Of a stretch of 64,000 nt of DNA, positions 1 through 64,000 are shown in pieces. The position numbers and the translations under genes are program-made. The DNA comes from a virus. Numbering within the stretch: the first letter of the stretch is position 1; the number at the start of each line of letters is the position of its first letter. The stretch lies in the IMG/VR virus record IMGVR_UViG_3300014039_000006. The stretch is one strand, 5' to 3'. The notes below the pieces were generated by a model. It had not been told where the DNA came from and did no database searches. It was given only the letters and a program-made list of their open reading frames with translations.

Positions 1-1
1 T

Positions 2-391
2 CTTGGAAAAACCGCATACGCAAGAGGTCAGAAGCTAACGGGTACAATGCCGAACAATGGAGCGGTTACGGGAGAAATCACGGACAAAGATACGGATTAC
101 ACAGTTCCTCTTGGTTTCCATGACGGATCCGGAAAAGTGGGAATTGCAACAGCAGAAAAAGCAAAGATTATTGCCGGAAACATTAAGCAAGGCGTAACCC
201 TTCTTGGAGTTGAAGGTACATATTCCGGTGAGGGGGTAAATTTACAAGCTAAAACAGTTACTCCGTCAAAAACTGCACAGACGGTACAGGCAGATGCCGG
301 ATATGATGCCTTATCTTCTGTTACTGTAAATGCAATTCCTTACACGGAAACAGCTAATGCCGCCGGAGGAAAGACGGCAACAATCGGTTAA
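2..391 (+). CDS. tail fibre protein, C-terminal part (5' end outside window)
   Basis: Frame is open from the window edge. G/T/V-rich beta-strand motifs (KLTGT, VTGEI, GVTLLGVEGTY) are typical of Firmicute phage fibres. Lies directly upstream of the DGR target. Confidence 0.55.
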   Translation, partial: LGKTAYARGQKLTGTMPNNGAVTGEITDKDTDYTVPLGFHDGSGKVGIATAEKAKIIAGNIKQGVTLLGVEGTYSGEGVNLQAKTVTPSKTAQTVQADAGYDALSSVTVNAIPYTETANAAGGKTATIG

Positions 392-405
392 AGGAGCAAT
401 GGATT

Positions 406-1245
406 ATGGCAATTAATAAAGTGGAATATAGCGGAAATACATTAATTGACTTGACTTCTGACAGCGTGACACCGGAATCTTTGCTTTCCGGTGTCACTGC
501 GCATGATGCGTCAGGAAATTTGATTACAGGAGAACTTAATCCGCAAAAAATATTTGATAATGCCGGATATCACAACAGTATTTTTCGCGGAAAGAACTTG
601 GGAACGTCTGTCACGGAAGAACAATACGAAGCTATTTCTTCCGGAGAGTTCACAGATTTATTTGTTGGCGATTACTGGACTTTGAATAACGTAGTTTACC
701 GTATCGTCGGCTTTGACCTGTTTTTACATACAGGAGATACAGAACTTACAACGCATCACGTTGTTATTGTTCCTGATAAAAATATGTACAGTCACGCGAT
801 GAACGATACAAATGTGACTACAGGTGGTTATTATAACAGCAAAATGAAACAAAGTGGTCTGACACAGGCTCTGACTACGGTAAAGGCGGCATTTGGTGAA
901 AGTCACATAGTAAAAAGAAGAGTAATTTTGACGAATGCCATAAGTGGAGATAATCCATCCGGATGGGCGTGGTACGATACCTACATTGACCTTATGACAG
1001 AACGGCAGGTATATGGATCTCCTGCATGGGGACAGGCGGCACATAATGGATATGATGCCGGATGTGAGTATTCAAGACTCCCATTGTTTACACTTGCACC
1101 GGAATTTATCACAAATAGAGCATGGTATTGGCTGCGAGATATCCGGTCGTCGTCTGCCTTCGCCGATGTCGGCAGCCTTGGCGGTGCCGACGGCGCCGGC
1201 GCGTCCTACTCCGGCGGGGTTCGCCCGCTTTTTTTAATCTCTTAA
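406..1245 (+). CDS. DGR variable target protein 1 (fibre-associated receptor-binding candidate, CLec/DUF1566- or DUF6273-like C-terminus)
   Basis: 279 aa. N-terminus repeats fibre motifs (SGVTAHDASGNLITGEL). C-terminus WYWLRD..SSSAF..GGVRPLF is encoded by VR1. Confidence 0.9.
   Translation: MAINKVEYSGNTLIDLTSDSVTPESLLSGVTAHDASGNLITGELNPQKIFDNAGYHNSIFRGKNLGTSVTEEQYEAISSGEFTDLFVGDYWTLNNVVYRIVGFDLFLHTGDTELTTHHVVIVPDKNMYSHAMNDTNVTTGGYYNSKMKQSGLTQALTTVKAAFGESHIVKRRVILTNAISGDNPSGWAWYDTYIDLMTERQVYGSPAWGQAAHNGYDAGCEYSRLPLFTLAPEFITNRAWYWLRDIRSSSAFADVGSLGGADGAGASYSGGVRPLFLIS
1142..1226 (+). repeat. DGR variable region VR1
   Basis: Manual alignment to TR 1849-1933: 85 nt, 21 differences, all at TR adenines (21 of 25 A changed), no non-A differences. 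Confidence 0.9.
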
Positions 1246-1247
1246 TC

Positions 1248-1279
1248 GTCAATCGCCGCCCCGTGTGGGCGGAGTTGAC
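1248..1279 (+). promoter_or_regulatory. GC hairpin downstream of VR1 (DGR target-recognition hairpin candidate)
   Basis: GTCAA-tcg-CCGCCC-cgtgt-GGGCGG-ag-TTGAC. The same CGTGT loop follows VR2 and VR3. Confidence 0.7.
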
Positions 1280-1295
1280 GGAGAAAGGAACATAT

Positions 1296-1823
1296 ATGTC
1301 AGAAATACCAAAGTCAAGAAGAAAAGAATCAAAATTAGAAGTAATCCACAAAGCATATAGACTACGTTCAAGAATAACAAATGAGCTAATATGCAGTTTC
1401 GGATATTCTCAAAAGAAATATGAAGCACATTTAAACAAGGCGGTAAGACATATTCGGGATGAAACAGAACGTAAGGAGAAGAAAGAAGTTTTACGCAAAA
1501 TGGAAGAAAACTTTGATTTCTGGATTATTGAAAAAGAAAGAGATGATATCCTGCATTACACAAAAGGGATCGTAAATCATCTTATATCTGCAAACACGAT
1601 ATATCCGGTCAACGTACCGGAATATGAAGAGCGAAGACTGGAAATGGACAGGGCATTAGTGTGTTGCACGTGTCTTCAACAGGAATTGCAGTACATTGCA
1701 GAAGTTCTTCCGTCCGACAAGAATAAATACATGAACATAGTGCTTGAAATTCAAACGATTCGAGAAATGATAAAGGGACTTCGACAATCTGACAACAGAT
1801 TTTTAAGAGATATTAAGAAATAA
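1296..1823 (+). CDS. Avd-like DGR accessory protein (four-helix-bundle type)
   Basis: ATG at 1296 after GAAAGGAA. Basic helical protein with an ..ISAN..Y..R..L..A.. pattern, located between VR and TR. The longer track ORF from 1122 is just read-through of VR1. Confidence 0.6.
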   Translation: MSEIPKSRRKESKLEVIHKAYRLRSRITNELICSFGYSQKKYEAHLNKAVRHIRDETERKEKKEVLRKMEENFDFWIIEKERDDILHYTKGIVNHLISANTIYPVNVPEYEERRLEMDRALVCCTCLQQELQYIAEVLPSDKNKYMNIVLEIQTIREMIKGLRQSDNRFLRDIKK

Positions 1824-1848
1824 GAAGTATGTTAGGGTAACCTTTGTA

Positions 1849-1933
1849 TCCAGTCGTCGTCTAACTTCGCCAATGTCAACAACAATGGCAATGCCAACAA
1901 CAACGACGCGTCCAACTCCAACGGAGTTCGCCC
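1849..1933 (+). repeat. DGR template repeat (TR)
   Basis: 85 nt with 25 adenines, many in AAC triplets. Non-coding position just upstream of the RT. Matches VR1, VR2 and VR3. Confidence 0.9.
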
Positions 1934-2068
1934 GATTTCACAACTACCTACTTGACATAGATTCTACTGGTAGCAATGGGAAAGGAAAGGTTATCCATTC
2001 AGTGGAAACTGATAAAAGAAAATTCCGATATACTAAGTTACGACAAGGTATTAGAAACGGGGTTAAAT

Positions 2069-3292
2069 ATGAATCCATTAATAGATGCGAATAGTTTATA
2101 TGACGCCGGAACACTTGCAATAAAAAGCAGCAGCTTCAAGTACAAAACACAATTATTTGAAATGAACCATCTTTTGGAAACTGCATTATTGCAGAGAGAA
2201 TTGCAAGAAGGAACGTATAAGCCGGAAAAAGGAACAAAGTTTCTGATCCATGAAAGAGGAAAAATCAGATACATCACAAGCAACACGATGAGGGATAAAA
2301 CGGTTAACCATGTGTTGTGTGATGAAATCGTCATACCATCCATAGAAAAGTACTTGATTTACGACAACAGCGCTTCGCAGAAAGGCAAGGGAACTTCTTT
2401 TGCCAGAAAGAGACTGGAAGAACACTTGCACAGTTATTATAGAAAATATGGAACTAATGACGGCTATATCTTGTTGATGGATTTTTCTGGTTATTATGCA
2501 AATATTCCACACGATAAATGCAAGGACATTCTGTATAGAATGGTTTTCCGAGACGGACTTGAAGAAGAACCGACCAAAACAGTAATTGAAAATATTTTTA
2601 AATCCTACGAAATGGATGTTTCCTATATGTCTGATGAAGAAATAAAAGTCTTGTATAGCACAAAGGTAGATCCTGTAATGAACCAAAACGTTCCGAAAGA
2701 ATTGCTTACAGAACAAAAGATGCTAAAGAAAGGAGCGGACATAGGAAATCAGCTTGCTCAAGCAATAGGAATTACTTTTCCTTATAAGATTGATAATTAT
2801 GTGAAAATCGTAAGAGGGTGCAAATTTTACGCCAGATATACGGATGACAGCTATATTATTTCGAGCGATAGGGAATTTTTGTTTGATGTTTTGGACGGTA
2901 TTAAAGAAATTGCGGATGAACATGGAATCATATTGAACAAAAAGAAAACGAGGATAGTAAAGATTTCCTCGTTTTTCAGATTTATGCAGATAGGATATTC
3001 CCTAACTGCCACAGGAAAAGTGATAAAGAAAATAAATCCTAAAAATGTGAGAAGGGAAAGGGTGAAGCTGAAAAAATATAAAAAGTTGTTAGATAATGGA
3101 AAAATGACATATGCAGACATAGAAAATTGCTTTAAGTCTTGGATATGTACATACTGGAAAATTATGTCGCACCAACAATTATACAATATGAACGCCCTGT
3201 ATAAGGAGCTGTTTGGAAAGGGAATAAAATGGAAAACGAAAAATTCACGATTACATTGGTTGATGGAACACAGTTCACCGGACTTTCAATGA
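2069..3292 (+). CDS. DGR reverse transcriptase
   Basis: RYTDDSYII (YxDD) motif. IGNQLAQ resembles the DGR-RT (I/L)GxxxSQ motif. The ORF is open from 1976, but ATG 2069 clears the TR. Confidence 0.9.
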   Translation: MNPLIDANSLYDAGTLAIKSSSFKYKTQLFEMNHLLETALLQRELQEGTYKPEKGTKFLIHERGKIRYITSNTMRDKTVNHVLCDEIVIPSIEKYLIYDNSASQKGKGTSFARKRLEEHLHSYYRKYGTNDGYILLMDFSGYYANIPHDKCKDILYRMVFRDGLEEEPTKTVIENIFKSYEMDVSYMSDEEIKVLYSTKVDPVMNQNVPKELLTEQKMLKKGADIGNQLAQAIGITFPYKIDNYVKIVRGCKFYARYTDDSYIISSDREFLFDVLDGIKEIADEHGIILNKKKTRIVKISSFFRFMQIGYSLTATGKVIKKINPKNVRRERVKLKKYKKLLDNGKMTYADIENCFKSWICTYWKIMSHQQLYNMNALYKELFGKGIKWKTKNSRLHWLMEHSSPDFQ

Positions 3293-3528
3293 ATGGTAAC
3301 TGCTTCATTAGTAGTACGGAGATTGAGAAAGACAAACTTGCCGATGACAATCTTTTGACTGTCACAATTAACGAAGAAACGTATGAGAATATGACTTGCG
3401 ACAATCTTTGGGAGGATAATGGAGAATGGTGGTTTATCTTGCGTGAAAAGACCACAGAGGAACTGAAAGAATTAGAACTGAATGCAAAGATTGAGTTCTT
3501 GATGGCGATGCAGGGGGTAATTGAATGA
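3229..3528 (+). CDS. hypothetical protein (position equivalent to XkdW)
   Basis: 99-aa ORF. ATGA overlap with the next gene. Confidence 0.5.
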   Translation: MENEKFTITLVDGTQFTGLSMNGNCFISSTEIEKDKLADDNLLTVTINEETYENMTCDNLWEDNGEWWFILREKTTEELKELELNAKIEFLMAMQGVIE

Positions 3529-3659
3529 GCAAAAATTTTAAAAAAGTACAAATGTACTACAAGATGGGTATTTACAATAAGCAGATAGTTAAAATGCTCG
3601 TATGGAAGCTGATTACTTCCGACGAGTACGAATTAATCACCGGAGAAAAGTATGAATAA
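3525..3659 (+). CDS. XkdX-family small protein
   Basis: 44 aa: MSKNFKKVQMYYKMGIYNKQIVKMLVWKLITSDEYELITGEKYE. Matches the XkdX pattern (YY.MG.Y....V...V....IT..EY..ITGE.Y). Confidence 0.65.
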   Translation: MSKNFKKVQMYYKMGIYNKQIVKMLVWKLITSDEYELITGEKYE

Positions 3660-3891
3660 TCCAGAAGAAAAATTTACAAGATCTGATGTGGAAATAGCGA
3701 TAGAAGAAGCCATTGACAGTTATACATTGCGCCTTATGGTTGCGGATAGTAAAAAACCCGATCTGCTTATTCAATCGTACAAAAGATTGCATGAAGATGG
3801 AAAGATATTAAAGAAAGATCTTCTTGATCGTGTAATGTGGGAAATCATTACACAGGAAGAATACAATTACATAACCGGACAGGAGGTATAA
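3652..3891 (+). CDS. hypothetical protein with XkdX-like C-terminus
   Basis: 79 aa ending ITQEEYNYITGQEV. Confidence 0.5.
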   Translation: MNNPEEKFTRSDVEIAIEEAIDSYTLRLMVADSKKPDLLIQSYKRLHEDGKILKKDLLDRVMWEIITQEEYNYITGQEV

Positions 3892-3895
3892 GTAT

Positions 3896-4261
3896 ATGGA
3901 AGAATGCATTAAATTAATTGCTGTATTGGCAATCCTAGCGTTGGCAAACATTGTCGGCGGTGTGGTAAACAATGTTAAGTTAAAGAAGTTTTCTTTCAGC
4001 TGGAAAAAACTGCTGAATGGAGTGATTCAGTTTTTAGGAATTGGATTTATGTTTGTAGCGTTGGCATATTGCATAGAAACCATTCCAGAAATTGGAAATG
4101 CTCTGGGCGTACAACCCAAAACAATGATATTAGCTGCTATTACCATATATGCAAAGAAGATTTTCGAGCAGCTTAATGATTTTATCAATTTAAAGAAGGA
4201 AATAAAGGCAAATTCGGAAGAAGAAAAAGAAGAAGTAGACACAGAATATATGGATATGTGA
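3896..4261 (+). CDS. holin
   Basis: 121 aa with 2-3 hydrophobic helices and a charged C-terminal tail. Immediately upstream of the endolysin. Confidence 0.7.
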   Translation: MEECIKLIAVLAILALANIVGGVVNNVKLKKFSFSWKKLLNGVIQFLGIGFMFVALAYCIETIPEIGNALGVQPKTMILAAITIYAKKIFEQLNDFINLKKEIKANSEEEKEEVDTEYMDM

Positions 4262-4271
4262 GGTGGCAGAT

Positions 4272-5477
4272 ATGGAAGTAAAAGAGTTTATTGATAAAAT
4301 TGCAGAAAAAACCATTGCATCTTGCAAGGATGTAAACCTGTTGCCGTCACCGTCCATTGCACAGGCAATTATAGAAAGTGCGCATGGGACCAGTCAGCTT
4401 GCGGTAGAAGCTAATGCGTTGTTTGGAATTAAGGCAGACAGTAGATGGAGTGGAAAAACGTATCAGAAATCCACAAAAGAATTTCAAAACGGACAGTATG
4501 TTGATGTTGTGGCAAAATTTCGAATGTATGATACATGGGAAGAGTCTATTGAAGATCACGCACAGTTTCTTATAAAAAACAAAAGGTATTCAAACCTTGT
4601 AGGAGTAACGGATTACAAGGAATACTGCAAGTTGATAAAGGAAGACGGATATGCTACTTCGCCTACATACATCCAAACACTTATTGATTGCATTGAAAAA
4701 TACAACCTCACGCAGTATGATACCGATGAGGACCAGGAGGAAAAGCCGAAACAACCGAAAAAGATTCGGTCATTCAATGTTCATGCTGGGCATAACCCTA
4801 GCGGCAAAGTTGCTTGCGGTTCGGTGGGTTATCTGAACGAGTCCGATGAAAACCGGAATGTCTGCAATGGATTGATTGAAAAAATCAAGAACGCCGGACA
4901 CGTAGTTTATAACTGCACCTGTGATGACGGTACAAGCCAAAAAGATGTATTGCAAAAGATTGTAGCAAAGTGCAATCAACATACGGTTGATCTTGATATT
5001 TCCGTTCACTTCAATGCCTTGTCAAAGGAATACATTTCAGACAGTAAGACAAAGGGCGTTGAGGTGTGGATTCATCCGAATAACAAGGGAAAAGAAGTTG
5101 AAAAAACTGCACAGGCAATTTGTGACAGCGTAGCCAAATTGGGATTTACAAACCGTGGCGTCAAGTATTCTGACGGTCTTTATGTTCTTAAGAACACAAA
5201 ATCTCCGGCGATGCTGATTGAGTGTTGCTTTGTAGACGATGTAGACGATTTCCAGCTTTATGAATGTTCCAAAATGGTACAGGCTATTTATGACGGTCTT
5301 TCCATTGAAACAGTGGAAGATAAGGAAGAAAAGAAGTTGTACTATGTCATTGCCGGTGTATATTCTTCGGAAGAAAATGCAAAGGCATTTGCGGAATCAC
5401 TTGCAAGCAAGGGTTACCTGATGAATGCAGACGGCAACCTCATCCGTGGAATTACAACGCAGATTAAAGAAATGTAA
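4272..5477 (+). CDS. endolysin: GH73 glucosaminidase + Amidase_3-like + SPOR-like C-terminus
   Basis: AQAIIESAHGTSQLAVEANALFGIKA (GH73 motif). HAGHN...SVHFNA (amidase). C-terminal YYVIAGVYSSEENAKAF (SPOR-like). Confidence 0.85.
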   Translation: MEVKEFIDKIAEKTIASCKDVNLLPSPSIAQAIIESAHGTSQLAVEANALFGIKADSRWSGKTYQKSTKEFQNGQYVDVVAKFRMYDTWEESIEDHAQFLIKNKRYSNLVGVTDYKEYCKLIKEDGYATSPTYIQTLIDCIEKYNLTQYDTDEDQEEKPKQPKKIRSFNVHAGHNPSGKVACGSVGYLNESDENRNVCNGLIEKIKNAGHVVYNCTCDDGTSQKDVLQKIVAKCNQHTVDLDISVHFNALSKEYISDSKTKGVEVWIHPNNKGKEVEKTAQAICDSVAKLGFTNRGVKYSDGLYVLKNTKSPAMLIECCFVDDVDDFQLYECSKMVQAIYDGLSIETVEDKEEKKLYYVIAGVYSSEENAKAFAESLASKGYLMNADGNLIRGITTQIKEM

Positions 5478-5483
5478 GAAAAT

Positions 5484-5514
5484 GGGGATGTCATTACGGC
5501 ATCCCCTTATTTTT
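5484..5514. terminator. bidirectional rho-independent terminator
   Basis: GGGGATG-N8-(G)CATCCCC followed by a T-run, between convergent genes. Confidence 0.7.
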
Positions 5515-6307
5515 ATCTCACGCCTAAAGTCCCGTCAGAATTTAGAAATCCGACAATATATCCGATTTTATCATCAATGTCCCTATCTTTAAATACAAGG
5601 TTGCTATTGATAACGGAAATGTATTCCCATATTTTCTTCCCATTGACAATTCTATGAGTTTTCTGCACCAGATAAATATATCCGTCAAGGGTAACAATGC
5701 ATAATTCATTGTCAAGTGCGTCACGGTCAGCAGAAATCAAGATAATTTCACCTTGCATAAAATGTGGCATATAATAGTTACACGGCATTTTCAAACCGCA
5801 GTAAACCTTATTTCTGATGGATTCGGGTAAGTCATTGATGCATAGGGTTTCCGTGACATTGGTTGTCATTAAGTGGCTGTCGAGATATTTGGGAGTAAAG
5901 ACGGAAATGTATTTCTTCTTCCATTCAAGTTTCGAGTATATTTTCTGCTGATGCCGGATAAAATATCTCACCATGTACAAGGAATGTTCCGGAAGTGTTT
6001 TGCATATGGCAATAGATTCTTGCGTAACCGGGTTGATGCAATTTGCGCCAATCAAATCGTCAACACTGATTTTAAGAGCCTTTGCAATGGAAACGACCGT
6101 TGATAGCTGAATATCCTTTTTCCCCTTATCATAAAGGATATTATTTAGCGTTGCGGTAGATATTCCGGTAATTTCTGCAAACTCGCTTTGCGTCATATCC
6201 GGTTGCCCGGTATACAACATGATGTTGTTTCTCAAATTCTCAATACAATTTTCTGAATCATTTGAGAGTTTTGTCGATAAATAACGTATTCTTTCTTCTG
6301 TTAACAT
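5513..6307 (-). CDS. XRE-family HTH regulator with degenerate S24-like C-terminal domain (CI-like)
   Basis: HTH: MTQSEFAEITGISTATLNNILYDKG. The C-terminal beta-rich domain has no obvious Ser/Lys dyad. Confidence 0.75.
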   Translation of the reverse strand: MLTEERIRYLSTKLSNDSENCIENLRNNIMLYTGQPDMTQSEFAEITGISTATLNNILYDKGKKDIQLSTVVSIAKALKISVDDLIGANCINPVTQESIAICKTLPEHSLYMVRYFIRHQQKIYSKLEWKKKYISVFTPKYLDSHLMTTNVTETLCINDLPESIRNKVYCGLKMPCNYYMPHFMQGEIILISADRDALDNELCIVTLDGYIYLVQKTHRIVNGKKIWEYISVINSNLVFKDRDIDDKIGYIVGFLNSDGTLGVR

Positions 6308-6657
6308 AGTTTTCCCCTTTCACAAACGTGTTAAGATGTAAGTGTCTTCCATGAAAGGAAGATACAAGTTCCGGTTTGAGGGCGGTGTTTATTGGCGTTT
6401 TCACCGTCCTCATTTAAAAATATTATAAATCGGCGTAAAAAATCTCACAAGAAAAGATCATGTAAAATATTGCATTATGTGATAAATTGTTTGATAATTT
6501 AATTGTGTAAAAAGGGAATTGGGAGGTGCAAAATGGAAGAAGAGGATTATAAAAACAAAATCATTAAAATGATTAATGAAATGGAAAACGAAGATTTTCT
6601 TTTCAAAATTTATCATTATATAATTCCAAAATATAAGAAAGAAAAAGAAGCAGGAAA

Positions 6658-7026
6658 TTAATCCTGCTTCTTATATTTTTCCGACATTCCTTTAGCTATC
6701 TTTCTAAGAGCCTTCTTACTGTCTTCATCAAGTCCCATATAAACTGTAATTAAAGACTTTATAAAATCATCATCTGAATCATCGATCTCGGAAAGCAACT
6801 CTGTAAAGGTTCCGTCCTTTTCTTTGTAAACGTTTCCAGTGCCATTAATCAACCAATCTTCATTGACATTAAATTCCTTGCATATCAAAGCAAGAGTCTG
6901 ATCTGAAGGAAAATTTTCTCCGCTTTCTATTTTACATATTGCAGATCTTGAAATTGATAATTTTTTCGCAAATGCATTTTGACTTAATCCAGAATCGTTT
7001 CTGATTTTTTTGATTCTTTCATTCAT
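6658..7026 (-). CDS. XRE-family HTH repressor
   Basis: MNERIKKIRNDSGLSQNAFAKKLSISRSAICKIESGEN, with an AGGAGG RBS. Divergent from the early promoter. Confidence 0.8.
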   Translation of the reverse strand: MNERIKKIRNDSGLSQNAFAKKLSISRSAICKIESGENFPSDQTLALICKEFNVNEDWLINGTGNVYKEKDGTFTELLSEIDDSDDDFIKSLITVYMGLDEDSKKALRKIAKGMSEKYKKQD

Positions 7027-7088
7027 AACACAACCTCCTTTCTGAAAATATATTAGCATACAATGTTCATTTAGTCAACATAAAAGTA

Positions 7089-7117
7089 TTGACACATATC
7101 ATTTAATGTGCTAATAT
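7089..7117 (+). promoter_or_regulatory. early rightward promoter with overlapping palindromic operator
   Basis: TTGACA-17 nt-TAATAT. The ACACATAT...ATATGTGT palindrome spans the spacer and the -10. Confidence 0.65.
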
Positions 7118-7149
7118 GTGTACATCAGATGAACAAAGGAGGTGGATTT

Positions 7150-7317
7150 ATGGCAGATGTATTAGGAATGGTTATTCCGGAAAATGAGCAGGAAGAAATC
7201 AAAGAGTTTGTTTCAACATTATTGATTCTTCCAAAAGAAGATAGAGCGGTACTTCTTTCAAATGCTAATGCATTTAAGGTTCGTAGAGATATTGAAAAAG
7301 CAAAGAATGCGAGATAA
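7150..7317 (+). CDS. hypothetical early protein
   Basis: AGGAGG RBS. First gene after the early promoter. Confidence 0.5.
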   Translation: MADVLGMVIPENEQEEIKEFVSTLLILPKEDRAVLLSNANAFKVRRDIEKAKNAR

Positions 7318-7461
7318 GGAGTGGAATGGAGAACAATATTGATCTTTTAAAAGAAACTCTCTGTCAACAGTTGCAGCTATTGGCAGAGAGAAGCAAAAAA
7401 GAGGATATATCGGTGAAAGAACTTTGCGATATATCCAATGAAATGAACAAACTGGTAAGTG

Positions 7462-7656
7462 CTATTTACGGCTTAAGTGTTCGTTCAATATAGATTGAAT
7501 GTCGCTAATATTTCTTTGGATTGCTGGTAGTTCAGTAAGCATATCGTTTTGAGCCATATTTTGAACTGCACAACATTTCCTATTAAGACTATTAAAATAC
7601 CAAGCGCATTTATCTTTAATGCAATCTTGGAAGTTGTTTATAGGACATTTAGACAC
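7462..7656 (-). CDS. hypothetical Cys-rich protein
   Basis: 64-aa ORF with an AGGAGG-like RBS on the minus strand. Confidence 0.4.
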   Translation of the reverse strand: MSKCPINNFQDCIKDKCAWYFNSLNRKCCAVQNMAQNDMLTELPAIQRNISDIQSILNEHLSRK

Positions 7657-7705
7657 GGTATCACCTCCTTATAGGAGAGTATAACACACGGAAAGGAGAA
7701 ACGAA

Positions 7706-8500
7706 ATGGAGGAACTTGTTAAGGTGGACATGAGAACACCTATTGAAATTGCCCTTGATATTGATAATGAGGGAATGACAACGGCTAGAAAGTTGTATGA
7801 GTTCTTAGAACTTGATACAAGCCATTATTCAAGGTGGGTAAAGGCAAATATCATTGAGAATGAATTTGCTACGGAAAACGAGGATTATTTTTACTCGCCA
7901 TCAATGGCGAATGAACAAAGTAGGGGTAATTTTGCAGAAGATTATAAGTTGACGGCGCACTTTGCAAAGAAATTATCTGTCAAGGGAAATGGGGAAAAAG
8001 CAGAACAGGCAAGAGAGTATTTTACTACCGTAGAGGAACGAGTCAAGCAGAAAGCAATTGATATGTCACAACTTTCTCCGCAGATGCAAATGGTTATGTC
8101 TATGGCAGAGGGAATGGCAAGACAGGAATTGGAGCAGAAGCGACAGGCGAAGAAGATTGAGGAAGTACAACAGACCGTCAGCAATATGAAAGACATTTTC
8201 ACAACGCCGATTGGTGATTGGAAAAATGAGATTAACGCTAGGGTTCGCGAGATCGCCATTAAGAGTGGTATTCCTTATCAGGAGTTATACGGTCAGCTTT
8301 ACGGAGAACTGGAAAACAAGGCGCATTGCTGTTTAAGCCGTTTACAGGAAAACAAGAAAAAGAGAATGGAAAATGCCGGAAACACAAATACGGCAATTAA
8401 AGAAGGCACAACTAAGATTGCGGTTATTTGTGACAAACCACAGCTTAAAGAGATTTTTGAAAGTATCGTGAGGACTTATGCGATGCGGTACTGTTCGTGA
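7706..8500 (+). CDS. antirepressor (AntA/AntB-like N-terminal domain)
   Basis: ARKLYEFLELDTSHYSRWVKANIIENEF..EDY and KLTAHFAKKLS fit the AntA pattern. Confidence 0.7.
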   Translation: MEELVKVDMRTPIEIALDIDNEGMTTARKLYEFLELDTSHYSRWVKANIIENEFATENEDYFYSPSMANEQSRGNFAEDYKLTAHFAKKLSVKGNGEKAEQAREYFTTVEERVKQKAIDMSQLSPQMQMVMSMAEGMARQELEQKRQAKKIEEVQQTVSNMKDIFTTPIGDWKNEINARVREIAIKSGIPYQELYGQLYGELENKAHCCLSRLQENKKKRMENAGNTNTAIKEGTTKIAVICDKPQLKEIFESIVRTYAMRYCS

Positions 8501-8796
8501 AAGGAGTAGAAATGAAAACATATACACAGTTAAGCGGAGAAGTGATAAGAGGAAATGAGGAAGAAATTTATTTGACTAGAGTGCGGTCAAGTAACATTTT
8601 ACAATCTTTTTTCTGCAATGAAGAAAGGCTATATTGCATTTCTTCCCATGATTCGAAATTGATTCACAAAGATAAATCATATGAAGATGCAGTAACAATG
8701 ATTGTTGCAGAAGAGAAAGAAGAGATTACGCATTATTGTTACATAGTGATTGCAAATTGCTCTGGAACTTTTATATCTGAATGGGAGGATGTTTAA
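8497..8796 (+). CDS. hypothetical protein
   Basis: Overlap-coupled ORF in the early operon. Confidence 0.45.
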   Translation: MKGVEMKTYTQLSGEVIRGNEEEIYLTRVRSSNILQSFFCNEERLYCISSHDSKLIHKDKSYEDAVTMIVAEEKEEITHYCYIVIANCSGTFISEWEDV

Positions 8797-9209
8797 TGAA
8801 AAACCGAGAGAAATACGCAGACTTTCTTATTGAGTGTGCGATACGTGGAACAGGTGTTGCGGTTAACAAGGACGGCAAGCCTTGTAATTGCATGGATTTA
8901 GAGTGCGGAGATTGTCTTTTTAACAATCCGTCTGTGGATTGTGCAGAAATGACGAGAAAATGGGCGTACGCAGAGTATGAAGAGCCGAAAGTCGATTGGA
9001 GTAAAGTGCCGGTTGATACGAAGATGTGGGTTAGAAGTGCGAAAGATAAGCCGTGGATTCCGAGACATTATTCAGGAATGAGAGATCGCTCGGGAAATCC
9101 GCTTGTATTTGAAGATGGTTGCACATCGTTTACTTGCGAAAGAGATTCTTGCGGAAAGCCATTTTTAGGAGTTTATCTTGATTACAGATTTGATGAGGAT
9201 ATCTTATGA
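8796..9209 (+). CDS. hypothetical Cys-rich protein
   Basis: ATG 8796 after GGGAGG. Confidence 0.5.
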   Translation: MKNREKYADFLIECAIRGTGVAVNKDGKPCNCMDLECGDCLFNNPSVDCAEMTRKWAYAEYEEPKVDWSKVPVDTKMWVRSAKDKPWIPRHYSGMRDRSGNPLVFEDGCTSFTCERDSCGKPFLGVYLDYRFDEDIL

Positions 9210-9613
9210 GAAAGAAATTGATTGTGTTTCTTCCTATTATAATGGCGTTTCTTTTATCCATTCCAGTCAAAGCCAATAACGAACCGTTTGTGATGCACAC
9301 CACGGCATATTGCCAGGGAACGATAACTGCAAGCGGAACAAAGGTCAGACGTGGCATATGTGCCGTGAAGAAAGAATGGTTGGGAAAACTTGCCATTGTC
9401 TACGAATACAAGGACGGAGAGATCGGGGATGTTATCGGATATTATGAGTGCCTTGATACAGGATTTGGTGGCGATGCTGATGGTGACGGTATTGGAAGCA
9501 TAGAAGCCGGAAGGTGCATTGATATTTATTTTCCAACTTTGGAAGAATGTAAGGATTGGATGAAGCAGACAGGTGGAAAAGTATATGTCCAGCTTGTGGA
9601 TGCGGAAGGTTAG
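9206..9613 (+). CDS. secreted 3D-domain (MltA/RlpA-like double-psi barrel) protein
   Basis: Signal peptide MRKKLIVFLPIIMAFLLSIPVKA. TAY..GTITASGTKV..G.CAV ... D.G..I...RCIDIYF pattern. Confidence 0.65.
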   Translation: MRKKLIVFLPIIMAFLLSIPVKANNEPFVMHTTAYCQGTITASGTKVRRGICAVKKEWLGKLAIVYEYKDGEIGDVIGYYECLDTGFGGDADGDGIGSIEAGRCIDIYFPTLEECKDWMKQTGGKVYVQLVDAEG

Positions 9614-9955
9614 GGAGAAGGTGAAGAAATGTACATACCACCGTTTTGGTGCGGAGTGATTGCCACGATCTTATTTGAACTGGCAGTAACAATTATTATG
9701 GCATTTGCCGTAAGGACGAAACCGGAGAAAGGAGAGGAAGACGATGATCGTAACTAATTTTAATGAGATGAGCATTGAAGAACTGGAAGCTATTTGTGAC
9801 ACGCTCCACATGGAATTATCCATTAACGACGGAAAGATCGTAGGGGCAGAGGAATAGCACCTACAACGACCGGAAATCAGAATAGGTGCTATAAAGTGAA
9901 TCAGCTATTGCTTTTTCATGCCCTATTATACCGGAGAAAGGAGAAAAAGTCAAAC

Positions 9956-10324
9956 GTGACAAAAGATAGGATAGAAAAAATTCTTATGAATATGGGGATA
10001 TATCCATATCATGTTGGGTTTAAGTATCTTGTAGAAGCGATCCCGTTAGCTTTTGAAACCTTAGGAAAAACATCATTTGCAATGTATATCTATTGCGAGG
10101 TTGGAGAGAAATGCGGAGTTGATTACAGGTGCGTAGAACGTGGAATAAGAGAGTCGCTAAAGAACATCAAAAGAGATAGCAGCGATTTCAAAAAGTACAT
10201 CGGGATTAACAAGAATGAAAAGGTTACCACGAAGAAATTTCTTTCCATGTTTGCATACAATTCTTTAAAAGAAAGGGGTGAAAGAATTGAACGAGATACA
10301 AATAACAGGAACGGTATTGGATAA
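9956..10324 (+). CDS. Spo0A C-terminal (DNA-binding) domain-only protein
   Basis: GIYPYHVGFKYLVEAI...YCEVGEKCGVDYRCVERGIRESLKNI parallels Spo0A GVPAHIKGY.YLREAI...IAKK..TT.SRVERAIRHAIE. No receiver domain. GTG start after AGGAGA. Confidence 0.65.
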   Translation: MTKDRIEKILMNMGIYPYHVGFKYLVEAIPLAFETLGKTSFAMYIYCEVGEKCGVDYRCVERGIRESLKNIKRDSSDFKKYIGINKNEKVTTKKFLSMFAYNSLKERGERIERDTNNRNGIG

Positions 10325-10901
10325 TCCGAAATATTCACATTCGATCGGAGATTGCGTGATTTATTCATTTCCACTTGCGACCAGAAGATTAAGCAGAAAT
10401 GTAGATTATGTAATGGTGCATATTTACGAAGAAATTAAAGACCAGTTTTACTTCGGTAAAAAGATTTCTATTTCTGGTGAAATGAGGACTTACAGGAGAA
10501 GAGGGGATGACGATAAACTTCATCTTTATCTGTATATAATGCCATATGCAATAGATACAAATTCGGAGTTACTTGGAGAGGACGAAGACACCGGAGTTAT
10601 CGAAGGGGAAATTCAATGGATTATTCCCTTGAGGAAGACTCCCAGAGGTCGAACAATCGTTGATTTTTGCTTGAAAAGTGAAAGGTTTAACGGAAAATAC
10701 GACACCATTCCTTGTATTGCATGGGAAGAAAATGCGAATGATATTTCCTTATTGAAACCTGGAGATAAATTGAAAGTGAGAGGACGGTTGCAGAGCCGTG
10801 AATATGTAAAGAAATTTGAAAGCGGAGAAGCGGAAGTAAGAACCGCCTATGAGTTTTCTGTTTTTGAAGTGGAAGGGAGAAAAAATGGACTTAAACAGTA
10901 A
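10278..10901 (+). CDS. tandem OB-fold, SSB/PriB-like protein
   Basis: Two segments with an SSB-like pattern (ITGTV..NP.., KLKVRGRLQSREY....G...RTAYEF.V.EVE). Confidence 0.45.
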   Translation: MKELNEIQITGTVLDNPKYSHSIGDCVIYSFPLATRRLSRNVDYVMVHIYEEIKDQFYFGKKISISGEMRTYRRRGDDDKLHLYLYIMPYAIDTNSELLGEDEDTGVIEGEIQWIIPLRKTPRGRTIVDFCLKSERFNGKYDTIPCIAWEENANDISLLKPGDKLKVRGRLQSREYVKKFESGEAEVRTAYEFSVFEVEGRKNGLKQ

Positions 10902-11196
10902 AGAAAAAGAGGAACTATTTCAAAAAATGAACAGTGCAAATGTAGATACGGTTTACGAGATCATCAAGAAAGATCAGCTTATCTTGATGATGCACGAATT
11001 AAAGGTGAAACAAGGTGCCGATCAAAAATTAACAACAACAGCGCTTCAAGCATTTTGCATATTGTTAGGAACTCTTGAAGGAGAAACAGGCTGCATAATT
11101 AAGAAAGTTGCATATGATCTTCTGTTTTCAATAATTGATATGAGATTGCGCATGGAATATGAAGCAGAGAAAGGAGAAAAGGAAGATGAAAATTAA
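10885..11196 (+). CDS. hypothetical protein
   Basis: ATG 10885 after GGAAGGGAG. Confidence 0.45.
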   Translation: MDLNSKEKEELFQKMNSANVDTVYEIIKKDQLILMMHELKVKQGADQKLTTTALQAFCILLGTLEGETGCIIKKVAYDLLFSIIDMRLRMEYEAEKGEKEDEN

Positions 11197-13141
11197 ACAC
11201 GTATTTGCACAGAATTTCTGCAAGTTTACAGGAACAAAAACGATTGATTTTGATTTTTCAGACAAGACGATCGTTTCCGGAGCAAATGAAGCCGGAAAGT
11301 CTACAATTAAGACACTGATTTATTGGATCCTGAATTGCCGTGATGAAAACGGTAAGGAGATTACAGGAATCAGACCGCATGATAAGGACGGCGTGTACAT
11401 GGACAACGTAGAAACGGTTGGAGCGGTTACATTTGACATTGACGGCGAAGAAAAGACCATGAAGAAGGTATTCCGGCAGAATATTAATAAGAAAGGCGAG
11501 TTTACCGGAAACGTCACGGATTATTATGTCAATGATATTCCGAAGAAAGCCACGGATTATGCGGATTTTATTGGCGAACGGATTGTTTCTGACGGTAAAT
11601 TACCGTACTGCATTAATACCATGACTTTACTGCTTAAAAACTCCACAGAACAGCGTGCGTTGTTACATGATACGTTCGGTCAACATACCGATGCGGATAT
11701 CTGCGATATGTTTCCGGAGTTTGAGCCGTTGAAATCTATTCTTTCAGACGGAACAATCGAGGAACTGAAAAAGCGATGTAACACACAGTTGAACGGCACA
11801 AGAGGTAAGAACGGTAGCAAAGGATTGAATGACTTGCTTGACGAAATCCCTAGCCGTATTGATGAGGTCAGCAGACAGAAAGTTGACCTTGACTTTGCGG
11901 AACTTGAACTGCAAAAGAACGGGATCCTTGAAAGAATTGCACAAATTGACAAGTCATTATCAGACAATGAAGAACTTCTTGAAGAGGAAAAGAAGAAATC
12001 GGACGGCATTCTGGAATTGAAATTCAAGATTTCAGAATTGCAGAACGAAGCCAACAGGAAAAACGACAAGAAGCGTGCTGATATCCGGTCACAGATTAGC
12101 CGTTTGGAGAACAACAGAGTGCAGTTGGATTCCGAAATTAAGGATCTTACCTTCAAGGACAAGTATCTTTCCAATTCGATCCTTACAAAAACAGAAGAAC
12201 GAAAGAAACTCGCGGAGAAGTGGAAGGTAGAACATGACCGTGTATTTGACGATTCTACACTGGTTTGTCCTTATTGCGGTCAAGAATACCCAGAAGAGAA
12301 AAAAGGCCAGTTAAAGGCTGAATTTCAACAACACAAGGCCGATGAACTGAAACACATCGAAGAAGAGGGAATGAATCTGAAATCTTACATTGACGATGGC
12401 AATGCAGAGATTTCAAAGATGCATGAATCTATTGAAGAAAAGAACACAGAATTGCAGAAGATTATTGATGAAATTGCAAATTTGAATGCAGAATACAATG
12501 CAATTTCGGCTGTTGTGGATATTTCCGATACGGAAGAGGTAAAGGAAATTCAGAAACAGATTTCAGAAATGGAATCTGCAATGAAGAAAGAAAATTACAT
12601 TGATGATATCAGGGTGAAACACAAAGCGGAAAGAGACCTTGCGAATGCAGAATTAGCAGAGGTTCAGGCTAAAATTGCAAAGTCAGCATTCAATGCACAA
12701 TTAGATGACAGAATCGCAGAACTGGAAGAGGAAAATAGAAATATCGCACAGAAAATTACGGACGTTCAAGCACAACTTGACCTGTTAAAACGGTTTAGTC
12801 GGAAGAAAAATGAACTTCTGGAAGCAGATGTGAACAGTTACTTGAATTTCTGCAAGGTGAAAATGTTCCGTCCTCTTATTAACGGTGACACAGAAGAATG
12901 CTGCGAGTTTATTTACAACGGAGAGCCATACGGACAAAGATTAAACCATGGAGCAAGGATTCTTGTAGAAATTGACATTTGCCGGGCATTTCAGAAGAAA
13001 TATGGAGCAGAGATCCCAATTATCGTTGATGATACAGAGTCCGTTGATGATTGGCGTATTCCGGAGATTGAAAGTCAGCTTATTTTATTGAAAAGAACGG
13101 ATGAAAAGGAATTGTTCGTGAAAGGAGTCACGAATGGGTAA
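11186..13141 (+). CDS. Rad50/SbcC/SMC-like AAA ATPase with long coiled coil
   Basis: N-terminal Walker A SGANEAGKST, a central coiled coil with a CPYCGQ zinc hook-like motif, and C-terminal IIVDDTES (Walker B/D-loop). Confidence 0.8.
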   Translation: MKIKHVFAQNFCKFTGTKTIDFDFSDKTIVSGANEAGKSTIKTLIYWILNCRDENGKEITGIRPHDKDGVYMDNVETVGAVTFDIDGEEKTMKKVFRQNINKKGEFTGNVTDYYVNDIPKKATDYADFIGERIVSDGKLPYCINTMTLLLKNSTEQRALLHDTFGQHTDADICDMFPEFEPLKSILSDGTIEELKKRCNTQLNGTRGKNGSKGLNDLLDEIPSRIDEVSRQKVDLDFAELELQKNGILERIAQIDKSLSDNEELLEEEKKKSDGILELKFKISELQNEANRKNDKKRADIRSQISRLENNRVQLDSEIKDLTFKDKYLSNSILTKTEERKKLAEKWKVEHDRVFDDSTLVCPYCGQEYPEEKKGQLKAEFQQHKADELKHIEEEGMNLKSYIDDGNAEISKMHESIEEKNTELQKIIDEIANLNAEYNAISAVVDISDTEEVKEIQKQISEMESAMKKENYIDDIRVKHKAERDLANAELAEVQAKIAKSAFNAQLDDRIAELEEENRNIAQKITDVQAQLDLLKRFSRKKNELLEADVNSYLNFCKVKMFRPLINGDTEECCEFIYNGEPYGQRLNHGARILVEIDICRAFQKKYGAEIPIIVDDTESVDDWRIPEIESQLILLKRTDEKELFVKGVTNG

Positions 13142-13565
13142 GCCAGTTCAAGAAAGTCGATTTGAATACAAAGGATATCCTTGCGTTGTTTTGTTTCAAC
13201 CTATCGGATTCAGGACTGGATATGTCGGGATTCGTTCTGAAAAGACGATAAAGGCAATAAATATTGAAGAAATTAATTGTCACGGTGGAATTACCTACGC
13301 AAAAAATCATCTGTACGGACAGAAAGATCAAGACATCTTTTGGATCGGTTTTGACTGCGGACATTGTTTTGATGGGTATGATGCTGAAAAAATTAAAGAG
13401 TATTACAAGGACAATGAACGGGTAATGAAGTCGTTTGTAATAATGCAGACATTTTACCGGGAACGAAACAAAGAATTAGAAGTAAGAACTTTGGAATATG
13501 CAGAAGAAGAGTGCAAGAAAATTGTAGAACAGTTGGTTTTACTTGAAAAGGAGGAAGAAAAATGA
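13134..13565 (+). CDS. hypothetical protein
   Basis: 143-aa ORF, overlap-coupled. Confidence 0.5.
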   Translation: MGKPVQESRFEYKGYPCVVLFQPIGFRTGYVGIRSEKTIKAINIEEINCHGGITYAKNHLYGQKDQDIFWIGFDCGHCFDGYDAEKIKEYYKDNERVMKSFVIMQTFYRERNKELEVRTLEYAEEECKKIVEQLVLLEKEEEK

Positions 13566-13873
13566 AGTTGTATTTTCACTTTTTAGATTCCAGTGTTATC
13601 GGTGGGGTTCGTGTTGAAGAGTGTGAGGTTAATGAAAAGCCAAAATCATATACGGCGTCTACGAAGTTTCCGGAAGGCTATACGGATAGGATAGTAAGAA
13701 AGACGGAAATCGGTGTAGTTATTGGCAGATTTAATCCGGTTGTCGTGCACTATGAGAAAGACGAAGACCGTGCAAGAAACTTGTTTATTAGAAAAGTTAT
13801 CGAGAAAATGAACGTTCTTGATGATGAAGAAGCAAGGTTGAAAAAGTTATATGAAATTTTAAATCAAAAATAA
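13562..13873 (+). CDS. hypothetical protein
   Basis: 103-aa ORF, overlap-coupled. Confidence 0.5.
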   Translation: MKLYFHFLDSSVIGGVRVEECEVNEKPKSYTASTKFPEGYTDRIVRKTEIGVVIGRFNPVVVHYEKDEDRARNLFIRKVIEKMNVLDDEEARLKKLYEILNQK

Positions 13874-13886
13874 ATGGAGGTAGGAA

Positions 13887-14159
13887 ATGAAAATTGAAAA
13901 GACCACAAACATATGTGCCAAAACGACAAATGGCGTAGAAATCAAAGTTGGTGATTCCCTGTTATTTACGGCAGAAGGAAAGAGCATTGTAGGAAAGTTT
14001 AAGGGATTCGGTAAACGCGGATCCTTGGAATTTGAAAACATTCTTGACGGTAGCTTGTTTGCGTTGATGCCGAAGAGCATTGAAAAGATTTATCCGGCGA
14101 AATTGGTTGTTGATGATGATTTCCCTATGAACAAACCGGAAGAAAGTGAGGTTAAGTGA
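13887..14159 (+). CDS. hypothetical protein
   Basis: 90-aa ORF with a GGAGGT RBS. Confidence 0.5.
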   Translation: MKIEKTTNICAKTTNGVEIKVGDSLLFTAEGKSIVGKFKGFGKRGSLEFENILDGSLFALMPKSIEKIYPAKLVVDDDFPMNKPEESEVK

Positions 14160-14161
14160 TT

Positions 14162-14911
14162 ATGGCAGAAACGGCAGAGGTAGCAGTTAAAAACAAGGCA
14201 GAAGTCAAGGAAAGCACAAACAAGGTTACAGATTATAGCCTTGGAATCTTTGGAACTTCGGACAACTTCATTATGGCAATGCAGATGGCAAAGGCGCTTT
14301 CTGAATCGACCATTGTTCCGCAGATTTACCAGAAGAATCCGTCAAACTGTTTGATTGCGATTGAACAGGCGCAACGACTTAATATCAGTCCGATTATGGT
14401 TATGCAGAATTTGTTCCCGATTCAGGGAAAACCGTCATGGGCGTCGAAATTCTTGATTGCCATGATAAACCAGTCCGGAAAATTCGACATGGAATTGCAG
14501 TATGAAGAGACGAAAGACAAGGACGGAAAGCCGTATTCTTGTGTGGCTTGGACTACGAAGAACGGCAGAAAAATTGAAGGTATGGAAGTCAATATGCAAA
14601 TGGCAAAAGACGAAGGGTGGTACGGAAAGAACGGCAGTAAGTGGAAAACCATGCCACAGCTTATGCTTCGCTACCGTGCAGCTTCATTCTTTTCTTCCTT
14701 AAACTGTCCTGAACTTACACTTGGCATTCACACAAAGGAAGAATTAGAGGACGGAGATTTCAAGGAATATCCAATGGAAGATTTACAGAAGATTGTACAG
14801 AAGGACATTGAACAGAACGCCAACGCACAGGAATTTGAGGAAGTTGCAGAGGGCGAAGTTGTAACCGAACCGGACGGACAGGCGGTAAAGGCTCCGTTTG
14901 CAGAGGGATAA
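14162..14911 (+). CDS. recT: RecT-family single-strand annealing recombinase
   Basis: MQMAKALSESTIVPQIYQKNPSNCLIAIEQAQRLNISPIMVMQNLFPIQGKPSWAS fits the RecT pattern. Confidence 0.8.
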   Translation: MAETAEVAVKNKAEVKESTNKVTDYSLGIFGTSDNFIMAMQMAKALSESTIVPQIYQKNPSNCLIAIEQAQRLNISPIMVMQNLFPIQGKPSWASKFLIAMINQSGKFDMELQYEETKDKDGKPYSCVAWTTKNGRKIEGMEVNMQMAKDEGWYGKNGSKWKTMPQLMLRYRAASFFSSLNCPELTLGIHTKEELEDGDFKEYPMEDLQKIVQKDIEQNANAQEFEEVAEGEVVTEPDGQAVKAPFAEG

Positions 14912-14948
14912 GGCATGATGAAACAGGGTGATGCGAGGAAGGAGTTTT

Positions 14949-15374
14949 ATGCAAGCAGAATGGAAGATTAAAGGTATTTACAAGGCAGACGCTCAAAAGA
15001 TTGCGGATGAAATAGGGGACAATAAGATTTCTCCGCAAGAATTACTAGAAAAGGCAAGGAATGAAGATTCTGAACTTCATAAGTGTTTTGAGTGGGACGA
15101 TTCCGTAGCTGCCGAAAAGTACAGATTGATACAGGCGAGACAGATAATTGTGAACCTTGTGTATAAAAAGGCCACAAAAGAGGAACAGCCTGTAAGATGC
15201 TTTCAGATTAGTTCCGAAAGAACCGTCTATCAGCCAACGACACAATTTCTTGTGCAAGAGGACGAATATCAGGCATTGCTTAAACGGGCGAAATCGGAAC
15301 TTGAAAGTTTCAAAAGGAGATATTCTACACTTACTGAATTGGAGTCGGTATTTGAAGCAATAGAAGCATTATAA
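14949..15374 (+). CDS. hypothetical protein
   Basis: ORF with the motif FEWDDSVAAEKYRLIQARQII. Confidence 0.45.
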   Translation: MQAEWKIKGIYKADAQKIADEIGDNKISPQELLEKARNEDSELHKCFEWDDSVAAEKYRLIQARQIIVNLVYKKATKEEQPVRCFQISSERTVYQPTTQFLVQEDEYQALLKRAKSELESFKRRYSTLTELESVFEAIEAL

Positions 15375-15540
15375 AGGAACAAAAATATATTTAGTGTACT
15401 GGTAGGTGTTATGTTGGCATTAAAGTCAATAATTCAGAAAAGGAAACTACAGATAAGAGAAGCAAAATACAAAACATAGGAAATAACTAAAAATTGATTT
15501 TAAAGCTGACACAATGCCTATCAGTACAAAAGGCATTTTC

Positions 15541-15677
15541 AAGTGTCTAGTAGGTAAGTTGATTTCTTACCAAAACACTACAGAACAGCAAACTACAGAG
15601 CAGAAAACTATAATGCAGAACAGCGTAGCAAAAAAATAGATAAACCACATAGATTTTGACTTACCTGTTAGGCACTT
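15541..15677 (+). ncRNA. structured leader or RNA element upstream of 15702 gene
   Basis: 19-nt arms at 15541-15559 and 15659-15677 pair with 16 Watson-Crick and 3 G-U pairs on the plus-strand RNA only. They enclose ACUACAG / CAGAACAGC repeats. A third half-site copy lies at 15393-15410. Confidence 0.45.
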
Positions 15678-15701
15678 GATGATGCAAAAGAAAGGAGAAA
15701 A

Positions 15702-16379
15702 ATGGCAAAAGCAAAGAAAATCACAATCGAACCGCTGAAAGAAACTACAATGCTTATTTCTCTTGTTGGAGATACTGATTTGATTTTATCTTCTAGAAAC
15801 AGGCTGTATGTTCAATCGGAAGTTTGGAGACAATCACACGATAAAGGAAGTGATCTACCGGATATATTTAAACAATCAAAGAACATCTGGGAGAACAGAA
15901 TTACTTCTATTCACTGGAAGAATCCTATTGAATATCACGATGAAGATATTTCTCTTTACACGGAAGATGAATGGAAGAAGTACATGAAAGAAAATCAGCC
16001 TTGCTTGCTCGGAATTGGCTTTAGAAAAAGTTTTAAAGAAGCGTTTGTTACTTTTTACAAGGACAGTACAGGTAAAAACGGAACTGATTTTACAAGAGCA
16101 TTGTGTATGGGAGACACCATTTTTCCTATTACGTTTTCTTCTGTAAGAATTGAAGATACTCTTGTCCCGACTAATGAAATGTGCACAACCTCTGTTATAC
16201 AGACACAGAATGTTTTTAGCGGTTGGAAATGCGATATTTTGATTAGTTGCGTTGACATTGTTTTTCCGCCGGAAACAATCTTATCTGTTATTAATACAAC
16301 AGGAAAATATATCGGCATTGGATCGCAACGCAAGAACGGAATGGGAAGATACCACATTGAAAATGTAAAAATGGTTTAG
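15702..16379 (+). CDS. hypothetical protein with C-terminal GhGxxxxxGhG glycine-rich loop
   Basis: 225 aa ending ..GKYIGIGSQRKNGMGRYHIENV. The loop resembles the RAMP/Cas6 signature. No other similarity recognised. Confidence 0.55.
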   Translation: MAKAKKITIEPLKETTMLISLVGDTDLILSSRNRLYVQSEVWRQSHDKGSDLPDIFKQSKNIWENRITSIHWKNPIEYHDEDISLYTEDEWKKYMKENQPCLLGIGFRKSFKEAFVTFYKDSTGKNGTDFTRALCMGDTIFPITFSSVRIEDTLVPTNEMCTTSVIQTQNVFSGWKCDILISCVDIVFPPETILSVINTTGKYIGIGSQRKNGMGRYHIENVKMV

Positions 16380-16393
16380 AAAGGAGTTTTTCG

Positions 16394-16621
16394 ATGAGAG
16401 TTATAAGTCAGGACGGAACACTTGATATTCCGTATGAAGGCCATATATTCGGTGCAGATACGGAAGAAAATTGCATAATAGCGGTACATTTTAAAAACCC
16501 TAGTCCATGCATGGCTTGGTATTCTACGAAAGAAAAAACACTTAAGGCTCTTAAAATGTTGCGCGAAGCACGTAAAAACGGATGCGTAGTATTTCAATTT
16601 CCAAAGGAAGATGAGGTATAA
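16394..16621 (+). CDS. hypothetical protein
   Basis: 75-aa ORF with an AAGGAG RBS. Confidence 0.5.
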   Translation: MRVISQDGTLDIPYEGHIFGADTEENCIIAVHFKNPSPCMAWYSTKEKTLKALKMLREARKNGCVVFQFPKEDEV

Positions 16622-16623
16622 AT

Positions 16624-16980
16624 ATGAAGATTATTGAGGGAAAAGAAAAAGAATACAAGGAATGGTACGACAAAAATAGCGATGCTTATAGCAGAGCATG
16701 TTTTACATTCGCAGAAAGATGGGCGGAACTTTTGGAAGAAAAAATAGACAACTCTTCCGATTGCCCGATGAAGGTAATTGTCGATAACGCAGAACAATTA
16801 AGTGACGAAGCAGACACAGAAGGAATCACGGGATTTATGTATGGTTGCGCTGTTAATATTCTCTCGAGAGAATGGGAATACGGCGATGAATTGAGAAGAT
16901 GGCATAACGGAAAATACGATTATCAGGGCGAAGGAACTGTAAATCCGGCTATTCTTACGGTTGGTGGCAAAGATGATTAA
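16624..16980 (+). CDS. hypothetical protein
   Basis: 118-aa ORF. Confidence 0.5.
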   Translation: MKIIEGKEKEYKEWYDKNSDAYSRACFTFAERWAELLEEKIDNSSDCPMKVIVDNAEQLSDEADTEGITGFMYGCAVNILSREWEYGDELRRWHNGKYDYQGEGTVNPAILTVGGKDD

Positions 16981-17677
16981 TCTGAAATGCCTATCTTCCG
17001 GAAGTAAAGGGAACTGCTATCTTCTGGAAGCTGATAACGGAGAAGTGCTTATCATTGATGCCGGAATACCAATCATGGATATTAAGCGTGGTCTGAACTG
17101 GAATGTAAGAAGTGTAGTCGGTGCGGTTGTTACGCACCGGCACACAGACCACAGTAAAAGCATTGATGATTTACGTCACATGGGAATAAGGGTTGTTGCA
17201 CCGTATGAATCCGGAAATGTAAAGTCCATGAGTTTTTCGATGGGAAGTTTCAAGATGCAGGCTTTTGATGTTCCACATAACGGTTGTTGGAATAACGGAT
17301 TTTTGATTAAGACTCCGGACGGACAGAAAATCTTGTATATGACCGATTTGGAGTATTGCCCGTATTCTTTCCGGAAGCAGAGCGTAGACCATATGCTTAT
17401 CGAGTGCAATTACATGAAATCACTGGTTGATACGGACGCTCCGAATTATGTTCACAAGATTCGAGGTCACTGTGAACTGGAAACGACAAAAGGAATCGTC
17501 AAAGAGAACGCAACAAATAGCCTTGTAAACGTTATATTGTGTCATTTGGGGCGTGATACTTGCGAAGAGGACAAAGTTATCGAAGAAGTAAAAAAGATCG
17601 TTCCTAAAGCCAATGTGGACGTTGCAAAAGTCGGTAAGGAATGGATTTTAAGAAAGGGCGGTGAGTGTCCGTTTTGA
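16973..17677 (+). CDS. MBL-fold metallo-hydrolase (candidate recombination nuclease)
   Basis: HRHTDH motif. Sits between RecT and SSB. Confidence 0.75.
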   Translation: MINLKCLSSGSKGNCYLLEADNGEVLIIDAGIPIMDIKRGLNWNVRSVVGAVVTHRHTDHSKSIDDLRHMGIRVVAPYESGNVKSMSFSMGSFKMQAFDVPHNGCWNNGFLIKTPDGQKILYMTDLEYCPYSFRKQSVDHMLIECNYMKSLVDTDAPNYVHKIRGHCELETTKGIVKENATNSLVNVILCHLGRDTCEEDKVIEEVKKIVPKANVDVAKVGKEWILRKGGECPF

Positions 17678-17846
17678 GTACTTGGATTTCTATTTTTGAT
17701 GCAATATCAATAGTGATAGATAGTCTTTGTGTATCATTTTGGTATTTGCAGTTTAAGAAAGAACAATCACAAAAAAATTTGTTTTGGCTTATTGTGTGTT
17801 CGGTATTATTGATAAAAACAATTATTTGAAAGCGAGGTAAAACGCA

Positions 17847-18278
17847 ATGAATAAAGTAATTATATGTGGAAGACTTGTCCGTGATCCGGAAGTGAGATAT
17901 TCACAGGGAGAAAAGTCAACGGCTATCGCAAGGTACACGGTAGCGGTAGACCGGAAATTTAAAAAAGACGGAGAACAGAGCACAGATTTTATTAGCTGCA
18001 TTGCTTTTGGAAAGCCGGCTGAATTTGCGGAAAAGTATCTCCGCAAGGGAATTAAGATGCTGATTGTCGGTCGCATTCAGACCGGAAGTTACACAAACAA
18101 GGACGGTCAGAAAGTCTACACGACAGACGTTGTTGTTGAGGAACAGGAGTTTTCAGAAAGCAAAAATTCTTCTCAATCTGCAAATCAGAACACGCAAGCA
18201 CCTCCCGTTGGCGAATCTACTGGCGATGAATTTATGAGCATTCCGGACGGAATCGACGAAGAACTACCATTTAACTAA
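17847..18278 (+). CDS. ssb: single-stranded DNA-binding protein
   Basis: MNKVIICGRLVRDPEVRY...IVGRIQTGSYTNKDGQKVYTTDVVV with an acidic tail DEELPF. Confidence 0.9.
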   Translation: MNKVIICGRLVRDPEVRYSQGEKSTAIARYTVAVDRKFKKDGEQSTDFISCIAFGKPAEFAEKYLRKGIKMLIVGRIQTGSYTNKDGQKVYTTDVVVEEQEFSESKNSSQSANQNTQAPPVGESTGDEFMSIPDGIDEELPFN

Positions 18279-18290
18279 GGAGTGTGCGAT

Positions 18291-18677
18291 ATGAAGAAAA
18301 AGGAACTTGCATATACCATGCTTCAAGGTGGCGCATCCATTAATGAAGTAGCTGAAAAGACAGGATTCAGTAAAGTCTACGTTAGGGAAATAAGAAGAAG
18401 TGCCATTCCTAAAATTACAATTTCGGATTATGAAGACAAAATTTGTTCCATGAGAGAAGAGGGAAAAACATATGAAGAAATCGGCAGAGAAATCGGATAT
18501 AGCGAATCGACAATCAAAAACTTTTTGCAGAAAGTCAGACAGGAAAGGAAGATCGTAGAAAACGCCCAGGAAGAAAGGAATCTTACATACGCTTCCAATA
18601 AACCTCCGAGAAGTTACCGGGTTTCCTATCATGGGAAACGGTATCTTTGCGAAAATGAGTTTTATATTCCGAGATAA
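18291..18677 (+). CDS. HTH DNA-binding protein (two resolvase/sigma-r4-like HTH motifs)
   Basis: GASINEVAEKTGFSKVYVREI and KTYEEIGREIGYSESTIKNFL. Confidence 0.55.
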   Translation: MKKKELAYTMLQGGASINEVAEKTGFSKVYVREIRRSAIPKITISDYEDKICSMREEGKTYEEIGREIGYSESTIKNFLQKVRQERKIVENAQEERNLTYASNKPPRSYRVSYHGKRYLCENEFYIPR

Positions 18678-18686
18678 TGGAGGTTT

Positions 18687-18869
18687 TTGATGAAAACAAG
18701 AATTGGACGTTTGAAAATTGGAGATTGCTTCACTTGTGATGGAATTATGTACAAAATAATTTCATTAGAAGAAAATCTAAGCGGATATGTTGTTTGCCGC
18801 GATCTGGAAATCGGTAAGATGTGGCTTTTTCAGATTGATGAAAAAGTTGAAGCGGTTATATTAAGGTGA
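18687..18869 (+). CDS. hypothetical protein
   Basis: 60-aa ORF with a GGAGG RBS. Confidence 0.4.
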   Translation: MMKTRIGRLKIGDCFTCDGIMYKIISLEENLSGYVVCRDLEIGKMWLFQIDEKVEAVILR

Positions 18870-18884
18870 TTGGAGGAAAAGAAA

Positions 18885-19451
18885 ATGAAGGTAAAAAGAA
18901 CAGTAACAATGAAAGTTAGCAATTTTGAGGTTGGCGATCGGATCACCGTAAAACTTTCTGGATATGGGAAGTTTACGGCTACGGCACACGAGATCACAGA
19001 CAAGGGAACACTATTTATCTTTGATGATTGTGTTTGTGAAAGACAAATGAACGAAGAAAATACGAATGAAGGTGGATATTTGGAATCAGACCTTAGAAAG
19101 TTTGTGGCACAGGATCTGTTAAAGGCATTTCCGGATAAACTTTTGGAGAGAATGGCAAAGGACGATAACGGAGATCTACTTTCCATTCCGACCTACGGAC
19201 AGGTTTTGGGTAAAGACTGGGACGATGAGTGGGATGAGAAAAACATTGAGATCGACAAGAGAGAACAATTGCCACTGATGCAGAAAAGAAAGAACCGGAT
19301 TGCAGATTTACAAAACGAATGGACATGGTACTGGTTGCAAAATAAAGTCCTGTCGTCGTCTGCCTTCGCCGGTGTCGGCGGCGATGGCTATGCCGGCTAC
19401 GCCGGCGCGTCCGACTCCGGCGGGGTTCGCCCAGCTTTCCTAATCAAGTAA
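18885..19451 (+). CDS. DGR variable target protein 2 (remote)
   Basis: Paralog of 25030-25599. C-terminus WYWLQNKVLSSSAFAGV..GGVRPAFLIK is encoded by VR2. No signal peptide. Confidence 0.85.
   Translation: MKVKRTVTMKVSNFEVGDRITVKLSGYGKFTATAHEITDKGTLFIFDDCVCERQMNEENTNEGGYLESDLRKFVAQDLLKAFPDKLLERMAKDDNGDLLSIPTYGQVLGKDWDDEWDEKNIEIDKREQLPLMQKRKNRIADLQNEWTWYWLQNKVLSSSAFAGVGGDGYAGYAGASDSGGVRPAFLIK
19348..19432 (+). repeat. DGR variable region VR2
   Basis: 85 nt aligned to TR: 21 differences, all at TR adenines. Confidence 0.85.
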
Positions 19452-19459
19452 TCATTAAT

Positions 19460-19480
19460 CCACGCCCCGTGTGGGCGTGG
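19460..19480 (+). promoter_or_regulatory. GC hairpin downstream of VR2
   Basis: CCACGCCC-cgtgt-GGGCGTGG, 28 nt after VR2. Confidence 0.7.
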
Positions 19481-19511
19481 AAATGGAAGTAAATTAAAGG
19501 AGTGACAAGAA

Positions 19512-19754
19512 ATGAAAATTGAATGTTTGGATTTAAGACCTTGTAAATATGATGGAAAAAACTATCTTTTTCATTGTTGGGAGCATTTTTCAGAGATTGT
19601 GGAACCATCACCATTGATGGGAGGACATTGTGGTGGAGTAGTTGGTTGTACTTTTGGAATTGTGGAAGATGAAAACGGAAAAGTTTTTCGGGTTCCAGCC
19701 TACGAAATTACATTTACTGATAACAAGTTTAGAGAATATTGTTTTGTGGATTAA
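19512..19754 (+). CDS. hypothetical protein
   Basis: 80-aa ORF with an AAGGAG RBS. Confidence 0.5.
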   Translation: MKIECLDLRPCKYDGKNYLFHCWEHFSEIVEPSPLMGGHCGGVVGCTFGIVEDENGKVFRVPAYEITFTDNKFREYCFVD

Positions 19755-19776
19755 ATTAAAGGAGTGAAAATAAAAG

Positions 19777-19944
19777 ATGAATGAAAATTATTACAAGAAT
19801 ATGCCGGAAGACTTCCGGAAAGCGGTAGCGGTAATCAAGGATTACTGCCAGAATGAAGAATGTGCAGCAGACTGTGAATGTGACAACTGTCCGTATCCGT
19901 TAAGCATGATACGGTGTGGGGATCGTTTAAAGGAAGTAAATTAA
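19777..19944 (+). CDS. hypothetical small Cys-rich protein
   Basis: 55 aa: MNENYYKNMPEDFRKAVAVIKDYCQNEECAADCECDNCPYP.. AAGGAG RBS. Not in the ORF track (too short). Confidence 0.4.
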   Translation: MNENYYKNMPEDFRKAVAVIKDYCQNEECAADCECDNCPYPLSMIRCGDRLKEVN

Positions 19945-19961
19945 AGTTTAGGAGGACAAAC

Positions 19962-20288
19962 ATGCAGGAAGCGTTTAAAAGAATTCTGTCAAAGCTTGAG
20001 GGAATAGAAGTACACTGTTTAGAAATGAGTGATTGGCAAGGACAGAATGCGATTGAAAGTGCTATTGAAATTGTCAAACAGGAACAACAAAGTTACATTG
20101 GAAATTGGATTCCATGTAGCGAAAGGCTCCCTGATAAAGAAGGAAGCTATTTGGTTGTAGGAAAGACAGGCGGTGCCGTTGTTACAAGATGGTATGCACC
20201 AAGCAAATATTATCCGAATGGTCATTTCGGTGGAAATTGTGCAGATTACATCAGATATTGGATGCCAAGACCGATAGCACCAGAATAA
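19962..20288 (+). CDS. DUF551-like protein
   Basis: WIPCSERLPDKEGSYLVV...RYWMPRPIAP. Confidence 0.65.
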   Translation: MQEAFKRILSKLEGIEVHCLEMSDWQGQNAIESAIEIVKQEQQSYIGNWIPCSERLPDKEGSYLVVGKTGGAVVTRWYAPSKYYPNGHFGGNCADYIRYWMPRPIAPE

Positions 20289-20327
20289 AAAGCGGAACTA
20301 AACTGAAATTTAGGAGGAATAATAAAA

Positions 20328-20528
20328 ATGGCAAAATACACTGTATATGGAAACTATATCTTTCCATGCGTTTTGGGTGAATATGAAGCTGATTCACAGG
20401 AAGAAGCTATTCAAATGGCATTAGACGATGCAGAACCCGATATGGGATTATGTTATACCTGTTCCAGAAAATTTTCGGATAGTGGAATGCTTGATGAAGA
20501 ATCTTGCACAGCAGAAATTGAAGATTAA
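20328..20528 (+). CDS. hypothetical protein
   Basis: 66-aa ORF with an AGGAGG RBS. Confidence 0.5.
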   Translation: MAKYTVYGNYIFPCVLGEYEADSQEEAIQMALDDAEPDMGLCYTCSRKFSDSGMLDEESCTAEIED

Positions 20529-20540
20529 CGGAGGTAAACC

Positions 20541-20846
20541 ATGAAATATGTAATTGAATTAGAACCAATCAAGGGAACAAACCTTTATAAGGCGAAAGGA
20601 TTTAACACACTGGTGTTTGATGAGTACGGATTGCAACAGCTTACACCGTATGAGGTCATTAGATTACCCCGAATTGGAGATACCATAAGAAACGAGAACG
20701 GAACAGCACTTTATGAGTTCAGAGGTTATGACAAAAATGGAAGAATCAATGCGGTAAATAAATCGAGTGGAAGGTTTGCAAATTTAAGCAGAGACCATAT
20801 CGTCGTTGTAGACGATAAAACTAATCCGGAAAAAATAGAGTGCTAA
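20541..20846 (+). CDS. hypothetical protein
   Basis: 101-aa ORF with a GGAGG RBS. Confidence 0.5.
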   Translation: MKYVIELEPIKGTNLYKAKGFNTLVFDEYGLQQLTPYEVIRLPRIGDTIRNENGTALYEFRGYDKNGRINAVNKSSGRFANLSRDHIVVVDDKTNPEKIEC

Positions 20847-20862
20847 AGGAGAACGATGCAGA

Positions 20863-21447
20863 TTGAGTTATCAAGATATAAGAAAGCAAAAGGCGATAGA
20901 GCAGAAGAACCGGAAACGACTGTTGGAAGTGAATGGGAGCCTTGATGATAGTAGCGGAATTTACTTTTTGACACGAACGGACGAAAACGGCATTAAATAC
21001 GCCTACATCGGACAGGCAAAGCACATTCTCACAAGGCTTGCACAGCACCTTGTCGGTTATCAGCATATCGACCTCTCGTTGAAGTCTCATGGTTTGTATT
21101 CTGTTGATAATATTTACGGTTGGAAGATTGGGTTTCTGCATTTTCCGTTAGAAAAACTGGACGAAAAAGAACAATATTACATAAGGCAGTATGCAGTGAA
21201 TGGTTATCAGCTTCGGAACAAAACCGGTGGCGGTCAAGGAAAAGGGAAAGAGAAGATTGACGAATACCGACCGGTGAAAGGCTACTATGACGGATTGAAA
21301 CAAGGTAGAAAGAACCTTGCGAGGGAATTGTCCTGTATCATTGAAAAACACCTTGTTATTTCTTTGAAAGCGGAGAAACAGGGAAATAAGGTTTCACAGA
21401 AGCAGTACGAAAAGTTTATGGATTTGCTAAAGGTTGGTGATGAGTGA
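20863..21447 (+). CDS. GIY-YIG nuclease domain protein
   Basis: SGIYFLTRTDENGIKYAYIGQAKHILTRLAQH. Start codon uncertain. Confidence 0.65.
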   Translation: MSYQDIRKQKAIEQKNRKRLLEVNGSLDDSSGIYFLTRTDENGIKYAYIGQAKHILTRLAQHLVGYQHIDLSLKSHGLYSVDNIYGWKIGFLHFPLEKLDEKEQYYIRQYAVNGYQLRNKTGGGQGKGKEKIDEYRPVKGYYDGLKQGRKNLARELSCIIEKHLVISLKAEKQGNKVSQKQYEKFMDLLKVGDE

Positions 21448-21570
21448 CATAGAAGAAATCCAAGGTAAAAGAGAGTATTGCAAGCGAAAAGAAGATCAAG
21501 CTGATTAAGAAAAAATAAAGAAAGGAATAAGGTTGTGCGCACATAAAACCATGGTTTCCTTTCGAGAGAA

Positions 21571-22407
21571 ATGAAAAAATTAAAATGCGAAATTTACAGA
21601 GATTCAATGCAAAACTACAAGAAATATGCAATCCCTCCGGCACAGCTTATTATTGCCGATGTCCCTTACAATGTAGGGAATAACTTCTACGGAAGCAACC
21701 CTATGTGGTATCAAGGTGGGGACAATAAAAACGGAGAAAGCAAACTTGCCGGAAAAGCCGCTTTTAATTCAGACTTCAACTTTAATCTTTATGAGTATTT
21801 TCATTTTTGTTCAAAAATGCTTAAGAAAGAGCCTAAGAAATCCAGCGTAAGAGGTAGAAGTTCAGAAGCACCATGCATGATTGTATTTTGTTCTTTTGAA
21901 CAGATGTACACATTGATTGAAGCGGCTAAAAAGCACGGATTTGTTCATTACATACCACTTGTATTTGTCAAAAATTACAGTCCGCAAGTATTAAAAGCAA
22001 ATATGAGAATTGTGGGAGCTACGGAATATGCCCTTGTGCTTTACAGGAATAAGTTGCCGAAATTTAGAAACGGTGCGAAGTTTGACGAAGAAGGTAAAAC
22101 CATTCGTGGAACTGGAAAGATGATCTTTAACTGGTTTTCATGGGAGAAAGACGGAAAAGATATTCCGAAAATTCATCCGGCACAGAAACCAGTAGTGGTA
22201 CTAAAGAAGCTAATCGAGATTTTTACAGACGAAGGAGATGTTATTATAGACCCTTGTTGTGGAAGCGGAAGCACGTTAAGAGCCGCAACAGAAATGGGTA
22301 GAAGTGCTTTTGGATTTGAAATTGACCGGAATTTCTATCAAAGAGCCAAAGAAGAAATGCTTAATTTTGAAAAAGAAAATCAAATGAGCATATTCGATTA
22401 TGAATAA
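21571..22407 (+). CDS. DNA methyltransferase (N6-A/N4-C, beta class), orphan
   Basis: IIADVPYN (DPPY-type motif IV) precedes DPCCGSGSTLRAA (motif I). No cognate endonuclease seen. Confidence 0.8.
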   Translation: MKKLKCEIYRDSMQNYKKYAIPPAQLIIADVPYNVGNNFYGSNPMWYQGGDNKNGESKLAGKAAFNSDFNFNLYEYFHFCSKMLKKEPKKSSVRGRSSEAPCMIVFCSFEQMYTLIEAAKKHGFVHYIPLVFVKNYSPQVLKANMRIVGATEYALVLYRNKLPKFRNGAKFDEEGKTIRGTGKMIFNWFSWEKDGKDIPKIHPAQKPVVVLKKLIEIFTDEGDVIIDPCCGSGSTLRAATEMGRSAFGFEIDRNFYQRAKEEMLNFEKENQMSIFDYE

Positions 22408-22457
22408 ATATATTCTAACTGGAATAAGAAAATTCACGGAACTTGAAAGGAGTAAAA

Positions 22458-23021
22458 ATGCCAAAACATTATGATGATCCACAGGAAATTGCAAGAATGA
22501 TGGTGGAATTGAAACGTTTACGGCAGACGGCGCAGAGAAGTCCGTTTACCGGATTGCTTACCATTTTCTGCTATGTCCTTTGGAAAGATTACAAATATAG
22601 CCAAACAAAACTTGCGAAATTCTGTGAGGACTTTTCAAAGTACGATGCAGAATATGACGGACAGAATATTTCCGAACTTGATAACGGGTTATGGGATTAT
22701 GCCGATTGGAAAGTGGAATTTACGCCGTATACTGAAAAGGATTATCCGTTTTACAAGTCCCCTATGGCACAGAAAGTAGTACGGGAACAGGTGAAAGCCA
22801 ACAACGAAATTAATGAGAAAGCGACGAGGTATTTAACCTACGGATTTACGGTTTTGATGAATGACGGAACGAAGAAACAGAAGTTGACAAACATCAAAGA
22901 TAAAATCCAGAAGCGCATTGATGAAGTGACCGCCGATGAAAGAGACAAGTGCATCATGGATTTGTGGAAAGAGTTGGTTGACGAAGCCGGAATTTACATT
23001 GAGAAACCGGTGATCGATTAA
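22458..23021 (+). CDS. hypothetical protein
   Basis: 187-aa ORF with an AAGGAG RBS. Confidence 0.5.
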   Translation: MPKHYDDPQEIARMMVELKRLRQTAQRSPFTGLLTIFCYVLWKDYKYSQTKLAKFCEDFSKYDAEYDGQNISELDNGLWDYADWKVEFTPYTEKDYPFYKSPMAQKVVREQVKANNEINEKATRYLTYGFTVLMNDGTKKQKLTNIKDKIQKRIDEVTADERDKCIMDLWKELVDEAGIYIEKPVID

Positions 23022-23040
23022 AGGAAAGGAGTTGTTATGA

Positions 23041-23736
23041 GTGAAAGGAAAACGAACGTTTGACATAAAGCTTGTTAGTTCCGACACTTTTCTTAATATG
23101 CCGATATCTGCACAATGTTTATTCTTCCACCTTTGCATCAGGGCAGACGATGAAGGATTTGTTGACCGTGTAAAAAGCATTATAAAACAGTGCGGTGCTA
23201 CGGATGAAGATTTGGAAGTGTTGAAGAAAAAGAGATACGTTCTTACATTTCCAGAATCGAATGTCATCGTGATTAAACACTGGAAACTTCACAATCTGAT
23301 TGACAAGGACGAGTTTGAATCTACGGTATATGCCGAGGAAAAGTCAAAACTGTACGAAAAAGAGAACGGTGCTTATACCTTTGATTCACGCAAGGCTGAA
23401 AAGTTGAGTGACAAATTGAATATTGGTGAAAGAAAAACTCAATTAGATACCGTAAAAGAAGTGATTTCCTATTTAAACGAGAAATGCGGTACGAAATACC
23501 GTTACTCCACGCTTGCTAATCAGAGAGGAATCGTTGCAAGGCTTAATGAGGGAAATTACACCGTTGAAGATTTTAAGGCAGTGATTGATAAAAAGGTGGC
23601 TGATTGGGGAAATAACCCTACAATGTGCACCTATTTACGACCGGAAACTTTGTTCGGAAACAAGTTTGAAAGCTATCTTAATCAGTTATCTTCTTCCGGA
23701 AAAACTGAATTTGACGAATGGGGTGATTGCCGTTGA
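23041..23736 (+). CDS. phage replisome organizer (conserved phage C-terminus, Phg_2220_C type)
   Basis: LNEKCGTKYRYSTLANQRGIVARLNEGNYTVEDFKAVIDKKV..W......YLRPETLFGNKFESYLNQ. Confidence 0.7.
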   Translation: MKGKRTFDIKLVSSDTFLNMPISAQCLFFHLCIRADDEGFVDRVKSIIKQCGATDEDLEVLKKKRYVLTFPESNVIVIKHWKLHNLIDKDEFESTVYAEEKSKLYEKENGAYTFDSRKAEKLSDKLNIGERKTQLDTVKEVISYLNEKCGTKYRYSTLANQRGIVARLNEGNYTVEDFKAVIDKKVADWGNNPTMCTYLRPETLFGNKFESYLNQLSSSGKTEFDEWGDCR

Positions 23737-24359
23737 CACGTGATGAAACAATAGAAATTTTGATGATGGTTCAAGCCGCTTACCCGAATTTTAACGTACC
23801 GGACAAAAAAGTCACGGTCAACACATGGTTTCTCTTCTTTGAGAATTACTCGGTTGATGTGATTAAGGGAGCATTAATGGCATACATCACAAGTGATAAG
23901 AACGGATTCGCTCCGGCAATCGGACAGATTATCGAAATTGCAGAGTCCATGACAAACGCACAGGAACTTGACAGTATGGCGGCGTGGTCTCTTGTCAGTA
24001 AGTCATTGCGAAATGGATATTATCACGCAAGGGAAGAGTTTGAAAAACTGCCGAAACTGGTACAACAAGCGGTCGGAAGTCCGGACAATCTTCGAAATTG
24101 GAGTACATCGGATTATAGTGCTATCGAAACTGTGATCCAGAGCAACTTCTTACGGTCTTACCGGATATGCGTTGAACGTGACAAGAAAATGCGTTGTATG
24201 CCGGAACAAATCAGAAACCAGATCGAAAACAATATACCTGTTTTTCATCTTCCGGAATCAGAACCGAAACCGATGATTGAGCAAAATAAAACGGACGGAA
24301 TTTCAGAAAAAACGGAAAAGTTGCTGGAAGAGTTTAAAAGAAAGGAAATGATGAATTGA
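23727..24359 (+). CDS. G39P-like helicase loader/inhibitor family protein
   Basis: TRDETIEILMMVQAAYPNFNVPDKKVTVNTWFLFFENY pattern. Non-ATG start. Confidence 0.5.
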   Translation: MPLTRDETIEILMMVQAAYPNFNVPDKKVTVNTWFLFFENYSVDVIKGALMAYITSDKNGFAPAIGQIIEIAESMTNAQELDSMAAWSLVSKSLRNGYYHAREEFEKLPKLVQQAVGSPDNLRNWSTSDYSAIETVIQSNFLRSYRICVERDKKMRCMPEQIRNQIENNIPVFHLPESEPKPMIEQNKTDGISEKTEKLLEEFKRKEMMN

Positions 24360-24766
24360 TGAAAGATTATTGTATTTTCCACGAACGAATGAAAAGCAGA
24401 ATGAATCTTTGTTGTATGACCGGAAGAGAACTTTCCGAAAAGACGGGAATAACAGAAGTTTCAATAAGCAGATATTTAACAGGGCAAAGAGTTCCAAAAG
24501 CGACAGAAATAATAAAAATTGCAAATGCTTTGAATTGCTCTTGTGATTATCTTTTAGGGAAAAATCCGAAGAAAAATTTATCCATCAAAGAAGCTATCAA
24601 CATTCTTGAATTAAATAGACCTTTTGAAGAAAATGAACTTCAAAATGCGCTTGATATTGCGATCGAATCGTTAAAAATGCAAATAAAAATGGAAAAAGAA
24701 TGTTCTACTTATGATGAGTGCCGCAAGTGTAATATTTGCCTTAGCGATTTCATTATAGAAAAGTGA
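24356..24766 (+). CDS. XRE-family HTH protein
   Basis: MTGRELSEKTGITEVSISRYLTGQRVPKATEIIKIANALNCSCDYLLG. Confidence 0.7.
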   Translation: MMKDYCIFHERMKSRMNLCCMTGRELSEKTGITEVSISRYLTGQRVPKATEIIKIANALNCSCDYLLGKNPKKNLSIKEAINILELNRPFEENELQNALDIAIESLKMQIKMEKECSTYDECRKCNICLSDFIIEK

Positions 24767-24808
24767 ATGAACGGAAACATGAATATCCAGTATTGAGAAA
24801 GGATCCTT

Positions 24809-25012
24809 ATGAAGCAAACATTCATAGTAAGAATTAAAACTAATCACAAAAGTTTTAACAAATGGATTAAAGAACATGATAAGACAGTAAGAGAAAAAGT
24901 ACTCGATGATGCGATTCTTTATTTTGAGAAGCACGCACACGAGGTATACGACCATGTGAGCGCAAGGGATTTTATTTGCGACAGGTTGGAAGAACTTAAA
25001 AACAAAAATTAA
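24809..25012 (+). CDS. hypothetical protein
   Basis: 67-aa ORF. Confidence 0.45.
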   Translation: MKQTFIVRIKTNHKSFNKWIKEHDKTVREKVLDDAILYFEKHAHEVYDHVSARDFICDRLEELKNKN

Positions 25013-25029
25013 GAATGGAGGAATTTAAA

Positions 25030-25599
25030 ATGAAAGCATGGAGAAAAGTAAAAATGGAGATCAAAAACTATGAGGTCGGAGATCAGATCGCGGTGAAACT
25101 CAAAGGCTTCGGAAAATTTACTGCAACGGCACAGAGAGTTTATGACGATGGAAAAACGCTGTTTCTTTTCGATAACTGCGTTGCAGAACGGCAGATGAAC
25201 GAAAACGGTTCAAATTCCGGAGGTTTTTATGAATCCGACTTATGCAAGTGGATGAATACAGAATTGGTGAAAACTTTTCCCACTAAACTTCTTGACCGCA
25301 TGATTTATACGAACGAAGAACATGAATGCCTGCTTCGAATTCCGACAAGAAAGGAAATGTTCGGAGAAGATGAATATAGTCAATATTACGAACCGGATAA
25401 CGAGGAACAATTTGAACTTATGAAAGACAGAAAAAACCGTGTTTGTTCTCTTCCTGATGATGAATATGCATGGTATTGGTTGATGAATGCGCATCTCCGG
25501 TCGTCGTCTTACTTCGCCCCTGTCAGCGCCAGTGGCCGTGCCAACGGCTTCGGCGCGTCCAGCTCTGGCGGGGTTCGCCCGGCTTTCCTAATCAAGTAA
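25030..25599 (+). CDS. DGR variable target protein 3 (remote)
   Basis: Paralog of 18885-19451. C-terminus WYWLMNAHLRSSSYFAPV..GGVRPAFLIK is encoded by VR3. Confidence 0.85.
   Translation: MKAWRKVKMEIKNYEVGDQIAVKLKGFGKFTATAQRVYDDGKTLFLFDNCVAERQMNENGSNSGGFYESDLCKWMNTELVKTFPTKLLDRMIYTNEEHECLLRIPTRKEMFGEDEYSQYYEPDNEEQFELMKDRKNRVCSLPDDEYAWYWLMNAHLRSSSYFAPVSASGRANGFGASSSGGVRPAFLIK
25496..25580 (+). repeat. DGR variable region VR3
   Basis: 85 nt aligned to TR: 19 differences at TR adenines plus one C-to-T at TR position 71. Confidence 0.85.
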
Positions 25600-25607
25600 T
25601 CATTAAT

Positions 25608-25628
25608 CCACGCCCCGTGTGGGCGTGG
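25608..25628 (+). promoter_or_regulatory. GC hairpin downstream of VR3
   Basis: CCACGCCC-cgtgt-GGGCGTGG. The roughly 58 bp after the VR are identical to the VR2 flank. Confidence 0.7.
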
Positions 25629-25665
25629 AAATGGAAGTGAAATTAAAATTTCGGAGGTAAAGTAG

Positions 25666-26253
25666 ATGGCACAATATAGAACAAAATCATGTGAAATTGA
25701 AGCAATTCAATGGACTGATAATACAAATGAAATAAAATCATTTTGTGGAAATAGTTGCACATATTCCGTAGAAGAACAGTGCATGGGAAGTTGGAAAGGC
25801 ATTCCGATCGAGAGATTGATTATTCACACATTGGAAGGAGATATGGTTGCAAGCAGAAACGACTACATCATAAAAGGATTGAAAGGTGAATTTTATCCAT
25901 GCAAGCCAGATGTATTTAACCAAAAGTATAAATTAATAAATGATACTATGGAAATACAAGAAGAGCAGAGATGGATACCGGTAACTGAAAGGTTGCCAGA
26001 AGAACTTACACCAGTAAATATTACGTGGATAAATAGAAATCCTGAACAATATTATGCGGATATAAAGGATGTTCCTTTTTCCACTACAGGAGTTTTTCAT
26101 CGCGGAAAGTGGTATTGGTGGTCTACGGTAGTTGTTGATTATCTTTCAGAATATGGAAGATATGACATGGATTTGGTAGATAAAGATATTGAAATTATAG
26201 CATGGCAACCGTTGCCGGAGCCGTACAAAGGAGAAAATAACCACAATATGTAG
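25666..26253 (+). CDS. protein with C-terminal DUF551-like domain
   Basis: RWIPVTERLPEEL...IIAWQPLPEPY. Confidence 0.6.
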   Translation: MAQYRTKSCEIEAIQWTDNTNEIKSFCGNSCTYSVEEQCMGSWKGIPIERLIIHTLEGDMVASRNDYIIKGLKGEFYPCKPDVFNQKYKLINDTMEIQEEQRWIPVTERLPEELTPVNITWINRNPEQYYADIKDVPFSTTGVFHRGKWYWWSTVVVDYLSEYGRYDMDLVDKDIEIIAWQPLPEPYKGENNHNM

Positions 26254-26279
26254 CAATCCCGGATTACAAGATATTGTAT
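26238..26279 (+). repeat. 42-bp direct repeat, copy A
   Basis: taaccacaatatGtagcaatcccggatTAcaagatattgtat. 39/42 identical to 37271-37312. Has internal dyad symmetry (acaatat..atcc c ggat..atattgt). Confidence 0.8.
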
Positions 26280-26284
26280 GGAAA

Positions 26285-27061
26285 GTGAGGAAAATAATGG
26301 CAAGGAGAGAATTGTTACACATAAGTAAATTAAATGATTTTGGGAAATGGCTTGAAGAACAAGGATATATGATTTTACCAACGAGCAAAAATCCATATGA
26401 GGTTTTAAGAGCAAAAAAGGATAAGGATATAGTAATCATTTATTGCAAAGCAAGTAGTAAGGAACATTTGTCCATAATGGATAAGGATTATTCTTTGATT
26501 CGAAGATTTATCAACGAAAGTAAGAAGAATGTCAATGTCGACCGAATTGAGAACATGACGGAGAATGAAGCGGTTAAGTATATGAAGATAGAAAGAGAGT
26601 GCATTAATCGAAATTGCGACAGGAATTGCGCAGAATGCGATATTGTACAGGAAGTAGATGATCTGAACAGTGCTTATGATGTCGCGATTAAGGCGTTGAA
26701 AGACATTTCTTGGTATCAGGCATTGGGAAATAAAGAAGAATGCCAAAAAGCATTTATTCTTTACAGGGAAATGTATAAGCGAAAGTTTACGCTTGAAATC
26801 GTGGAAGAGTACATGAAGTTTGAAGACGAATGTCTAAGAAAGAACTTTACTTTTAAGAGTTTGATCGAAGCAAGAGAAAAGCAGACACCAAAGCAGCCAT
26901 GTCTTGAAGGTGACGGATACGCAGATGGACATCTTGTATATAACACGTGGATCTGTCCTTGCTGCGGCAAGTATTATGAGATTGACTATGAAAAATATGA
27001 TTACTGCCCGAATTGCGGACAGGCTGTAGATTGGAGTATGGAAAATGAAGATATTGATTGA
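26285..27061 (+). CDS. hypothetical protein with C-terminal zinc ribbon
   Basis: 258 aa. CPCCGKYY...CPNCGQ. Confidence 0.5.
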   Translation: MRKIMARRELLHISKLNDFGKWLEEQGYMILPTSKNPYEVLRAKKDKDIVIIYCKASSKEHLSIMDKDYSLIRRFINESKKNVNVDRIENMTENEAVKYMKIERECINRNCDRNCAECDIVQEVDDLNSAYDVAIKALKDISWYQALGNKEECQKAFILYREMYKRKFTLEIVEEYMKFEDECLRKNFTFKSLIEAREKQTPKQPCLEGDGYADGHLVYNTWICPCCGKYYEIDYEKYDYCPNCGQAVDWSMENEDID

Positions 27062-27506
27062 TATTCCAAAAGAATTTGAGATTGATTACCGTACAGACAG
27101 ATTCGCTGACTTTTTTGGTCGTGTTGAAGCTGACATGGATGTGATATGCGGCAACTATGAGAGAGAAACAGCGGATATGATGGTAAATGCTTTTGCCGAA
27201 AGCAGACCATACGATTTGGACGTAGTTATGGAGCAGTTAGAATCGAGAACGGATATTGACAAAATAATAGGGAAAAAGAAAGAATACGGAAGGTGGATTC
27301 CAGTAGAAGAATACCTACCTCCGATACCAGAAAGCGAATACATACACATTCTTCATTCAAGCGAAGTTGTTGCCGTATTATCTGATTGCGGAAACGTATT
27401 TATTGCTAAATACAACTTTGGTATTGAAAGGTGGATAGGGGCATCGGATCATAAAATTACTCATTGGACTCCATTACCGGAAACACCCGAGAAAGGAATA
27501 AAATGA
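27045..27506 (+). CDS. protein with DUF551-like domain
   Basis: RWIPVEEYLPPIPE...ITHWTPLPETP. Confidence 0.6.
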   Translation: MKILIDIPKEFEIDYRTDRFADFFGRVEADMDVICGNYERETADMMVNAFAESRPYDLDVVMEQLESRTDIDKIIGKKKEYGRWIPVEEYLPPIPESEYIHILHSSEVVAVLSDCGNVFIAKYNFGIERWIGASDHKITHWTPLPETPEKGIK

Positions 27507-27745
27507 ACATAAGCAAAAAACTAATTGATTTTATGTGGATTCCTGTTTCCAAAAGGCTGCCGAAAGAAGATTTGTATTGCAAGGGAGCAAGTAAACCTTG
27601 TTTGGTTGCAGCGAGAAAATACGGAGTTTTTGATGCATATTATGATTTTGAAAACCATGAATGGGCTTTTCTTGAAGAAGAATGCTATGCTTCTACAAAC
27701 GAAGTTACCCACTGGATGCCAATTTCGGAAGCACCGTGGAAATAA
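27503..27745 (+). CDS. DUF551-like protein
   Basis: MWIPVSKRLPKED...VTHWMPISEAP. Confidence 0.6.
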   Translation: MNISKKLIDFMWIPVSKRLPKEDLYCKGASKPCLVAARKYGVFDAYYDFENHEWAFLEEECYASTNEVTHWMPISEAPWK

Positions 27746-27799
27746 AAATTATCTTCATAATAGATTAAATAACCTCATATAATGAAAGGAAAACGGCTT

Positions 27800-28003
27800 A
27801 TGAAGTTGTCCAAACTTACAAAGCCGGAACTTGACAAAATACTTCAAAATGCCAATTTTACGAAAGATGAAGAAGAAATATTTTTAATGTTGTCAAAAGG
27901 AAAATCTATAACAGAAATTGCTTGCGCTTTAAATTTGTGCAATCGTTCTGTAAACAGGAAAATTCTTCTTTTGAAATCTAAAATAAAAAGATTGGAGTTG
28001 TAA
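27800..28003 (+). CDS. sigma-70 region 4 / LuxR-type HTH protein (late-gene activator candidate)
   Basis: FTKDEEEIFLMLSKGKSITEIACALNLCNRSVNRKI. Confidence 0.5.
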   Translation: MKLSKLTKPELDKILQNANFTKDEEEIFLMLSKGKSITEIACALNLCNRSVNRKILLLKSKIKRLEL

Positions 28004-28120
28004 AATGGTTAAAGTTACTCTGAATGGCGAAGAAGTTAAAACAGAAGAATTAGAACTTTCACAAAAGATCATAGAATATATAGTTTCTTTGTTGGATTGA
28101 CAGAAAAATATTATAAGAGT

Positions 28121-28155
28121 AAAATGCCGTATATCGTGATGTATGCGGCATTTTT
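28121..28155. repeat. palindrome upstream of int (terminator and/or recombination site candidate)
   Basis: aaaATGCCGtATAtcgtgatgTAtGCGGCATttt. Its right arm recurs inverted at 29636-29652. Confidence 0.5.
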
Positions 28156-28179
28156 ACTAAAGAAAGGAGTAGTGTTTTA

Positions 28180-29544
28180 ATGAATTGTGTCGCATATATG
28201 CGTGTTTCAACGGAGAAACAAGCAGAAGAAGGAAATGGATTGGATAGTCAAAAACGGGATATCGAAATATATTGTCGCAAAAATGAGTTGATTATATCCG
28301 ATTGGTATATTGATGACGGATATACAGGAGCGAATACCGATAGACCGGCTTTGCAAAGGCTGATTACGGATTGTTCAAAACACAGGATAAAATGCATAGT
28401 TGCTTTTAAACTGGACAGGCTTTCACGTAGCATGGTTGATGGAATATACTTGATAGAGAGAGTTTTCATGCCAAATCAAGTAGAATTTAAGTGCGTGCAT
28501 GACAGTGTAAGCTATGATAGTCCTATGGAACAAGCATACACACAAATGATGGCTGTATTTGCACAACTTGATAAAAACACGATGCTGTTGAGAATGCGCG
28601 GAGGAATGCTTGAAAGAGTAAAAAAAGGATATTGGATGGGCGGTGGAAATACACCTTATTGTTACCGATATGATACTGAATCCGGTACACTGATTCCGAT
28701 ACCTGAAAGAGCAGAACAGGCAAGGCAAGCGTTAGAAATGTTCATAAACGGATATTCTGATGAACAAATAATGAAAATGTTTGGATATAAAAGCGAATTT
28801 GTTGTCAGAAGAATACTTACCGGAGTTGTAAACATTGGGATGATACCGTACAAAGGAGAGGTTTTTCAAGGACTTCACGAACCTATCTTTGATAAAAGCC
28901 GGTTTGAACTTGCACAGGAAATAAGAAAGTCCAGAAGAATAACAAGGACAAAATGCTTTGACCGAGAAACAAATTTGCTTACTGGATTATGTTATTGTGG
29001 CGTGTGCGGTTGCAAAATGAGATACCAGAAATGGACTCATGGAAAGCACAGGATTTATTGCTGTTCCAGAAACAAGGATTTAAACTATCTTCCGAACTGG
29101 TCTGAAAATTGCGATAATTCTCTTGTGTGGGCGATTGATATTGAGAAGCAAGTTGAAAAAGAGATACTGAAAATATCCGTTAATCTTTCAAAAAGCAAGC
29201 CAAAAGAGAAGAAAAGTAAACTTGAAATCATGGAATCACAGCTTGATAAAGAGAAAGTAAAGTTAAAAAGGCTTTATTCTTTATACGCAGACGGAAACGA
29301 CACCGTTCTTGACATGATTAAAGACCTAGAACTGAAAATTGATGGGATGAAGATGAAAATAACAGAAGAAGCCAAAAGTCCGTTGAATACACAGAAGAAA
29401 GAGTTTGTTTATGAAAATATAAAAAACCTTGCCGATATGTGGGGTCACATTGACAAGGCTAAGAAAAACTCTATATTAAAAAGCATAATATCTAAAATTG
29501 TAATTGTCAATGATGATATTGAAATACAATTAAAAAACTTTTAG
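28180..29544 (+). CDS. large serine recombinase (integrase)
   Basis: AYMRVSTEKQ catalytic-Ser motif, a recombinase domain, a Cys-rich zinc ribbon (CYCGVCGC...YCCS) and a coiled-coil C-terminus. Confidence 0.9.
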   Translation: MNCVAYMRVSTEKQAEEGNGLDSQKRDIEIYCRKNELIISDWYIDDGYTGANTDRPALQRLITDCSKHRIKCIVAFKLDRLSRSMVDGIYLIERVFMPNQVEFKCVHDSVSYDSPMEQAYTQMMAVFAQLDKNTMLLRMRGGMLERVKKGYWMGGGNTPYCYRYDTESGTLIPIPERAEQARQALEMFINGYSDEQIMKMFGYKSEFVVRRILTGVVNIGMIPYKGEVFQGLHEPIFDKSRFELAQEIRKSRRITRTKCFDRETNLLTGLCYCGVCGCKMRYQKWTHGKHRIYCCSRNKDLNYLPNWSENCDNSLVWAIDIEKQVEKEILKISVNLSKSKPKEKKSKLEIMESQLDKEKVKLKRLYSLYADGNDTVLDMIKDLELKIDGMKMKITEEAKSPLNTQKKEFVYENIKNLADMWGHIDKAKKNSILKSIISKIVIVNDDIEIQLKNF

Positions 29545-29864
29545 AACGTAACGCCATAACGATAGCATTGCGTAGAGATATACTGTTAGCAGAAGCATAG
29601 TGCAAGTCCTACGGCGAATAGTCTCTGCTAATTTGATGCCGCATATATCACGGTTTTAAGCCATTTTTGAAAAATAAATGTCGCTAAAGTGTCGCTTTTA
29701 TGTCACTTTTGGCGTCTTTTTTTATGCAAAAATTTAGACATAAGGAGACGAAAACATGTTATTTAATTTCAGTTCAGTAGACTCTCCGGAACAACCACTT
29801 TTTCTTACACAAGATGAAACGGATATTTTGGTAGAATCAGAAAAACTTGATAGGAGGTCAGACC

Positions 29865-30365
29865 ATGCAACCGTATGTAAACCCGAACTACTTTAATGCT
29901 CAACCTCAATATGGAGTTGGCAATTATTATTCGTATCAACCGCAGAGAATTAATCCGGCAGAACAGAATTATGCTTCTTATTCTCCACAGATGCAGACCG
30001 GTCCCATTCAGCAAAATCAAGGCATTCACGGAAAATTTATCCAGATGCCGGAAAACATTGTTGCTAATGATGTGCCTATGGACGGATCCGTTGCCATTTT
30101 CCCTATGCAAGATATGAGCAGCATCTTTGTTAAAAGTTGGGGAGCAGACGGCAAAATCGCTACGGTCGTTTTTAAGCCTGTTTTGAACGATAGCACTAAC
30201 AATTTACTGTTCGATGCAGAAAAAGCGAAATTTGACCTATCAGACGAAGCCACAGCGGTATTTATGAAACGCTTTGATGAACTGGAACAGAAGATTGAGC
30301 AGTTAAAAACTTCGCAGACGCAAAAGAAAACTTCAACTTCGCAGAGAAAGGATGATTCAGAATGA
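29865..30365 (+). CDS. hypothetical Q/N/Y/P-rich protein
   Basis: MQPYVNPNYFNAQPQYGVGNYYSYQPQ.. low-complexity N-terminus. AGGAGG RBS. Confidence 0.55.
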   Translation: MQPYVNPNYFNAQPQYGVGNYYSYQPQRINPAEQNYASYSPQMQTGPIQQNQGIHGKFIQMPENIVANDVPMDGSVAIFPMQDMSSIFVKSWGADGKIATVVFKPVLNDSTNNLLFDAEKAKFDLSDEATAVFMKRFDELEQKIEQLKTSQTQKKTSTSQRKDDSE

Positions 30366-30601
30366 TGGGTATAAATCCAATGCAGCTTATGCAGATGTTT
30401 AAGGGAAATCCACAACAGGCTATGCAACAGCTTATGGGTAATAGTCAGATCATGTCCAACCCAACAGCTAAAAACGCTTTGAATATGGCTCAAAAAGGAG
30501 ATTTCAAAGGAATAGAGCAGATAGCAAGAAATATGTGCAAAGAAAACGGTGTAAATCCGGAAGAAATGTACAACAACGTAAAAAGTCGTTTTGGTATGTA
30601 G
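30362..30601 (+). CDS. hypothetical Q/M/N-rich small protein
   Basis: 79 aa, overlap-coupled. Confidence 0.5.
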   Translation: MMGINPMQLMQMFKGNPQQAMQQLMGNSQIMSNPTAKNALNMAQKGDFKGIEQIARNMCKENGVNPEEMYNNVKSRFGM

Positions 30602-30668
30602 CATATTAGAGGTGCGCGCAAATCTTAAGACCTCTTTATGAAATAATTTTATTAAGGAGGACAATAAT

Positions 30669-31466
30669 ATGTTCGAATCAAACACACCCTTTACAATGCC
30701 CGTAATGCCTGCTACCGGTGGCTATGATAACGGTGGAGCATGGGGAGACGGCGGATGGTTATGGATCATCGTTGTGTTTGCCTTACTCTTTGGCTGGGGA
30801 AATAACGGCTGGGGAGGATTCGGCGGTGGCAACGGTGGCGGTTATGTCGCAACGGCAGCTACACAAGCAGACATTCAGCGTGGATTCGATAATTCCGCAG
30901 TAATCTCAAAACTTGACGGTATTACAAACGGATTATGTGATGGTTTCTATGCAGTAAATAATGGTATGCTTACCGGGTTTAATGGAATCAACACAAACAT
31001 CTTGCAGACCGGATACGGAATCCAACAGGCAATCAACGCAGACACAATAGCCAATATGCAGAACACAAACGCCTTACAGGCTCAACTTGCAAACTGTTGC
31101 TGTGAAACCCGTGAAGCTATTCAGGGAGTAAACTACAACATGGCACAGAATACCTGTGCATTGCAGAACACCATGAACAGTAACACGAGAGACATTATTG
31201 ACAGCCAGAACGCAGGAACCCGTGCGATCTTAGACTATTTGTGTCAGGAAAAGATCTCTTCCTTACAGGCAGAGAATAACGATCTCCGCAGAGCAGCTTC
31301 ACAGGATCGTCAGAGCGCATTACTCACTACTGCAATGTCTGCACAGACAAACCAGATTATTGATGCGATCCGTCCGACACCTGTTCCGGCATTCCCGGCA
31401 TCTAACCTTTACGGATATTCCGCATACAACGGATATGGATGTAATAGCGGTTGCGGTTGCGCATAA
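30669..31466 (+). CDS. hypothetical G/W-rich membrane-anchored protein with N/Q/T-rich repeats and Cys clusters
   Basis: GAWGDGGWLWIIVVFALLFGWGNNGWGGFGGGNGGG, then ..CCCETREAIQ.., ending CNSGCGCA. Confidence 0.55.
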   Translation: MFESNTPFTMPVMPATGGYDNGGAWGDGGWLWIIVVFALLFGWGNNGWGGFGGGNGGGYVATAATQADIQRGFDNSAVISKLDGITNGLCDGFYAVNNGMLTGFNGINTNILQTGYGIQQAINADTIANMQNTNALQAQLANCCCETREAIQGVNYNMAQNTCALQNTMNSNTRDIIDSQNAGTRAILDYLCQEKISSLQAENNDLRRAASQDRQSALLTTAMSAQTNQIIDAIRPTPVPAFPASNLYGYSAYNGYGCNSGCGCA

Positions 31467-31693
31467 TGGGTGACAACAACAACGGTTGGTCTTTTCTTGA
31501 TATGCTTACCGTGTTTTCGGTCTTACTGCAAATGATGGGTTATCAAAGCGACCAGAAGCAAGCGTCCAATGACGATATTTTGAGAGAGTTGCAAAGACAG
31601 AACATGGATTATCTGGAAAAGATCACGGCACAACAAAAGAAAATCATGGAAATTTTATCTGAAATAAAGTCAGATTTCGCCAATAATGGCTGA
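31466..31693 (+). CDS. hypothetical small protein
   Basis: TAATG overlap with the upstream gene. One hydrophobic helix. Confidence 0.5.
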   Translation: MGDNNNGWSFLDMLTVFSVLLQMMGYQSDQKQASNDDILRELQRQNMDYLEKITAQQKKIMEILSEIKSDFANNG

Positions 31694-31750
31694 TAACAAA
31701 GGGGTAGGCGAAAGTCTACCCCTTATTTTAATAACAGGAGGTAAAAATTT

Positions 31751-32179
31751 ATGGCTTGCAGAAATGTATGTAAATTGTGCGACAATCTTATCATTTCCCA
31801 GTCGGTCACGTTTACAGACGGAAACCTTATCATCAATCTTCCAGCCGGAAGTTATGCAAACGGAAAGAAAGCCTGCATCGTTGTAGCGCAGGCAATTCCG
31901 GATGCAACAACGATTAATGCTCCGGTGTACATTACCATCGGAACAGGAACGGTGCTTTATCCACTTACAAAGCGTAATTGCCGACAGGTAACAGCTTGTG
32001 GATTAAGAACACGGACAAGATACAGTACTTGCGTAGAAACCACACCTACAGGCGGTTTATTCCGACTTCTCGGAGATCCTTGCTGTTCTCCAAATAACAA
32101 TCTTACATCAATTAATGGAACAGCTCCGGTTGCGCCGACAAATGATGTACAGACTCAAAGTGTGAAAGGAGTGAAGTAG
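31751..32179 (+). CDS. hypothetical Cys-rich protein
   Basis: 142 aa: MACRNVCKLCDN...GDPCCSPNNN. GGAGG RBS. Confidence 0.55.
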   Translation: MACRNVCKLCDNLIISQSVTFTDGNLIINLPAGSYANGKKACIVVAQAIPDATTINAPVYITIGTGTVLYPLTKRNCRQVTACGLRTRTRYSTCVETTPTGGLFRLLGDPCCSPNNNLTSINGTAPVAPTNDVQTQSVKGVK

Positions 32180-32180
32180 T

Positions 32181-32867
32181 ATGCATATCAAAAGAATCCA
32201 TGAAATGTTAGAGTGTCTTACCGAAGTAGCAAAGACACAGCTTGATAAAGGAGCCAGTTGCGTAAACACGGACGAAATGGGTAAGGTGGTAGACATGATT
32301 AAGGATCTTACCGAAGCGGAGTATCATGCCCTTATCGCAAAGTCCATGGAAGAATACGAAGAAGAGGAAAAGGAAGCCGAGAAATTCCGTCTGCATCTTT
32401 TTGAGGAAAGGTTTGGAGAAGATGAAGGAAGAAGATTTTACGACCATTACAGATACGCTAATGGAAGATTCGCACCTAAAGGATCCGGAACATATAGACG
32501 TAATTATACTCCTTATCTTGGCAGTTCTTCTTTCATGCCTGAATGGGACGAAAACGAACCCATGTCCCAAAGAAGAATGAGGGACATGGACAGGCACGAC
32601 GGAAGAATGTATTATACCGAACCGTCTTATCAGAGTAATAGCCGTGAATACAGTGAAAGCCGATATGACAAGGCAAGACGTATGTACACGGAAAGCAAGG
32701 AAATGCATAAGGCGAATACACAGACCGATAAAGACCAGAAGATGAAAGACCTTGAAAACTATTTCAAGGAGATTTCCGAGGACTTAACCGATGTGATTTC
32801 TGACGCTACGGCAGAGGAAAAAGCCATGTTGAGAACAAAATTAACCGGACTTGCCGGAAGAATTTAG
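32181..32867 (+). CDS. hypothetical charged (E/R/K/Y-rich) protein
   Basis: 228-aa ORF, tightly coupled. Confidence 0.55.
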   Translation: MHIKRIHEMLECLTEVAKTQLDKGASCVNTDEMGKVVDMIKDLTEAEYHALIAKSMEEYEEEEKEAEKFRLHLFEERFGEDEGRRFYDHYRYANGRFAPKGSGTYRRNYTPYLGSSSFMPEWDENEPMSQRRMRDMDRHDGRMYYTEPSYQSNSREYSESRYDKARRMYTESKEMHKANTQTDKDQKMKDLENYFKEISEDLTDVISDATAEEKAMLRTKLTGLAGRI

Positions 32868-33001
32868 ATGATAGGGGCAGAAATGCCCCTATTCCTGTAC
32901 ATTGACAACTAAATAGTGGCTAGTGATTAAGGCGTCTAAAGTTGATTAATTTTATCGAATATGGTAGAATTTTCCCATCATAAAAGAGAGGGGATATACA
33001 T

Positions 33002-34351
33002 ATGAAGATTTGTCCTAAATGCAGTTCATTTGCAAATGATGATTCAAATTTCTGTCCAAGATGTGGATCTAACCTTGATACCAATATTCCGGTTTCTAAT
33101 CATTCACAATTAAGAACGGAGAAAAACAAGAATAAAGTGTCTGCATCTGCAATAGTAGCTACTGTTATAGGAACTATTGCTTTGTGCCTGTACTTTAGTT
33201 ATTTTTCATTATTTGTTGGAACGGTAGGTATAATTGTTGGAATTATTGCGATTGCGCTATCAAGATCGGATAGGAGCAGATTTATTTCAATAATCGGAAT
33301 TTCATTTTCAGTATTGGCTTTTATTACATTCTTTGCCTTTCAAAGAGAACAGGCTAATAATGAAAAACCAAATGAACAAAAAGAAGAAATTGCCGTTGAA
33401 ACACCTAGTCCGACCGTTGAACCGACAGAAGCACCTATAAACTATAAAGAAGTTTTTCTCTATGATTTGATTTTGAATAGTACATCGTATGTAAATCAAT
33501 ATGTGGAAACTTCATTTTCCATACATTATTGTTATCCAAAAGAAAATGATGGATTAACGGAAATTGCGAGTGAATATACGGATTATGACTTAACCGGAGA
33601 AATGGATAATATTTTTATTTATCTTGACGGGTTAGTGGAGTATGAAATGGATCAGTATATTACTGTCCGAGGAAGGTTTGTATACAAAGATTCTAGATAC
33701 TGTATTATTGATGCCGAGGTTACCGACATTGGTTCGCAATCCGAGAAGAGTTTTCAAGACGGTCTCATCATTTACACGCATTACCGGAACGAGGAATTAC
33801 AGGCAAGCAAGGAAAGTTTTATTGCAAGTTGTGTGGAAGTGTCCTATGATGATCTTTTGCGTTATCCGGAAACCTATCAAGATGTGCCGATTAAACTCAC
33901 CATAGTTGCATCTGATGTAAAAGCAGACGGTTGGATTTTCAAGGGAGATATTCTTGCGGAGTATCAAGGCGGCGACTTGATTGTGTTTGACGATCGAGAA
34001 GTCCGTGAGCCGAGACTTGTTAACGGAGATAAGGTGACCGTTTATGCGACAGGTGACGGACTTGGAAAGATGAAGATAAAAGAGGATCGTTTCATATACG
34101 AAAAGACCGTAGATGATTACAACGTACCGCAGATAAGCATTAAGTACACGGAGTGGGATAAAGCGTTTACGGAAATGGATAGCAGTTCAAAGGCAAGCGA
34201 CGACGGCGACCTCTATGATGAAGGTAAGCGTGCCGGAGATGACCTTGCAGAAACACTAGGAGAAATTGATTGGGACGAAAACAAGGAAGATGCGAGAGAA
34301 GCCGGAGAAGAACTTGCGGAATACATAAACGAAATAATAGGTGCAGAATAA
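33002..34351 (+). CDS. zinc-ribbon membrane protein with extracytoplasmic domain
   Basis: CPKCSSF..CPRCGS, about three TM helices, a globular domain and an acidic tail. Confidence 0.65.
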   Translation: MKICPKCSSFANDDSNFCPRCGSNLDTNIPVSNHSQLRTEKNKNKVSASAIVATVIGTIALCLYFSYFSLFVGTVGIIVGIIAIALSRSDRSRFISIIGISFSVLAFITFFAFQREQANNEKPNEQKEEIAVETPSPTVEPTEAPINYKEVFLYDLILNSTSYVNQYVETSFSIHYCYPKENDGLTEIASEYTDYDLTGEMDNIFIYLDGLVEYEMDQYITVRGRFVYKDSRYCIIDAEVTDIGSQSEKSFQDGLIIYTHYRNEELQASKESFIASCVEVSYDDLLRYPETYQDVPIKLTIVASDVKADGWIFKGDILAEYQGGDLIVFDDREVREPRLVNGDKVTVYATGDGLGKMKIKEDRFIYEKTVDDYNVPQISIKYTEWDKAFTEMDSSSKASDDGDLYDEGKRAGDDLAETLGEIDWDENKEDAREAGEELAEYINEIIGAE

Positions 34352-34357
34352 GGGAAT

Positions 34358-34392
34358 TGGGGCGGTTTAATCCGCTCCTTTTCTTTTTTTTA
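34358..34392 (+). terminator. rho-independent terminator
   Basis: GGGGCGG-tttaat-CCGCTCC followed by a T-run. Confidence 0.7.
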
Positions 34393-34401
34393 AATTTGTG
34401 C

Positions 34402-34443
34402 TTGACTTTTTGTAGCGACAGTATTATATTTACTGTAGCGACA
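34402..34443 (+). promoter_or_regulatory. promoter with duplicated operator
   Basis: TTGACT-17 nt-TATATT. TGTAGCGACA occurs at 34411 and 34434. Confidence 0.6.
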
Positions 34444-34464
34444 AAAAAGAAATGAGGTGAGAAG

Positions 34465-34644
34465 GTGTCGCCAGAAAGAGGAAGACCAAAATTAGACAAT
34501 AAAAAAGACACTATGCTTAGAGTTCGTATTGATGATGATGTAGTTAAGAAATTGGAAATCGCTTCAAATAACTTGAACATAACGAAGTCTGATGTTGTTA
34601 GAAATGGTATAGAAAGTGAATACCAAAGGTCATTAAAAAAATAA
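34465..34644 (+). CDS. ribbon-helix-helix (CopG/Arc-like) small regulator
   Basis: GTG start after GAGGTGAG. ..DTMLRVRIDDDVVKKLEIASNNLNITKSDVVRNGI.. Not in the ORF track. Confidence 0.45.
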   Translation: MSPERGRPKLDNKKDTMLRVRIDDDVVKKLEIASNNLNITKSDVVRNGIESEYQRSLKK

Positions 34645-34767
34645 AGTGTTGCTCCGCTACCAACGACAACAACACTTTAAGAACCGAGATTTCTCTCATG
34701 TGAAATATTCTATCACACGGGAAAATCTCTTTCAAGTAAATTTTAATTTTTGAAAGGTGGTAGAATA

Positions 34768-35007
34768 ATGAATAAGTTTCTTGAAATTATTTACATGAAC
34801 CAGATTATGGACAAGGACTGGGGCAAATGCGAAGAGAACTTCGCAAAGTTCACGAACAGGCTGAAAGAAATCGTAAGCGAAGAGATTTTCGAGGAGTTAG
34901 ACGAACTTCTCACGGACTGCATCACCGAAAACAACGCCATGTATGCCGTAGACGGTATGAAGCTTGCAATCGGCGTTCTTGACGGAACGTTCATTCCGAA
35001 AGCGTAG
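34768..35007 (+). CDS. hypothetical protein
   Basis: 79-aa ORF with an AAGGTGG RBS. Confidence 0.5.
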   Translation: MNKFLEIIYMNQIMDKDWGKCEENFAKFTNRLKEIVSEEIFEELDELLTDCITENNAMYAVDGMKLAIGVLDGTFIPKA

Positions 35008-35019
35008 GAGGTGACCACT

Positions 35020-35157
35020 ATGAAAAATTCTTACACAATGGTTACCATTCCACAAGAAAGATACGATCGCATGGTGGAATCCTACGACAAGGCACTGAAA
35101 GAACTGGAAGAACTTCGGAAGGAGTTGGAACAGTTCAAGAAGGGCGGTGCTTGCTGA
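35020..35157 (+). CDS. hypothetical small coiled-coil protein
   Basis: 45 aa with an AGGAGG RBS. Not in the ORF track. Confidence 0.4.
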   Translation: MKNSYTMVTIPQERYDRMVESYDKALKELEELRKELEQFKKGGAC

Positions 35158-35846
35158 TGAATGAACTTGTAAACATTGAGGGAACGGATTTAAGAATTCG
35201 CGAGTGGAACGGTCAAAGAGTGGTTACGTTTAATGATATTGATGAAGTTCACGGAAAAAGGCCAGGAACTTCGAGAAGAAACTTCAACAGATATAAGCAA
35301 TATTTTGTTCAAGGTGAAGATTTCTTTTCTCTGACAAGAGAATGTTCTAATGAGACAAATTGTCCCAATAGAAACATTAAAATACCAAACAAAGGTATTG
35401 TGGTGTTGACAGAAAGCGGTTATTTGATGATAACAAAGACTTTCAATGATGAACTTTCTTGGAAAGTACAACGATCTTTGGTCGAAGTTTATTTTCATTG
35501 CAAGGGATTACAGGAAGAAGTTGATCCAGAAACCGATGATGCGGACATTGACTTGATCGAGGAAAAACCGCAAGTGCCACTTATCAAAGGGTGGCACAAC
35601 CGGAACAAGGGCAGACTTGCAAGGATTCAGAGCCGTACCGGACTCACATTGACAAGGATTTACCATTGCATCCTTAAGAATGTCGGCGAAAAATACGACC
35701 TCAAGGAAGCAAACAATATGTACAAGAAATGCACCGGAAAAGAACCGGAATACGCAATGGACATTGTAGAATACTTTCCGGAACTTGCGGAAGCTGCCGA
35801 CAGGTATCTGGACGGCGTAGAACGAGCATTGAACGCAAGGAGGTAG
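35157..35846 (+). CDS. ORF6N/antirepressor-like DNA-binding protein
   Basis: LRIREWNGQRVVTFNDIDEVHGKRPGTSRRNFNRYKQYFVQGEDFF fits the ORF6N pattern. Confidence 0.65.
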   Translation: MNELVNIEGTDLRIREWNGQRVVTFNDIDEVHGKRPGTSRRNFNRYKQYFVQGEDFFSLTRECSNETNCPNRNIKIPNKGIVVLTESGYLMITKTFNDELSWKVQRSLVEVYFHCKGLQEEVDPETDDADIDLIEEKPQVPLIKGWHNRNKGRLARIQSRTGLTLTRIYHCILKNVGEKYDLKEANNMYKKCTGKEPEYAMDIVEYFPELAEAADRYLDGVERALNARR

Positions 35847-35853
35847 AGAAACG

Positions 35854-36135
35854 ATGACGGAACCTAAAATATTGAACCATTGCCCGTTATGCGGTGCAAA
35901 CATGAAATACATGGCAATCAGACAATATGGGGAAGTGCATGAAATCACTTCAAGAGGTCACATCAAAGCTAATTCAAGAAGAGAAAGCATAGATTCAGTT
36001 AACACAAACTATCTGATCTGTTGTAGTGACGAATGTAATTTTATAGCGGAAAATCTTCTGTCTGAAGATCACCCAGAAATCAAGATTTTTAAAGAAAGAG
36101 GTACATTTTATTATACCGTGGAGGACAAGGAATGA
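35854..36135 (+). CDS. hypothetical zinc-ribbon protein
   Basis: CPLCGAN...CCSDECNF. Confidence 0.5.
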   Translation: MTEPKILNHCPLCGANMKYMAIRQYGEVHEITSRGHIKANSRRESIDSVNTNYLICCSDECNFIAENLLSEDHPEIKIFKERGTFYYTVEDKE

Positions 36136-36452
36136 GAAAGAAATATCAGGATTTTCTGCTTGAAGCACTGGACTTACTGGACTGCATACCTCCGGCAGAG
36201 GAAGATCGACCGCCGGAAATGGTAGCCAGAGATTACAGTAACGCCGTGTTTCTTATGCAGAGAATGAGACAGTATGTAGATGCCATGAACAGGATCGAAC
36301 CGAAGATTTTGCATGAAAGAAAGTACCGTGACGGAAGATACAACCTTGAAGAAATCACCGGAATGTTTAACAAGTACGGGGAAGAAGCAGAAAAGGAAAT
36401 GATCCGGTACAAGGCTTTCATCAATCAGAGAAAAGCGGAGAACTGGAGATAA
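36132..36452 (+). CDS. hypothetical protein
   Basis: 106-aa ORF, overlap-coupled. Confidence 0.5.
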   Translation: MRKKYQDFLLEALDLLDCIPPAEEDRPPEMVARDYSNAVFLMQRMRQYVDAMNRIEPKILHERKYRDGRYNLEEITGMFNKYGEEAEKEMIRYKAFINQRKAENWR

Positions 36453-36513
36453 CAGTAAAGACCACTAGCCATTATTGGTTGGTGGTTTTTATTTTGACAA
36501 AAGGAGGTAGCAG

Positions 36514-36837
36514 ATGTATTTTACAGTGAACAATAATACGTGGGTGCTGAAATTCGTAAACCCACAGAGCAAAGACTTACAGAGAAGCGACGGAACTTAC
36601 ACGTTTGGAGTCACGGACAACTCCGTGAAAACCGTCTTTATCATGTGCGGAATGTCACCGGAAATGACGGAAAGAGTGCTATGCCACGAGATCACACACG
36701 TTTTCTGCTTTGAGAACGGTATTTCTATTCCGATTGAACTGGAAGAACGACTATGTAACTTCATGGCTGATTATGGGAAAGAAATCATTTATCTGTTGGA
36801 CGATTTGTTGAAAAACATTGAGAGGATCGCAATATAA
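36514..36837 (+). CDS. minimal HExxH metallopeptidase-like protein
   Basis: VLCHEITHVF. Paralog-like to 53618-53983. Confidence 0.5.
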   Translation: MYFTVNNNTWVLKFVNPQSKDLQRSDGTYTFGVTDNSVKTVFIMCGMSPEMTERVLCHEITHVFCFENGISIPIELEERLCNFMADYGKEIIYLLDDLLKNIERIAI

Positions 36838-36933
36838 GTAAAAATCGTAGTAATCGCGTACTAATGATTTTTGAGATTTTCCGTGAAAACCGATTTTCAA
36901 AAATCTCGGGAAAAACGCCAAAAAAAGATGTCA

Positions 36934-37174
36934 CCCCAAAAAAGTCCGGGAGAAAAAAATTTCTTTCTTCCTCCCGGCTCCCTTCGCCCAACTCTAACGG
37001 CAATGCGATTATTTATATTGTACCCATACCGACTACACACCGGCGAAACTCCGGCATCATACCGGCATTAATACGGCGGCGGTTGTGTGCGCTACTGCCT
37101 ACGCTGAAATCCGCACACGGCGTTAGAGGGGCACAATCAGACCATACAAGCATAAATATATTATGGTATGGTAC
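36934..37174 (-). ncRNA. stand-alone structured RNA candidate (about 240 nt)
   Basis: Minus-strand TTGACA (37209-37204)-17 nt-TATTAT (37186-37181). Long-range helices GUACCAUACC/GGUAUGGGUAC, CUCUAACG/CGUUAGAG and GUGUGCG/CGCACAC. Terminator CCGGGAG..CUCCCGG followed by a U-run. No credible ORF. Confidence 0.5.
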
Positions 37175-37270
37175 AATGCCATAATAAAGCCTATTAGCGG
37201 CGTTGTCAAGGTGCATTCTGATCCGTATTGTGTCAACCTGTCTACTTTAAAAGTGACAAAATAACACTTT

Positions 37271-37312
37271 TAACCACAATATATAGCAATCCCGGATCGC
37301 AAGATATTGTAT
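37271..37312 (+). repeat. 42-bp direct repeat, copy B
   Basis: 39/42 identical to 26238-26279. Confidence 0.8.
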
Positions 37313-37325
37313 AATTTTGAATAAA

Positions 37326-37369
37326 ACCACCGCCCGGAATCGAACCGGGCAAGCACTCAATACGGTGGC
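37326..37369 (-). ncRNA. acceptor/T-arm minihelix (tRNA-like) 1
   Basis: GCCACCG-13 nt-CCCGG-UUCGAUU-CCGGG-CGGUGGU, then UUUAUU. Perfect tRNA T-loop consensus. No D or anticodon arm. Confidence 0.45.
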
Positions 37370-37482
37370 TAACGCTCAAGTTCAAAGATCGCCCAGCGCA
37401 AAGCTGCGACCGCTTCCGTGTCGTTTTCTTTCTCTGCACGCTCCAACAGGGTGTATAAGGTGTCTATCTTTTTGTTTTCCAT
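37369..37482 (-). CDS. hypothetical 37-aa ORF
   Basis: AAGGAG RBS. MENKKIDTLYTLLERAEKENDTEAVAALRWAIFELER. The TAG stop overlaps minihelix 1. Confidence 0.3.
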   Translation of the reverse strand: MENKKIDTLYTLLERAEKENDTEAVAALRWAIFELER

Positions 37483-37514
37483 AGTTGCATACTCCTTTCT
37501 TTTATTTTTGTATA

Positions 37515-37568
37515 TGGCAAAGCCGGGGAATCGAACCCCGGAAAATACCGTCTATTCTTGTCTATGCC
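37515..37568 (-). ncRNA. acceptor/T-arm minihelix (tRNA-like) 2
   Basis: GGCAUAG-20 nt-CCGGGG-UUCGAUU-CCCCGG-CUUUGCC-A. Its 5' strand contains the TAG stop of the upstream ORF. Confidence 0.45.
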
Positions 37569-37834
37569 AAAATCATTCTAGCCGTACTATATACATACTG
37601 TCTATTAAAACGGTGATGCTTGAAATCTCCAACGCTTTCAATTCTTTCTGCCGTGTTGGGATATTTCAAAGAAAAAACCGTGAAATACTTATCGAGCAGA
37701 TCATCCGGACACTCTAAACAGTTTATCGCGCTCTGAATCTCGCTTTTGTTACTGTTCTGGTAGATCCCGTCAATCTTCACGCCTTTTTCTTCCTGTAATT
37801 GCTCCAATTTCTTAAGCATTTCGTATTTTGTCAT
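37562..37834 (-). CDS. hypothetical protein
   Basis: 90 aa starting from MTKYEMLKKLEQ, with an AGGAAG RBS. Confidence 0.5.
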   Translation of the reverse strand: MTKYEMLKKLEQLQEEKGVKIDGIYQNSNKSEIQSAINCLECPDDLLDKYFTVFSLKYPNTAERIESVGDFKHHRFNRQYVYSTARMILA

Positions 37835-37854
37835 AATATTTTCTTCCTTTCTGC

Positions 37855-37918
37855 CCTGTCTCATCGGTACAGGTGGGGCGGTTCCTGTAGACGGTGGATT
37901 TTCCACCGTTTCGACTAT
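37855..37918 (-). ncRNA. hammerhead-like motif HH-2 (type II topology)
   Basis: UAGUC-GAAAC-GGUGG-aaaau-CCACC-GUC|UACAGG-aaccgcccca-CCUGUA-CCGAUGA-GAC. Core position 4 is C, not U. Confidence 0.45.
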
Positions 37919-38058
37919 CTACAACTATTTAATTCAATGCATTTGTGGTTGCAATCTTCAATGCTTCCGGCAAATACGATTATATCGTTTCCGTCCTCAC
38001 TCTTTTCTACTACGCAAAAGCCAAAATAATTATGATATGTTATATAATATTCGTTCAT
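37915..38058 (-). CDS. hypothetical 47-aa ORF
   Basis: GGGGAAAGG RBS. MNEYYITYHNYFGFCVVEKSEDGNDIIVFAGSIEDCNHKCIELNSCR. Confidence 0.4.
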   Translation of the reverse strand: MNEYYITYHNYFGFCVVEKSEDGNDIIVFAGSIEDCNHKCIELNSCR

Positions 38059-38074
38059 TCCTTTCCCCTTCTAG

Positions 38075-38137
38075 CCTGTCATCATCGGAGCCGGGCGGCT
38101 GTCCCACGGCTGACGCTCCGGAGAGCGTTTCGACTAT
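38075..38137 (-). ncRNA. hammerhead-like motif HH-1 (type II topology)
   Basis: UAGUC-GAAAC-GCUC-uccg-GAGC-GUC|AGCCG-N13-CGGCU-CCGAUGA-U-GAC. Stems covary with HH-2. Confidence 0.45.
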
Positions 38138-38319
38138 TTGTTTTCAATTTCTTCTTTATATCTTTCTGCTTCTTCCAGTGTTGCGAAGTGTTTGCCAAAT
38201 CCGCAATATGCAAATGTCTTTCCACCGTCAACGCTTCTAAAGATCATAGCGTTGTAGTTGTAAATGTTTGCGACTGGAAAATGTAATTTCTGGATTTCTA
38301 CCTTTTCGATTGTTTTCAT
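38134..38319 (-). CDS. hypothetical protein
   Basis: 61 aa with an AAGGAGAG RBS. First gene of the minus-strand small-ORF operon. Confidence 0.5.
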   Translation of the reverse strand: MKTIEKVEIQKLHFPVANIYNYNAMIFRSVDGGKTFAYCGFGKHFATLEEAERYKEEIENK

Positions 38320-38359
38320 ATTTGACTCTCCTTTTTGTTTGGTTTGTTTTCTTGTTGAT

Positions 38360-38525
38360 ATTAATATAACACGATAACGTCATATTTGCAATATAAAATA
38401 TGTAACAAAATTAATAAAAAATCGCATCCATTAATTGTTTAATATGTATAACGATAACGTTGTAATAATAACACGATATAATATTTGTTGACATGGATAA
38501 AACAATATGCTATCGTTATATGCAG
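38360..38525. promoter_or_regulatory. divergent promoter region with four ATAACnCGATAAC-type operator repeats
   Basis: Copies at about 38365, 38447 and 38467, plus an inverted one at 38509. Minus-strand promoter TTGCAA (38391-38386)-17 nt-TATATT (38368-38363). Plus-strand TTGACA at 38488. Confidence 0.5.
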
Positions 38526-38565
38526 ATAATATAAAACATAGCCAATAGAAAGCGAGGTAGTAAGA

Positions 38566-38769
38566 ATGCCGGCAACAAAAGCACATATTAAAGCAACAAC
38601 CAAATACGAGAAAAAAGCGTATTTTAAAACTTTGGTAAGATTTAAAAAATCAGATGAAGAAAAGATCAGAGAAGCAGCAGCCGGAAATCTAAATGGATTT
38701 ATAGTTGATTGTGTACTGAAAGCAATTAATGACGTAAGCGAAAATAATTTAATAGGTGCAAAAGAATAG
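38566..38769 (+). CDS. small RHH/Arc-like regulator candidate
   Basis: 67 aa. Shares Y..K.Y....V.F.K...EKIRE.....NGF..CVLKAIN with the N-terminus of 38956-39372. Confidence 0.5.
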   Translation: MPATKAHIKATTKYEKKAYFKTLVRFKKSDEEKIREAAAGNLNGFIVDCVLKAINDVSENNLIGAKE

Positions 38770-38790
38770 GGACGGGAAACCGTCCTTTTT
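38770..38790 (+). terminator. rho-independent terminator
   Basis: GGACGG-gaaa-CCGTCC-TTTTT. Confidence 0.75.
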
Positions 38791-38824
38791 CTATGGGATC
38801 CCCGGATATGGAATAGTTATATAA

Positions 38825-38935
38825 CATGATATATAATAATTTCTATATGGTAATTATTATATAGTGATTCTGTATGATATTTACTATATAATAATTCTGT
38901 GTTAAAATTACTATATAGTAATTCGTATATAATAA
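38825..38935. promoter_or_regulatory. array of about 19-bp TTAYTATATARTRATTC direct repeats (operator candidates)
   Basis: At least four copies, at about 38829, 38853, 38881 and 38908, upstream of 38956. Confidence 0.5.
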
Positions 38936-38955
38936 TCATAACAGGAGGTTTTACA

Positions 38956-39372
38956 ATGGCATTACCGAAATATGTTAAAAAGGCGCAGAATAACTATAAT
39001 TCTAAGTTTGATCTTGTGCAAATTAAACTACCAAAAGGAACAAAGGAAAAGATCCGGGAAATAATCAAAGAAAATGATACTATAAGCGGATTCTGTTTAA
39101 AAGCTGTCCTAAATGCAATCGAAAACGGAAGCAGTGCGCAGGATCCCGGAGCAGTACCCGGTGAATCGGATCCGGATTTTGAGGAATACGACGAGAAGAG
39201 ACAACAGCAAGAACTACAAGCCATGCTGGACGCTGCCAGAGCGAGACACGCAGCCAATAATTACGAGGACAGGGAGCAGAAGCGCAGAGATACCATCGCG
39301 GCAGCTTCGGACATCAACGAAGGAGTGGCTGACTACAAGAAACCCGACCCGGAGACCTACTTAAACGATTGA
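38956..39372 (+). CDS. regulator candidate, paralogous N-terminus to 38566 protein, acidic/Q-rich tail
   Basis: MALPKYVKKAQNNYNSKFDLVQIKLPKGTKEKIREIIKENDTISGFCLKAVLNAIENG. GGAGG RBS. Confidence 0.5.
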   Translation: MALPKYVKKAQNNYNSKFDLVQIKLPKGTKEKIREIIKENDTISGFCLKAVLNAIENGSSAQDPGAVPGESDPDFEEYDEKRQQQELQAMLDAARARHAANNYEDREQKRRDTIAAASDINEGVADYKKPDPETYLND

Positions 39373-39683
39373 AATTTGATTTTTACCCATTAGGTGGATA
39401 AATTATCAAGAAAAGATTTAAAAACCTTGTATAAGACGATTTGAACCCTTAAAAAGGTTTTTAGTGTAACGGGTCAGCCAAAAGAGAAAACCGGACAATT
39501 TTTTCCCAACCCGGCACTTTTATTCCTGACCTCTGCCCCTATTATATTTATAACAGTAGTGTATATTAAAGGTCTCTGTATGTAAATTCTTGGCTACTCA
39601 CTACAGTTTAGAAAAAATATAGATTATGAGGGGGAATAATGGCCGGAGTTGCGGATGCAACCCGGAGCGCAGCGGAACATGGA

Positions 39684-39799
39684 GGATATAAATAAACATC
39701 TTTTCAGTTTATTTATATCCGACCGAGTGATAAATAAACATCTTTTCAGTTTATTTATCACGAGTACAGATATTGAACATCTTTTCAGTTCAATATCTG
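39684..39799 (+). repeat. three tandem hairpins sharing the loop AUCUUUUCA
   Basis: H1 39684-39720 (14 bp), H2 39727-39761 (13 bp), H3 39767-39799 (12 bp). H3 has a different stem sequence but the same AAC-loop-GTT. Confidence 0.7.
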
Positions 39800-39824
39800 A
39801 ACACTACTGATATACCTAAACAAT

Positions 39825-39942
39825 CTCAACGTAAATAAAGCCAATAAACTATCGTTTAGTCAATACATTGTTTTTATAACACTCTCAACGTAGATACTAC
39901 CAATAACTTACCGTGTAGCCAATAACTTATATTTATAACACT
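39825..39942 (+). repeat. 59-bp imperfect tandem direct repeat x2 (iteron-like)
   Basis: CTCAACGTA at 39825 and 39884, CCAATAA at 39841 and 39900, TTATAACACT at 39874 and 39933. All are offset by 59 bp. Confidence 0.65.
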
Positions 39943-40274
39943 ATTATTTACACTGTATATATTATATATAAGGGGAAGTGATTTTGAAACCGACAAATTG
40001 TTGACGAAAATTAGTTGTTGCATCATTCCGGTATTTAGTGTATCGTTAAATCATAAGTTGAACAGTGAAAACTTAATATCGTACAACACACATTAGTTTT
40101 ACCAGTTATGCAAGTTTTATTTTTGTTTGATTCATCAAAAAGAGTTTTACAGTTTACAGTTACATTTACGATTTGATTACCAAGGAAGTGTTTAGAGATT
40201 GACGCTATAATTGCGTTTATTTCTTGATACTTCCTTTTTTGTTTGCCCAAAATACCGAGAAAGGAGCCGGAACG

Positions 40275-41054
40275 ATGAACGAAGAAAAGAAAGTTGAAGT
40301 TGTCAGTTTTGCGGATCAGGTAGAAGCCGAATTTATCCGGCTTTATGAACAGTACCGGATAGCAGACGCCCCAGAGCGAAGAGTCCCGGATATGATCGAC
40401 GCTATCTGGCCGAAGATCTACAAGAAGATTTTTGAACTGGATGAGTCCGAATCCTGGATTAATTGCAGTCATACAAGATTAAGGACTTGGAGATATTTAG
40501 ACGTTGAATCTGTATGTGACGCCTATATAAATCTTTGCCGTGTATACGGTGGAAAGATTAAACTTAATTCTTTCTGTGAATTAACTGGTATACATAGATA
40601 TACTCTAGATCTATGGCATGAAAAAAATATAAATAATACTGTTATATTTGAATTATCCGAAAAAGATATAGAGAAAGAATATAAGGAGACCGTATATATA
40701 TTTAATAATATAAATGGCGAGGATATTGTTAGAAGACCTGAATGGAATGAGATGAGGTTAAGTACTAAAAGAATCGACGTGCGACAAAAAATTGTCACTG
40801 CTGCCCGAGAGCAGAGCCGAAATGCAAGGTCAATTGACACTGTTGGTAATATCCAGATGAGCAACAATGATGAGGAACTCGGTTTCTTGTATGATACTAA
40901 ACGAGATTTCAGAAAAGAGAGCATCAGACAGGCGTTAACAGTGGATGATCTGCCAAAACTGGGAAATCTTAACAGGGGCACAGAAACACAAGATATAGTA
41001 TGTAACGCAATACCGAATACTACATATGCGAAAATGACAGAAAATAGCGAATAA
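40275..41054 (+). CDS. hypothetical protein (possible HTH; small-terminase role not established)
   Basis: 259 aa with an AAGGAG RBS. The NSFCELTGIHRYTLDLW segment is HTH-like. Confidence 0.5.
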   Translation: MNEEKKVEVVSFADQVEAEFIRLYEQYRIADAPERRVPDMIDAIWPKIYKKIFELDESESWINCSHTRLRTWRYLDVESVCDAYINLCRVYGGKIKLNSFCELTGIHRYTLDLWHEKNINNTVIFELSEKDIEKEYKETVYIFNNINGEDIVRRPEWNEMRLSTKRIDVRQKIVTAAREQSRNARSIDTVGNIQMSNNDEELGFLYDTKRDFRKESIRQALTVDDLPKLGNLNRGTETQDIVCNAIPNTTYAKMTENSE

Positions 41055-41361
41055 AAATAGAGTATAGTCTATTTTTACGCATGAAAAATTGTGCAATATG
41101 ACCAACGAATCCGGAATGACTCCTTGACTACCAGAAGCACCCGGGAGGGGTTACACGGGAGCCGCCGAAACCGCCCGCTTAGCCCCACAACCACCCGCAA
41201 AATCAAAAGCCGTTTATCCAAAACAGATAAACAATGCAAGGACAATCCAATCCTTAAAAAATTTTTTAAAAACAAAAAGGAGAAAGATAAAATGAGAAGA
41301 TAAAACGCACAATGGGAAATTTAAAAAATAAAAGACCTCTCCGAAGAGAAGTCCTTTACAA

Positions 41362-41520
41362 TTATTTCCCAATGCTTTTTAAATAAGCATCCAGGGATTT
41401 ATCCAATATTTTACTCATTGGTATGCCGCTTTCGTCGGAATACTCCTTTAATCTCCGGTGTATTTCCTTGTCAATAGAACTTGAAATAAAAATACGGTTT
41501 TTCAATCTTCTGTCAGCCAT
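41362..41520 (-). CDS. ribbon-helix-helix small regulator
   Basis: 52 aa: MADRRLKNRIFISSSIDKEIHRRLKEYSDESGIPMSKILDKSLDAYLKSIGK. Divergent from the resolvase. Not in the ORF track. Confidence 0.5.
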   Translation of the reverse strand: MADRRLKNRIFISSSIDKEIHRRLKEYSDESGIPMSKILDKSLDAYLKSIGK

Positions 41521-41648
41521 GTAATCACCTCCTTTGGTGGATTATACAATAAAATTCCATATAGTTCAATAAGCTACTTGAAATTTTATCTAAAATGCTA
41601 TATACTTATAGAAAAGTACATAAGCATTTATAAAAAGGAGATTGGACT

Positions 41649-42224
41649 ATGAAAATTGGGTATGTGAGAGTTTCAACAGTGGATCAGAATGAAGATCGAC
41701 AGATTGAGGGACTTGAAAAGTATGGAATTGAAAAATGGTACATGGAGAAGGTTTCCGGGAAAAACATGAACCGGGAGCAGCTACAGGAAATGCTTTCTTG
41801 CATAAAAGAAGGAGATACCGTTTATGTACATGATTTTAGCCGATTGGCAAGAAGTACCAAGGATTTATTGGAAATCGTAGAAGTCCTTAATAAAAAGGGC
41901 GTTCACCTTGTAAGTAACAAGGAAAACATTGATACGTCTACTCCACAAGGAAAATTGATGGTAACAATGCTTGCTGCAATTTACGAGTTTGAGAGAACAA
42001 ATATGCTTGAACGTCAGGCAGAGGGAATTGAAATTGCAAAGAGGAAAAAGGTTTACAAGGGAAGAAAGCCGAAAGATATTTCCAGAGAGCAGATAATTGA
42101 CGGCCTTAAGAGATACAAAGACGGACTTGTTACGAAAAAGGATCTCGCAAAGGAAATCGGGGTTTCGATTCCGACGCTTAACAAGAACTTTGACGAATTT
42201 GATCTTGGGAACAGTAAAGAATGA
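41649..42224 (+). CDS. small serine recombinase (resolvase/invertase family)
   Basis: MKIGYVRVSTVDQNEDRQ. 191 aa with a C-terminal HTH. Confidence 0.9.
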   Translation: MKIGYVRVSTVDQNEDRQIEGLEKYGIEKWYMEKVSGKNMNREQLQEMLSCIKEGDTVYVHDFSRLARSTKDLLEIVEVLNKKGVHLVSNKENIDTSTPQGKLMVTMLAAIYEFERTNMLERQAEGIEIAKRKKVYKGRKPKDISREQIIDGLKRYKDGLVTKKDLAKEIGVSIPTLNKNFDEFDLGNSKE

Positions 42225-42367
42225 AAATTTTTGGAAAAGAAATAAACGACGAATGTAAAAATTGCGGAAAGATTCTTGAATGCGAATTATTCCGTCAAGG
42301 TCACGGGATTGGCGTTGAGCGTACCAATGTATCAGAAATGGTACGATGCCAATTAGACCACTATCAA

Positions 42368-42440
42368 AGGGATATCGCCAAGCGGTAACGGCACAGGATT
42401 TTGATTCCTGTATTCGTGGGTTCGAATCCCACTATCCCCG
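42368..42440 (+). tRNA. tRNA-Gln (anticodon UUG)
   Basis: Manual cloverleaf. D arm GCC(A)/GGC, anticodon stem CAGGA/UCCUG with loop UUUUGAU, T arm GUGGG-UUCGAAU-CCCAC. The acceptor has an A1-C72 mismatch. No encoded CCA. Confidence 0.75.
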
Positions 42441-42639
42441 TTTGGGTTACTTTTTCATAGCCCATGACATTTTCTCCTTTATACGTAAACCCACTAGCGG
42501 AAAGCTGTTAAGGACCGTCACAAGGTCCGGTGGGATTCTATGGATGGTGCATTCCATAACCGTAAAGACGGACACCAAAGAAATCCTTTCTAAGTGTTAA
42601 ATGTACAGTGCCGGTTCTGATGCACGGAGCCGGTGCGCA

Positions 42640-42717
42640 TGGATAGTATGCAAACGGGTAAGCAAAAGGTCGAAAGACCGGATCAGCATTGCAAGGTTCA
42701 AGTCCTTGCCTATCCAC
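42640..42717 (+). ncRNA. tRNA-like RNA lacking an anticodon loop
   Basis: 7-bp acceptor UGGAUAG/CUAUCCA, a D-arm-like UGC-AAACGGGUAA-GCA and T arm (G)CAAGG-UUCAAGU-CCUUG(C). The anticodon arm is replaced by GGUC-GAAA-GACC. Confidence 0.55.
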
Positions 42718-42887
42718 TCTCCGTAAGGCCATACGGAGCCTAGGAGCCGGTCATAGATATGTTGCAAGCAGAAATGACGGTGAAAAACTTATATTCGTGG
42801 TGAGAAGCTAAAACGTGAGACAACATAGCCGTTTGGTAGCGAATAGCATTCTTGAAGTTTCAAATGGGTTTATAGGGGATGCCATAA

Positions 42888-43003
42888 CGGATAGTAGCTC
42901 AATAGGAAGAGCAGTATTTGAAAAATGTGTTAACAAAACACTAACAGCAATTACTTTTTTCAGGGGCGCATACGTGTTGGCGGTTCGAGTCCGTCCTATC
43001 CGA
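42888..43003 (+). ncRNA. tRNA-like RNA with about 60-nt extended arm in place of the anticodon stem-loop
   Basis: Acceptor CGGAUAG/CUAUCCG, D arm GCUC-AAUAGGAA-GAGC, T arm GGCGG-UUCGAGU-CCGUC. The arm has helices GUAU/AUAC, UGAAAAA/UUUUUCA and GUGUU/AACAC. Confidence 0.55.
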
Positions 43004-43149
43004 TTTACAACGCACACAGCAATTACAATGGACAAAACAGATAATTTTGAAACCAATAAATGCGTTGTTTTTATACAACCCTAACAGCAAACAATAATTA
43101 TTTTTCTTTGGGCAAAAATGAAAAACAAGGGTTGGGAAAGGTGAAAAAA

Positions 43150-44610
43150 ATGGAATTTTCAGAAGCAATGAGAAATGACGGGAAGTTTACAAGAACGGAA
43201 AATGGTGCTGTTGCGTTAAACACAACAGGAAATTCGTGCCTTGATCTTTTTGGAACGATAGGTTCATTAAGATGCGCTGATAAAGTAAGGATTGAAACCA
43301 TGTTTGCGGAAGCATACAAAGAAAATCCATTACTTGCTACAAAATGCGTATTTTACGCAAGAGACATTAGATGCGGTCTTGGCGAGAGAAAAACATTTAG
43401 AACACTTATTAAGTATATGGCAGAAAATCACCCAGAATCTATTCGCAATAATATTGATTTGATTGGCTTTTACGGAAGATATGATGATCTTTATTCTCTT
43501 GTCGGAACGCAACTTGAAGATGAAATGTTTTCTTCGATGAAAGATCAGTTTGAAAAAGATCTGGACTCCATGGAAAAAGGTTGCGCAGTTTCGCTTCTTG
43601 GAAAATGGATTAAAACAAGCGCAACCAGAAACAAAGACGGTAAGCAACTTGGAATTTTGACGGCTGAAAAATTAGGATATGAGAACAAAGAATTTAATAT
43701 TCTTGTTCGTAAATTACGGTCTTATATAGGGATTGTTGAAAGGGATATGTCTGCCGGAAACTGGGATAAAATTAAATATCCGGAAGTACCTAGCCGTGCA
43801 ATGATGCTTTATAGAAAAGCGTTTGAAAGACACGATGCAGAAAGATTTTCGGATTTTACAAGAAAAGCGTTATCTGGCGAAGAAAAAATCAATTCTTCTA
43901 CGCTTTACCCATATGATATTGTCGAAAAAATATTATATAGTGGAAAAAATAGTGAAGTATTAGAAGCACAATGGAAGCAACTTCCTGACTACGTGGAAAA
44001 AGGAACAAATGCTTTGGTTATGGCAGATGTATCGGGATCCATGTATGGAAGACCAATGGCAACATCAATTGGCCTTGCAATTTACTTTGCAGAGAGAAAT
44101 GTCGGTGCATATCATAATCTGTTTATGACATTTTCCAGTATGCCAAAAACAGTTGCCTTAAAGGGAGAAACGCTTGAACAGAAGATATGCAATGTGAGCA
44201 GAGCGAATTGGAGCATGAATACAGATCTTCAAGCGGCTTTCTATAAAGTCCTTGAAATTGCGAAAAAAAACAATGTTTCACGGGAAGAAATGCCAAAATC
44301 TATTATTGTTATTTCTGATATGGAAATTGATGCTTGCGGAGACGAAGACTGGTCTTTCTATGACAATACGGCAAAGAAATTTAATGAGTCCGGTTATGAT
44401 ATTCCAAACATTATTTTTTGGAATGTAAACAGCAGAAGCAATGTATTTCACGCAGATGCGGACAGAAAAGGAGTTCAAATTTGCAGCGGACAGTCAACCA
44501 CAGTCTTTAAGCAATTGATTGGTTGCATTGGCTTTACTCCGGTTGAAATGATGAAAAAAGTTTTATGCTCTGAAAGATACGAGAATATTTCGATAGTGGG
44601 GAAAGCCTAG
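43150..44610 (+). CDS. DUF2828-like protein: N-terminal helical-repeat domain + C-terminal vWA/MIDAS (Ro60/TROVE-like architecture)
   Basis: FTRTENGAVALNTTGNSCLDLFG near the N-terminus. MIDAS VMADVSGSM. 486 aa from ATG 43150. Confidence 0.7.
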   Translation: MEFSEAMRNDGKFTRTENGAVALNTTGNSCLDLFGTIGSLRCADKVRIETMFAEAYKENPLLATKCVFYARDIRCGLGERKTFRTLIKYMAENHPESIRNNIDLIGFYGRYDDLYSLVGTQLEDEMFSSMKDQFEKDLDSMEKGCAVSLLGKWIKTSATRNKDGKQLGILTAEKLGYENKEFNILVRKLRSYIGIVERDMSAGNWDKIKYPEVPSRAMMLYRKAFERHDAERFSDFTRKALSGEEKINSSTLYPYDIVEKILYSGKNSEVLEAQWKQLPDYVEKGTNALVMADVSGSMYGRPMATSIGLAIYFAERNVGAYHNLFMTFSSMPKTVALKGETLEQKICNVSRANWSMNTDLQAAFYKVLEIAKKNNVSREEMPKSIIVISDMEIDACGDEDWSFYDNTAKKFNESGYDIPNIIFWNVNSRSNVFHADADRKGVQICSGQSTTVFKQLIGCIGFTPVEMMKKVLCSERYENISIVGKA

Positions 44611-44611
44611 A

Positions 44612-44713
44612 ATGATCTTGAATTGCATAAATTGTGGCGCACCGATTGATAATACGAAAACGAAATGTCCGTATTGCGACACTCCGTATAAGTTAAATGG
44701 ATTTACTGGTTAG
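44612..44713 (+). CDS. zinc-ribbon small protein (frame stays open past its TAG to 44887)
   Basis: MILNCINCGAPIDNTKTKCPYCDTPYKLNGFTG-TAG. A further 57 sense codons follow in frame. Confidence 0.45.
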   Translation: MILNCINCGAPIDNTKTKCPYCDTPYKLNGFTG

Positions 44714-44889
44714 ATTTCAGAGGAAAGTGGACGTGGCGTATTAAATATAGGCGGTCATTTCTACGATGTTTATTTATCCAGTGTAGAAGTGAAAAATGAT
44801 TGCTACATGGGATATAGGGATAACACAGGAAGACTGATAAGAAAATCCGGGTACATTCACAGAATGTTTACATTGGAGACTTACTAAAC

Positions 44890-45378
44890 ATGATGATAAA
44901 TATTTTGTTTCTCGTGGATTCAATAGAAGATGCCGCATTAGAAACATACATAACTGAAAATGTCGTGAAAGATAAACGGGGAATTTTTGACATTGATTAT
45001 GACAATGCAATGATAAGCATTAATAACATAAAAGTGTGGTTTTGCGCTCCAGAAGCTGAAAGATGCATTTCTCCAATATTGTTTTGCAATTGTGTAGTTG
45101 TAGATGTAAATACGGCTAAAGGAATTTTGGAAAAAGAAAATCTGCAAAGGATGTGTAAAACGATACCGTTTTATGACAGGGCGTGTTTTTATAAAACAAT
45201 GATTGACGAATGGGAGAGGAAGAACGTGAAAAAGAGTATTATTGACCGCTGGAAGAAACACGGAGAATTTACAAGGCGTTGCATGATAGCCGGATTTTCA
45301 AAAGACTTCATTCCTACACGTTTTGAATATGCGATTACAGGCACTAAACTTCATAAGTTGATTTATGGGAGAAACTGA
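44890..45378 (+). CDS. hypothetical protein
   Basis: 162-aa ORF. Confidence 0.5.
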   Translation: MMINILFLVDSIEDAALETYITENVVKDKRGIFDIDYDNAMISINNIKVWFCAPEAERCISPILFCNCVVVDVNTAKGILEKENLQRMCKTIPFYDRACFYKTMIDEWERKNVKKSIIDRWKKHGEFTRRCMIAGFSKDFIPTRFEYAITGTKLHKLIYGRN

Positions 45379-45524
45379 TGTCAGAAAGAGAACTTAAGTT
45401 GAAAATTGAAGAATGTGCGGAACAGATAGCTAAGTCTTTGTGCAAAGGCAAGGATATTGAGATTCGAAAGTCTGCAAATGGAATCAGCGTTGCGGAAATA
45501 AGCAAGAAAGTTGTGAGACGATGA
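45378..45524 (+). CDS. hypothetical small protein
   Basis: 48 aa: MSERELKLKIEECAEQIAKSL.. TGATG overlap. Not in the ORF track. Confidence 0.4.
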   Translation: MSERELKLKIEECAEQIAKSLCKGKDIEIRKSANGISVAEISKKVVRR

Positions 45525-45697
45525 AAAAGAAAATAGAACGAATTATTGACTTTTTGGATTCTTTTTTCTATTATCCAAAGATGAAGAGATATTTTATCGA
45601 TAAGGGGTTGTTTAGCTACAATCCTTGGCAATATGAAAAATTTGCCAGAATAAAATATGCGTGGTGGCATTGTCACCATGGAAAATTGAGAGATTAA
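45521..45697 (+). CDS. hypothetical small protein
   Basis: 58 aa: MKKKIERIIDFLDSFFYYPK.. ATGA overlap. Not in the ORF track. Confidence 0.35.
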   Translation: MKKKIERIIDFLDSFFYYPKMKRYFIDKGLFSYNPWQYEKFARIKYAWWHCHHGKLRD

Positions 45698-45781
45698 ATC
45701 TAACGGCACAACAGATATGGTTGTTGTGCAACAAGTCAAAATGGAGACTTCTTTTATTTTGCAAAGGAGGTCTCTTTCTTT

Positions 45782-47533
45782 ATGTCTGTTGAACTCCAAC
45801 AAACAGTTCAAGGTTATGAAAATTACATACAAAGAAAAGGCATAGATGAAGAAGTCATTTATGCAATGCTAGAAGCGTCCACAGTAGCCATTAAGACGGA
45901 AAAGGATATTCAGTACGGACTTGTCCTTGCGGATAAAACCAAAAGTCTTATAGACTCATATACGGCATTGCATACAGACGGAGGAAGTATATGGGATCTT
46001 GAAGCATACGCTCAAAAGCACGAAACAGAGTACAAACTTGTTAATTGGGAATATGATCTTTTGTGGCTTGAAGCAAGAGAAAGATTTGAAAGTTTTATGC
46101 TTTACCTTGAAAAACGCCGTCCAGTAGAAGAAAGGTTTTATCAACCTAGAGTTATTCCGCTTAGAAGAGTTGCTAATGGCATTCAGGATCTTGTCGATGA
46201 CAAACTGGACGAATTGTTTGTAAACTGCCCGAGCCGTGTTGGAAAAACACAAATTGTTAAGTTGGGATTCGTTTGGTATGGATCTAAATTTCCAGAAAAA
46301 TCCAACCTTTACACTGCATATTCGGACAAGATTACCGGCGGATTCTATGACGGCATTCTTGAAATTATGACCGATCCAACATACACATATGCAGATATTT
46401 TTCCTGAAAACGTAGAAAAGAAGCTGATTACAGATGGAAAAGACACAACGATTGACCTTATCCGAAAGAAAACTTATCCAACGTTTACCATGCGAAGTAT
46501 TTATGGAACGCTGAACGGAGCCTGTGATTGTTCTGGAATGGGAGTTGCAGACGATTTGTTTAGTGGTATTGAGGAAGCATTAAGTCTAGATCGTCAGATC
46601 ACCGTATGGGGGAAATTTGATAACAACTTTATGAAGCGTCTTAAGCGTAAGGCGAAATTGATTAATATGGGAACTAGATGGGCGCCTTTAGACGTTCAGG
46701 GAAGAAGAAGAAACCTTCTTGAAAACAAACCGGAATATAAAAACAGAAGGTGGAATGCGATTGTAATTCCGGCTTTAAATGAAAACGAAGAAAGTAACTT
46801 TGATTACCCGTATAATCTCGGATATTCTACCGAAGATTATTTGATGATTCGGTCTTCTTTTGAGGAAAACGATGATATGGCATCTTGGTATGCACAGGAT
46901 CAACAGGAGCCGATTGATCGTCATGGAGCATTATTTACCACTGACAACATGAAATATTTTAATCCTACACAGGATTTACCGGATCGAGTACCGGATCGTA
47001 TATTTGCAGCAGTGGATCCGGCATATGGTGGTGGTGACTTTGTGGCAATGCCTATTTGCTATCAGTTTACAACAGATTACTTTGTGGTAGATGTGGTTTA
47101 CAACAACGGGGACAAAGAAGTTACAGTCCCGGAAGTAACGCAAAGAATAGCTTTTCACCTTGAAAAATTCGCACCAAAAACAGCAGAGGTGCATTTTGAG
47201 GAAACAAAAACAACTACAGAATACCGGACTTTATGCCAGGAAGAATGGAAAAGATTAAATGCACCGGTAAATGCTACGCATGACGCAGCACCAAACAACA
47301 TATCCAAAGTTGACCGAATAAAAAACCATGCTCCGGATATTAGGAAACTGTATTTTGTTGATAGGGAGCATCGAACAAAAGAGTACAACCAGTACTTTCA
47401 GAACATATTGACTTTTAAAACAGACGGTAAAAATAAGCATGATGACGGAATAGATGCCACGGCGCAGCTTTGCGATATGATTTATGGCAGAAGAAGAACA
47501 CGAAACACTGTTATTATTCAGAGTCCAATTTAA
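45782..47533 (+). CDS. terminase large subunit
   Basis: Walker A CPSRVGKT, Walker B GVADD, nuclease-domain AAVDPAYGGGD and KHDDGIDA. Confidence 0.9.
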   Translation: MSVELQQTVQGYENYIQRKGIDEEVIYAMLEASTVAIKTEKDIQYGLVLADKTKSLIDSYTALHTDGGSIWDLEAYAQKHETEYKLVNWEYDLLWLEARERFESFMLYLEKRRPVEERFYQPRVIPLRRVANGIQDLVDDKLDELFVNCPSRVGKTQIVKLGFVWYGSKFPEKSNLYTAYSDKITGGFYDGILEIMTDPTYTYADIFPENVEKKLITDGKDTTIDLIRKKTYPTFTMRSIYGTLNGACDCSGMGVADDLFSGIEEALSLDRQITVWGKFDNNFMKRLKRKAKLINMGTRWAPLDVQGRRRNLLENKPEYKNRRWNAIVIPALNENEESNFDYPYNLGYSTEDYLMIRSSFEENDDMASWYAQDQQEPIDRHGALFTTDNMKYFNPTQDLPDRVPDRIFAAVDPAYGGGDFVAMPICYQFTTDYFVVDVVYNNGDKEVTVPEVTQRIAFHLEKFAPKTAEVHFEETKTTTEYRTLCQEEWKRLNAPVNATHDAAPNNISKVDRIKNHAPDIRKLYFVDREHRTKEYNQYFQNILTFKTDGKNKHDDGIDATAQLCDMIYGRRRTRNTVIIQSPI

Positions 47534-47547
47534 AGGGGAGGCATTTT

Positions 47548-47958
47548 ATGACAACACAGGAATACTTAAGTCAGGTAGAAAGATATAACCGCATGATTAA
47601 AAATAAACTGGAAGATATTGGAAAACTTCGGGCAATGGCTACGTCCATTACTTTAAGTCCAAAAGATGTTGATGTTCAGAAAACAACGGAAAAAGATAAA
47701 ATCGGATCCGTTGTTGTAAAAATTATCGACATGGAAAAAGAAGTTGACGCCTTGATTGACAAAAGATGCCGCATTATTAATCAGATTGAAAGCGTGTCGG
47801 ATCAGAATATGTATGAGGTTCTTGCGCAGAGATACATAAAAAACATTCAGCCTAAGTCAATCTGCATTGAAAAAATTGGTTCGGAGAGACACATTCGCCG
47901 GATTTTAAGATCGGCAGAGACAGAGTTTGAGCGTATGTACGGAGCGGAATATATGTAA
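47548..47958 (+). CDS. hypothetical protein (sigma-like / DUF1492-like candidate)
   Basis: 136 aa. C-terminal MYEVLAQRYIKN...IGSERHIRRILRSAETEF resembles an HTH. Confidence 0.45.
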   Translation: MTTQEYLSQVERYNRMIKNKLEDIGKLRAMATSITLSPKDVDVQKTTEKDKIGSVVVKIIDMEKEVDALIDKRCRIINQIESVSDQNMYEVLAQRYIKNIQPKSICIEKIGSERHIRRILRSAETEFERMYGAEYM

Positions 47959-48109
47959 TGTCCGCAAATGTCCGCATTTGTCATTATATGTCAGTTGAAA
48001 TACGAAAAACCGTATTTTATAATTAAAATCGAAATAGTACCGATAGAAGTATTCCTCATTTGTATCACCCCAATGCGAGAGCACCGTCTTTGTAGATGGT
48101 GCTTTTTGC

Positions 48110-48325
48110 ATGATGAAAAGAGATTTTATGAAATACAAACCCAAAACCATATACTGTCCACAATGCAACCGCAAGGTAGGAACACATGATGGACGATCAA
48201 CAAACAATCTTATTTGCAGATGTAAGAAGTGTAAAAAGAGAGTTATTTATTATCCGGCAACTATGGAAACGGAAGTAAAGCCACTTCCGAAAAGAACCAC
48301 AAGCAGCGGAATGACATTTATCTAG
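48110..48325 (+). CDS. zinc-ribbon protein (Com-like)
   Basis: CPQCNRKV...CRCKKCKKR. Confidence 0.45.
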   Translation: MMKRDFMKYKPKTIYCPQCNRKVGTHDGRSTNNLICRCKKCKKRVIYYPATMETEVKPLPKRTTSSGMTFI

Positions 48326-48333
48326 GAGTAATT

Positions 48334-49869
48334 ATGCAGACAGGAAGAACCGTTTTATACACTGATGTGCCAGAAATTACATACGATAACGTTATTGAAG
48401 TCTTAAGAAAAGCAATGTCGGGGCATACGGTCAATTCTGCAAGAATAAAGTTTTTGCTTGAATATGATGCCGGATATCAGCCGATTTTAAGAAAGAAAAT
48501 AGTACGTCCTGAAATTGATTGTCAATGTGTAGATAACGTAGCAAATGAAATAACAGAATTTTGGTGCGGTTTTTGTGGAGGAAATCCGATTACCTTAGTT
48601 CAAAACGGAGATAGCACTAATCCTAGAATCGCAGAAGGAATCAAGGCATTAAACAAAGAATACGATTTAGCAAAGATAAAAACCAAAACGCAAGAAATAT
48701 TTCGATATATGTTTGTTTGCGGAATTGGCTATGTACTGATTGACGTAAATACGGAATGGAAAAAAGGGAAAAGTCATTTTACTTACGATGTTCTGGATCC
48801 TAGAACGGCATTTGTTGTTAAGTCAAGTTATTACCCAGATCACAGGGTAATGCTTGGAGTTACTTATAGACATGATGATTCATCCGGAAATACATATTTT
48901 ACTTGTTATAGTAAAGATGCTCGATATGAAATCAAGAATCAGGTAGAGCATATGGAAAGAAGCGGAGAAATCAATTTCCTAGGAACCATTCCGATTATTG
49001 AATATTTCAGATCCTATGATCGTATGGGGGTATGGGAAAGACAGATTCCGGAAATGGACAACTTGAATTTGATGATATCTGATTTTTCCAATGATGTAGA
49101 CCAAAACACACAGGCTATCTTCCATTCAAACGATATAGAATTTCCTAAAGTTACTGTAGAAAATGAAGATGGAACAGTTACAGAAGAAGTTAAAAAGCCC
49201 AAAAATGGAGACTGGTTACAAACGTTTACTACGTCAGAAGGAAAAACACCGATTATTGAGCCAATATCAATAGATTATGATTATTCTGGAATGCTGAATA
49301 ACATACAGGTAAGAAGACAAATGATATTGGAAAAATGCAATGTTCCGCAAAGAAACGATAATTCTGGTGGTAGTACCGGAGTTGCAATGAGCGATGCAAC
49401 CGGATGGAGTCATGCGGAAATGGCAGCTTCAAAACAGCAGATGATTATTGATTCTTGCAAAATGGAAGAGGTCGAAGTCGTTCTCGCAGCTATTAATATT
49501 TCCCAAGAAGTGGAACAGGAGAATCCGCTTAGGGAACTTAGCTTAGAAGATATAGAGCCAAACATTAAACGGCAAAAAACATATGAAATGTCAACGAAGG
49601 TTAATTCTATGGCAACTTTATTGAGTCATGGATTTAGCCTTGAAGATGCGGTTAATTCAATTCCGTTTTTTGATGATCCTAATGAGGTTTGCTTGAGAAG
49701 TGGAGAAGGGATAAAGAAATACCAAGATAGTATATTCAATAAAACTTCACAGAATCAGGCACAAGGTGGAGAAGGAGAACAGAAACCAAACTCTGACAGG
49801 ACAATGCAGGATCTTTCCGATCAGGTTTCCAACAGTCCGGTGATTGATAAGAGCCGAACGGATAAGTAG
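48334..49869 (+). CDS. portal protein
   Basis: 511 aa. Follows the terminase and precedes the MuF-like head morphogenesis gene. Confidence 0.8.
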   Translation: MQTGRTVLYTDVPEITYDNVIEVLRKAMSGHTVNSARIKFLLEYDAGYQPILRKKIVRPEIDCQCVDNVANEITEFWCGFCGGNPITLVQNGDSTNPRIAEGIKALNKEYDLAKIKTKTQEIFRYMFVCGIGYVLIDVNTEWKKGKSHFTYDVLDPRTAFVVKSSYYPDHRVMLGVTYRHDDSSGNTYFTCYSKDARYEIKNQVEHMERSGEINFLGTIPIIEYFRSYDRMGVWERQIPEMDNLNLMISDFSNDVDQNTQAIFHSNDIEFPKVTVENEDGTVTEEVKKPKNGDWLQTFTTSEGKTPIIEPISIDYDYSGMLNNIQVRRQMILEKCNVPQRNDNSGGSTGVAMSDATGWSHAEMAASKQQMIIDSCKMEEVEVVLAAINISQEVEQENPLRELSLEDIEPNIKRQKTYEMSTKVNSMATLLSHGFSLEDAVNSIPFFDDPNEVCLRSGEGIKKYQDSIFNKTSQNQAQGGEGEQKPNSDRTMQDLSDQVSNSPVIDKSRTDK

Positions 49870-49876
49870 GTGACCT

Positions 49877-50473
49877 ATGGACAAATTAAATGTATTGTCG
49901 TTTGATCGCTATTTTGGAGAAATGGAATTATCCGAAGAACAAAAGAAAATGAGGATTGAAGAAGCAGAAAAGTTTGAAAAAATGATGTTTTTTATCTTTG
50001 AACTGGTTTCTATTATGTTGGATTACCAATACATAAACAAGGAATATTTGGAGCAAGAATTGAAACAGCGTTATTTAAACATAGCTGAAAAGTATTCCGG
50101 CATTGATGATTATGTAGAGGATTATGCACAGGAATTTGCTTCTTTAACCATTCAGGTTACCTTAGAAAACCTGTCAGATGATTACTATACGTCAGAAGAG
50201 AGAGCAACTCTGATAGCGGAGAATGAAGCCAATAGCAATATCAATTATTTTGACATGAAACAGGCTATTGAAGAAAGAAAAACAAAAAAGCGTTGGAAAA
50301 CACAACGGGATAAGAAAGTAAGGGAAACACATAGACGGATTGACGGACAAGAAATTGACATTGAAGACGCTTTTCTTGTAGGTGACAGTTTAATGAGGTT
50401 TCCAAAAGACATTTATTACGGTGCAAGACTTGAAGAGATAGCCGGATGTAGATGTGTAGTTGAATATTTATGA
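49877..50473 (+). CDS. head morphogenesis protein (Mu F / SPP1 gp7-like)
   Basis: RWKTQRDKKVRETHRRIDGQEIDIEDAF. Confidence 0.7.
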   Translation: MDKLNVLSFDRYFGEMELSEEQKKMRIEEAEKFEKMMFFIFELVSIMLDYQYINKEYLEQELKQRYLNIAEKYSGIDDYVEDYAQEFASLTIQVTLENLSDDYYTSEERATLIAENEANSNINYFDMKQAIEERKTKKRWKTQRDKKVRETHRRIDGQEIDIEDAFLVGDSLMRFPKDIYYGARLEEIAGCRCVVEYL

Positions 50474-50598
50474 TATTAAGCCATTAGGAATTTTTCTAGT
50501 GGCTTTTTATATGCCCCAGAGAAGGGGTTTTTAAATTTCGCAAACGTCAGAGAAAGACGGAATAACGAGCAAAATTATTGAAAGAAAGAGGTAAAAAC

Positions 50599-51204
50599 AT
50601 GGAAGCAACAGAAACCAAAACACAGTTACCAGATCAGCAGGTAAAGACGGATGCAAAACAGGTTCCGGAAGAATCTTCAAAGGAAAAGAATCAGGAAACT
50701 CCTAAAGCACCAAGCGTAGAGGAACTTATGGCACAACTTGCCGCGCAAAAAGCAGAAACTGAAAAATACAAAAATCAGTATAACAAGGCCAGTTCCGAAG
50801 CGGCAGAATCCAAGAAGCAGTTAAGGTCTAAGCAGACGGCAGAGGAAATCGAAGCAGCTGCAAAAGCAGAAGCAGAGAGAATCAAGGACGAAAAACTTGA
50901 AGCCATGAGCAAAGAACTTAATCACATTAAGGCTGTTGCTGCTTATAAGAATGTTTCTGAAAAATCAATTGAAACCTTAATTGAAGCGGTTTCTGAAAAC
51001 GACCATGCAGCAATCGCAACCATTATTGAAAACGAAGTGAAAGCTGGAATCACGAACGCACAGGCAGAATGGATGAAGAGCAGACCGAGAGTAAATGCCG
51101 GGAAAACTGCTTATTCCGGAATGACTGCGGATCAGATCATGGCTATCGAGGATAGAAGCGAAAGAAGAAAAGCAATCGCTTTAAATCCGGAATTATTCAC
51201 CTAA
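50599..51204 (+). CDS. scaffolding protein
   Basis: Helical, A/E/K-rich, about 200 aa, immediately upstream of the capsid gene. Confidence 0.7.
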   Translation: MEATETKTQLPDQQVKTDAKQVPEESSKEKNQETPKAPSVEELMAQLAAQKAETEKYKNQYNKASSEAAESKKQLRSKQTAEEIEAAAKAEAERIKDEKLEAMSKELNHIKAVAAYKNVSEKSIETLIEAVSENDHAAIATIIENEVKAGITNAQAEWMKSRPRVNAGKTAYSGMTADQIMAIEDRSERRKAIALNPELFT

Positions 51205-51220
51205 AACAGGAGGTTAGGAA

Positions 51221-52366
51221 ATGGCAGCAGAAGAGAATTTAATTAAGAAAGAAGACCTTGCGAGAGCAAGAGAGATTGAATTTGTAAACCTTTTTGGATA
51301 TTCCATTAAAAAGTTAATGGAAGCATTAGGGGTTACCAGAAAGATTCCGAAGGAAGCCGGGACTGTACTTAAGTCTTACAAGGCTACCGGAACATTGCAG
51401 GACGGAAATGTTGCAGAAGGTGAGATTATTCCGCTTTCTAAGTATAAGACCGAGCCTGTAAATTATGACGAAATTACATTAAAGAAGTGGAGAAAAGCCA
51501 CTTCCGCAGAAGCAATTATTGAAAGAGGTTATGATCAGGCAGTCCAGATGACAATGGATAAAATGCTTCAAGATGTGCAAAAGGGAATCAGAAAGAATTT
51601 CTTTGATTTTCTTTCTACTGGAACCGGATCTTGTTCTGGAAAAACATTCCAGGCGGCTTTAGCGCAGGCTTGGGGACAGTTACAGGTATTGTTTGAGGAT
51701 GATGAAATCGGCGCGGTTTATTTTATGAATCCGCTTGATGTAGCTGATTATCTTGCAACAGCGCAGATCACCATTCAGACTGCTTTTGGTATGACTTACG
51801 TTGAAAACTTCCTGAATCTCGGAACCGTTATTTTTAATGCTTCCGTACCAAAGGGAACTATCTACGCAACGGCAAAGGATAACATTGTCCTTTATTACAT
51901 TCCTACCAATGGAGCAGATCTTGATGAGGTATTCTCCTTTACCAGTGATCCGACCGGATATATCGGAGTACATGAAAGTCCGGATTACGACAACATGACC
52001 GCAAAAGACACCGTAATTTCCGGTATTGTTTTGTTTGCAGAAAGAATTGACGGTATCGTTGTTTCTACAATTACCGGTGACAACACCCTTGGAACACTTA
52101 CTGTAAACAGTGTTGCAGGAACAGCGGTTGGAGATACAAAAGTAACCGTAAGTCCGTCTCTTACAAGTGGAAATTCCTATAAGTACAAGGTTGCAGACAC
52201 AGAGCAGGAAGTGACCTATGGAAAGAGCGTACAGGTATGGAGTGCTTGGAACGGAACCTCTGATATCACCGCAGAATCCGGAAAGGTAATTACGGTCGTT
52301 GAGTGCGACAGTGCTTACAAGGCAGTAAAAGCCGGTCACGCAACAGTAACATCTAAGCAGTCTTAA
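51221..52366 (+). CDS. major capsid protein with C-terminal Ig-like extension
   Basis: 381 aa, called by position. C-terminal TLTVNSVAGTAVGDTKVTVSP..YKYKV is beta-rich. Confidence 0.8.
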   Translation: MAAEENLIKKEDLARAREIEFVNLFGYSIKKLMEALGVTRKIPKEAGTVLKSYKATGTLQDGNVAEGEIIPLSKYKTEPVNYDEITLKKWRKATSAEAIIERGYDQAVQMTMDKMLQDVQKGIRKNFFDFLSTGTGSCSGKTFQAALAQAWGQLQVLFEDDEIGAVYFMNPLDVADYLATAQITIQTAFGMTYVENFLNLGTVIFNASVPKGTIYATAKDNIVLYYIPTNGADLDEVFSFTSDPTGYIGVHESPDYDNMTAKDTVISGIVLFAERIDGIVVSTITGDNTLGTLTVNSVAGTAVGDTKVTVSPSLTSGNSYKYKVADTEQEVTYGKSVQVWSAWNGTSDITAESGKVITVVECDSAYKAVKAGHATVTSKQS

Positions 52367-52376
52367 GGAGTAGATT

Positions 52377-52754
52377 ATGTCAGCATACACAGTATTGGAA
52401 CAGGTAAAGATCCGTTTAAAACAATTTCATATGGAAACGGTTGAAAGCGATGGCCTTACTTCCAGTACTGTGATGTTTGACCGTAAGGAAGATAATCCAC
52501 TTTTGGAGCAGTTAATCAATCAAGCTACGGAAGATATCAAGAACAAAAGAAGATATCCAAGTGATTATACAAAAGAAGAAATCGAGGAAGACCTTAAGCG
52601 GTATGAATCCGTTCTTGTTAATGTTGTCGTTTATGACCGTATGAAGTTGGGGGGAGATTTCCAACAGTCAGACAGTGAGAATGGGAAATCGAGAACATGG
52701 GTTGACCGAAATACGTTATTCAAAGAGATATATCCGATAGCTAGGATTGTTTAG
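52377..52754 (+). CDS. head-tail connector (gp6-like)
   Basis: 125 aa, called by position. YTVLEQVKIRLKQFH... pattern. Confidence 0.55.
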   Translation: MSAYTVLEQVKIRLKQFHMETVESDGLTSSTVMFDRKEDNPLLEQLINQATEDIKNKRRYPSDYTKEEIEEDLKRYESVLVNVVVYDRMKLGGDFQQSDSENGKSRTWVDRNTLFKEIYPIARIV

Positions 52755-52860
52755 AAGATTGAGCGTTATGTTTTGCTGAAAACAGCAGAATGTAGCAGGG
52801 CGCATACTTTTAAGTGGCGGTGGGCAGTATGCAAAATAAACGAGAAGGGCGGTATATGAT

Positions 52861-53175
52861 GTGACTATAGAGATTTCTACAGCAATCATTATCAGCGTTT
52901 TATCGCTTGGTTTTTCTGTATTTATGGGTTTGAAAAACAGCAAGAGAACAGATACAAAAGACATTGAAGAGAGGGTAAAAGAAAATACCCGTATCAATAT
53001 GAAACTTGACGGTATCACCAGTAATACGGCAGAAATCAAAGCTGAACTTTCTGAAATGAGAAAAGAAATTAATTCTCACGATTCAAGGCTTGTAAAGATC
53101 GAAGAAAGCGTTAAGTCGGCGCATCACCGGATCGACGGAATTGAAAAGGTGGTTCGGTGTGAAAAAGAGGAATAG
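52861..53175 (+). CDS. membrane-anchored coiled-coil protein
   Basis: GTG start. N-terminal TM IEISTAIIISVLSLGFSVFMGL, then a coiled coil. An unusual location inside the head-tail genes. Confidence 0.4.
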   Translation: MTIEISTAIIISVLSLGFSVFMGLKNSKRTDTKDIEERVKENTRINMKLDGITSNTAEIKAELSEMRKEINSHDSRLVKIEESVKSAHHRIDGIEKVVRCEKEE

Positions 53176-53177
53176 CA

Positions 53178-53609
53178 ATGCTTGATATTAATAAGCAGAA
53201 AATGTTTTACTCGCTGATTGGCGGTAAAGTGCCGGTTTATGAACTGGACAAAGACGGAAAAGTTAAGACAGTTACTGTTGATGGTAAAGAAGTGCCGAAG
53301 ACAACAGGGGAGTATCGGACAGGTTATGGAAAGCCTGTCTGTTTTTATGCCAATATCAGCAATGCACTTGATGAAGCACTGGCTAAGTCGTTTGGTATTG
53401 ATGATTCAACCAACTATGTACAGATTTGCGCAGAAAAGAATGAATTGCCATTGACCGTAGGAACCGTAATTTGGAAAAGATCGGCGGTAGCCTATGAAGA
53501 TGTCAACCAAACGATTGTAGACTCTCTATCAGCCGATTACACGGTTAAGGGCGTAGCTGATGAAGGACTTACCGTTGATCTGTTCTTATTGCAGAGAAAT
53601 GTAAAGTAG
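53178..53609 (+). CDS. hypothetical head-tail joining protein
   Basis: 143 aa, called by position. Confidence 0.45.
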   Translation: MLDINKQKMFYSLIGGKVPVYELDKDGKVKTVTVDGKEVPKTTGEYRTGYGKPVCFYANISNALDEALAKSFGIDDSTNYVQICAEKNELPLTVGTVIWKRSAVAYEDVNQTIVDSLSADYTVKGVADEGLTVDLFLLQRNVK

Positions 53610-53617
53610 GTAACCAT

Positions 53618-53983
53618 ATGGAATCTATAAAAGTAAATATTCTTGGAACGGAATACACGATTGAAACCCATAAGATTTCAGAAGATCCTTTTATGAAAAA
53701 AAGTAACATTGAAGGTTGGTGCGGAGAAGATGCAAAACTCATTGCAATAGCAGACCTTGATGAAAAAGAATTTTATGAAGATATGACAGAAGAAGAAAAG
53801 ATTAATAGAAGAAAAAACATTCTTCGACATGAAATTACTCATGCTTTTCTTAATGAAAGCGGATTATCTGCTTGTGCTTCTGTTCCTATTGGACCGTGGG
53901 CGAAAAATGAAGAAATGGTGGATTGGATTGCCATTCAATCACCTAAAATTTTCAAAGTTTTTCAGGAATTAGATATTTTGTAG
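53618..53983 (+). CDS. minimal HExxH metallopeptidase-like protein
   Basis: ILRHEITHAF. Resembles 36514-36837. Confidence 0.5.
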   Translation: MESIKVNILGTEYTIETHKISEDPFMKKSNIEGWCGEDAKLIAIADLDEKEFYEDMTEEEKINRRKNILRHEITHAFLNESGLSACASVPIGPWAKNEEMVDWIAIQSPKIFKVFQELDIL

Positions 53984-53991
53984 GTAACCGC

Positions 53992-54540
53992 ATGTCAAAG
54001 ACAATCAACGTTAACATTTTATCGAAAAAATCCATACAGAACGCCATTAAAGAAATCCGTGATTATCAGAATGATTTTCACGGGAAGCTGAAAATTTTTG
54101 TTTCACGACTTGCAGATGCCGGAATTGAAGTGGCGCAGAACAACGTTGGAGGTTTTGGAAGGTACATTGTTTTTTCAAAAGAAGTTGATCCGGCAGAAAC
54201 AGGGTGCACGGTTATTATTCATGCGAAAGAAACCGGAAAGATTATTAGCAGTTGGTTGACAAAAGAGGGAAGAAAAGATGCAGAAGTATCACCGCTGCTT
54301 ATGGCAGAGTTTGGATCCGGTTTCGGTGCTGAAAATCCAAAAAACATTCAGGGAGTAGGACAAGGGACATTTCCGGATCAAACACATGCAAAAGATCCGG
54401 AAGGTTGGTATTGGAAAGATTTGGACGGAAATCTGCATCATTCCAGAGGAATAGAAGCCAGAATGCCAATGTACAAGGCAAGCCTTGAAATCATTGAGCA
54501 GTGCGGAAGAATTGCAAAGGAGGTATTTTCCAATGGTTAG
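53992..54540 (+). CDS. hypothetical head-tail/tail completion protein
   Basis: 182 aa, called by position. Confidence 0.45.
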   Translation: MSKTINVNILSKKSIQNAIKEIRDYQNDFHGKLKIFVSRLADAGIEVAQNNVGGFGRYIVFSKEVDPAETGCTVIIHAKETGKIISSWLTKEGRKDAEVSPLLMAEFGSGFGAENPKNIQGVGQGTFPDQTHAKDPEGWYWKDLDGNLHHSRGIEARMPMYKASLEIIEQCGRIAKEVFSNG

Positions 54541-54961
54541 GGAAGATAACTGGGCGTTTGAAATCGAATCGGAAATCTTTACAACCGTAAAAGCAAAAGC
54601 AATGCCGATTTTGCAAGAGCAATTTCCAGAGACAGATTTTTCAGAATCTTTTACGAATGTTAAGGGAAGTCTTGATAAAGCGGTTTTTCCGACAATTTAC
54701 ATTCACGAATTGCCGGGAGTGCAAAAGGGGCAGACACTTGATGCAGTTGGAATTGATGCAGTCCTTGAAAGTTTTCAAGTCGATGTCATCACAAATACAA
54801 GTCAAGGAGATACAAAAAAGATTCTCGGAATTATCTTGAACGTGTTTAGTATGCTTCGGTTTTCCGTAACGGCAATGCCGGAGTTTAACAACGAAAGTGA
54901 AAAGAAATTCCGATGTACTGGAAGAGTTCGGCGCCTAATCGGCGCAAGTGATTCTTTATAA
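54533..54961 (+). CDS. hypothetical tail completion protein
   Basis: ATG 54533 after AAGGAGG. 8-nt overlap with the upstream gene. Confidence 0.45.
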   Translation: MVREDNWAFEIESEIFTTVKAKAMPILQEQFPETDFSESFTNVKGSLDKAVFPTIYIHELPGVQKGQTLDAVGIDAVLESFQVDVITNTSQGDTKKILGIILNVFSMLRFSVTAMPEFNNESEKKFRCTGRVRRLIGASDSL

Positions 54962-55021
54962 AAACAGTAACAAAGAGCCAATAGGCTCTATTTTTTTATG
55001 CAAATTTAAGGAGGTACAGAT

Positions 55022-55495
55022 ATGGCAGTAGCTGGTTTAGCGTCACTCGGCATTAGACTGGGTTATGCAGTAGAAGCAACAAAAGATACGAAGCCGTCCG
55101 CATTTACTGGTCTTACCAGAATTAATACGATCGGTGGAATTACCATCGACCCGGAGACCATTGATGCGTCTGCATTGGAAGATCTGATTACACGTAACAT
55201 TAAGGGACGTGCGGATACAGGCGGTTCATGGCCGGTAACCGTAAATATCACTGATGATACCATTACAGAATGGACTACACTGATTGCGGCTTATAAGGCA
55301 TTGTCCGATGGAAAGCGTATGTGGTTTGAGGTTTATCACCCGGATCTCGAAAAAGCGTTTTTTGTTATTGCTCAGCCGCCGGAAGATATTCCAATGCCTG
55401 AAAGTTCTCAAAATGCTCTTTGGACGGTCGATATGAACCTTACCGTTGAAGAGTACAAGGGACTTGATACAAAGGTAGCAGTATCGGGGGAATAA
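55022..55495 (+). CDS. major tail (tube) protein
   Basis: 157 aa with a strong AAGGAGG RBS. Followed by a terminator and the chaperone pair. Confidence 0.65.
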   Translation: MAVAGLASLGIRLGYAVEATKDTKPSAFTGLTRINTIGGITIDPETIDASALEDLITRNIKGRADTGGSWPVTVNITDDTITEWTTLIAAYKALSDGKRMWFEVYHPDLEKAFFVIAQPPEDIPMPESSQNALWTVDMNLTVEEYKGLDTKVAVSGE

Positions 55496-55580
55496 GTAGT
55501 CAATCACGCTCCAAGAAAAGCAAAGCCGTTGTGATTGACGAAGAAGATACGGCAGACACAGACATTTATTGACAGAGTTT

Positions 55581-55606
55581 AGGGCGGTCTTCGGACTGCC
55601 CTTTTC
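55581..55606 (+). terminator. rho-independent terminator after tail tube gene
   Basis: AGGGCGGTC-ttcg-GACTGCCCT-TTT. Confidence 0.65.
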
Positions 55607-55639
55607 CCTATAACTAGGGAGGGAAAAGTGAGGTAGAAT

Positions 55640-55972
55640 ATGAAAACATTTGAAATCAACGGGAAAAAGTACAAGTCAAAGGAATTTGACCTTAACATGA
55701 TCTGCGATCTGGAAGACATGGGAATTTCCATGGAAGATGCAGAAAAGAAACCTATGTCCATGGTACGTGCATATTTTGGACTTTGCGCCGGATTTAACAA
55801 GGAAAAAGCTGGAAAAGAGATTCAGGCACACATGATTTCCGGTGGTAAGTTTGACGGAATCATGGAAGCTATGGGGGATGAAATGAATAACTCCGATTTT
55901 TTTCGAGCTCTCTCGGAGAAGAAGAAAGAGGAAAATCCAGAGGGAGAAGCAGCGGAGAAGCCGGAGAAATAA
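55640..55972 (+). CDS. tail assembly chaperone (G)
   Basis: 110 aa with an acidic C-terminus, upstream of the tape measure. Confidence 0.7.
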   Translation: MKTFEINGKKYKSKEFDLNMICDLEDMGISMEDAEKKPMSMVRAYFGLCAGFNKEKAGKEIQAHMISGGKFDGIMEAMGDEMNNSDFFRALSEKKKEENPEGEAAEKPEK

Positions 55973-56367
55973 CAAGAAAACAGTACAGTTCGTTCCGGGA
56001 ACTGTTTTTAGACCTGTGGTATCCGGAGTTGTACCCAATGGGAATAACACTGGAACAATTTTGGAGTTTAAACCCACGGAAAATAAAGGCAATTCTTAAG
56101 GGGCATAACAATTTGCTTAAGGAAAGAGATCGTGAGAATTGGATTAACGGTCAATATATGATATCTGCCATTGCTACGGCATTTAACAGCAAGGCAAAGT
56201 ATATTGAAGAGCCGCTTCTCGAAAAGGCTGAAAGGGAAAACAAACCATTTAGCCATGAAGAGCAAATGGAAAAGGTTAAGAGGGTATTCCAGTCCTTGCA
56301 GATTATGCAAAGCAACTTTGAGTTGTCAAAGATGAAAAAAGAAAATGAGGGCGGTGTGGTGTCATAG
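55640..56367 (+). CDS. tail assembly chaperone G-T fusion via programmed -1 frameshift
   Basis: T7 run at 55897-55903 (U UUU UUU in the G frame). The -1 frame is open from 55891 to 56367. Confidence 0.55.
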
Positions 56368-56396
56368 CTACGCCGTCTATTTTGCGAGGTGAGATT

Positions 56397-59300
56397 ATGG
56401 CAGAAATTGATGATTTAACCGTGAAAGTCAATGCCGATGCGAAACAAGCGGATAGTGCACTAGAAAAACTGGTATCTCAATTAGAAACAGTCAACAGCGC
56501 ACTTGGCAAGATCATGTCTGGAAATGCTTTTTCAAATATGGAAGAGAGTGCAAAAGCGGCATCTGCATCTATGCAAGGTATATCTACCTCTACAAAGCGT
56601 GTATCAGACGAAATAGGCTCTCAAATGAAAAAGGCAAGCAATTCTATTAAGGGAGTTGAAACGCCCGTAAAAGAGACGTTTAAGAGCATTGAGGACGTTA
56701 TTGCCAAGCTTGGACAGAAGTCTATTGATATAAAGCCACAAATTGACACTGCCAATCTTGCCGGAGAACAGAAGAAATACACTGAACAGTTAAAAAATAT
56801 GCAGAATGGCATCAATCGTGTTTTAAATTCTGCGCATCCAGAAAAGAAAATTGGTACTTTGGATTCTCTTGTTGTAAGGTTGAACGAAGCAAAGAACGCA
56901 TTGAAGGAAATCGAAAAACTGCAAGGTTCTGTATCAACTTCTACTTCTGAAATGCCAGAAGTTAAATGGTATTGGGAAGACAAAAGAGATCCTAAGGATA
57001 TTATAGAAGAGTACAAGTCAGATCTTGATAATTGGAAGCAGTACTTAGAGAACTTCAATCAGGGAAATTACAAAGCGCCTACATCGCACATGGTAGAAGC
57101 AATAGGAAAATCTATTGAAGAACTTAAGTCTAAATTTCCAGAAGCAAAGGAAACCATTGCTGAATATGAAAAATTATTTGAAGATTTCTCTGCCGTTGCA
57201 GTTCCTAGTAAAGTTTCAAGCAATGCACAAATTAAAAATCCGTTAGAAAATACAGAAAAAGAAATTGATAGATTTAAAAAGGCTCTTGACTCCGTTGAAC
57301 CATTAGAATTTAGCGGAAATTTTTATGAAATGGAAAAGTGGGTTAGCGATCTAAATACAAAATTAGATTTACTCATTGGAAAAAGAGAAAAACTGACGGA
57401 TTTAGGTGCAAACATGGACACGCAAAGAATCCAGTCCATGACCTACGATATTGAACAACTCATAAAAACCATAGATAAATATGGAGTTCAAGTTGAAAAA
57501 GCAAGGCAAGCCGGAGAGTTAGAAATAGTAACACCCTCCCTAGATGCTTCGTTTTTAGAATCAGAAAGAAAAGCACAAAAATCTGCGAATACCATTGCCG
57601 AAATATTTAAGAATAGCAAAATTATTGTTCCAACAGAAGGATTTAAGGAAGTACAAAAAGAAATTGAAAAGGTAGAAAAAAGATTTAATGAAGTAGCGGC
57701 AAGTATAAAGAATAAATCCAGATCAGTAGAATTTTATGGCGCAACAGGAGATTTTAAAAGAAAGCAAGCAGAAATAGTTGCTCTTGGAAATGAATATCAG
57801 AGATTAATCAATAAGCAGAAAGAAATGGCTATTCTGCGATTTGATTCTAAGGGATTTACGGACGGTCTTACAAAACTGCAAGGATTTGTCTCTAAGACCT
57901 CAAATACACTTGGAAGAATCAATAAGAGAATTAATGAGTTCGGAAGAAAACTACTATCCCTTGTAGCACCGACACAAAAAGCAAGAGCAGCACTTAAGGG
58001 ATTAGACGTTACCAACATCGGACTTGCAAATAGTTTACTCCGCACAACCAAAATGCTAAAGCTGATGATCGTAAGAATGGCTTTGCGTGGTGTGATTGAC
58101 GGAGTAAAAACCGGAATGCAGAACCTGGCAATGTATTCGGACGAAACGAATGCAAGTCTTTCTCTGCTGATGAACAGCCTTAATCAGCTTAAAAATTCCT
58201 TTGCGGCGGCAGTAGCACCTATTTTAAATGCCTTTGCACCGGCATTAGATAAGATTATTCAGTTATGCATTAAAGCCGTAAATGCCATTAATCAAGTGAT
58301 TTCCGCATTACTTGGAAATGGTACTTTTATTCGTGCTAAAAAACTGACAGACAGTTACAGAGATTCTATCAGTGGCGCATCAAGCGCGGCAGAAGAACTT
58401 AATAAGCAGTTACAGGGATTTGATAAATTAAATAATCTTACCACTTCAAAAAGCGGCGGTGGAGCCGGTTCTACAACAACGAATCCGGAAGATATGTTTG
58501 AAACTGTCAACATTGAAGATAAGTGGAAAGATTTGGCAGATAAAATCAAGAATATCTTAAGCAAAATTTTTGATCCACTGAAAGAAGCGTGGAAACGTGC
58601 CGGAGATTTTGTAATGAAATCTTGGAAGTTTGCACTTCAAGAAGTATGGAAACTAATTAAAAGCATTGCAAAAGATTTTCTTGAGGTATGGAATGAAGAA
58701 GAGACCATACAGGTTCTTGAAAATATACTTCTGATTATTGGAGATATTGGTTTAACAATCGGATATCTTGCACAAGGATTTCGTGAAGCGTGGGAAGAAA
58801 ACGACACCGGACTTCATATTTTGCAGAATATCCGAGACATTATCGGAGTAATCGTTGAGAACATTCTTCATGCGGCTGACGCAACGGTTGAATGGGCAAA
58901 AAACCTTGATTTTTCACCGTTACTTACAAAGATCGAGGAATGGACGGCATCATTAGTTACTGTATTCGATAATTTGTCCGGAATTGTTACTGATTTTTAT
59001 GAAAAAGTTTTACTTCCACTTGCAAAATGGACGCTAGAAAAAGGTCTTCCTGACTTGCTACAAGTGTTTATTGATTTCAACGAAAAAGTTGACTGGGAGA
59101 AACTTCGTAATAATTTAAAGACTTTGTGGGAACACATAGAGCCGTTTGAGGAAACAATCGGAGAGGGATTGATTATTTTTGTAAGAGATATATCAGATGC
59201 TCTTGCAAACTTTATAAATAGTCAAGAATTTGAGGATTTTCTGACAAAAATTGAAGAGTGGATGGACAACGTTTCTGCAGAGGATGTGGCAAATACCTTG

Positions 59301-60701
59301 AAAGATATAGCCGCCGGAATTATCGTCTTAAAAGTTGCAACAGCAACATTTAGCACATTATCACCGGCTATTGAGGTTATCAAGTCACTGGTAAACGTTC
59401 TAAGCGGAATCAAAATGGCAAAAGCCTTAAAGAATCTTGCTAAGTTGGGCGGGGGCGGTGCAACTGCATCGGCATCTACCGGAGGTGTGCTTAGTAGTCT
59501 TGGTGGACTTAAGGGTTTGCTTTTTGGAGACCTTGGAACTATTTTCGGTGCCGGAACAGCAACAGAAATTGCAGCCACAATTGGAGTCGGTCTTGTCGGT
59601 GCACTAGGAGCATGGTTTGCCGGAAACTGGACAGGAAAACAGTTGGGAGCATTGCTTTTCCCGGACATGAAAGAAGAGTATCTAAACTTCCATTGGCTTG
59701 GTGAAGGTGGATTTTTCGACCAGTTATTTGATAAGGAAGATTTTGCATCGTTTGACAGCATCAAGGATAAATTCAAAGAATTATCCGATGCGTGGGATAT
59801 GATGAAATCCGATTTTGCAGACAATCCTTTGATTGCTTCATTCACGACATTTATAGATTCAACGGTAAATAGTCAAAACCACTTAGGTAATTTAGTTGAA
59901 AAAATAAAAGAAGTACCGGAAGCGTGGGAAACAACCAAAACAAAGTTTTTGGAAATTGTGGATTCTGTAAAAGCAAAATGGGAAGAAATCAAGACGGGAT
60001 TTACAGACACCGTAGAAGAATGGAAGGAAAAGGCACTTGAACTAAAAGAAAATATCCAACAAAAGGTTACCGATTTTGTAGACGGAATCAAGGAAAAGTG
60101 GGAAAACATCAAGGCAGACTTTGATGAACTGAAAGAATCTATCGTACAAAAGTACGAAGATTTCAAAGAAAAGGTTGCAAACAAGTTAGATGAAATGAAG
60201 CAGTCATGGGATGATACGTGGTCTGCAATCGGAGAAGCCGTAGGCGGTACAGTAAAATCTATCATTGATGCAGTTACCAGTGCAATTTCGTGGATTCAGA
60301 GTTTGATTGGAAACATCAACGCAATTCCGCAAACGGTAAACATCGGCGTGAATATGGGTACGGAAATCGGAAAGAACGCCGCAAAAAAAGTCCGAGGTTA
60401 TGCTTCCGGTGGATTTATCGAACCGGCAACGTACTTCAAAGCCGGAGAAAACGGTGTACCGGAAATCCTTGGAACGGTCGGCGGTAAGTCGGCAGTAGCC
60501 GGTGGACAGGAAATTACCGGAATTTCCAATGCAATTTACAGTACCGGACAGACCGAAGCACAACTTTTATCGACGGCGGTACAGTTTTTACAGATTATTG
60601 CACAAAAAGATTTCAGCATCAATTCTTCCGATGCGTTCAACGCAATTCGGGAAGAAGCGCATTCATACGAGAAGCGGACAGGAGATAAGGCATTCACTTA
60701 A
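56397..60701 (+). CDS. tape measure protein
   Basis: About 1434 aa, with coiled-coil and hydrophobic G/A-rich segments, in the canonical position. Confidence 0.9.
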   Translation: MAEIDDLTVKVNADAKQADSALEKLVSQLETVNSALGKIMSGNAFSNMEESAKAASASMQGISTSTKRVSDEIGSQMKKASNSIKGVETPVKETFKSIEDVIAKLGQKSIDIKPQIDTANLAGEQKKYTEQLKNMQNGINRVLNSAHPEKKIGTLDSLVVRLNEAKNALKEIEKLQGSVSTSTSEMPEVKWYWEDKRDPKDIIEEYKSDLDNWKQYLENFNQGNYKAPTSHMVEAIGKSIEELKSKFPEAKETIAEYEKLFEDFSAVAVPSKVSSNAQIKNPLENTEKEIDRFKKALDSVEPLEFSGNFYEMEKWVSDLNTKLDLLIGKREKLTDLGANMDTQRIQSMTYDIEQLIKTIDKYGVQVEKARQAGELEIVTPSLDASFLESERKAQKSANTIAEIFKNSKIIVPTEGFKEVQKEIEKVEKRFNEVAASIKNKSRSVEFYGATGDFKRKQAEIVALGNEYQRLINKQKEMAILRFDSKGFTDGLTKLQGFVSKTSNTLGRINKRINEFGRKLLSLVAPTQKARAALKGLDVTNIGLANSLLRTTKMLKLMIVRMALRGVIDGVKTGMQNLAMYSDETNASLSLLMNSLNQLKNSFAAAVAPILNAFAPALDKIIQLCIKAVNAINQVISALLGNGTFIRAKKLTDSYRDSISGASSAAEELNKQLQGFDKLNNLTTSKSGGGAGSTTTNPEDMFETVNIEDKWKDLADKIKNILSKIFDPLKEAWKRAGDFVMKSWKFALQEVWKLIKSIAKDFLEVWNEEETIQVLENILLIIGDIGLTIGYLAQGFREAWEENDTGLHILQNIRDIIGVIVENILHAADATVEWAKNLDFSPLLTKIEEWTASLVTVFDNLSGIVTDFYEKVLLPLAKWTLEKGLPDLLQVFIDFNEKVDWEKLRNNLKTLWEHIEPFEETIGEGLIIFVRDISDALANFINSQEFEDFLTKIEEWMDNVSAEDVANTLKDIAAGIIVLKVATATFSTLSPAIEVIKSLVNVLSGIKMAKALKNLAKLGGGGATASASTGGVLSSLGGLKGLLFGDLGTIFGAGTATEIAATIGVGLVGALGAWFAGNWTGKQLGALLFPDMKEEYLNFHWLGEGGFFDQLFDKEDFASFDSIKDKFKELSDAWDMMKSDFADNPLIASFTTFIDSTVNSQNHLGNLVEKIKEVPEAWETTKTKFLEIVDSVKAKWEEIKTGFTDTVEEWKEKALELKENIQQKVTDFVDGIKEKWENIKADFDELKESIVQKYEDFKEKVANKLDEMKQSWDDTWSAIGEAVGGTVKSIIDAVTSAISWIQSLIGNINAIPQTVNIGVNMGTEIGKNAAKKVRGYASGGFIEPATYFKAGENGVPEILGTVGGKSAVAGGQEITGISNAIYSTGQTEAQLLSTAVQFLQIIAQKDFSINSSDAFNAIREEAHSYEKRTGDKAFT

Positions 60702-60704
60702 AAA

Positions 60705-61139
60705 ATGGGTGCCTTTTTCAATTATGGAGGTAAGCCAGTGAGTTATCAAGGATATATGTTTCAATTTGGCTCATACAAGTTTCCCAAAATGATTCGGGCA
60801 GATACTTACAAGATTACCCCGAATGCAAGACAGGATTTGGATTCATACCGTGACGCAAACGGAGAATTGCACCGGACGGCATTAGACCATACGGCTACAA
60901 GCGTCACATTTTCGATTCCGTTCCATACCGAAGCACAGCACGAAGAAATGATGGCTGCCATTCGTAGCAGCTACATAAACGAAAAAGAGCGTGACGCACA
61001 GTGTTCTTATTACGATCCGGAGACTTGCACCTATAAGACCGGACATTTTTACATTGATTCCAACTGGAGTTTTCAAGTATATGGAACGTATGACGGAATC
61101 ATGTATCAGGAATGCGAAGTTAGTTTTGTTGAGTATTAA
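60705..61139 (+). CDS. distal tail protein candidate
   Basis: 144 aa, immediately after the tape measure. Confidence 0.5.
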   Translation: MGAFFNYGGKPVSYQGYMFQFGSYKFPKMIRADTYKITPNARQDLDSYRDANGELHRTALDHTATSVTFSIPFHTEAQHEEMMAAIRSSYINEKERDAQCSYYDPETCTYKTGHFYIDSNWSFQVYGTYDGIMYQECEVSFVEY

Positions 61140-61156
61140 TCATAGAGGGAAAAGGC

Positions 61157-62503
61157 ATGAACGTATCAGATGCAACCAAAAATGAATACAGGAGTTCCAG
61201 TGTTCACAAGAACCTAACTATTAAATTTCCGGAAATTGGACTCACGATTGATAACACAAAAATTTATCAAGAAAGTATGAAACTCAAAGAGTCCATTCTG
61301 GAAAAGAATAACATTGAGTTTGTCGGTTGCATCGCCAGTTCCTTTTCCGTCCAGATTCAAGGACTTAAGGAAGATGTTAAGGGAAAAAAAATTGAAGCAT
61401 CTATTACCACGGACGGAAGCACCGATGAACCGATACCGTTATTTCACGGCATCGTAGACAGTGCCGTATTGCAAGACAACCGATTAAGCAAGACCATAAC
61501 GGCATATGACATTCTTTATACCAAAGGAAATACAGAGGTTTCCGGTTGGTACAATTCTCTGACATTTCCTATCACCATAAAGCAGTTTCGGGATTCCTTG
61601 TTTTCCTATCTTGGGATCACACAGGACGAAACATCACTTGTCAACGATGAAATTTCCATAAGCAAGCAGTACGACCCAAAGACGCTTAAGGCTTTGAATG
61701 TGATTAAGGCTATCTGCCAGATAAACGGAGTTTTTGGCATTATCAACCGTGACGGTTTATTTGAATACCGGACAACGCAAAGCGGTCTTTATCCGTCTGG
61801 AAACCTTTATCCGTCCGATGATTTGTACCCGTTTTCCGGTGACGAAACGGAACTTACCGAGGAAGAAGTTGCGGAAGCAATGCAGTATTACAAGAAAATC
61901 CGGTACGAGGAATTTAAGGTAAAGCCGGTTGACAAAATCACCATTAGGCAGAATGAGAACGATGCCGGAGTGACTTATGGAAGCGGCACAAACAACTACA
62001 TTATTCAAGGAAATATGTTCACTTACGGACTTTCCAATGAAACGCTTTTGCAAATGGCGCAAAGCATTTATCCGTATGTCGAGGGTTATTCCTACTATCC
62101 GTTTCAGGCATCGAACATGGGATTGCCGTTTGTGGAGTGCGGTGTTGATATTTTGTCTTACAAGGTGCGCAATCTTGATACTGGAGAAACGGAAAAGAAA
62201 TATTACAATGTGTTCAGCCGTGAATTGACCGGAATACAGGCGTTGAGCGACAGTTATACGGCAAAGGGCGAAGAGTACCAAAGTGAGTTTATCACGGATT
62301 TGCAGACCTCTATTGATGTTATCAAGCAACAAGACCAACAGTATCAGCAGACCTTTAATGACTTTGATTCAAGAATTTCTGAATTGGAAGCCGGAGGTGG
62401 CGGTGGTGGCGGTGGAATCAATATAGTTTCCGTGGCATCGTTACCGGCTAATCCCGATACAAATACGGTTTATTTGATTCAAGGAATTGTGGTGGTGGAA
62501 TAA
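61157..62503 (+). CDS. tail-associated (Tal-like) minor structural protein
   Basis: 448 aa. The N-terminal YRSSSVHKNLTIKFPE..IYQESMKLKESI pattern matches siphovirus tail-tip proteins. Gly8 linker near the C-terminus. Confidence 0.6.
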   Translation: MNVSDATKNEYRSSSVHKNLTIKFPEIGLTIDNTKIYQESMKLKESILEKNNIEFVGCIASSFSVQIQGLKEDVKGKKIEASITTDGSTDEPIPLFHGIVDSAVLQDNRLSKTITAYDILYTKGNTEVSGWYNSLTFPITIKQFRDSLFSYLGITQDETSLVNDEISISKQYDPKTLKALNVIKAICQINGVFGIINRDGLFEYRTTQSGLYPSGNLYPSDDLYPFSGDETELTEEEVAEAMQYYKKIRYEEFKVKPVDKITIRQNENDAGVTYGSGTNNYIIQGNMFTYGLSNETLLQMAQSIYPYVEGYSYYPFQASNMGLPFVECGVDILSYKVRNLDTGETEKKYYNVFSRELTGIQALSDSYTAKGEEYQSEFITDLQTSIDVIKQQDQQYQQTFNDFDSRISELEAGGGGGGGGINIVSVASLPANPDTNTVYLIQGIVVVE

Positions 62504-63756
62504 TGGGAAAACAGAGTTCAAGGATTTATTTTCAAGGAAAAGACCATAAGGATATTTGGTTTCAAGGAAATTACCACAATTCTATGTATATTGGAAGTCA
62601 ACTGGTGTGGAAAAAAATAATTGAAAAATATTGTGTAATTTCCGGAATGATATGCAATCTAATAAACGGGGAAAAAATAAATCCAAACGGAAGATTTTAC
62701 GTGAAGAAAAGCACTCCCAATTTTTCTATTGGAGAATATCGTGACGATGAAGGAAATAAATATCTAGCAATAACAAAAGATCTTCTTTACTGGAAAAGAA
62801 TAAGTGAAGTAGATGCTTCAAAAACATATTATATTTCGGCAACAGAAGAAGGTTTTTTTATATATTTAGTCGGAGAAGGAATTTATTATTTAAAAATCAT
62901 AAAAGATTTGAAGTATTCAATATCTAAAATAAGATCAACTATTTCCGGTTCATATGTTTCTCATAATCTATACGGAATATCAGATTATTTTTATTATATA
63001 ACATTGCAATATGTAGATAGCAAACTAACCTATATTCTTTATAAAGTTTCTCAAAGTGGAAATACAGAATCCGGGAATCTTGGTGGATACTTTGCAAACA
63101 CATACGCACAGAATACTGAATATTCAAAAATAGCAGTTGTAAGCGAAATAATTTACATTGTTGCAGATGGATCTTTAACAAGCGCGACAAATAAAGGTAC
63201 TCGTATTTTAAAAATACGTGATATGGATTTAGATAGCGTTTACACGGAATTGTTTATTGGAGAAAATAATTCGTATTTTGATGATTATGGAAGTGTGGAA
63301 GTTGTTTATGACGGATATCAAGTGGCTTATTTGGTGACGAACAAAGGTGGAAATAATTATGTCGGAGGTTATAGTTACAAATATAAATATGCAAAAATGC
63401 GATATTACGTTATAAATCCGATAGGAACACTTGGACTTGCAAAAGAGATTACAAACAGGGAAAATCTTGTAATTCCATTAAAGATAGGAACGTTGAACAG
63501 GGAACTTGTTATTAGTTTTACGGAAAATGGAGAACAAGGAGAAGATCAAGATTATGTTAATTGTAAAGATTTGAGGTGGGATAGTTCAGAAGATGAAAAG
63601 TTAGCCGGATTTCCCTCTACTTCTTTGATGATGAGTTCGGGAGCAAGAAATCAACAATGTTTAATTCCAAAATGGACAAGTGGGAAAACAGTTATTTATA
63701 TAGACAATTTATTTTGGGAAGATAGCGAAAACAACTTTGCTATTCAATACGACTAG
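62503..63756 (+). CDS. hypothetical baseplate/receptor-binding candidate
   Basis: 417 aa, Y/N/G-rich and beta-rich, ATGA-type coupling. Confidence 0.45.
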   Translation: MGKQSSRIYFQGKDHKDIWFQGNYHNSMYIGSQLVWKKIIEKYCVISGMICNLINGEKINPNGRFYVKKSTPNFSIGEYRDDEGNKYLAITKDLLYWKRISEVDASKTYYISATEEGFFIYLVGEGIYYLKIIKDLKYSISKIRSTISGSYVSHNLYGISDYFYYITLQYVDSKLTYILYKVSQSGNTESGNLGGYFANTYAQNTEYSKIAVVSEIIYIVADGSLTSATNKGTRILKIRDMDLDSVYTELFIGENNSYFDDYGSVEVVYDGYQVAYLVTNKGGNNYVGGYSYKYKYAKMRYYVINPIGTLGLAKEITNRENLVIPLKIGTLNRELVISFTENGEQGEDQDYVNCKDLRWDSSEDEKLAGFPSTSLMMSSGARNQQCLIPKWTSGKTVIYIDNLFWEDSENNFAIQYD

Positions 63757-63770
63757 AAAGGTGGTAGAAC

Positions 63771-64000
63771 ATGGCATACGTAAAGCAAACGTGGACTGAC
63801 AGACCGTCAAAGACAACGCCGATTAATGCGGCACGGCTTAACCACATGGAAGAGGGGATTTTCGCCACTAGCGAGAAGTTCAATGAAGATGGTATCAACT
63901 TCGGACGAAAAGCAGATACGACAGCCGGACGAAGAAGCACGGCAGAAGGATATAATACAACCGCTTCTGATACATACGCTCATGCCGAAGGGTATCAATC
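63771..64000 (+). CDS. tail fibre protein, N-terminal part (3' end outside window)
   Basis: MAYVKQTWTDRPSKTTPINAARLNHMEEGI is the classic Firmicute phage fibre N-terminus. Open to the window edge. Confidence 0.7.
   Translation, partial: MAYVKQTWTDRPSKTTPINAARLNHMEEGIFATSEKFNEDGINFGRKADTTAGRRSTAEGYNTTASDTYAHAEGYQ

Follow-up and report, generated by a model that had tools for sequence, protein, structure and literature searches.

The question raised by this locus is whether the genes at positions 406 to 3,292 of the window (the whole analysed stretch of 64,000 nt from IMG/VR record IMGVR_UViG_3300014039_000006) form a working DGR and, if so, what that element diversifies. The carrier is a ~66 kb gut-type temperate phage, and the cassette is arranged in the order target, Avd-like gene, TR, structured spacer and RT (Table 1). 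We conclude, with a probability of about 95%, that the locus is a phage-encoded DGR that works by mutagenic retrohoming and serves three targets from a single TR. The element is probably active, as we infer from sequence differences between assemblies. The first-pass annotation had described the region as a complete DGR cassette with the order target, Avd-like gene, TR and RT. Every element that it named was present, in that order, and the overall interpretation withstood the two tests that could have refuted it, those of adenine specificity and of RT grouping. The word "complete" is right for the parts of the cassette itself, but further VRs lie outside it, at ~19.35 and ~25.5 kb. Systems of this type are well documented, and DUF6273 targets, pairs of a large and a small target, and non-adjacent targets in phages have all been published already. 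The locus is a further example and not a new type, and its main value is that of a clean, well-evidenced case of a textbook DGR.

Table 1. Features of the DGR and of its remote targets, with positions in the window
Feature	Position	Strand	Description
T1 target gene	406..1245	+	279 aa; closes the tail module; VR1 forms the C-terminus
VR1	1140..1231	+	mutagenised stretch 1145-1218; 22/22 TR mismatches at TR-A
GC-rich IMH-like end GTTCGCCCG	1219-1227	+	3′ boundary of VR1 mutagenesis
GC hairpin downstream of VR1	1247..1280	+	stem 1256-1261 / 1267-1272, loop CGTGT; candidate cruciform recognition element
Avd-like accessory gene	1296..1823	+	175 aa, all-helical, pI 9.1; between VR and TR
TR	1847..1938	+	27 A, 11 in-frame AAY codons; identical in 6/6 independent assemblies covering it
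Structured DGR RNA spacer	1939..2068	+	between TR and RT start; conserved across 9 elements
Spacer helix	1944-1948 / 1969-1973	+	CTACC / GGTAG
Conserved spacer block GGAAAGGAAAGGTTATCC	from 1979	+	followed by a short hairpin
Nested spacer hairpin	2021-2064	+	capped by TTACGA 2038-2043
DGR RT	2069..3292	+	407 aa; IGNQLAQ at residue 225, YTDD at residue 257
T2	18885..19451	+	188 aa from ATG 18885, or 193 aa from TTG 18870; stand-alone DUF6273
VR2	19351..19424 (ends approximate)	+	17.5 kb from TR; from A-degenerate scan and alignment
GC hairpin downstream of VR2	19453..19485	+	CCACGCCC-CGTGT-GGGCGTGG; -13.1 kcal/mol, z = -4.1
T3	25030..25599	+	189 aa from ATG 25030, or 194 aa from 25015
VR3	25499..25572 (ends approximate)	+	23.6 kb from TR; A-specific divergence and one C-to-T at 25566
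GC hairpin downstream of VR3	25601..25633	+	identical to that of VR2; -13.1 kcal/mol, z = -3.3

The TR and VR1 had been reported to match over 85 nt without gaps, with 21 of the 25 TR adenines substituted and no other base changed. A programmatic alignment of TR 1849-1933 with VR1 1142-1226 reproduced the ungapped match and gave the same count, all 21 mismatches being at TR-A positions. This segment of the TR contains 25 A, 30 C, 15 G and 15 T. An independent repeat search returned a 92-nt pair (1140-1231 / 1847-1938) with 76% identity, in which all 22 mismatches fall among the 27 TR-A positions. The chance of 22/22 mismatches at A is 8.7e-17 (hypergeometric). When the TR adenines were sorted by codon position in the frame of the target, 13 were found at the first position, 13 at the second and one at the third. 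The description of the TR adenines as sitting largely in AAC triplets holds because 11 TR codons are AAY, of which 8 are AAC and 3 are AAT. The number of protein variants that such a TR can encode is 1.4e14, and stop codons cannot arise. The limits of the mutagenised stretch were set by comparison of alleles. In place of the TR-A at 1935, every VR1 allele carries the same C, and VR2 and VR3 carry G; this position is therefore part of the IMH/IMH* difference and does not reflect mutagenesis.

The most likely start of the RT is 2069 and not 1976; relatives of the enzyme align from residue 1 of the 407-aa form. The YTDD and IGNQLAQ motifs noticed earlier were both located in this protein. In the RT clade, motif 4 reads IGxxx[S/A]Q and motif 5 reads Y[T/M]DD; the motif 4 of our enzyme has AQ and not the usual SQ, and relatives with proven TR/VR pairs show either form. 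The protein matched Pfam RVT_1 with an E-value of 1.5e-12 and PHROG 1423 with an E-value of 1.8e-51. It could be argued that the locus is not a DGR, but an RT of group II intron, retron or defence type accompanied by a repeat that arose by chance or from a duplicated fragment, given that the top NCBIfam match by E-value was a group II RT/maturase (1e-12) and that NCBIfam gave no DGR-RT family for this protein. The scores of these candidates were, however, all far under the cut-offs: the group II intron RT family TIGR04416 reached 47.9 bits (cut-off 300), the retron RT model St85 reached 26 bits (cut-off 235), and the defence RT model Drt3a reached 28.9 bits (cut-off 200). Neither a group II intron nor any other Rfam RNA was found in 1-6400 at E <= 1. 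The best PDB match of the RT was bRT of a Bordetella phage (8ub7, E 4e-9), compared with 2e-4 for a group II maturase, and the nearest annotated RTs come from known DGR phages of Faecalibacterium and Roseburia. TR/VR pairs in the relatives were located by a diagonal scan in which non-A positions only were scored. In 13 of the 14 IMG/VR relatives (37-57% identity), a TR shortly precedes the RT, and an A-specific VR was found another ~700 nt upstream; the 14th relative is truncated. Both its top PDB match and the A-specific TR/VR flanking its relatives group the RT with DGR enzymes and not with those of group II introns or retrons. With an A-only pattern (P ~9e-17) that recurs in 14 relatives, the probability that the locus is something other than a DGR is practically nil.

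The gene between VR1 and the TR was assigned to Avd tentatively, on the basis of its position and of a weak sequence match to PHROG 3206 'Avd protein of DGR' (E 2.8e-5). This family was matched by 4 of the 8 clade orthologs (best E 2.7e-7), and the position of the gene between VR and TR is kept in all relatives. No PDB match was obtained with phmmer or with a profile of the 8 orthologs, and Pfam gave no match for the protein or for any of its orthologs. A Foldseek search with a single-sequence AF2 model of low confidence (pLDDT 57) gave no PDB match either. The spacer between the TR and the RT covaries: RNAalifold identified a 9-pair hairpin with compensatory double changes in 8 pairs, and the architecture is common to the per-sequence folds. 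A comparison of the spacer with Rfam gave no family match. A covariance model built from the covarying spacer of this clade could help in the annotation of DGR RNAs.

The most direct evidence on activity comes from independent assemblies of the same phage, which were located via exact-protein look-ups. The TR was available in 6 assemblies, VR1 in 7, and VR2 and VR3 in 9 contigs. Variation of VRs between the genomes of cognate phages has been used as evidence of activity before (PMC11792537). If the DGR were a fossil, once active and now inert, its TR/VR differences would be historical. Such a reading would agree with VR2, which is identical in the 9 independent contigs, and several DGRs of cultured Faecalibacterium phages are likewise without read-level variation (PMC11792537). 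It does not agree with VR1, which is hypervariable: 6 alleles were found in 7 near-identical genomes, none of the 25 TR-A positions within the mutagenic stretch is constant, and 25 of the 26 polymorphic columns are at TR-A positions, one allele having one non-A change. No substitutions were found among the sibling assemblies in the remaining ~4.6 kb compared (838-5500). The RT, the avd gene and the TR are intact and invariant in the sample, with one TR allele in the 6 assemblies. VR3 has two alleles in 9 contigs, and the second differs at A positions only. The samples ERZ808272 and ERZ808283 have different VR1 sequences and the same VR2 and VR3. The search for polymorphism at TR-A positions of VR1, which the first-pass annotation had proposed, was thus positive when run on independent assemblies, and an invariant TR is accompanied by a variable VR, as in unidirectional diversification. 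The fossil reading is largely refuted for VR1, and we consider it highly improbable for the element.

The object of this diversification in the cassette is T1. It is composed of an N-terminal ~85-aa extension and a DUF6273-type domain ending in VR1, and it is homologous to T2 and T3 over ~220 aa. T1 has no Pfam match of its own; 6,831 homologs were found, many of them pre-annotated as PF19789 DUF6273. An AF2 model of T1 (pTM 0.74) matched viral 'Receptor Binding Protein' and DUF6273 models with E-values from 2e-27 to 1e-4. A C-type-lectin (or Ig) fold is expected of DGR targets. The C-type-lectin fold was not recovered for T1 by Foldseek against the PDB, where the best fold match was a DUF6273-containing IgA peptidase (E 0.34). 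The target had been said to follow the tail-fibre genes; these upstream genes are designated as such by position, seven genes past the tape-measure gene, and not by annotation. T1 is most likely the receptor-binding tip on the virion. Because it closes the tail module and likely forms the virion tip, the element probably diversifies host/ligand recognition via T1, a view that, like the tropism switching suggested in the first-pass annotation, is drawn from position and fold matches.

Hairpins were found ~20-30 nt 3′ of all three VRs. In a DNA fold, the VR1 hairpin has a free energy of -14.6 kcal/mol (z = -4.0), and 0 of 200 shuffles were as stable. There is one compensatory pair between this hairpin and those of VR2 and VR3. 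The same kind of fold revealed no hairpin after the TR (z = 0.15). An equivalent hairpin, with a different sequence, follows the VRs of all relatives that were folded. For the prototype DGR of Bordetella phage BPP-1, Guo and colleagues reportedly described in 2011 a hairpin/cruciform downstream of the VR. By analogy with BPP-1, the IMH-like end and the hairpin may together mark the acceptor site. We propose that the avd-TR-spacer-RT region is transcribed, and that the RT and the basic helical Avd-like protein would copy the TR part of this RNA into cDNA, with misincorporation by the RT opposite template adenines. The cDNA would then replace the homologous VR at the target gene's 3′ end, where the acceptor would be marked by the IMH-like end GTTCGCCCG and the GC hairpin. 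Because the TR is without both acceptor marks, information would flow one way only. An RT-Avd complex and priming from the spacer are further steps that we infer from the BPP-1 paradigm. The one TR also serves two non-adjacent small DUF6273 genes, T2 and T3.

Both small proteins exceed the gathering threshold of Pfam DUF6273 (23.5 bits): T2 with 36.9 bits (E 4.4e-9) and T3 with 47.4 bits (E 2.6e-12). They also match PHROG 21980, with E-values of 1.4e-57 and 5.8e-44, respectively, and T3 is a paralog of T2 with 56% identity. T2 lies in an early/replication region, and its neighbours are the genes for SSB, an HTH regulator and Tad4; T3 is placed after DnaD-like loader, helicase-loader and HTH genes. 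Of the 25 TR-A positions of the mutagenic stretch, 21 are changed in VR2 and 18 in VR3; in both VRs, essentially all non-A positions over ~80 nt are the same as in the TR. Their distance from the TR, the static state of VR2, and homology ends slightly different from those of VR1 could suggest that VR2 and VR3 are remnants of paralogs that share ancestry with VR1 and are not current targets. This explanation is weakened because, under ordinary divergence, the non-A positions should have changed as well, T2 and T3 being only ~30% identical to T1 outside the VR. Moreover, VR2 and VR3 both keep the acceptor hairpin, and the second VR3 allele, besides its A-site differences, is without the C-to-T change, so that a non-A change is reverted as in fresh retrohoming. 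An equivalent remote VR is also present in the annotated genome that comes closest, that of Acutalibacter phage Fontainebleau (ON453893.1). We regard an origin as mere remnants as improbable, and we treat VR2 and VR3 as acceptors of the same TR. In the sampled population, VR3 has undergone at least one rewriting; VR2 was a site of earlier mutagenesis and is static in the sample. At the IMH boundary, one G-to-A change (at 19433) separates VR2 from VR3, and their hairpins are identical. Three acceptors on one TR thus have visibly different turnover, and the static VR2 beside the rewritable VR3 offers a natural experiment on acceptor competence.

The function of T2 and T3 may differ from that of T1. 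They could be intracellular diversified binders, used in counter-defence or host takeover, instead of receptor-binding proteins of the virion. Both are without the N-terminal ~85-aa extension of T1 and without a signal peptide, and their surroundings are genes of replication, recombination and regulation, with the Tad4 gene 1.2 kb from a small target. Because the synteny of the window with 80 small-target loci was too weak at the sequence level to classify neighbourhoods, these were typed by PHROG scans of flanking ORFs. A similar placement was observed in Fontainebleau, where the T2 homolog sits between DNA polymerase I and helicase, and at the viral loci L036 (SbcC-like), L070 (DNA polymerase / helicase-primase) and L114 (primase / RtcB). 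No TR was found within 6 kb of the small-target homologs at any of the 80 viral loci. On the other hand, gene position is weak evidence for the time or location of expression, the domain is shared with the tail-associated T1, and published work tends to see small DUF6273 targets as receptor binders (PMC10743442; bioRxiv 10.1101/2024.10.15.618418). We consider the intracellular role rather unlikely. Somewhat more doubtful is the general proposal that small DUF6273 targets (T2, T3 and their many homologs) are a distinct class of DGR target, systematically located in replication/recombination modules at a distance from the cassette and acting as intracellular diversified binders; what is observed is their placement and the absence of an anchor and signal peptide. 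If it were true, a tropism arm (T1) and an intracellular arm (T2/T3), each with its own turnover, would depend on a single TR, and the small-target binders might act, for example, against variable host defence or replication factors. Cassette-centred surveys miss remote targets by design, as has been stated as a limit of such a survey's own method (Roux et al. 2021, PMC8144416).

The DGR described here resembles that of BPP-1 (mtd-avd-TR-brt) in the order target-avd-TR-RT, in a tail-associated target whose 3′ end carries the VR, in A-specific mutagenesis, AAY codon design and a GC-rich IMH-type end, and in the spacer RNA between TR and RT; bRT is also the best solved match to the RT. It differs from BPP-1 in the size of the RT (407 aa versus 328 aa, matching over only two segments) and in the 175-aa Avd-like protein, which has no detectable sequence similarity to the solved Avd. 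The target is DUF6273 and not Mtd (0 Mtd matches in the fold search), and there are three targets versus one. Gut-phage DGRs with DUF6273 targets and a C-terminal VR are known from the Faecalibacterium phages Lelie/CP11, from Toutatisvirus and from the nd4/nd12 phages. In such DGRs, 'large and small' target pairs on one TR have been described (PMC11792537), as well as a second VR that is 17,480 nt away from the TR and belongs to a core gene with no known function (bioRxiv 10.1101/2024.10.15.618418). Compared with these, the RT of our phage is only ~26-29% identical, and there are three VRs, in one large and two small paralogous targets, without a tentaclin/Ig-domain target. The small targets are here among replication genes, and population variability is unequal. 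Many phage DGRs have one adjacent target and another <50 kb away in the same prophage, and a DGR with three diversified targets has been described (Wu et al. 2018, PMC5758913). From those DGRs with non-adjacent targets, the present one does not differ in kind.

Among annotated genomes, the closest counterpart is that of Fontainebleau, whose RT is 56% identical. Its cis layout is the same, with a 311-aa target, avd, TR 35097-35200 and RT, and its TR/VR divergence is A-specific. Its remote VR (9797-9895) lies in a 189-aa T2 homolog (47% identical), and a GC hairpin comes after it. Fontainebleau's genome measures 39 kb versus ~66 kb, is without nucleotide-level similarity to ours, and has one small target versus two. 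The DGR of Fontainebleau is absent from the annotation of the record and from the paper in which the phage was named. When 1-6400 was compared by megablast with 50,697 phage records, in search of near-identical phages, 0 matches were obtained, and A-degenerate TR patterns gave 0 matches in the viral, genome and metagenome collections. In the genome collection, just two MAG contigs were found, both short and with an RT identity of 49%; they are probably mis-binned. The host of the nearest cultured relative is Acutalibacter muris.

The TR and VR1 repeats were aligned programmatically over 85 nt without gaps (TR 1849-1933, VR1 1142-1226), and all 21 mismatches fell on adenines of the TR, of which this segment contains 25. 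These counts match exactly those of the first-pass annotation, which had described a strictly adenine-specific DGR cassette. An independent repeat finder gave the pair as 92 nt with 76% identity, in which 22 of 22 mismatches lay within the 27 adenines of the TR; random placement over the 92 positions would yield this result with a probability of 8.7e-17. The observation was thus confirmed, and its interpretation is supported: we put the probability that the mechanism is mutagenic retrohoming at about 0.95. In the frame of T1, the TR adenines occupy the first codon position 13 times, the second 13 times and the third once, and there are 11 AAY codons (8 AAC and 3 AAT). No A substitution inside the mutagenised stretch can create a stop codon, and the coding capacity of the TR is ~1.4e14 protein variants (~1.1e15 DNA variants).

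Features of the DGR and its targets in the window, and of the DGR of Acutalibacter phage Fontainebleau (z, fold energy relative to shuffles)
Feature	Coordinates	Strand	Description
Target gene T1	406-1245	+	279 aa; VR1 is its 3' end
VR1	1140-1231	+	92-nt repeat
Hairpin after VR1	1247-1280		DNA fold -14.6 kcal/mol; z -4.0
Accessory (Avd-like) ORF	1296-1823	+	175 aa; after T1; pI 9.1, basic; predicted all-helical
TR	1847-1938	+	begins 24 nt past the accessory ORF stop codon
Spacer	1939-2068		130 nt, non-coding; directly 3' of TR
RT gene	2069-3292	+	last cassette gene; Pfam RVT_1 1.5e-12; PHROG 1423 1.8e-51
Target gene T2	18885-19451	+	188/193-aa ORF
VR2	~19351-19424	+	17.5 kb from TR; end of T2
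Hairpin after VR2	19453-19485		DNA fold -13.1 kcal/mol; z -4.1
Target gene T3	25030-25599	+	189/194-aa ORF
VR3	~25499-25572	+	23.6 kb from TR; end of T3
Hairpin after VR3	25601-25633		DNA fold -13.1 kcal/mol; z -3.3
Fontainebleau remote VR	9797-9895		
Fontainebleau cis VR	34382-34478		
Fontainebleau TR	35097-35200		

The order proposed in the first-pass annotation (target, Avd-like gene, TR, RT) was found, with a spacer between TR and RT, and both RT motifs named there are present (IGNQLAQ, residue 225; YTDD, residue 257). Translation of the RT most likely begins at 2069 and not at the first ATG (1976): alignments with its relatives start at residue 1 of the 407-aa form, and 1976-2068 belongs to the conserved spacer RNA. 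The accessory ORF matched PHROG 3206 ('Avd protein of DGR', E 2.8e-5), as did 4 of 8 orthologs from related elements (best E 2.7e-7); Pfam and the PDB gave no match by sequence, profile or low-confidence model. It is called Avd-like because of its position, composition and PHROG match. At two related viral loci, L009 (9261-9896) and L012 (9274-9957), the reading frame of avd meets no stop codon ahead of the TR and continues across it in the VR frame, in which case Avd would end in a translated TR.

The closest solved structure to the RT was the Bordetella phage DGR RT (8ub7, E 4e-9), followed in the PDB by a group II maturase (2e-4). Relatives were compared on 14 IMG/VR contigs, whose RTs are 37-57% identical. 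In a TR/VR scan, 13 of them had a TR immediately 5' of the RT and, ~700 nt beyond it in the same direction, a VR, each pair differing at 11-23 A sites and at no more than 3 other positions; the 14th contig breaks off where the VR would be. Such pairs beside related RTs are a functional and stronger test of DGR-RT identity than the database matches. NCBIfam returned no DGR-RT family for the RT, and its scores against three other models all lay far below the cut-off (47.9 bits against 300 for group II intron RT, 26 against 235 for retron St85 RT and 28.9 against 200 for Drt3a). No Rfam RNA, intron or other, was found within 1-6400 at E <= 1. RT motif 4 reads IGxxxSQ or IGxxxAQ over the clade, and because both forms occur, A for S is no sign of another RT class. 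Among annotated RTs, the nearest come from Acutalibacter phage Fontainebleau (56%), from Roseburia phage Shimadzu and from the Faecalibacterium phages Brigit, Taranis and Roos, the last three being described DGR phages (PMC11792537).

A GC hairpin with the loop CGTGT lies 20-30 nt downstream of each VR; no hairpin follows the TR (DNA fold -2.5 kcal/mol, z 0.15 vs shuffles). One stem pair shows a compensatory change, C-G to A-T, between the VR1 and VR2/VR3 hairpins, and the corresponding site in relatives also has a GC hairpin (5-7-nt loop), whose stem is unrelated in sequence. Guo et al. reportedly described in 2011 a hairpin/cruciform requirement in the Bordetella element, and the folds predicted here agree with it. 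In the TR-RT spacer, the blocks GGAAAGGAAAGGTTATCC, TGATAAATGCTAATC and GTTACGAC are conserved over nine elements. A spacer hairpin capped by TTACGA, predicted by RNAalifold, shows compensatory double changes in 8 of 9 pairs, and further helices, which MAFFT misaligns, are common to the per-sequence folds. The spacer RNA (1939-2068 in the window; also the related loci L001-L013 and Fontainebleau) has no Rfam family. By analogy with the Bordetella system, it may prime cDNA synthesis.

Independent sibling assemblies of essentially the same phage were found by exact-protein look-up in ENA and Logan data, and 5.5 kb of seven genomes was aligned, the TR being included in six. The TR was identical in 6/6 genomes, and avd and RT showed no substitutions among the aligned siblings. 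Over 838-5500, there was no polymorphic column outside VR1, one contig-end artefact excepted. VR1 itself had 26 polymorphic columns over 92 nt and six alleles among the seven genomes; 25 of these columns are TR-A positions, making up every A between 1145 and 1218, the stretch to which the alleles delimit mutagenesis. The check for polymorphism at TR-A positions suggested in the first-pass annotation was thus positive at the assembly level. Opposite the TR adenine at 1935, VR1 invariably has C, and VR2 and VR3 invariably have G; this position therefore belongs to the fixed difference between the acceptor end (IMH-like GTTCGCCCG and the following bases) and the donor end. One sibling, L017 (SRR29834479), is identical to the window over 838-5500 except in VR1 and has ~66 differences in 1-837, mostly at third codon positions, spread over the tail gene upstream of T1 and the part of T1 that encodes its N-terminal two thirds. 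This pattern points to a recombination breakpoint inside T1.

The whole window was scanned with the TR made degenerate at A positions, which gave two further matches, VR2 and VR3, both on the plus strand. T2 and T3 matched Pfam DUF6273 (36.9 and 47.4 bits, cut-off 23.5) and PHROG 21980. The two proteins share 56% identity with each other and about 30% with the C-terminal ~220 aa of T1, which is longer by ~85 aa at the N-terminus. Non-A positions of the TR are kept in both VRs at essentially every site over ~80 nt, the exception being one C-to-T in VR3 at 25566, and A positions are changed at 21/25 sites in VR2 and 18/25 in VR3. Nine independent contigs contained one VR2 allele and two VR3 alleles. 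The second VR3 allele differs at A sites only and lacks the C-to-T change, as expected of a fresh retrohoming event. Samples ERZ808272 and ERZ808283 differ in VR1 and have their VR2 and VR3 alleles in common. Retrohoming is active on VR1 and occasional on VR3, and none was seen on VR2 in the nine contigs. The sole difference between the acceptor signals of VR2 and VR3 is a synonymous G-to-A right after GTTCGCCC (19433). This candidate for a natural IMH-inactivating mutation may be the cause of VR2 stasis; selection or sampling are alternative explanations of the single VR2 allele.

The 3' ends of T2 and T3 with their hairpins (19346-19490 and 25494-25638) are near-identical over ~100 nt, and sibling contigs of 57-60 kb terminate exactly there. 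The 66,074-bp sibling genome minus the VR2-VR3 spacing of 6,148 bp gives ~59.9 kb. In one short contig, L030, T3 is joined to the gene normally following T2, which is either a true 6.1-kb deletion variant or an assembly chimera.

T2 and T3 are neighboured by an SSB gene, HTH regulators, a DnaD-like loader, a helicase loader, a methyltransferase and DUF551 genes, with a Tad4 gene and an MBL-fold hydrolase 1.2 kb upstream of T2. The Tad4 gene (type I Thoeris inhibitor, Pfam PF25186, E 7.3e-34) overlaps the start of the metallo-beta-lactamase-fold hydrolase (16624-17677 for both), for which a sibling record lists a faint Anti-Pycsar Apyc1 match; the two genes are a candidate anti-defence pair. 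A profile of the three small targets retrieved 188 IMG/VR relatives, and 80 loci were fetched with +/-6 kb each. Within this distance, a cognate TR was found at 0/80 loci and an RT homolog at only 2/80. About half of the loci retain a stable hairpin right after the stop codon, and the VR-equivalent 90 nt is A-depleted (median 0.14 vs 0.28 in the remaining ORF). The flanks of five loci comprised SbcC-like/recombinase genes, DNA polymerase with helicase-primase, primase with RtcB and, twice, an unknown family; none of the five had virion genes there. That the small targets are intracellular diversified binders and not virion proteins seems unlikely.

The cultured phage Fontainebleau (ON453893.1; host Acutalibacter muris) has a two-target DGR (loci 9330-9899 and 33554-36376) with the same cis layout as in the window. 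Its remote VR, 25 kb from the TR, belongs to a T2 homolog of 189 aa encoded between the genes for DNA polymerase I and a helicase, and has a GC hairpin downstream, as after VR1-VR3. This DGR is unannotated in the GenBank record and unmentioned in the phage-naming paper. DUF6273 is known as a C-lec-like DGR target of gut phages (PMC10743442), and 'large and small' DUF6273 target pairs occur in Faecalibacterium phages Lelie and CP11, where variation of VRs between genomes was used as evidence of activity (PMC11792537). In Toutatisvirus, a core gene was reported to carry a second VR, at a distance of 17,480 nt from the TR (bioRxiv 10.1101/2024.10.15.618418), and many phage-associated DGRs diversify an adjacent and also a non-adjacent target of the same prophage, a DGR with three targets being already reported (PMC5758913). 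Because all main features have been published, the element adds an example to a known kind of DGR. Systematic placement of small targets in replication modules, conservation of the spacer structure in this clade and unequal turnover of three acceptors under one TR were not found stated in the DGR literature compared.

The window covers about 97% of a ~66 kb phage genome (siblings of 66,074 and 66,558 bp). The order begins with an SPP1-type portal, head genes and a 1,439-aa tape-measure protein, followed by seven distal-tail genes without known PHROG function, T1 and the DGR. After these come XkdX-like and holin-like genes and an endolysin with glucosaminidase, amidase and SPOR domains, then a CI-like repressor encoded on the opposite strand (5513-6307) and the early genes. 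By position T1 closes the tail module; the genes upstream of it, given as tail-fibre genes in the first-pass annotation, carry no tail-fibre annotation. The structural model of T1 gave strong matches (E 2e-27 to 1e-4) to DUF6273 models and to viral models labelled 'Receptor Binding Protein'. Position and model matches support a putative tail-tip binding role, and tropism switching is plausible. No C-type-lectin match was recovered for the T1 model in the PDB, where the best match, a weak one (E 0.34), was the IgA peptidase of T. ramosa, a protein with DUF6273 as its N-terminal domain (PMC12402451). A large serine recombinase (28180-29544; Resolvase, Recombinase, Zn_ribbon_recom) lies in the middle of the early region and not beside the repressor, and no tyrosine integrase was seen in the window. 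A tRNA-Gln gene (anticodon TTG, 42368-42440) separates the early region from the packaging genes. There are two SSB-family genes (17847-18278 and ~10278-10901), with Pfam SSB recorded for both in sibling contigs, and near them a Spo0A_C-like gene, which is consistent with a Firmicutes host.

Follow-up and report, generated by a model that had tools for sequence, protein, structure and literature searches.

A small DUF6273 gene of the early region as a probable remote target of the DGR of a temperate phage

The window analysed here, which is the whole stretch of 64,000 nucleotides of the IMG/VR virus record IMGVR_UViG_3300014039_000006, is the circularly permuted genome, about 66 kb in size, of a temperate phage, and it carries a single DGR whose template repeat (TR) very probably serves, besides a target next to it, a live remote one. 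This remote variable repeat, VR2, is located in an intact gene for 188 aa, at its 3′ end and 17.5 kb from the TR, and the encoded protein would be a small binder of the DUF6273 family. Judged by its differences from the TR, VR2 can be regarded as a genuine DGR variable region, and both coordinates and neighbours confirm what a preliminary description of this DNA had claimed, namely that it sits far from the TR in a small gene of the early/replication module. A third variable repeat, VR3, and a hairpin common to VR2 and VR3 are additions to that description. All features are collected in Table 1.

Table 1. Features of the DGR, its three targets and the nearby anti-defence gene (positions are those of the window)
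Feature	Position	Strand	Evidence
VR1 target gene, 279 aa, end of the tail module	406-1245
VR1, canonical adjacent target	1142..1226	+	21/21 mismatches at A
Post-VR1 hairpin, shorter stem, related	1247-1280		z = -3.9
Avd-like accessory gene	1296..1823	+	phrog_3206 'Avd protein of DGR', E = 2.8e-5 (weak)
TR, A-rich, non-coding, between Avd and RT	1849..1933	+	repeat search; invariant in 8/8 loci
DGR reverse transcriptase (RT), 438 aa	1976..3292	+	RVT_1 E = 1.6e-12; phrog_1423 E = 1e-51
Tad4, inhibitor of type I Thoeris, 1.9 kb on the 5′ side of the VR2 gene	16624-16980		PF25186, E = 7e-34
VR2 target gene, 188-aa single-domain DUF6273 protein	18885..19451	+	PF19789, phrog_21980, AF2 model, Foldseek
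VR2 variable repeat	19348..19432	+	21/21 TR mismatches at TR adenines; P = 2.9e-16
IMH-like GC-rich 3′ end of VR2, GGCGGGGTTCGCCC	19419..19432	+	identical in VR1, VR2, VR3
Post-VR2 hairpin, 9-bp stem, 5-nt loop CGTGT	19459..19481	+	DNA fold -13.1 kcal/mol, z = -5.1
VR3 target gene, 189-aa DUF6273 paralogue	25030..25599	+	PF19789 E = 2.4e-12, 47.5 bits
VR3 variable repeat, at 23.6 kb from the TR	25496..25580	+	19/20 mismatches at A
Post-VR3 hairpin, identical to the post-VR2 hairpin	25607..25629	+	z = -4.6

A repeat search of the window returned four copies of one sequence of roughly 90 nt, of which the A-rich one (1847-1938) is the TR and the three adenine-poor ones, at about 1140, 19346 and 25494, are VR1, VR2 and VR3, all in the same codon register. 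The relation between TR and VR2 is demonstrated by an alignment of 85 nt that, as already described, runs without gaps between 19348-19432 and 1849-1933. The TR has 25 adenines over this length, and the 21 mismatches, which had been said to fall exclusively at adenines, do so in every case (hypergeometric P = 2.9e-16), 16 of them being changes to G, three to T and two to C. Differences confined to TR adenines are those sought in a DGR pair. The pattern of VR2 is indeed unlike that of VR1, from which it departs at 11 positions, and it departs from VR3 at 20. Only 4.7% of VR2 is adenine and its GC content is 74%, against 36% and 41%, respectively, for the remainder of the gene. Across all three 85-nt VRs, the sole mismatch to the TR at a base other than adenine is found in VR3 at position 25566 of the window (TR position 1919), where the TR has C and VR3 has T.

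An RT and an Avd gene, the latter weakly matched, stand beside the TR in the same genome, as looked for in a DGR. The RT carries the motifs IGNQLAQ (residue 256), a variant of [ILV]GxxxSQ with A replacing S, and YTDD (residue 288). There is one Avd-TR-RT cassette for the three targets VR1, VR2 and VR3. According to PHROG and Pfam scans, the window begins with tail genes up to the VR1 target, followed by Avd-TR-RT, XkdX, holin and endolysin, and continues with a repressor, an antirepressor, an SbcC-like protein, RecT, Tad4, an MBL-fold protein, SSB, an HTH protein and the VR2 gene. On the 3′ side of the latter come DUF551 proteins, a methylase, a DnaD-like loader, the VR3 gene and more DUF551 proteins, and the window ends with a large serine integrase (28180-29544) and then the terminase, portal, capsid and tape-measure genes. 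The VR2 gene, placed between the HTH/SSB block and the methylase/DnaD block, therefore does lie among replication and DUF551 genes, as had been noted. Both VR2 and VR3 genes belong to the early/replication block, tightly packed and on the same strand as their neighbours, and the VR2 gene is probably expressed early. Scans for promoters and terminators performed at chance level. Moreover, a 42-nt direct repeat (26238-26279 and 37271-37312, 93% identical, 11 kb apart) flanks the serine integrase and could represent recombination or regulatory sites, and two tandem units of 59 nt, 76% identical and apparently non-coding, occur at 39819-39936, upstream of the packaging genes. When close relatives were used to scan genomes, no prophage came up; broader relatives point to Lachnospiraceae and Oscillospiraceae.

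The three VRs also share putative elements for target recognition. All of them end in GGCGGGGTTCGCCC, the TR counterpart of which is AACGGAGTTCGCCC, and homology to the TR stops just past the GC-rich end of VR2. About 27 nt beyond each GC-rich motif there is a stable hairpin, which after VR2 and VR3 reads TCCACGCCC-CGTGT-GGGCGTGGA (-13.1 kcal/mol), and the equivalent stretch 3′ of the TR shows no fold (z = 0). Homing of the cDNA is directed, in the Bordetella phage BPP-1, by an IMH together with a hairpin or cruciform downstream of it, both found at the VR and lacking at the TR. As far as can be read from the DNA, VR2 would have the same arrangement, an IMH-like end and a downstream hairpin that are missing from the TR, and by analogy the post-VR2 hairpin is probably an element of the DGR target-recognition type. 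An intrinsic terminator can be ruled out, because no T-run follows the hairpin on its 3′ side. Dozens of related contigs, and Lachnospiraceae assemblies as well, have after their VRs a hairpin with a C(G/T)TGT loop and a differing stem. The pattern scan of metagenomes also caught an unrelated DGR family (TR in L017, L026 and L051; VR in L021, L035 and L046), with a TR beginning TTCCGCTGCCAATTTCGCCAATGTCAACAACAACGG and a post-VR hairpin CACCACCCC-cttgt-GGGGTGGTG that has the same loop as the one of this phage and a different stem.

The VR2 gene starts with an ATG placed after GGAGGA. Its extent and its length of about 188 aa agree with the preliminary description, and so does the lack of a signal peptide, since no hydrophobic segment exists in the protein (Kyte-Doolittle, maximum 15-residue mean of 0.76). 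A score of 37.0 bits, over a gathering threshold of 23.5 bits, places the protein in the Pfam family DUF6273 (PF19789), and it matches phrog_21980 with E = 3e-57. The entire 188 aa correspond to one DUF6273 domain, and no recognisable virion-docking domain was found by Pfam, in the AF2 model or by Foldseek. A first AF2 model, built from close homologues only, had a pLDDT below 50 over the VR and gave meaningless fold matches; it was superseded by a high-confidence model obtained with a deeper MSA (pLDDT 95.3), in which the VR falls on strands 160-164 and 170-174. Foldseek searches with this model retrieved the DUF6273 N-terminal domain of the IgA peptidase 9qa6 (E = 2.6e-4), together with 22 viral DUF6273-type models. 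A profile search of the PDB sequences gave nothing significant; in a phage collection, megablast of the VR2 region gave no match and the sole match by tblastn was the phage Fontainebleau. The C-type lectin fold is the one found in Mtd and TvpA, and the suggestion that a fold of this kind exposes the VR residues finds support, at the level of prediction, in both the DUF6273 membership and the high-confidence model. The VR2 protein would then be a cytoplasmic-type, single-domain DUF6273 protein with a predicted C-type-lectin-like fold. The VR3 protein is 54% identical to it, and the VR3 gene lies 6 kb downstream.

The preliminary description started from the premise that phage DGR targets adjoin the RT within the structural module, which is outdated: remote, non-structural targets of phage DGRs have already been published (Benler 2021; Egorov 2024; Gulyaeva 2024), and VR2 is a further case. 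In the Quimbyviridae, ORF84 is a second DGR target that lies away from the structural module, with methyltransferases and a nuclease around it, and was proposed to be non-structural in contrast with the structural targets (Benler 2021, PMC8008677). The position of that second target and the idea of a non-structural role, also put forward in the preliminary description, are thus alike, whereas the Quimbyviridae are phages of Bacteroidetes whose target gene is unrelated and lies on the opposite strand, and the phage described here has as targets DUF6273 paralogues on the strand of the early genes. A closer arrangement is that of FP_Toutatis, which carries a second VR inside a core DUF6273 gene, at a distance of 17,480 nt from the TR (Egorov 2024, bioRxiv 10.1101/2024.10.15.618418), and 'large and small' DUF6273 targets were reported for Lelie and CP11, with the phage Shimadzu also cited (Gulyaeva 2024, PMC11792537). 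We find gp24 of FP_Toutatis (11505-12152) to be an early-region gene; it matches the TR located at about 49077, from which its core differs at A sites. Like the present phage, FP_Toutatis and Lelie combine one Avd-TR-RT cassette at the tail end with a second VR in a distant small DUF6273 gene. However, FP_Toutatis belongs to another genus and is myovirus-like, with about 54 kb, its protein can be aligned with ours only around the VR, which is internal there and at the extreme C-terminus here, and it has one remote target instead of two paralogues.

The Acutalibacter phage Fontainebleau (ON453893, locus L076) has the RT nearest to ours, at 56% identity, and also the nearest small target, at 45%; its homologue of the VR2 protein is WAK78934.1. 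This genome has a TR at 35106-35200, a local VR at the tail end (34391-34485) and a remote VR at 9801-9899, within a 189-aa gene located between the DNA polymerase I and helicase genes; 17 of the 19 mismatches of the remote VR are at adenines, and a hairpin follows it. In contrast with the window, the Fontainebleau genome has 39 kb and one remote target. The paper on this OMM12 prophage makes no mention of a DGR (PMC10197239), so the Fontainebleau DGR appears to be undescribed in its source paper. Gut phage DGRs with tentaclins, in which one TR serves two DUF6273/C-lec-like targets, were described by Baykov et al. (2023; PMC10743442), and the small target is there, as here, one globular domain in which a β-hairpin bears the VR; those targets are described within the DGR cassette, whereas two of the three are remote in our phage. 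Small DUF6273 genes, often paired 2-3 kb apart, were moreover found in assemblies of Lachnospiraceae and other Clostridia (L078-L108), with adenine-depleted, VR-like 3′ ends and a CCGCCC-cttgt-GGGCGG hairpin, and with an RT within 10 kb in L101 only; pairs of this sort are common in the Lachnospiraceae assemblies. In one of these, from Cuneatibacter (L081), small DUF6273 genes are interleaved with three phrog_2152 genes in a neighbourhood of uninformative PHROGs. In another (L088), the small DUF6273 gene that ends at 13440 has a near-undiversified VR (NFANVNNNGNTNYNNASNSNGVRP, 28% adenine) and keeps the hairpin, and this target may be freshly reset or never mutated.

What the VR2 protein does is a question on which the evidence divides. 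We give an even chance to the protein acting inside infected cells or outside the virion and not as a tail component, a guess based on the operon-like packing of its gene with those for SSB, the HTH protein, the methylase and the helicase loader, as well as on a slower turnover than that of VR1 (see below). The early-module position in three lineages and the absence of a docking domain and a signal peptide also argue for a non-virion early role. Moreover, neither a location in the tail module nor an N-terminal fibre-attachment region, as in an Mtd-like tail fibre, was found for the VR2 gene. A different role, which we consider a considerable possibility, is that of virion-associated or extracellular adhesins, such as decoration proteins or accessory receptor-binding proteins, whose genes happen to lie apart from the structural module. 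Elsewhere, DUF6273 domains are mostly found in phage proteins of the tail-fibre, RBP or 'tentaclin' type or in secreted bacterial proteins, a habitat that argues for an extracellular role; the tail-end target VR1 uses the same TR, and receptor binding is the function favoured by the published authors for such targets. T4 hoc and soc are virion proteins encoded outside the structural module. The adhesin role is in turn weakened by a protein in which the single DUF6273 domain leaves no recognised part for docking to the virion, by the early-operon packing in three phage lineages and by an allele turnover far lower than that of VR1. Among the profile matches of the family there are three very long proteins (P0121, 3973 aa; P0155, 3404 aa; P0237, 2439 aa) with 6-12 tandem DUF6273 domains, presumably bacterial surface proteins.

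A more specific version of the non-virion role, which we deem unlikely, is that the small early DUF6273 proteins are cytoplasmic binders, expressed early and retuned by the DGR against variable intracellular targets of the host, such as defence proteins. If true, the phage would have an antibody-like counter-defence repertoire with a mutagenic template in common with its tail receptor-binding protein. PADLOC gave no match to known defence or anti-defence families for either the VR2 or the VR3 protein. The only anti-defence gene nearby is Tad4, and no association of Tad4 with a VR2-type gene was seen in Fontainebleau or Toutatis. The MBL-fold ORF adjacent to Tad4 (16961-17677) finds no support as an Apyc1, with 12 bits against a cut-off of 50.

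Whether VR2 is in use was examined through its natural variation among assembled contigs and the proteins of relatives. In 46 natural relatives of 188 aa (76-93% identity), the positions encoded by AAC/AAT codons in the TR show an entropy of 2.3-3.1 bits with 8-12 residue types and the GAC codon appears as G, D, A or V, with about 0 bits at the interleaved adenine-free codons. Some pairs of proteins differ at just 1-2 of 174 scaffold positions, yet at 9-11 of the 14 VR positions. A sister haplotype (K5, H13, T75, V88, V91), which falls in the same 90% cluster as the window protein, has eight full-length members with one scaffold and a distinct VR2 in each (8/8). In that cluster, the protein P0272 keeps exactly the scaffold of the window, and its eight changes are all inside the VR; the corresponding DNA, contig L113 of sample ERZ808288, has a low coverage (2.2x) and shows 13 differences from the window over 816 nt, comprising 11 at TR-A sites within VR2 and two at non-A sites. 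A-restricted polymorphism of VR2, the lack of which would have counted against it according to the preliminary description, is therefore present in close relatives, and VR2 stands as a DGR target.

Comparisons within the haplotype of the window offer a view of the three targets at a shorter range. The TR is identical in 8/8 loci from other samples with an identical RT, and in four other samples VR1 departs, every time exclusively at A sites, from that of the window. The ENA contig ERZ27300203:k119_168589 (66,074 bp) is identical to the window over 23.7 kb, and a second genome of the same length, from ERZ27300201, differs from it, over the 35.8 kb compared, only in VR1 (8 nt) and VR3 (16 nt), with VR2 unchanged. 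Of the sites rewritten in VR3, 15/16 are TR adenines, and the sixteenth is position 25566, where ERZ27300201 has the TR base back in place of the lone non-A mismatch of the window, consistent with a new cDNA overwriting VR3. Since these isogenic genomes differ in VR1 and VR3 only, remote retrohoming must be recent in the lineage. Natural diversification at A sites is thus found at VR2, VR3 and VR1. In the L003/L004 lineage, both remote VRs carry the same non-A differences from the TR of the window (GCT, GCG, TCT, GTCC), which would be as expected from concerted rewriting by the TR of their own lineage; pattern scans of IMG/VR and JGI returned many VR copies and no TR from related lineages.

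The constancy of VR2 within this haplotype raises the idea that VR2 is a relic, templated by the TR in the past but now fixed and outside retrohoming in this phage. VR2 is the same in the window and in all eight other VR2-bearing loci of the haplotype (8/8, each from another sample and retrieved via an exactly conserved neighbouring gene), it does not change between the isogenic genomes that differ at VR1 and VR3, and some related lineages retain one VR2 allele despite a drift of 6-10 residues in the scaffold. We regard a relic as very improbable: the IMH-like end and the hairpin of VR2 are intact and identical to those of the very recently rewritten VR3, there is zero non-A decay across its 85 nt, and the diversity of the sister haplotype, the close-lineage variant L113 and the rewriting of VR3 in the isogenic pair led us to reject this reading. 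Exact alleles were counted on 12 contigs for VR2, 16 for VR3 and two for VR1. Because VR2 is unchanged in the genome pair, shared throughout the haplotype and present as one allele on 12 contigs against two for VR1, allele turnover is well above that of VR3 in VR1, and in VR3 it is at or above that of VR2. The slow turnover of the remote targets may reflect either less efficient homing or selection keeping good alleles. On these sequence comparisons, VR2 seems to be a live, naturally diversifying target, either one with rare changes or one kept in place by selection. Gene conversion or plain paralogy among DUF6273 genes, with no retroelement involved, has in its favour that the genes carrying VR2 and VR3 are paralogues whose 3′ flanks are nearly identical, but it is effectively refuted by differences that are all directional and confined to TR adenines and next to inconceivable in view of a non-coding, A-rich and invariant fourth copy between Avd and RT and of isogenic genomes that differ only inside the VRs.

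In the mechanism that we propose for this live remote target, whose enzymology is taken by analogy from the Bordetella phage BPP-1, an RT/Avd complex would copy the TR RNA into cDNA with random bases opposite adenines, and the cDNA would then take the place of the VR through homing, with the IMH-like end and the hairpin on the 3′ side of each VR acting as guides. One TR would in this way feed VR1, in the tail-end protein, as well as VR2 and VR3, in paralogous small proteins encoded 17.5 and 23.6 kb off. About 14 codons of the VR2 protein would be randomised, corresponding to a β-hairpin (residues about 160-174) and its flanks, and the protein may be a small soluble binder of programmable specificity, as its single-domain DUF6273 (C-type-lectin-like) scaffold suggests. 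The likeness with the Mtd DGR of BPP-1 would extend to adenine-specific mutagenic homing from TR to VR, to an IMH and a hairpin or cruciform at the VR only, and to a VR at the C-terminus of a protein with a C-type lectin fold, which for the VR2 protein is predicted. The BPP-1 system differs in having one target, adjacent to the cassette, that is a trimeric tail-fibre tip protein, whereas VR2 belongs to a single-domain protein of 188 aa that is encoded in the early module, at a distance of 17.5 kb.

Altogether, the phage described here offers a well-documented case of a DGR writing to non-tail genes located tens of kilobases off, and the comparison that supports it includes two natural genomes that, over 35.8 kb, differ only within two VRs. 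Small DUF6273 targets are located in early/replication modules in at least three phage lineages. Surveys confined to the neighbourhood of the RT miss remote targets, which the approach of the large survey of Roux et al. could not detect (PMC8144416). Fontainebleau, which comes from a cultured strain of the mouse gut, provides an experimental system. Knowledge of the binding partner of an early, hypervariable protein with a predicted lectin fold and no signal peptide would extend the accepted role of phage DGRs beyond tropism for host receptors.

Follow-up and report, generated by a model that had tools for sequence, protein, structure and literature searches.

A single phage DGR cassette and the probable independent rewriting of its three target genes

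The third variable region (VR3) of the gut phage genome analyzed here is very probably a genuine target of a diversity-generating retroelement (DGR) and is rewritten independently of the two other variable regions sharing its template repeat (TR). All positions refer to the window, the whole 64-kb stretch of DNA that was analyzed. The geometry of the repeats, the adenine specificity of the differences among them, the invariance of the TR, the independent turnover of VR1 and VR3, and the conservation and covariation of a hairpin beyond the VRs were each observed directly. Read in this way, the genome provides a natural example of one DGR cassette with three genes rewritten independently within a phage genome of about 66 kb.

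We scanned both strands of the window with the TR, treating its 25 adenines as wildcards, and found exactly four copies: the TR itself, VR1, VR2, and VR3 (Table 1). The original prediction for this DNA had described VR3 as aligning to the TR with 19 differences at adenines plus a single C-to-T change, and an ungapped alignment of the two sequences confirmed this. The coordinates, counts, and distances of that prediction were right to within one base, with its TR position 71 corresponding to position 70 here owing to a start placed one base earlier. The bias of the VR3 mismatches toward adenines was highly significant (Fisher p = 7.6e-13), and the corresponding values across the three VRs ranged from 3e-16 to 8e-13. 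The sole non-adenine change in VR3, C to T at window position 25566 (TR position 70), converts TCC to TCT and is synonymous; the sole non-adenine change in VR2 is a silent G-to-A substitution at the last base of that repeat. The TR, with the reading QSSSNFANVNNNGNANNNDASNSNGVR, contains 11 AAY codons, and 24 of its 25 adenines occupy codon positions 1 or 2. All three VRs lie in the same reading frame as the TR, VR3 supplying the codons for residues 157-184 of a 189-aa protein. It had also been proposed that the three VRs differ mutually at A-templated positions. This was borne out, as sites with an adenine in the TR (TR-A sites) account for 11 of the 12 differences between VR1 and VR2, 15 of the 16 between VR1 and VR3, and 19 of the 21 between VR2 and VR3.

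The start of VR3 is 23,647 nt from the start of the TR, and 24,439 nt separate the start of VR1 from the end of VR3. VR2 and VR3, at 17.4 and 23.6 kb from the TR, lie outside the structural module. The window and the 1,955 nt closing the circle (seen in contig L010, described below) together contain only a single TR-like copy and a single RT-containing cassette. The proposal that one TR and reverse transcriptase (RT) serve three targets spread over about 24.5 kb is supported by this single cassette and by the in-frame position of all three VRs at the 3' ends of their genes. VR3 is an extra VR of the same TR, located in the same phage genome and less than about 50 kb from the RT, and it fits the definition of a non-adjacent target used by Wu et al. 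2018 (PMC5758913).

Table 1. Features of the DGR cassette and its three targets in the window.
Feature	Position	Strand	Description
Target gene 1	406-1245	+	279 aa; adjoins cassette at end of tail module; VR1 at 3' end
VR1	1143-1227	+	Mismatches to TR: 21/25 adenine, 0/60 non-adenine
Hairpin after VR1	1256-1272	+	CCGCCC-CGTGT-GGGCGG; DNA fold z = -3.7
avd (accessory variability determinant)	1296-1823	+	175 aa; PHROG 3206 'Avd protein of DGR', E = 2.8e-5, residues 5-168
TR	1850-1934	+	85 nt, 25 A; between the 175-aa ORF 1296-1823 and the 438-aa ORF 1976-3292
Reverse transcriptase	1976-3292	+	438 aa; Pfam RVT_1, E = 1.6e-12; PHROG 1423 reverse transcriptase, E = 1e-51
Target gene 2	18885-19451	+	188 aa; DUF6273 (Pfam PF19789); early/replication module
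VR2	19349-19433	+	Mismatches to TR: 21/25 adenine, 1/60 non-adenine
3' flank of VR2	19434-19490	+	Identical to VR3 flank; hairpin 19459-19481
Target gene 3	25030-25599	+	189 aa; DUF6273 (Pfam PF19789, E = 2.4e-12, residues 40-189)
VR3	25497-25581	+	Mismatches to TR: 19/25 adenine, 1/60 non-adenine
3' flank of VR3	25582-25638	+	57/57 nt identical to VR2 flank; IMH-like linker and hairpin 25607-25629

The cassette has the classic DGR layout, with target, avd, TR, and RT in this order at the end of the tail module; in the circular genome the tape-measure gene lies at 56382-60701. The avd ORF was recognized by its PHROG profile and had no Pfam match. The RT ORF begins 42 nt past the TR, and its product is 438 aa in length when taken as an ORF or 407 aa with the later start used by some gene callers. 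The RVT_1 match scored 48 bits against a cut-off of 29.6. Among sequences of solved structure the closest to the RT was 8ub7_A, a 328-aa chain titled 'Reverse transcriptase' (E = 5e-9), which is probably the Bordetella bRT. A search of NCBIfam with the RT returned solely sub-threshold matches (group II intron, Drt3a, and retron models) and no fitting DGR-specific model above threshold. DGR reverse transcriptases carry an I/LGxxxSQ motif (IGxxxSQ), and at this site the translation reads IGNQLAQ.

The three target proteins are related to one another. The target 1 protein and the VR3 protein have a C-terminal domain in common, the C-terminal half of the former showing 25% identity to the latter (E = 5e-16). 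The VR2 and VR3 proteins both belong to PHROG 21980, for which PHROGs gives no function. Target gene 3 has a GGAGG ribosome-binding site 8 nt before its ATG, and no apparent signal peptide was found when the N-terminus of the VR3 protein was inspected by eye. The predicted paralogy of target genes 2 and 3 was confirmed by the 52% identity of their proteins (E = 8e-64). At the DNA level the gene bodies upstream of the VRs are only 59.8% identical and differ by several indels, which indicates that the duplication is old and not recent. We therefore reject a recent duplication. The original prediction had named as its refutation a recent duplication of the VR2 and VR3 genes with no A-specific divergence in other isolates; the gene bodies are instead 60% identical, and VR3 carries 15 TR-A changes in another genome.

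An AlphaFold2 model of the VR3 protein, built with 65 homologues, had a mean pLDDT of 82.5, with low confidence in the VR-encoded loop (residues 158-176). The model matched DUF6273 proteins from uncultured gut phages, with E values as low as 5e-6. When it was compared with the PDB by Foldseek, the sole near-significant match was a Thomasclavelia IgA peptidase (E = 0.055), and known C-type-lectin DGR variable proteins were not recovered. The N-terminal domain of that peptidase is DUF6273, according to the paper on the enzyme. A profile search of PDB sequences with the VR3 protein yielded no match.

We examined the turnover of the VRs in near-identical genomes, which were obtained by exact-protein look-ups in ENA and Logan assemblies; the comparisons are between assembled contigs. 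Neither the VR3 region nor the cassette had a megablast match among GenBank phages, and adenine-masked exact-pattern scans of IMG/VR, GTDB genomes, and JGI metagenomes were likewise negative. One MEGAHIT contig of 66,074 bp (L010, ERZ27300203) is 100% identical to the window and bridges its end to its start through 1,955 nt. Assuming the terminal overlap of one k-mer (119 nt) that is usual in such contigs, the assembly corresponds to a circular genome of about 65,955 bp.

A genome from another sample (ERZ27300201, contigs L007 and L021) differed from the window at 24 positions in the 36,120 nt compared. Sixteen of the differences are located in VR3 and eight in VR1, and there are none in VR2 or anywhere else. 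Fifteen of the VR3 differences fall at TR-A sites and the remaining one is position 70, where the ERZ27300201 genome has the TR base C. The eight VR1 differences all fall at TR-A sites and are seen in contigs L020 and L021. Over the 20,588 nt that could be compared between the window and L007, all 16 differences lie inside VR3. At five of the changed VR3 sites the ERZ27300201 genome has the TR adenine and the window another base, with the reverse found at others. The restoration of five TR adenines among the 15 TR-A changes calls for a new replacement templated by the TR since the two genomes diverged, and to judge from the bases the two VR3 sequences look like separate draws on the same TR. 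The time over which VR3 changed was too short for any substitution to accumulate outside the VRs, a sign that the site is active.

Additional genomes give a similar view of VR1 and of the TR. Contig L012 (ERZ27300218) differed from the window over 19.6 kb in VR1 only, including a 3-nt insertion, and its VR2 was unchanged. The relatives that include the TR, five in number (L010, L011, L012, L020, and L021), all carry it unchanged, while the VRs vary. In contig L009, the VR3 sequence is identical to that of the window. Since VR3 changed at 15 TR-A sites with VR2 unchanged, and VR1 changed separately, the sites are rewritten independently; VR1 and VR3 turn over independently in nature. These data support independent retrohoming into each VR, as had been suggested from the window, with VR3 and VR1 but not VR2 altered in ERZ27300201 and VR1 only in L012.

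Protein clusters at 90% identity were used to view variation across a larger number of contigs; contigs carrying the variants are not independent samples, and the counts are only indicative. The VR1 protein cluster has 64 members, with the variant of the window on 2-3 contigs, and in the 15 members that were read most of the variation lies within the VR. The VR2 protein cluster has 12 members, among which variation is located in the VR, and the window variant is on 12 contigs. The VR3 protein cluster has 3 members and 2 distinct VR sequences, the window variant being found on 16 contigs and the other on 2. These figures give an indication that VR1 turns over much faster than VR2 or VR3 on this backbone. 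VR3 may be a low-efficiency target, given its rare turnover in this lineage.

Orthologues of the VR3 protein in other phages vary in how much their VRs have changed. Two clusters (c1 and c2; 84-88% identity) from sister phages of about 67 kb contain 14-15 different VRs each, and the rest of the protein is almost invariant, with 1 and 4 variable columns outside the VR. One single-variant exception aside, the variable columns of these clusters are codons that have an adenine in the TR of the window. In clusters c5 and c6 the VR is frozen and the rest of the protein is drifting. The VR3 orthologue stays after a DnaD-like gene in relatives. The VR2 orthologue of L025 is frameshifted, and in another relative no VR2 orthologue was found in the 8 kb upstream of the VR3 orthologue. 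Sequence comparison thus shows some members of the target family as active and others as decayed and, of the two remote targets, the VR3 locus as the better conserved.

The region immediately 3' of the VRs also has the features of a DGR target. The original prediction had noted an identical flank of about 58 bp after VR2 and VR3 that includes the stop codon and a hairpin, and this identity was found to extend over 57 nt. The shared flank comprises the last five codons, the stop codon, an AATC-rich linker, and a stem-loop, with the two sequences diverging right after it. The VR3 hairpin reads TCCACGCCC-CGTGT-GGGCGTGGA and has a 9-bp stem; as single-stranded DNA the VR3 flank has a predicted fold of -15.3 kcal/mol (z = -3.75). 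The hairpin after VR1 resembles those of VR2 and VR3 in position and loop, and its stem differs by a compensatory pair. No hairpin was detected by DNA fold in the sequence 3' of the TR (z = +1.3). The TR and VRs have GTTCGCCCG in common, after which the flanks part, the VRs continuing with GCTTTCCTAATC and the TR with ATTTCACAACTA. Among 14 homologous targets in other phages, 13 have a GC-rich stem of 6-9 bp with a 5-nt loop located 20-27 nt past the VR, and compensatory changes distinguish the stems, as in CTCCGGGC/GCCCGGAG and CCGGGGCC/GGCCCCGG. We considered and rejected an intrinsic terminator as an explanation for the hairpin, which lacks a T-tract and is not flagged by a terminator scan. 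The Bordetella phage DGR reportedly has a VR-specific hairpin/cruciform and an IMH, and the VR-specific hairpin and linker found here match these elements. By this analogy, the linker and hairpin of VR3 presumably act as a putative target-recognition element.

The identity of the VR2 and VR3 flanks may have an additional cause. Relative to the window, one and the same pair of substitutions is found after VR2 and after VR3 in the sister lineage L023, which suggests, as far as sequence can tell, concerted evolution of the two flanks. Strict identity of the two flanks is not universal: those of L025 have 2 mismatches ahead of the hairpin and several others beyond it. A 57-nt flank that seemingly evolves in concert at two remote sites could reflect an extra homogenizing step.

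We weighed three other accounts of VR3 against these data. VR3 could be a fossil, diversified in the past at a remote site that is now idle, with only the adjacent VR1 still active. The 16 contigs with an unchanged VR3 protein and the 12 with an unchanged VR2 protein, set beside the 2-3 contigs having the VR1 variant, are in keeping with this account, as are the frozen VRs of clusters c5 and c6 and the frameshift in L025. However, a fossil does not accommodate 16 differences in VR3, 15 of them at TR-A sites and five with the TR adenine restored, when the non-VR remainder of 36 kb is identical, and both the hairpin and the flank of VR3 are intact. We consider an idle VR3 to be highly improbable.

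The VR3 differences might also have arisen not by retrohoming but by homologous recombination or gene conversion, with another VR copy or a co-infecting relative as the donor. The three VRs with their flanks are more than 75% identical, the flanks of VR2 and VR3 are identical, and the paired substitutions in the L023 flanks point to some concerted evolution, all of which would favor such exchange. Against it, even the best donor within the genome accounts for no more than 6 of the 16 changed VR3 sites, and three of the new bases are absent from every other copy; with no fitting donor, gene conversion within the genome was rejected as the source of the new VR3. In addition, the changes are confined to TR-A positions, no flanking marker was exchanged, and there are no non-VR differences in 36 kb. 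Exchange of either kind has, in our assessment, very little chance of being the explanation. A final concern is whether reads of VR1, VR2, and VR3 were mixed during assembly to yield a chimeric VR3. Several assemblies do break exactly at the VR flanks (the breakpoints are the start of L008 at 25584, the end of L013 at 19463, and the start of L023 at the 3' edge of VR2), but 16 contigs of differing assembler and source agree on the VR3 sequence, L009 also has it unchanged, and the unique gene body runs straight into VR3 in frame. The likelihood of such an artefact is close to nil.

We accordingly favor VR3 as a genuine target that is rewritten independently of VR1 and VR2, and infer its mode of rewriting by analogy with Bordetella phage BPP-1. 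The TR would be transcribed, and the RT together with Avd would copy the transcript into cDNA, misincorporating opposite adenines. The cDNA would then replace any VR with a matching 3' end, consisting of the GC-rich GGGGTTCGCCC, the IMH-like linker, and the GC-rich hairpin about 25 nt downstream. It would act in trans, serving the adjacent tail-module gene at VR1 and the two small paralogous DUF6273 genes at VR2 and VR3. Action in trans should make distance irrelevant, and the cassette could thus reach VR1, VR2, and VR3. Each site would be rewritten in separate events, with randomization of the eleven AAY codons along with a CAG and a GAC codon within roughly the final 30 residues of a presumed ligand-binding domain.

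The genes surrounding VR2 and VR3 were characterized from precomputed Pfam and PHROG assignments. Neighbors of the two targets include a single-stranded DNA-binding protein (SSB), HTH regulators, an N6/N4 methyltransferase, a DnaD-like loader, and several DUF551 proteins. This early/replication module also contains a large serine recombinase and a gene pair with a Tad4 match and a Lactamase_B match accompanied by a faint Apyc1 match; a small DUF6273 target is located 1.2 kb from this Tad4 and metallo-beta-lactamase/faint Apyc1 gene pair. Small DUF6273 proteins are likewise found among early/replication genes in L031, L032, L033, and Acutalibacter phage Fontainebleau, Fontainebleau being the one checked for a DGR target. 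The sole GTDB match was a 46%-identical homologue on a 3.4-kb contig of a bacterium. A Clostridia host is suggested by the Spo0A_C, XkdX, and Amidase_3 genes and by the matches to Acutalibacter and Roseburia phages.

The location of the small targets raises the question of whether they belong to the virion. They may be diversified binders with a role within the infected cell or following release, and not virion receptor-binding proteins, a proposal that we advance with considerable reservation and regard as unlikely. Under this proposal, the proteins could be hypervariable counter-defence, host-takeover, or receptor-masking factors, and if it were true a phage DGR would be diversifying an arms-race effector other than the adsorption apparatus. 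The length of about 189 aa, the lack of an apparent signal peptide, the early/replication location, and the recurrence on three other backbones (Fontainebleau, L031, and L033) are features that would fit a non-virion protein.

The prototype for comparison is the DGR of Bordetella phage BPP-1, which has the arrangement mtd-avd-TR-brt and a single adjacent target, Mtd, the C-type-lectin tip of the tail fibre; its hairpin has the loop GAAA. The system described here resembles that of BPP-1 in the order target-avd-TR-RT at the end of the tail module, in an AAY-rich TR, in adenine-specific changes, and in the position of the VR at the 3' end of the gene. The two also share a GC-rich end common to TR and VR followed by a VR-specific flank, and a GC-rich hairpin after the VR with none after the TR. 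Unlike BPP-1, the phage analyzed here has three targets, two of them remote, its target domain is DUF6273, and the loop is the 5-nt CGTGT.

Remote targets of a single TR have been described in several systems. The Treponema denticola DGR has seven remote targets, these being cellular lipoproteins encoded across the chromosome, in contrast to the phage genes targeted here. In a survey by Wu et al. 2018 (PMC5758913), non-adjacent targets were found for 45 of 372 DGRs; about 13% of DGRs had two targets, with three or more being rarer, and phage-associated DGRs often had a second target no more than 50 kb away, inside the same prophage. Our system is like these surveyed DGRs (PMC5758913) and that of Treponema in having one TR with several VRs kilobases away. 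Two-target DGRs of gut phages were described by Baykov et al. 2023. In the largest metagenomic survey, that of Roux et al. 2021, remote targets were undetectable as the contigs were short.

The closest published counterparts are found in phages of Faecalibacterium. Faecalibacterium phage Toutatis (Egorov et al., bioRxiv 10.1101/2024.10.15.618418) has one Avd/TR/RT cassette and two VRs, the second of which lies in a core DUF6273 gene, of no assigned function there, at a distance of 17,480 nt from the TR; both targets contain DUF6273 with a C-terminal VR (10.1101/2024.10.15.618418). Toutatis differs in having two targets compared to the three here, its adjacent target being Hoc-like with Ig domains, and its backbone appears unrelated to the window, which had no megablast match among GenBank phages. 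The Faecalibacterium prophages Lelie and CP11 (PMC11792537) each have a 'large' and a 'small' DGR target, both with DUF6273 and a C-terminal VR. In CP11 both VRs show peaks of variation across cognate genomes, and Lelie has no signal of activity (PMC11792537). These prophages have two VRs and no reported pair of paralogous small targets, as compared to the three VRs found here. Non-adjacent phage targets and small DUF6273 targets are thus already published, and neither the arrangement nor the mechanism is new. Our additions are modest: the targets number three, the two small remote ones are paralogues of each other, and independent turnover is cleanly documented in natural genomes. The covarying hairpin and the identical 57-nt flank also constitute a defined candidate targeting signal for a non-Bordetella DGR.

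We identified a similar DGR in the genome of Acutalibacter phage Fontainebleau (ON453893.1). Its TR (35105-35187) adjoins an annotated reverse transcriptase, one VR lies adjacent at the end of a tail-module gene, and a remote VR is found at 9800-9882, 25.3 kb from the TR. Mismatches between TR and VR affect 14 of 22 adenines and none of the 61 non-adenine positions, and hairpins follow both VRs. The remote target is a 189-aa protein, 41% identical to the VR3 protein, encoded between DNA polymerase I and a helicase. A text search of the paper naming Fontainebleau found no mention of a DGR or a reverse transcriptase. Fontainebleau is a cultured 39-kb phage with a different backbone and two targets, compared to the three described here. 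Taken with these related systems, our data show what the largest survey missed, the recurrence in gut Clostridia phages of small DUF6273 proteins of the early/replication module as second or third targets. Fontainebleau is an inducible prophage with the same layout, so that the function of the small targets is experimentally testable.

Length as well as sequence varies at VR1. One contig of a near-identical genome (L012) has, in its orthologue (1198-2040) of the VR1 gene at window 406-1245, a variable repeat (VR) that is changed at adenine sites and has also gained a 3-nt insertion. Outside this repeat, L012 is identical to the window over the 19.6 kb compared. The product is 280 amino acids long, and a second 280-residue variant, P0006, belongs to the same protein cluster.

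At the two remote targets, VR2 and VR3, contigs begin or end precisely at the 3' flank of the VR in independent assemblies of the phage and of a sister lineage. Such breaks would be expected from the 57-nt repeat shared by the two flanks, from VR heterogeneity, or from both. Remote targets such as VR2 and VR3 tend to escape short-contig surveys. In the sister lineage L023, the VR2 flank (1-60) and the VR3 flank (8393-8450) depart from the window by two identical substitutions: A>G in the hairpin stem, creating a G-T pair, and G>T in the loop. Because both flanks share these substitutions, the sequences suggest that the putative targeting elements evolve in concert.

Remote targets were also found in states of apparent decay in relatives. 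In the related lineage L025, the VR2 orthologue (3450-4067) has a 2-nt deletion within the VR, resulting in a frameshift with reading continuing through the hairpin. No VR2 orthologue was seen within 8 kb upstream of the VR3 orthologue in L027; synteny of the VR3 orthologue is retained in both lineages. Two clusters of VR3-protein homologues, those of P0080 and P0088 (79-82% identity to the VR3 protein), have a near-frozen VR over 10 members each and accumulate substitutions outside it, the opposite of what is found in active clusters. Since the VR is frozen while the rest of the protein changes, this pattern suggests that the diversity-generating retroelement (DGR) has been lost or inactivated in these lineages.

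The genome assembles as a circle of approximately 65,955 bp, and the window covers 64,000 nt of it. The remaining 1,955 nt, which link window 64000 to window 1 and correspond to L010 7641-9595, encode tail-module genes, and no further template repeat (TR) or VR was found there. The genome encodes two SSBs. Upstream of the VR2 gene, at a distance of 1.2 kb, lie two adjacent genes, one matching Tad4 and the other Lactamase_B with a faint match to Anti-Pycsar Apyc1; based on these precomputed Pfam matches, they look like a candidate anti-defence pair.

Coordinates of assembly break points, genes and DGR repeats
Feature	Position	Remark
Assembly break points	L008 start = window 25584; L013 end = window 19463; L023 position 1	
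Tad4-matching / Lactamase_B-matching gene pair	window 16624-16980 and 16973-17677	precomputed Pfam matches
Large serine recombinase	window 28180-29544	
Spo0A_C-domain protein	window 9896-10324	
Run of three to four DUF551-matching genes	window 25666-27782	directly downstream of VR3 gene
Fontainebleau DGR repeats	TR 35105-35187; VRs 34390 onwards and 9800-9882	ON453893.1

The annotation of Acutalibacter phage Fontainebleau (ON453893.1) lists the genes concerned only as 'reverse transcriptase' and hypothetical proteins, and a search of the text of the paper naming this phage returned no DGR terms. This cultured, inducible phage contains a DGR that has one target next to it and a second, remote one, a small DUF6273 target located 25 kb away from the TR.
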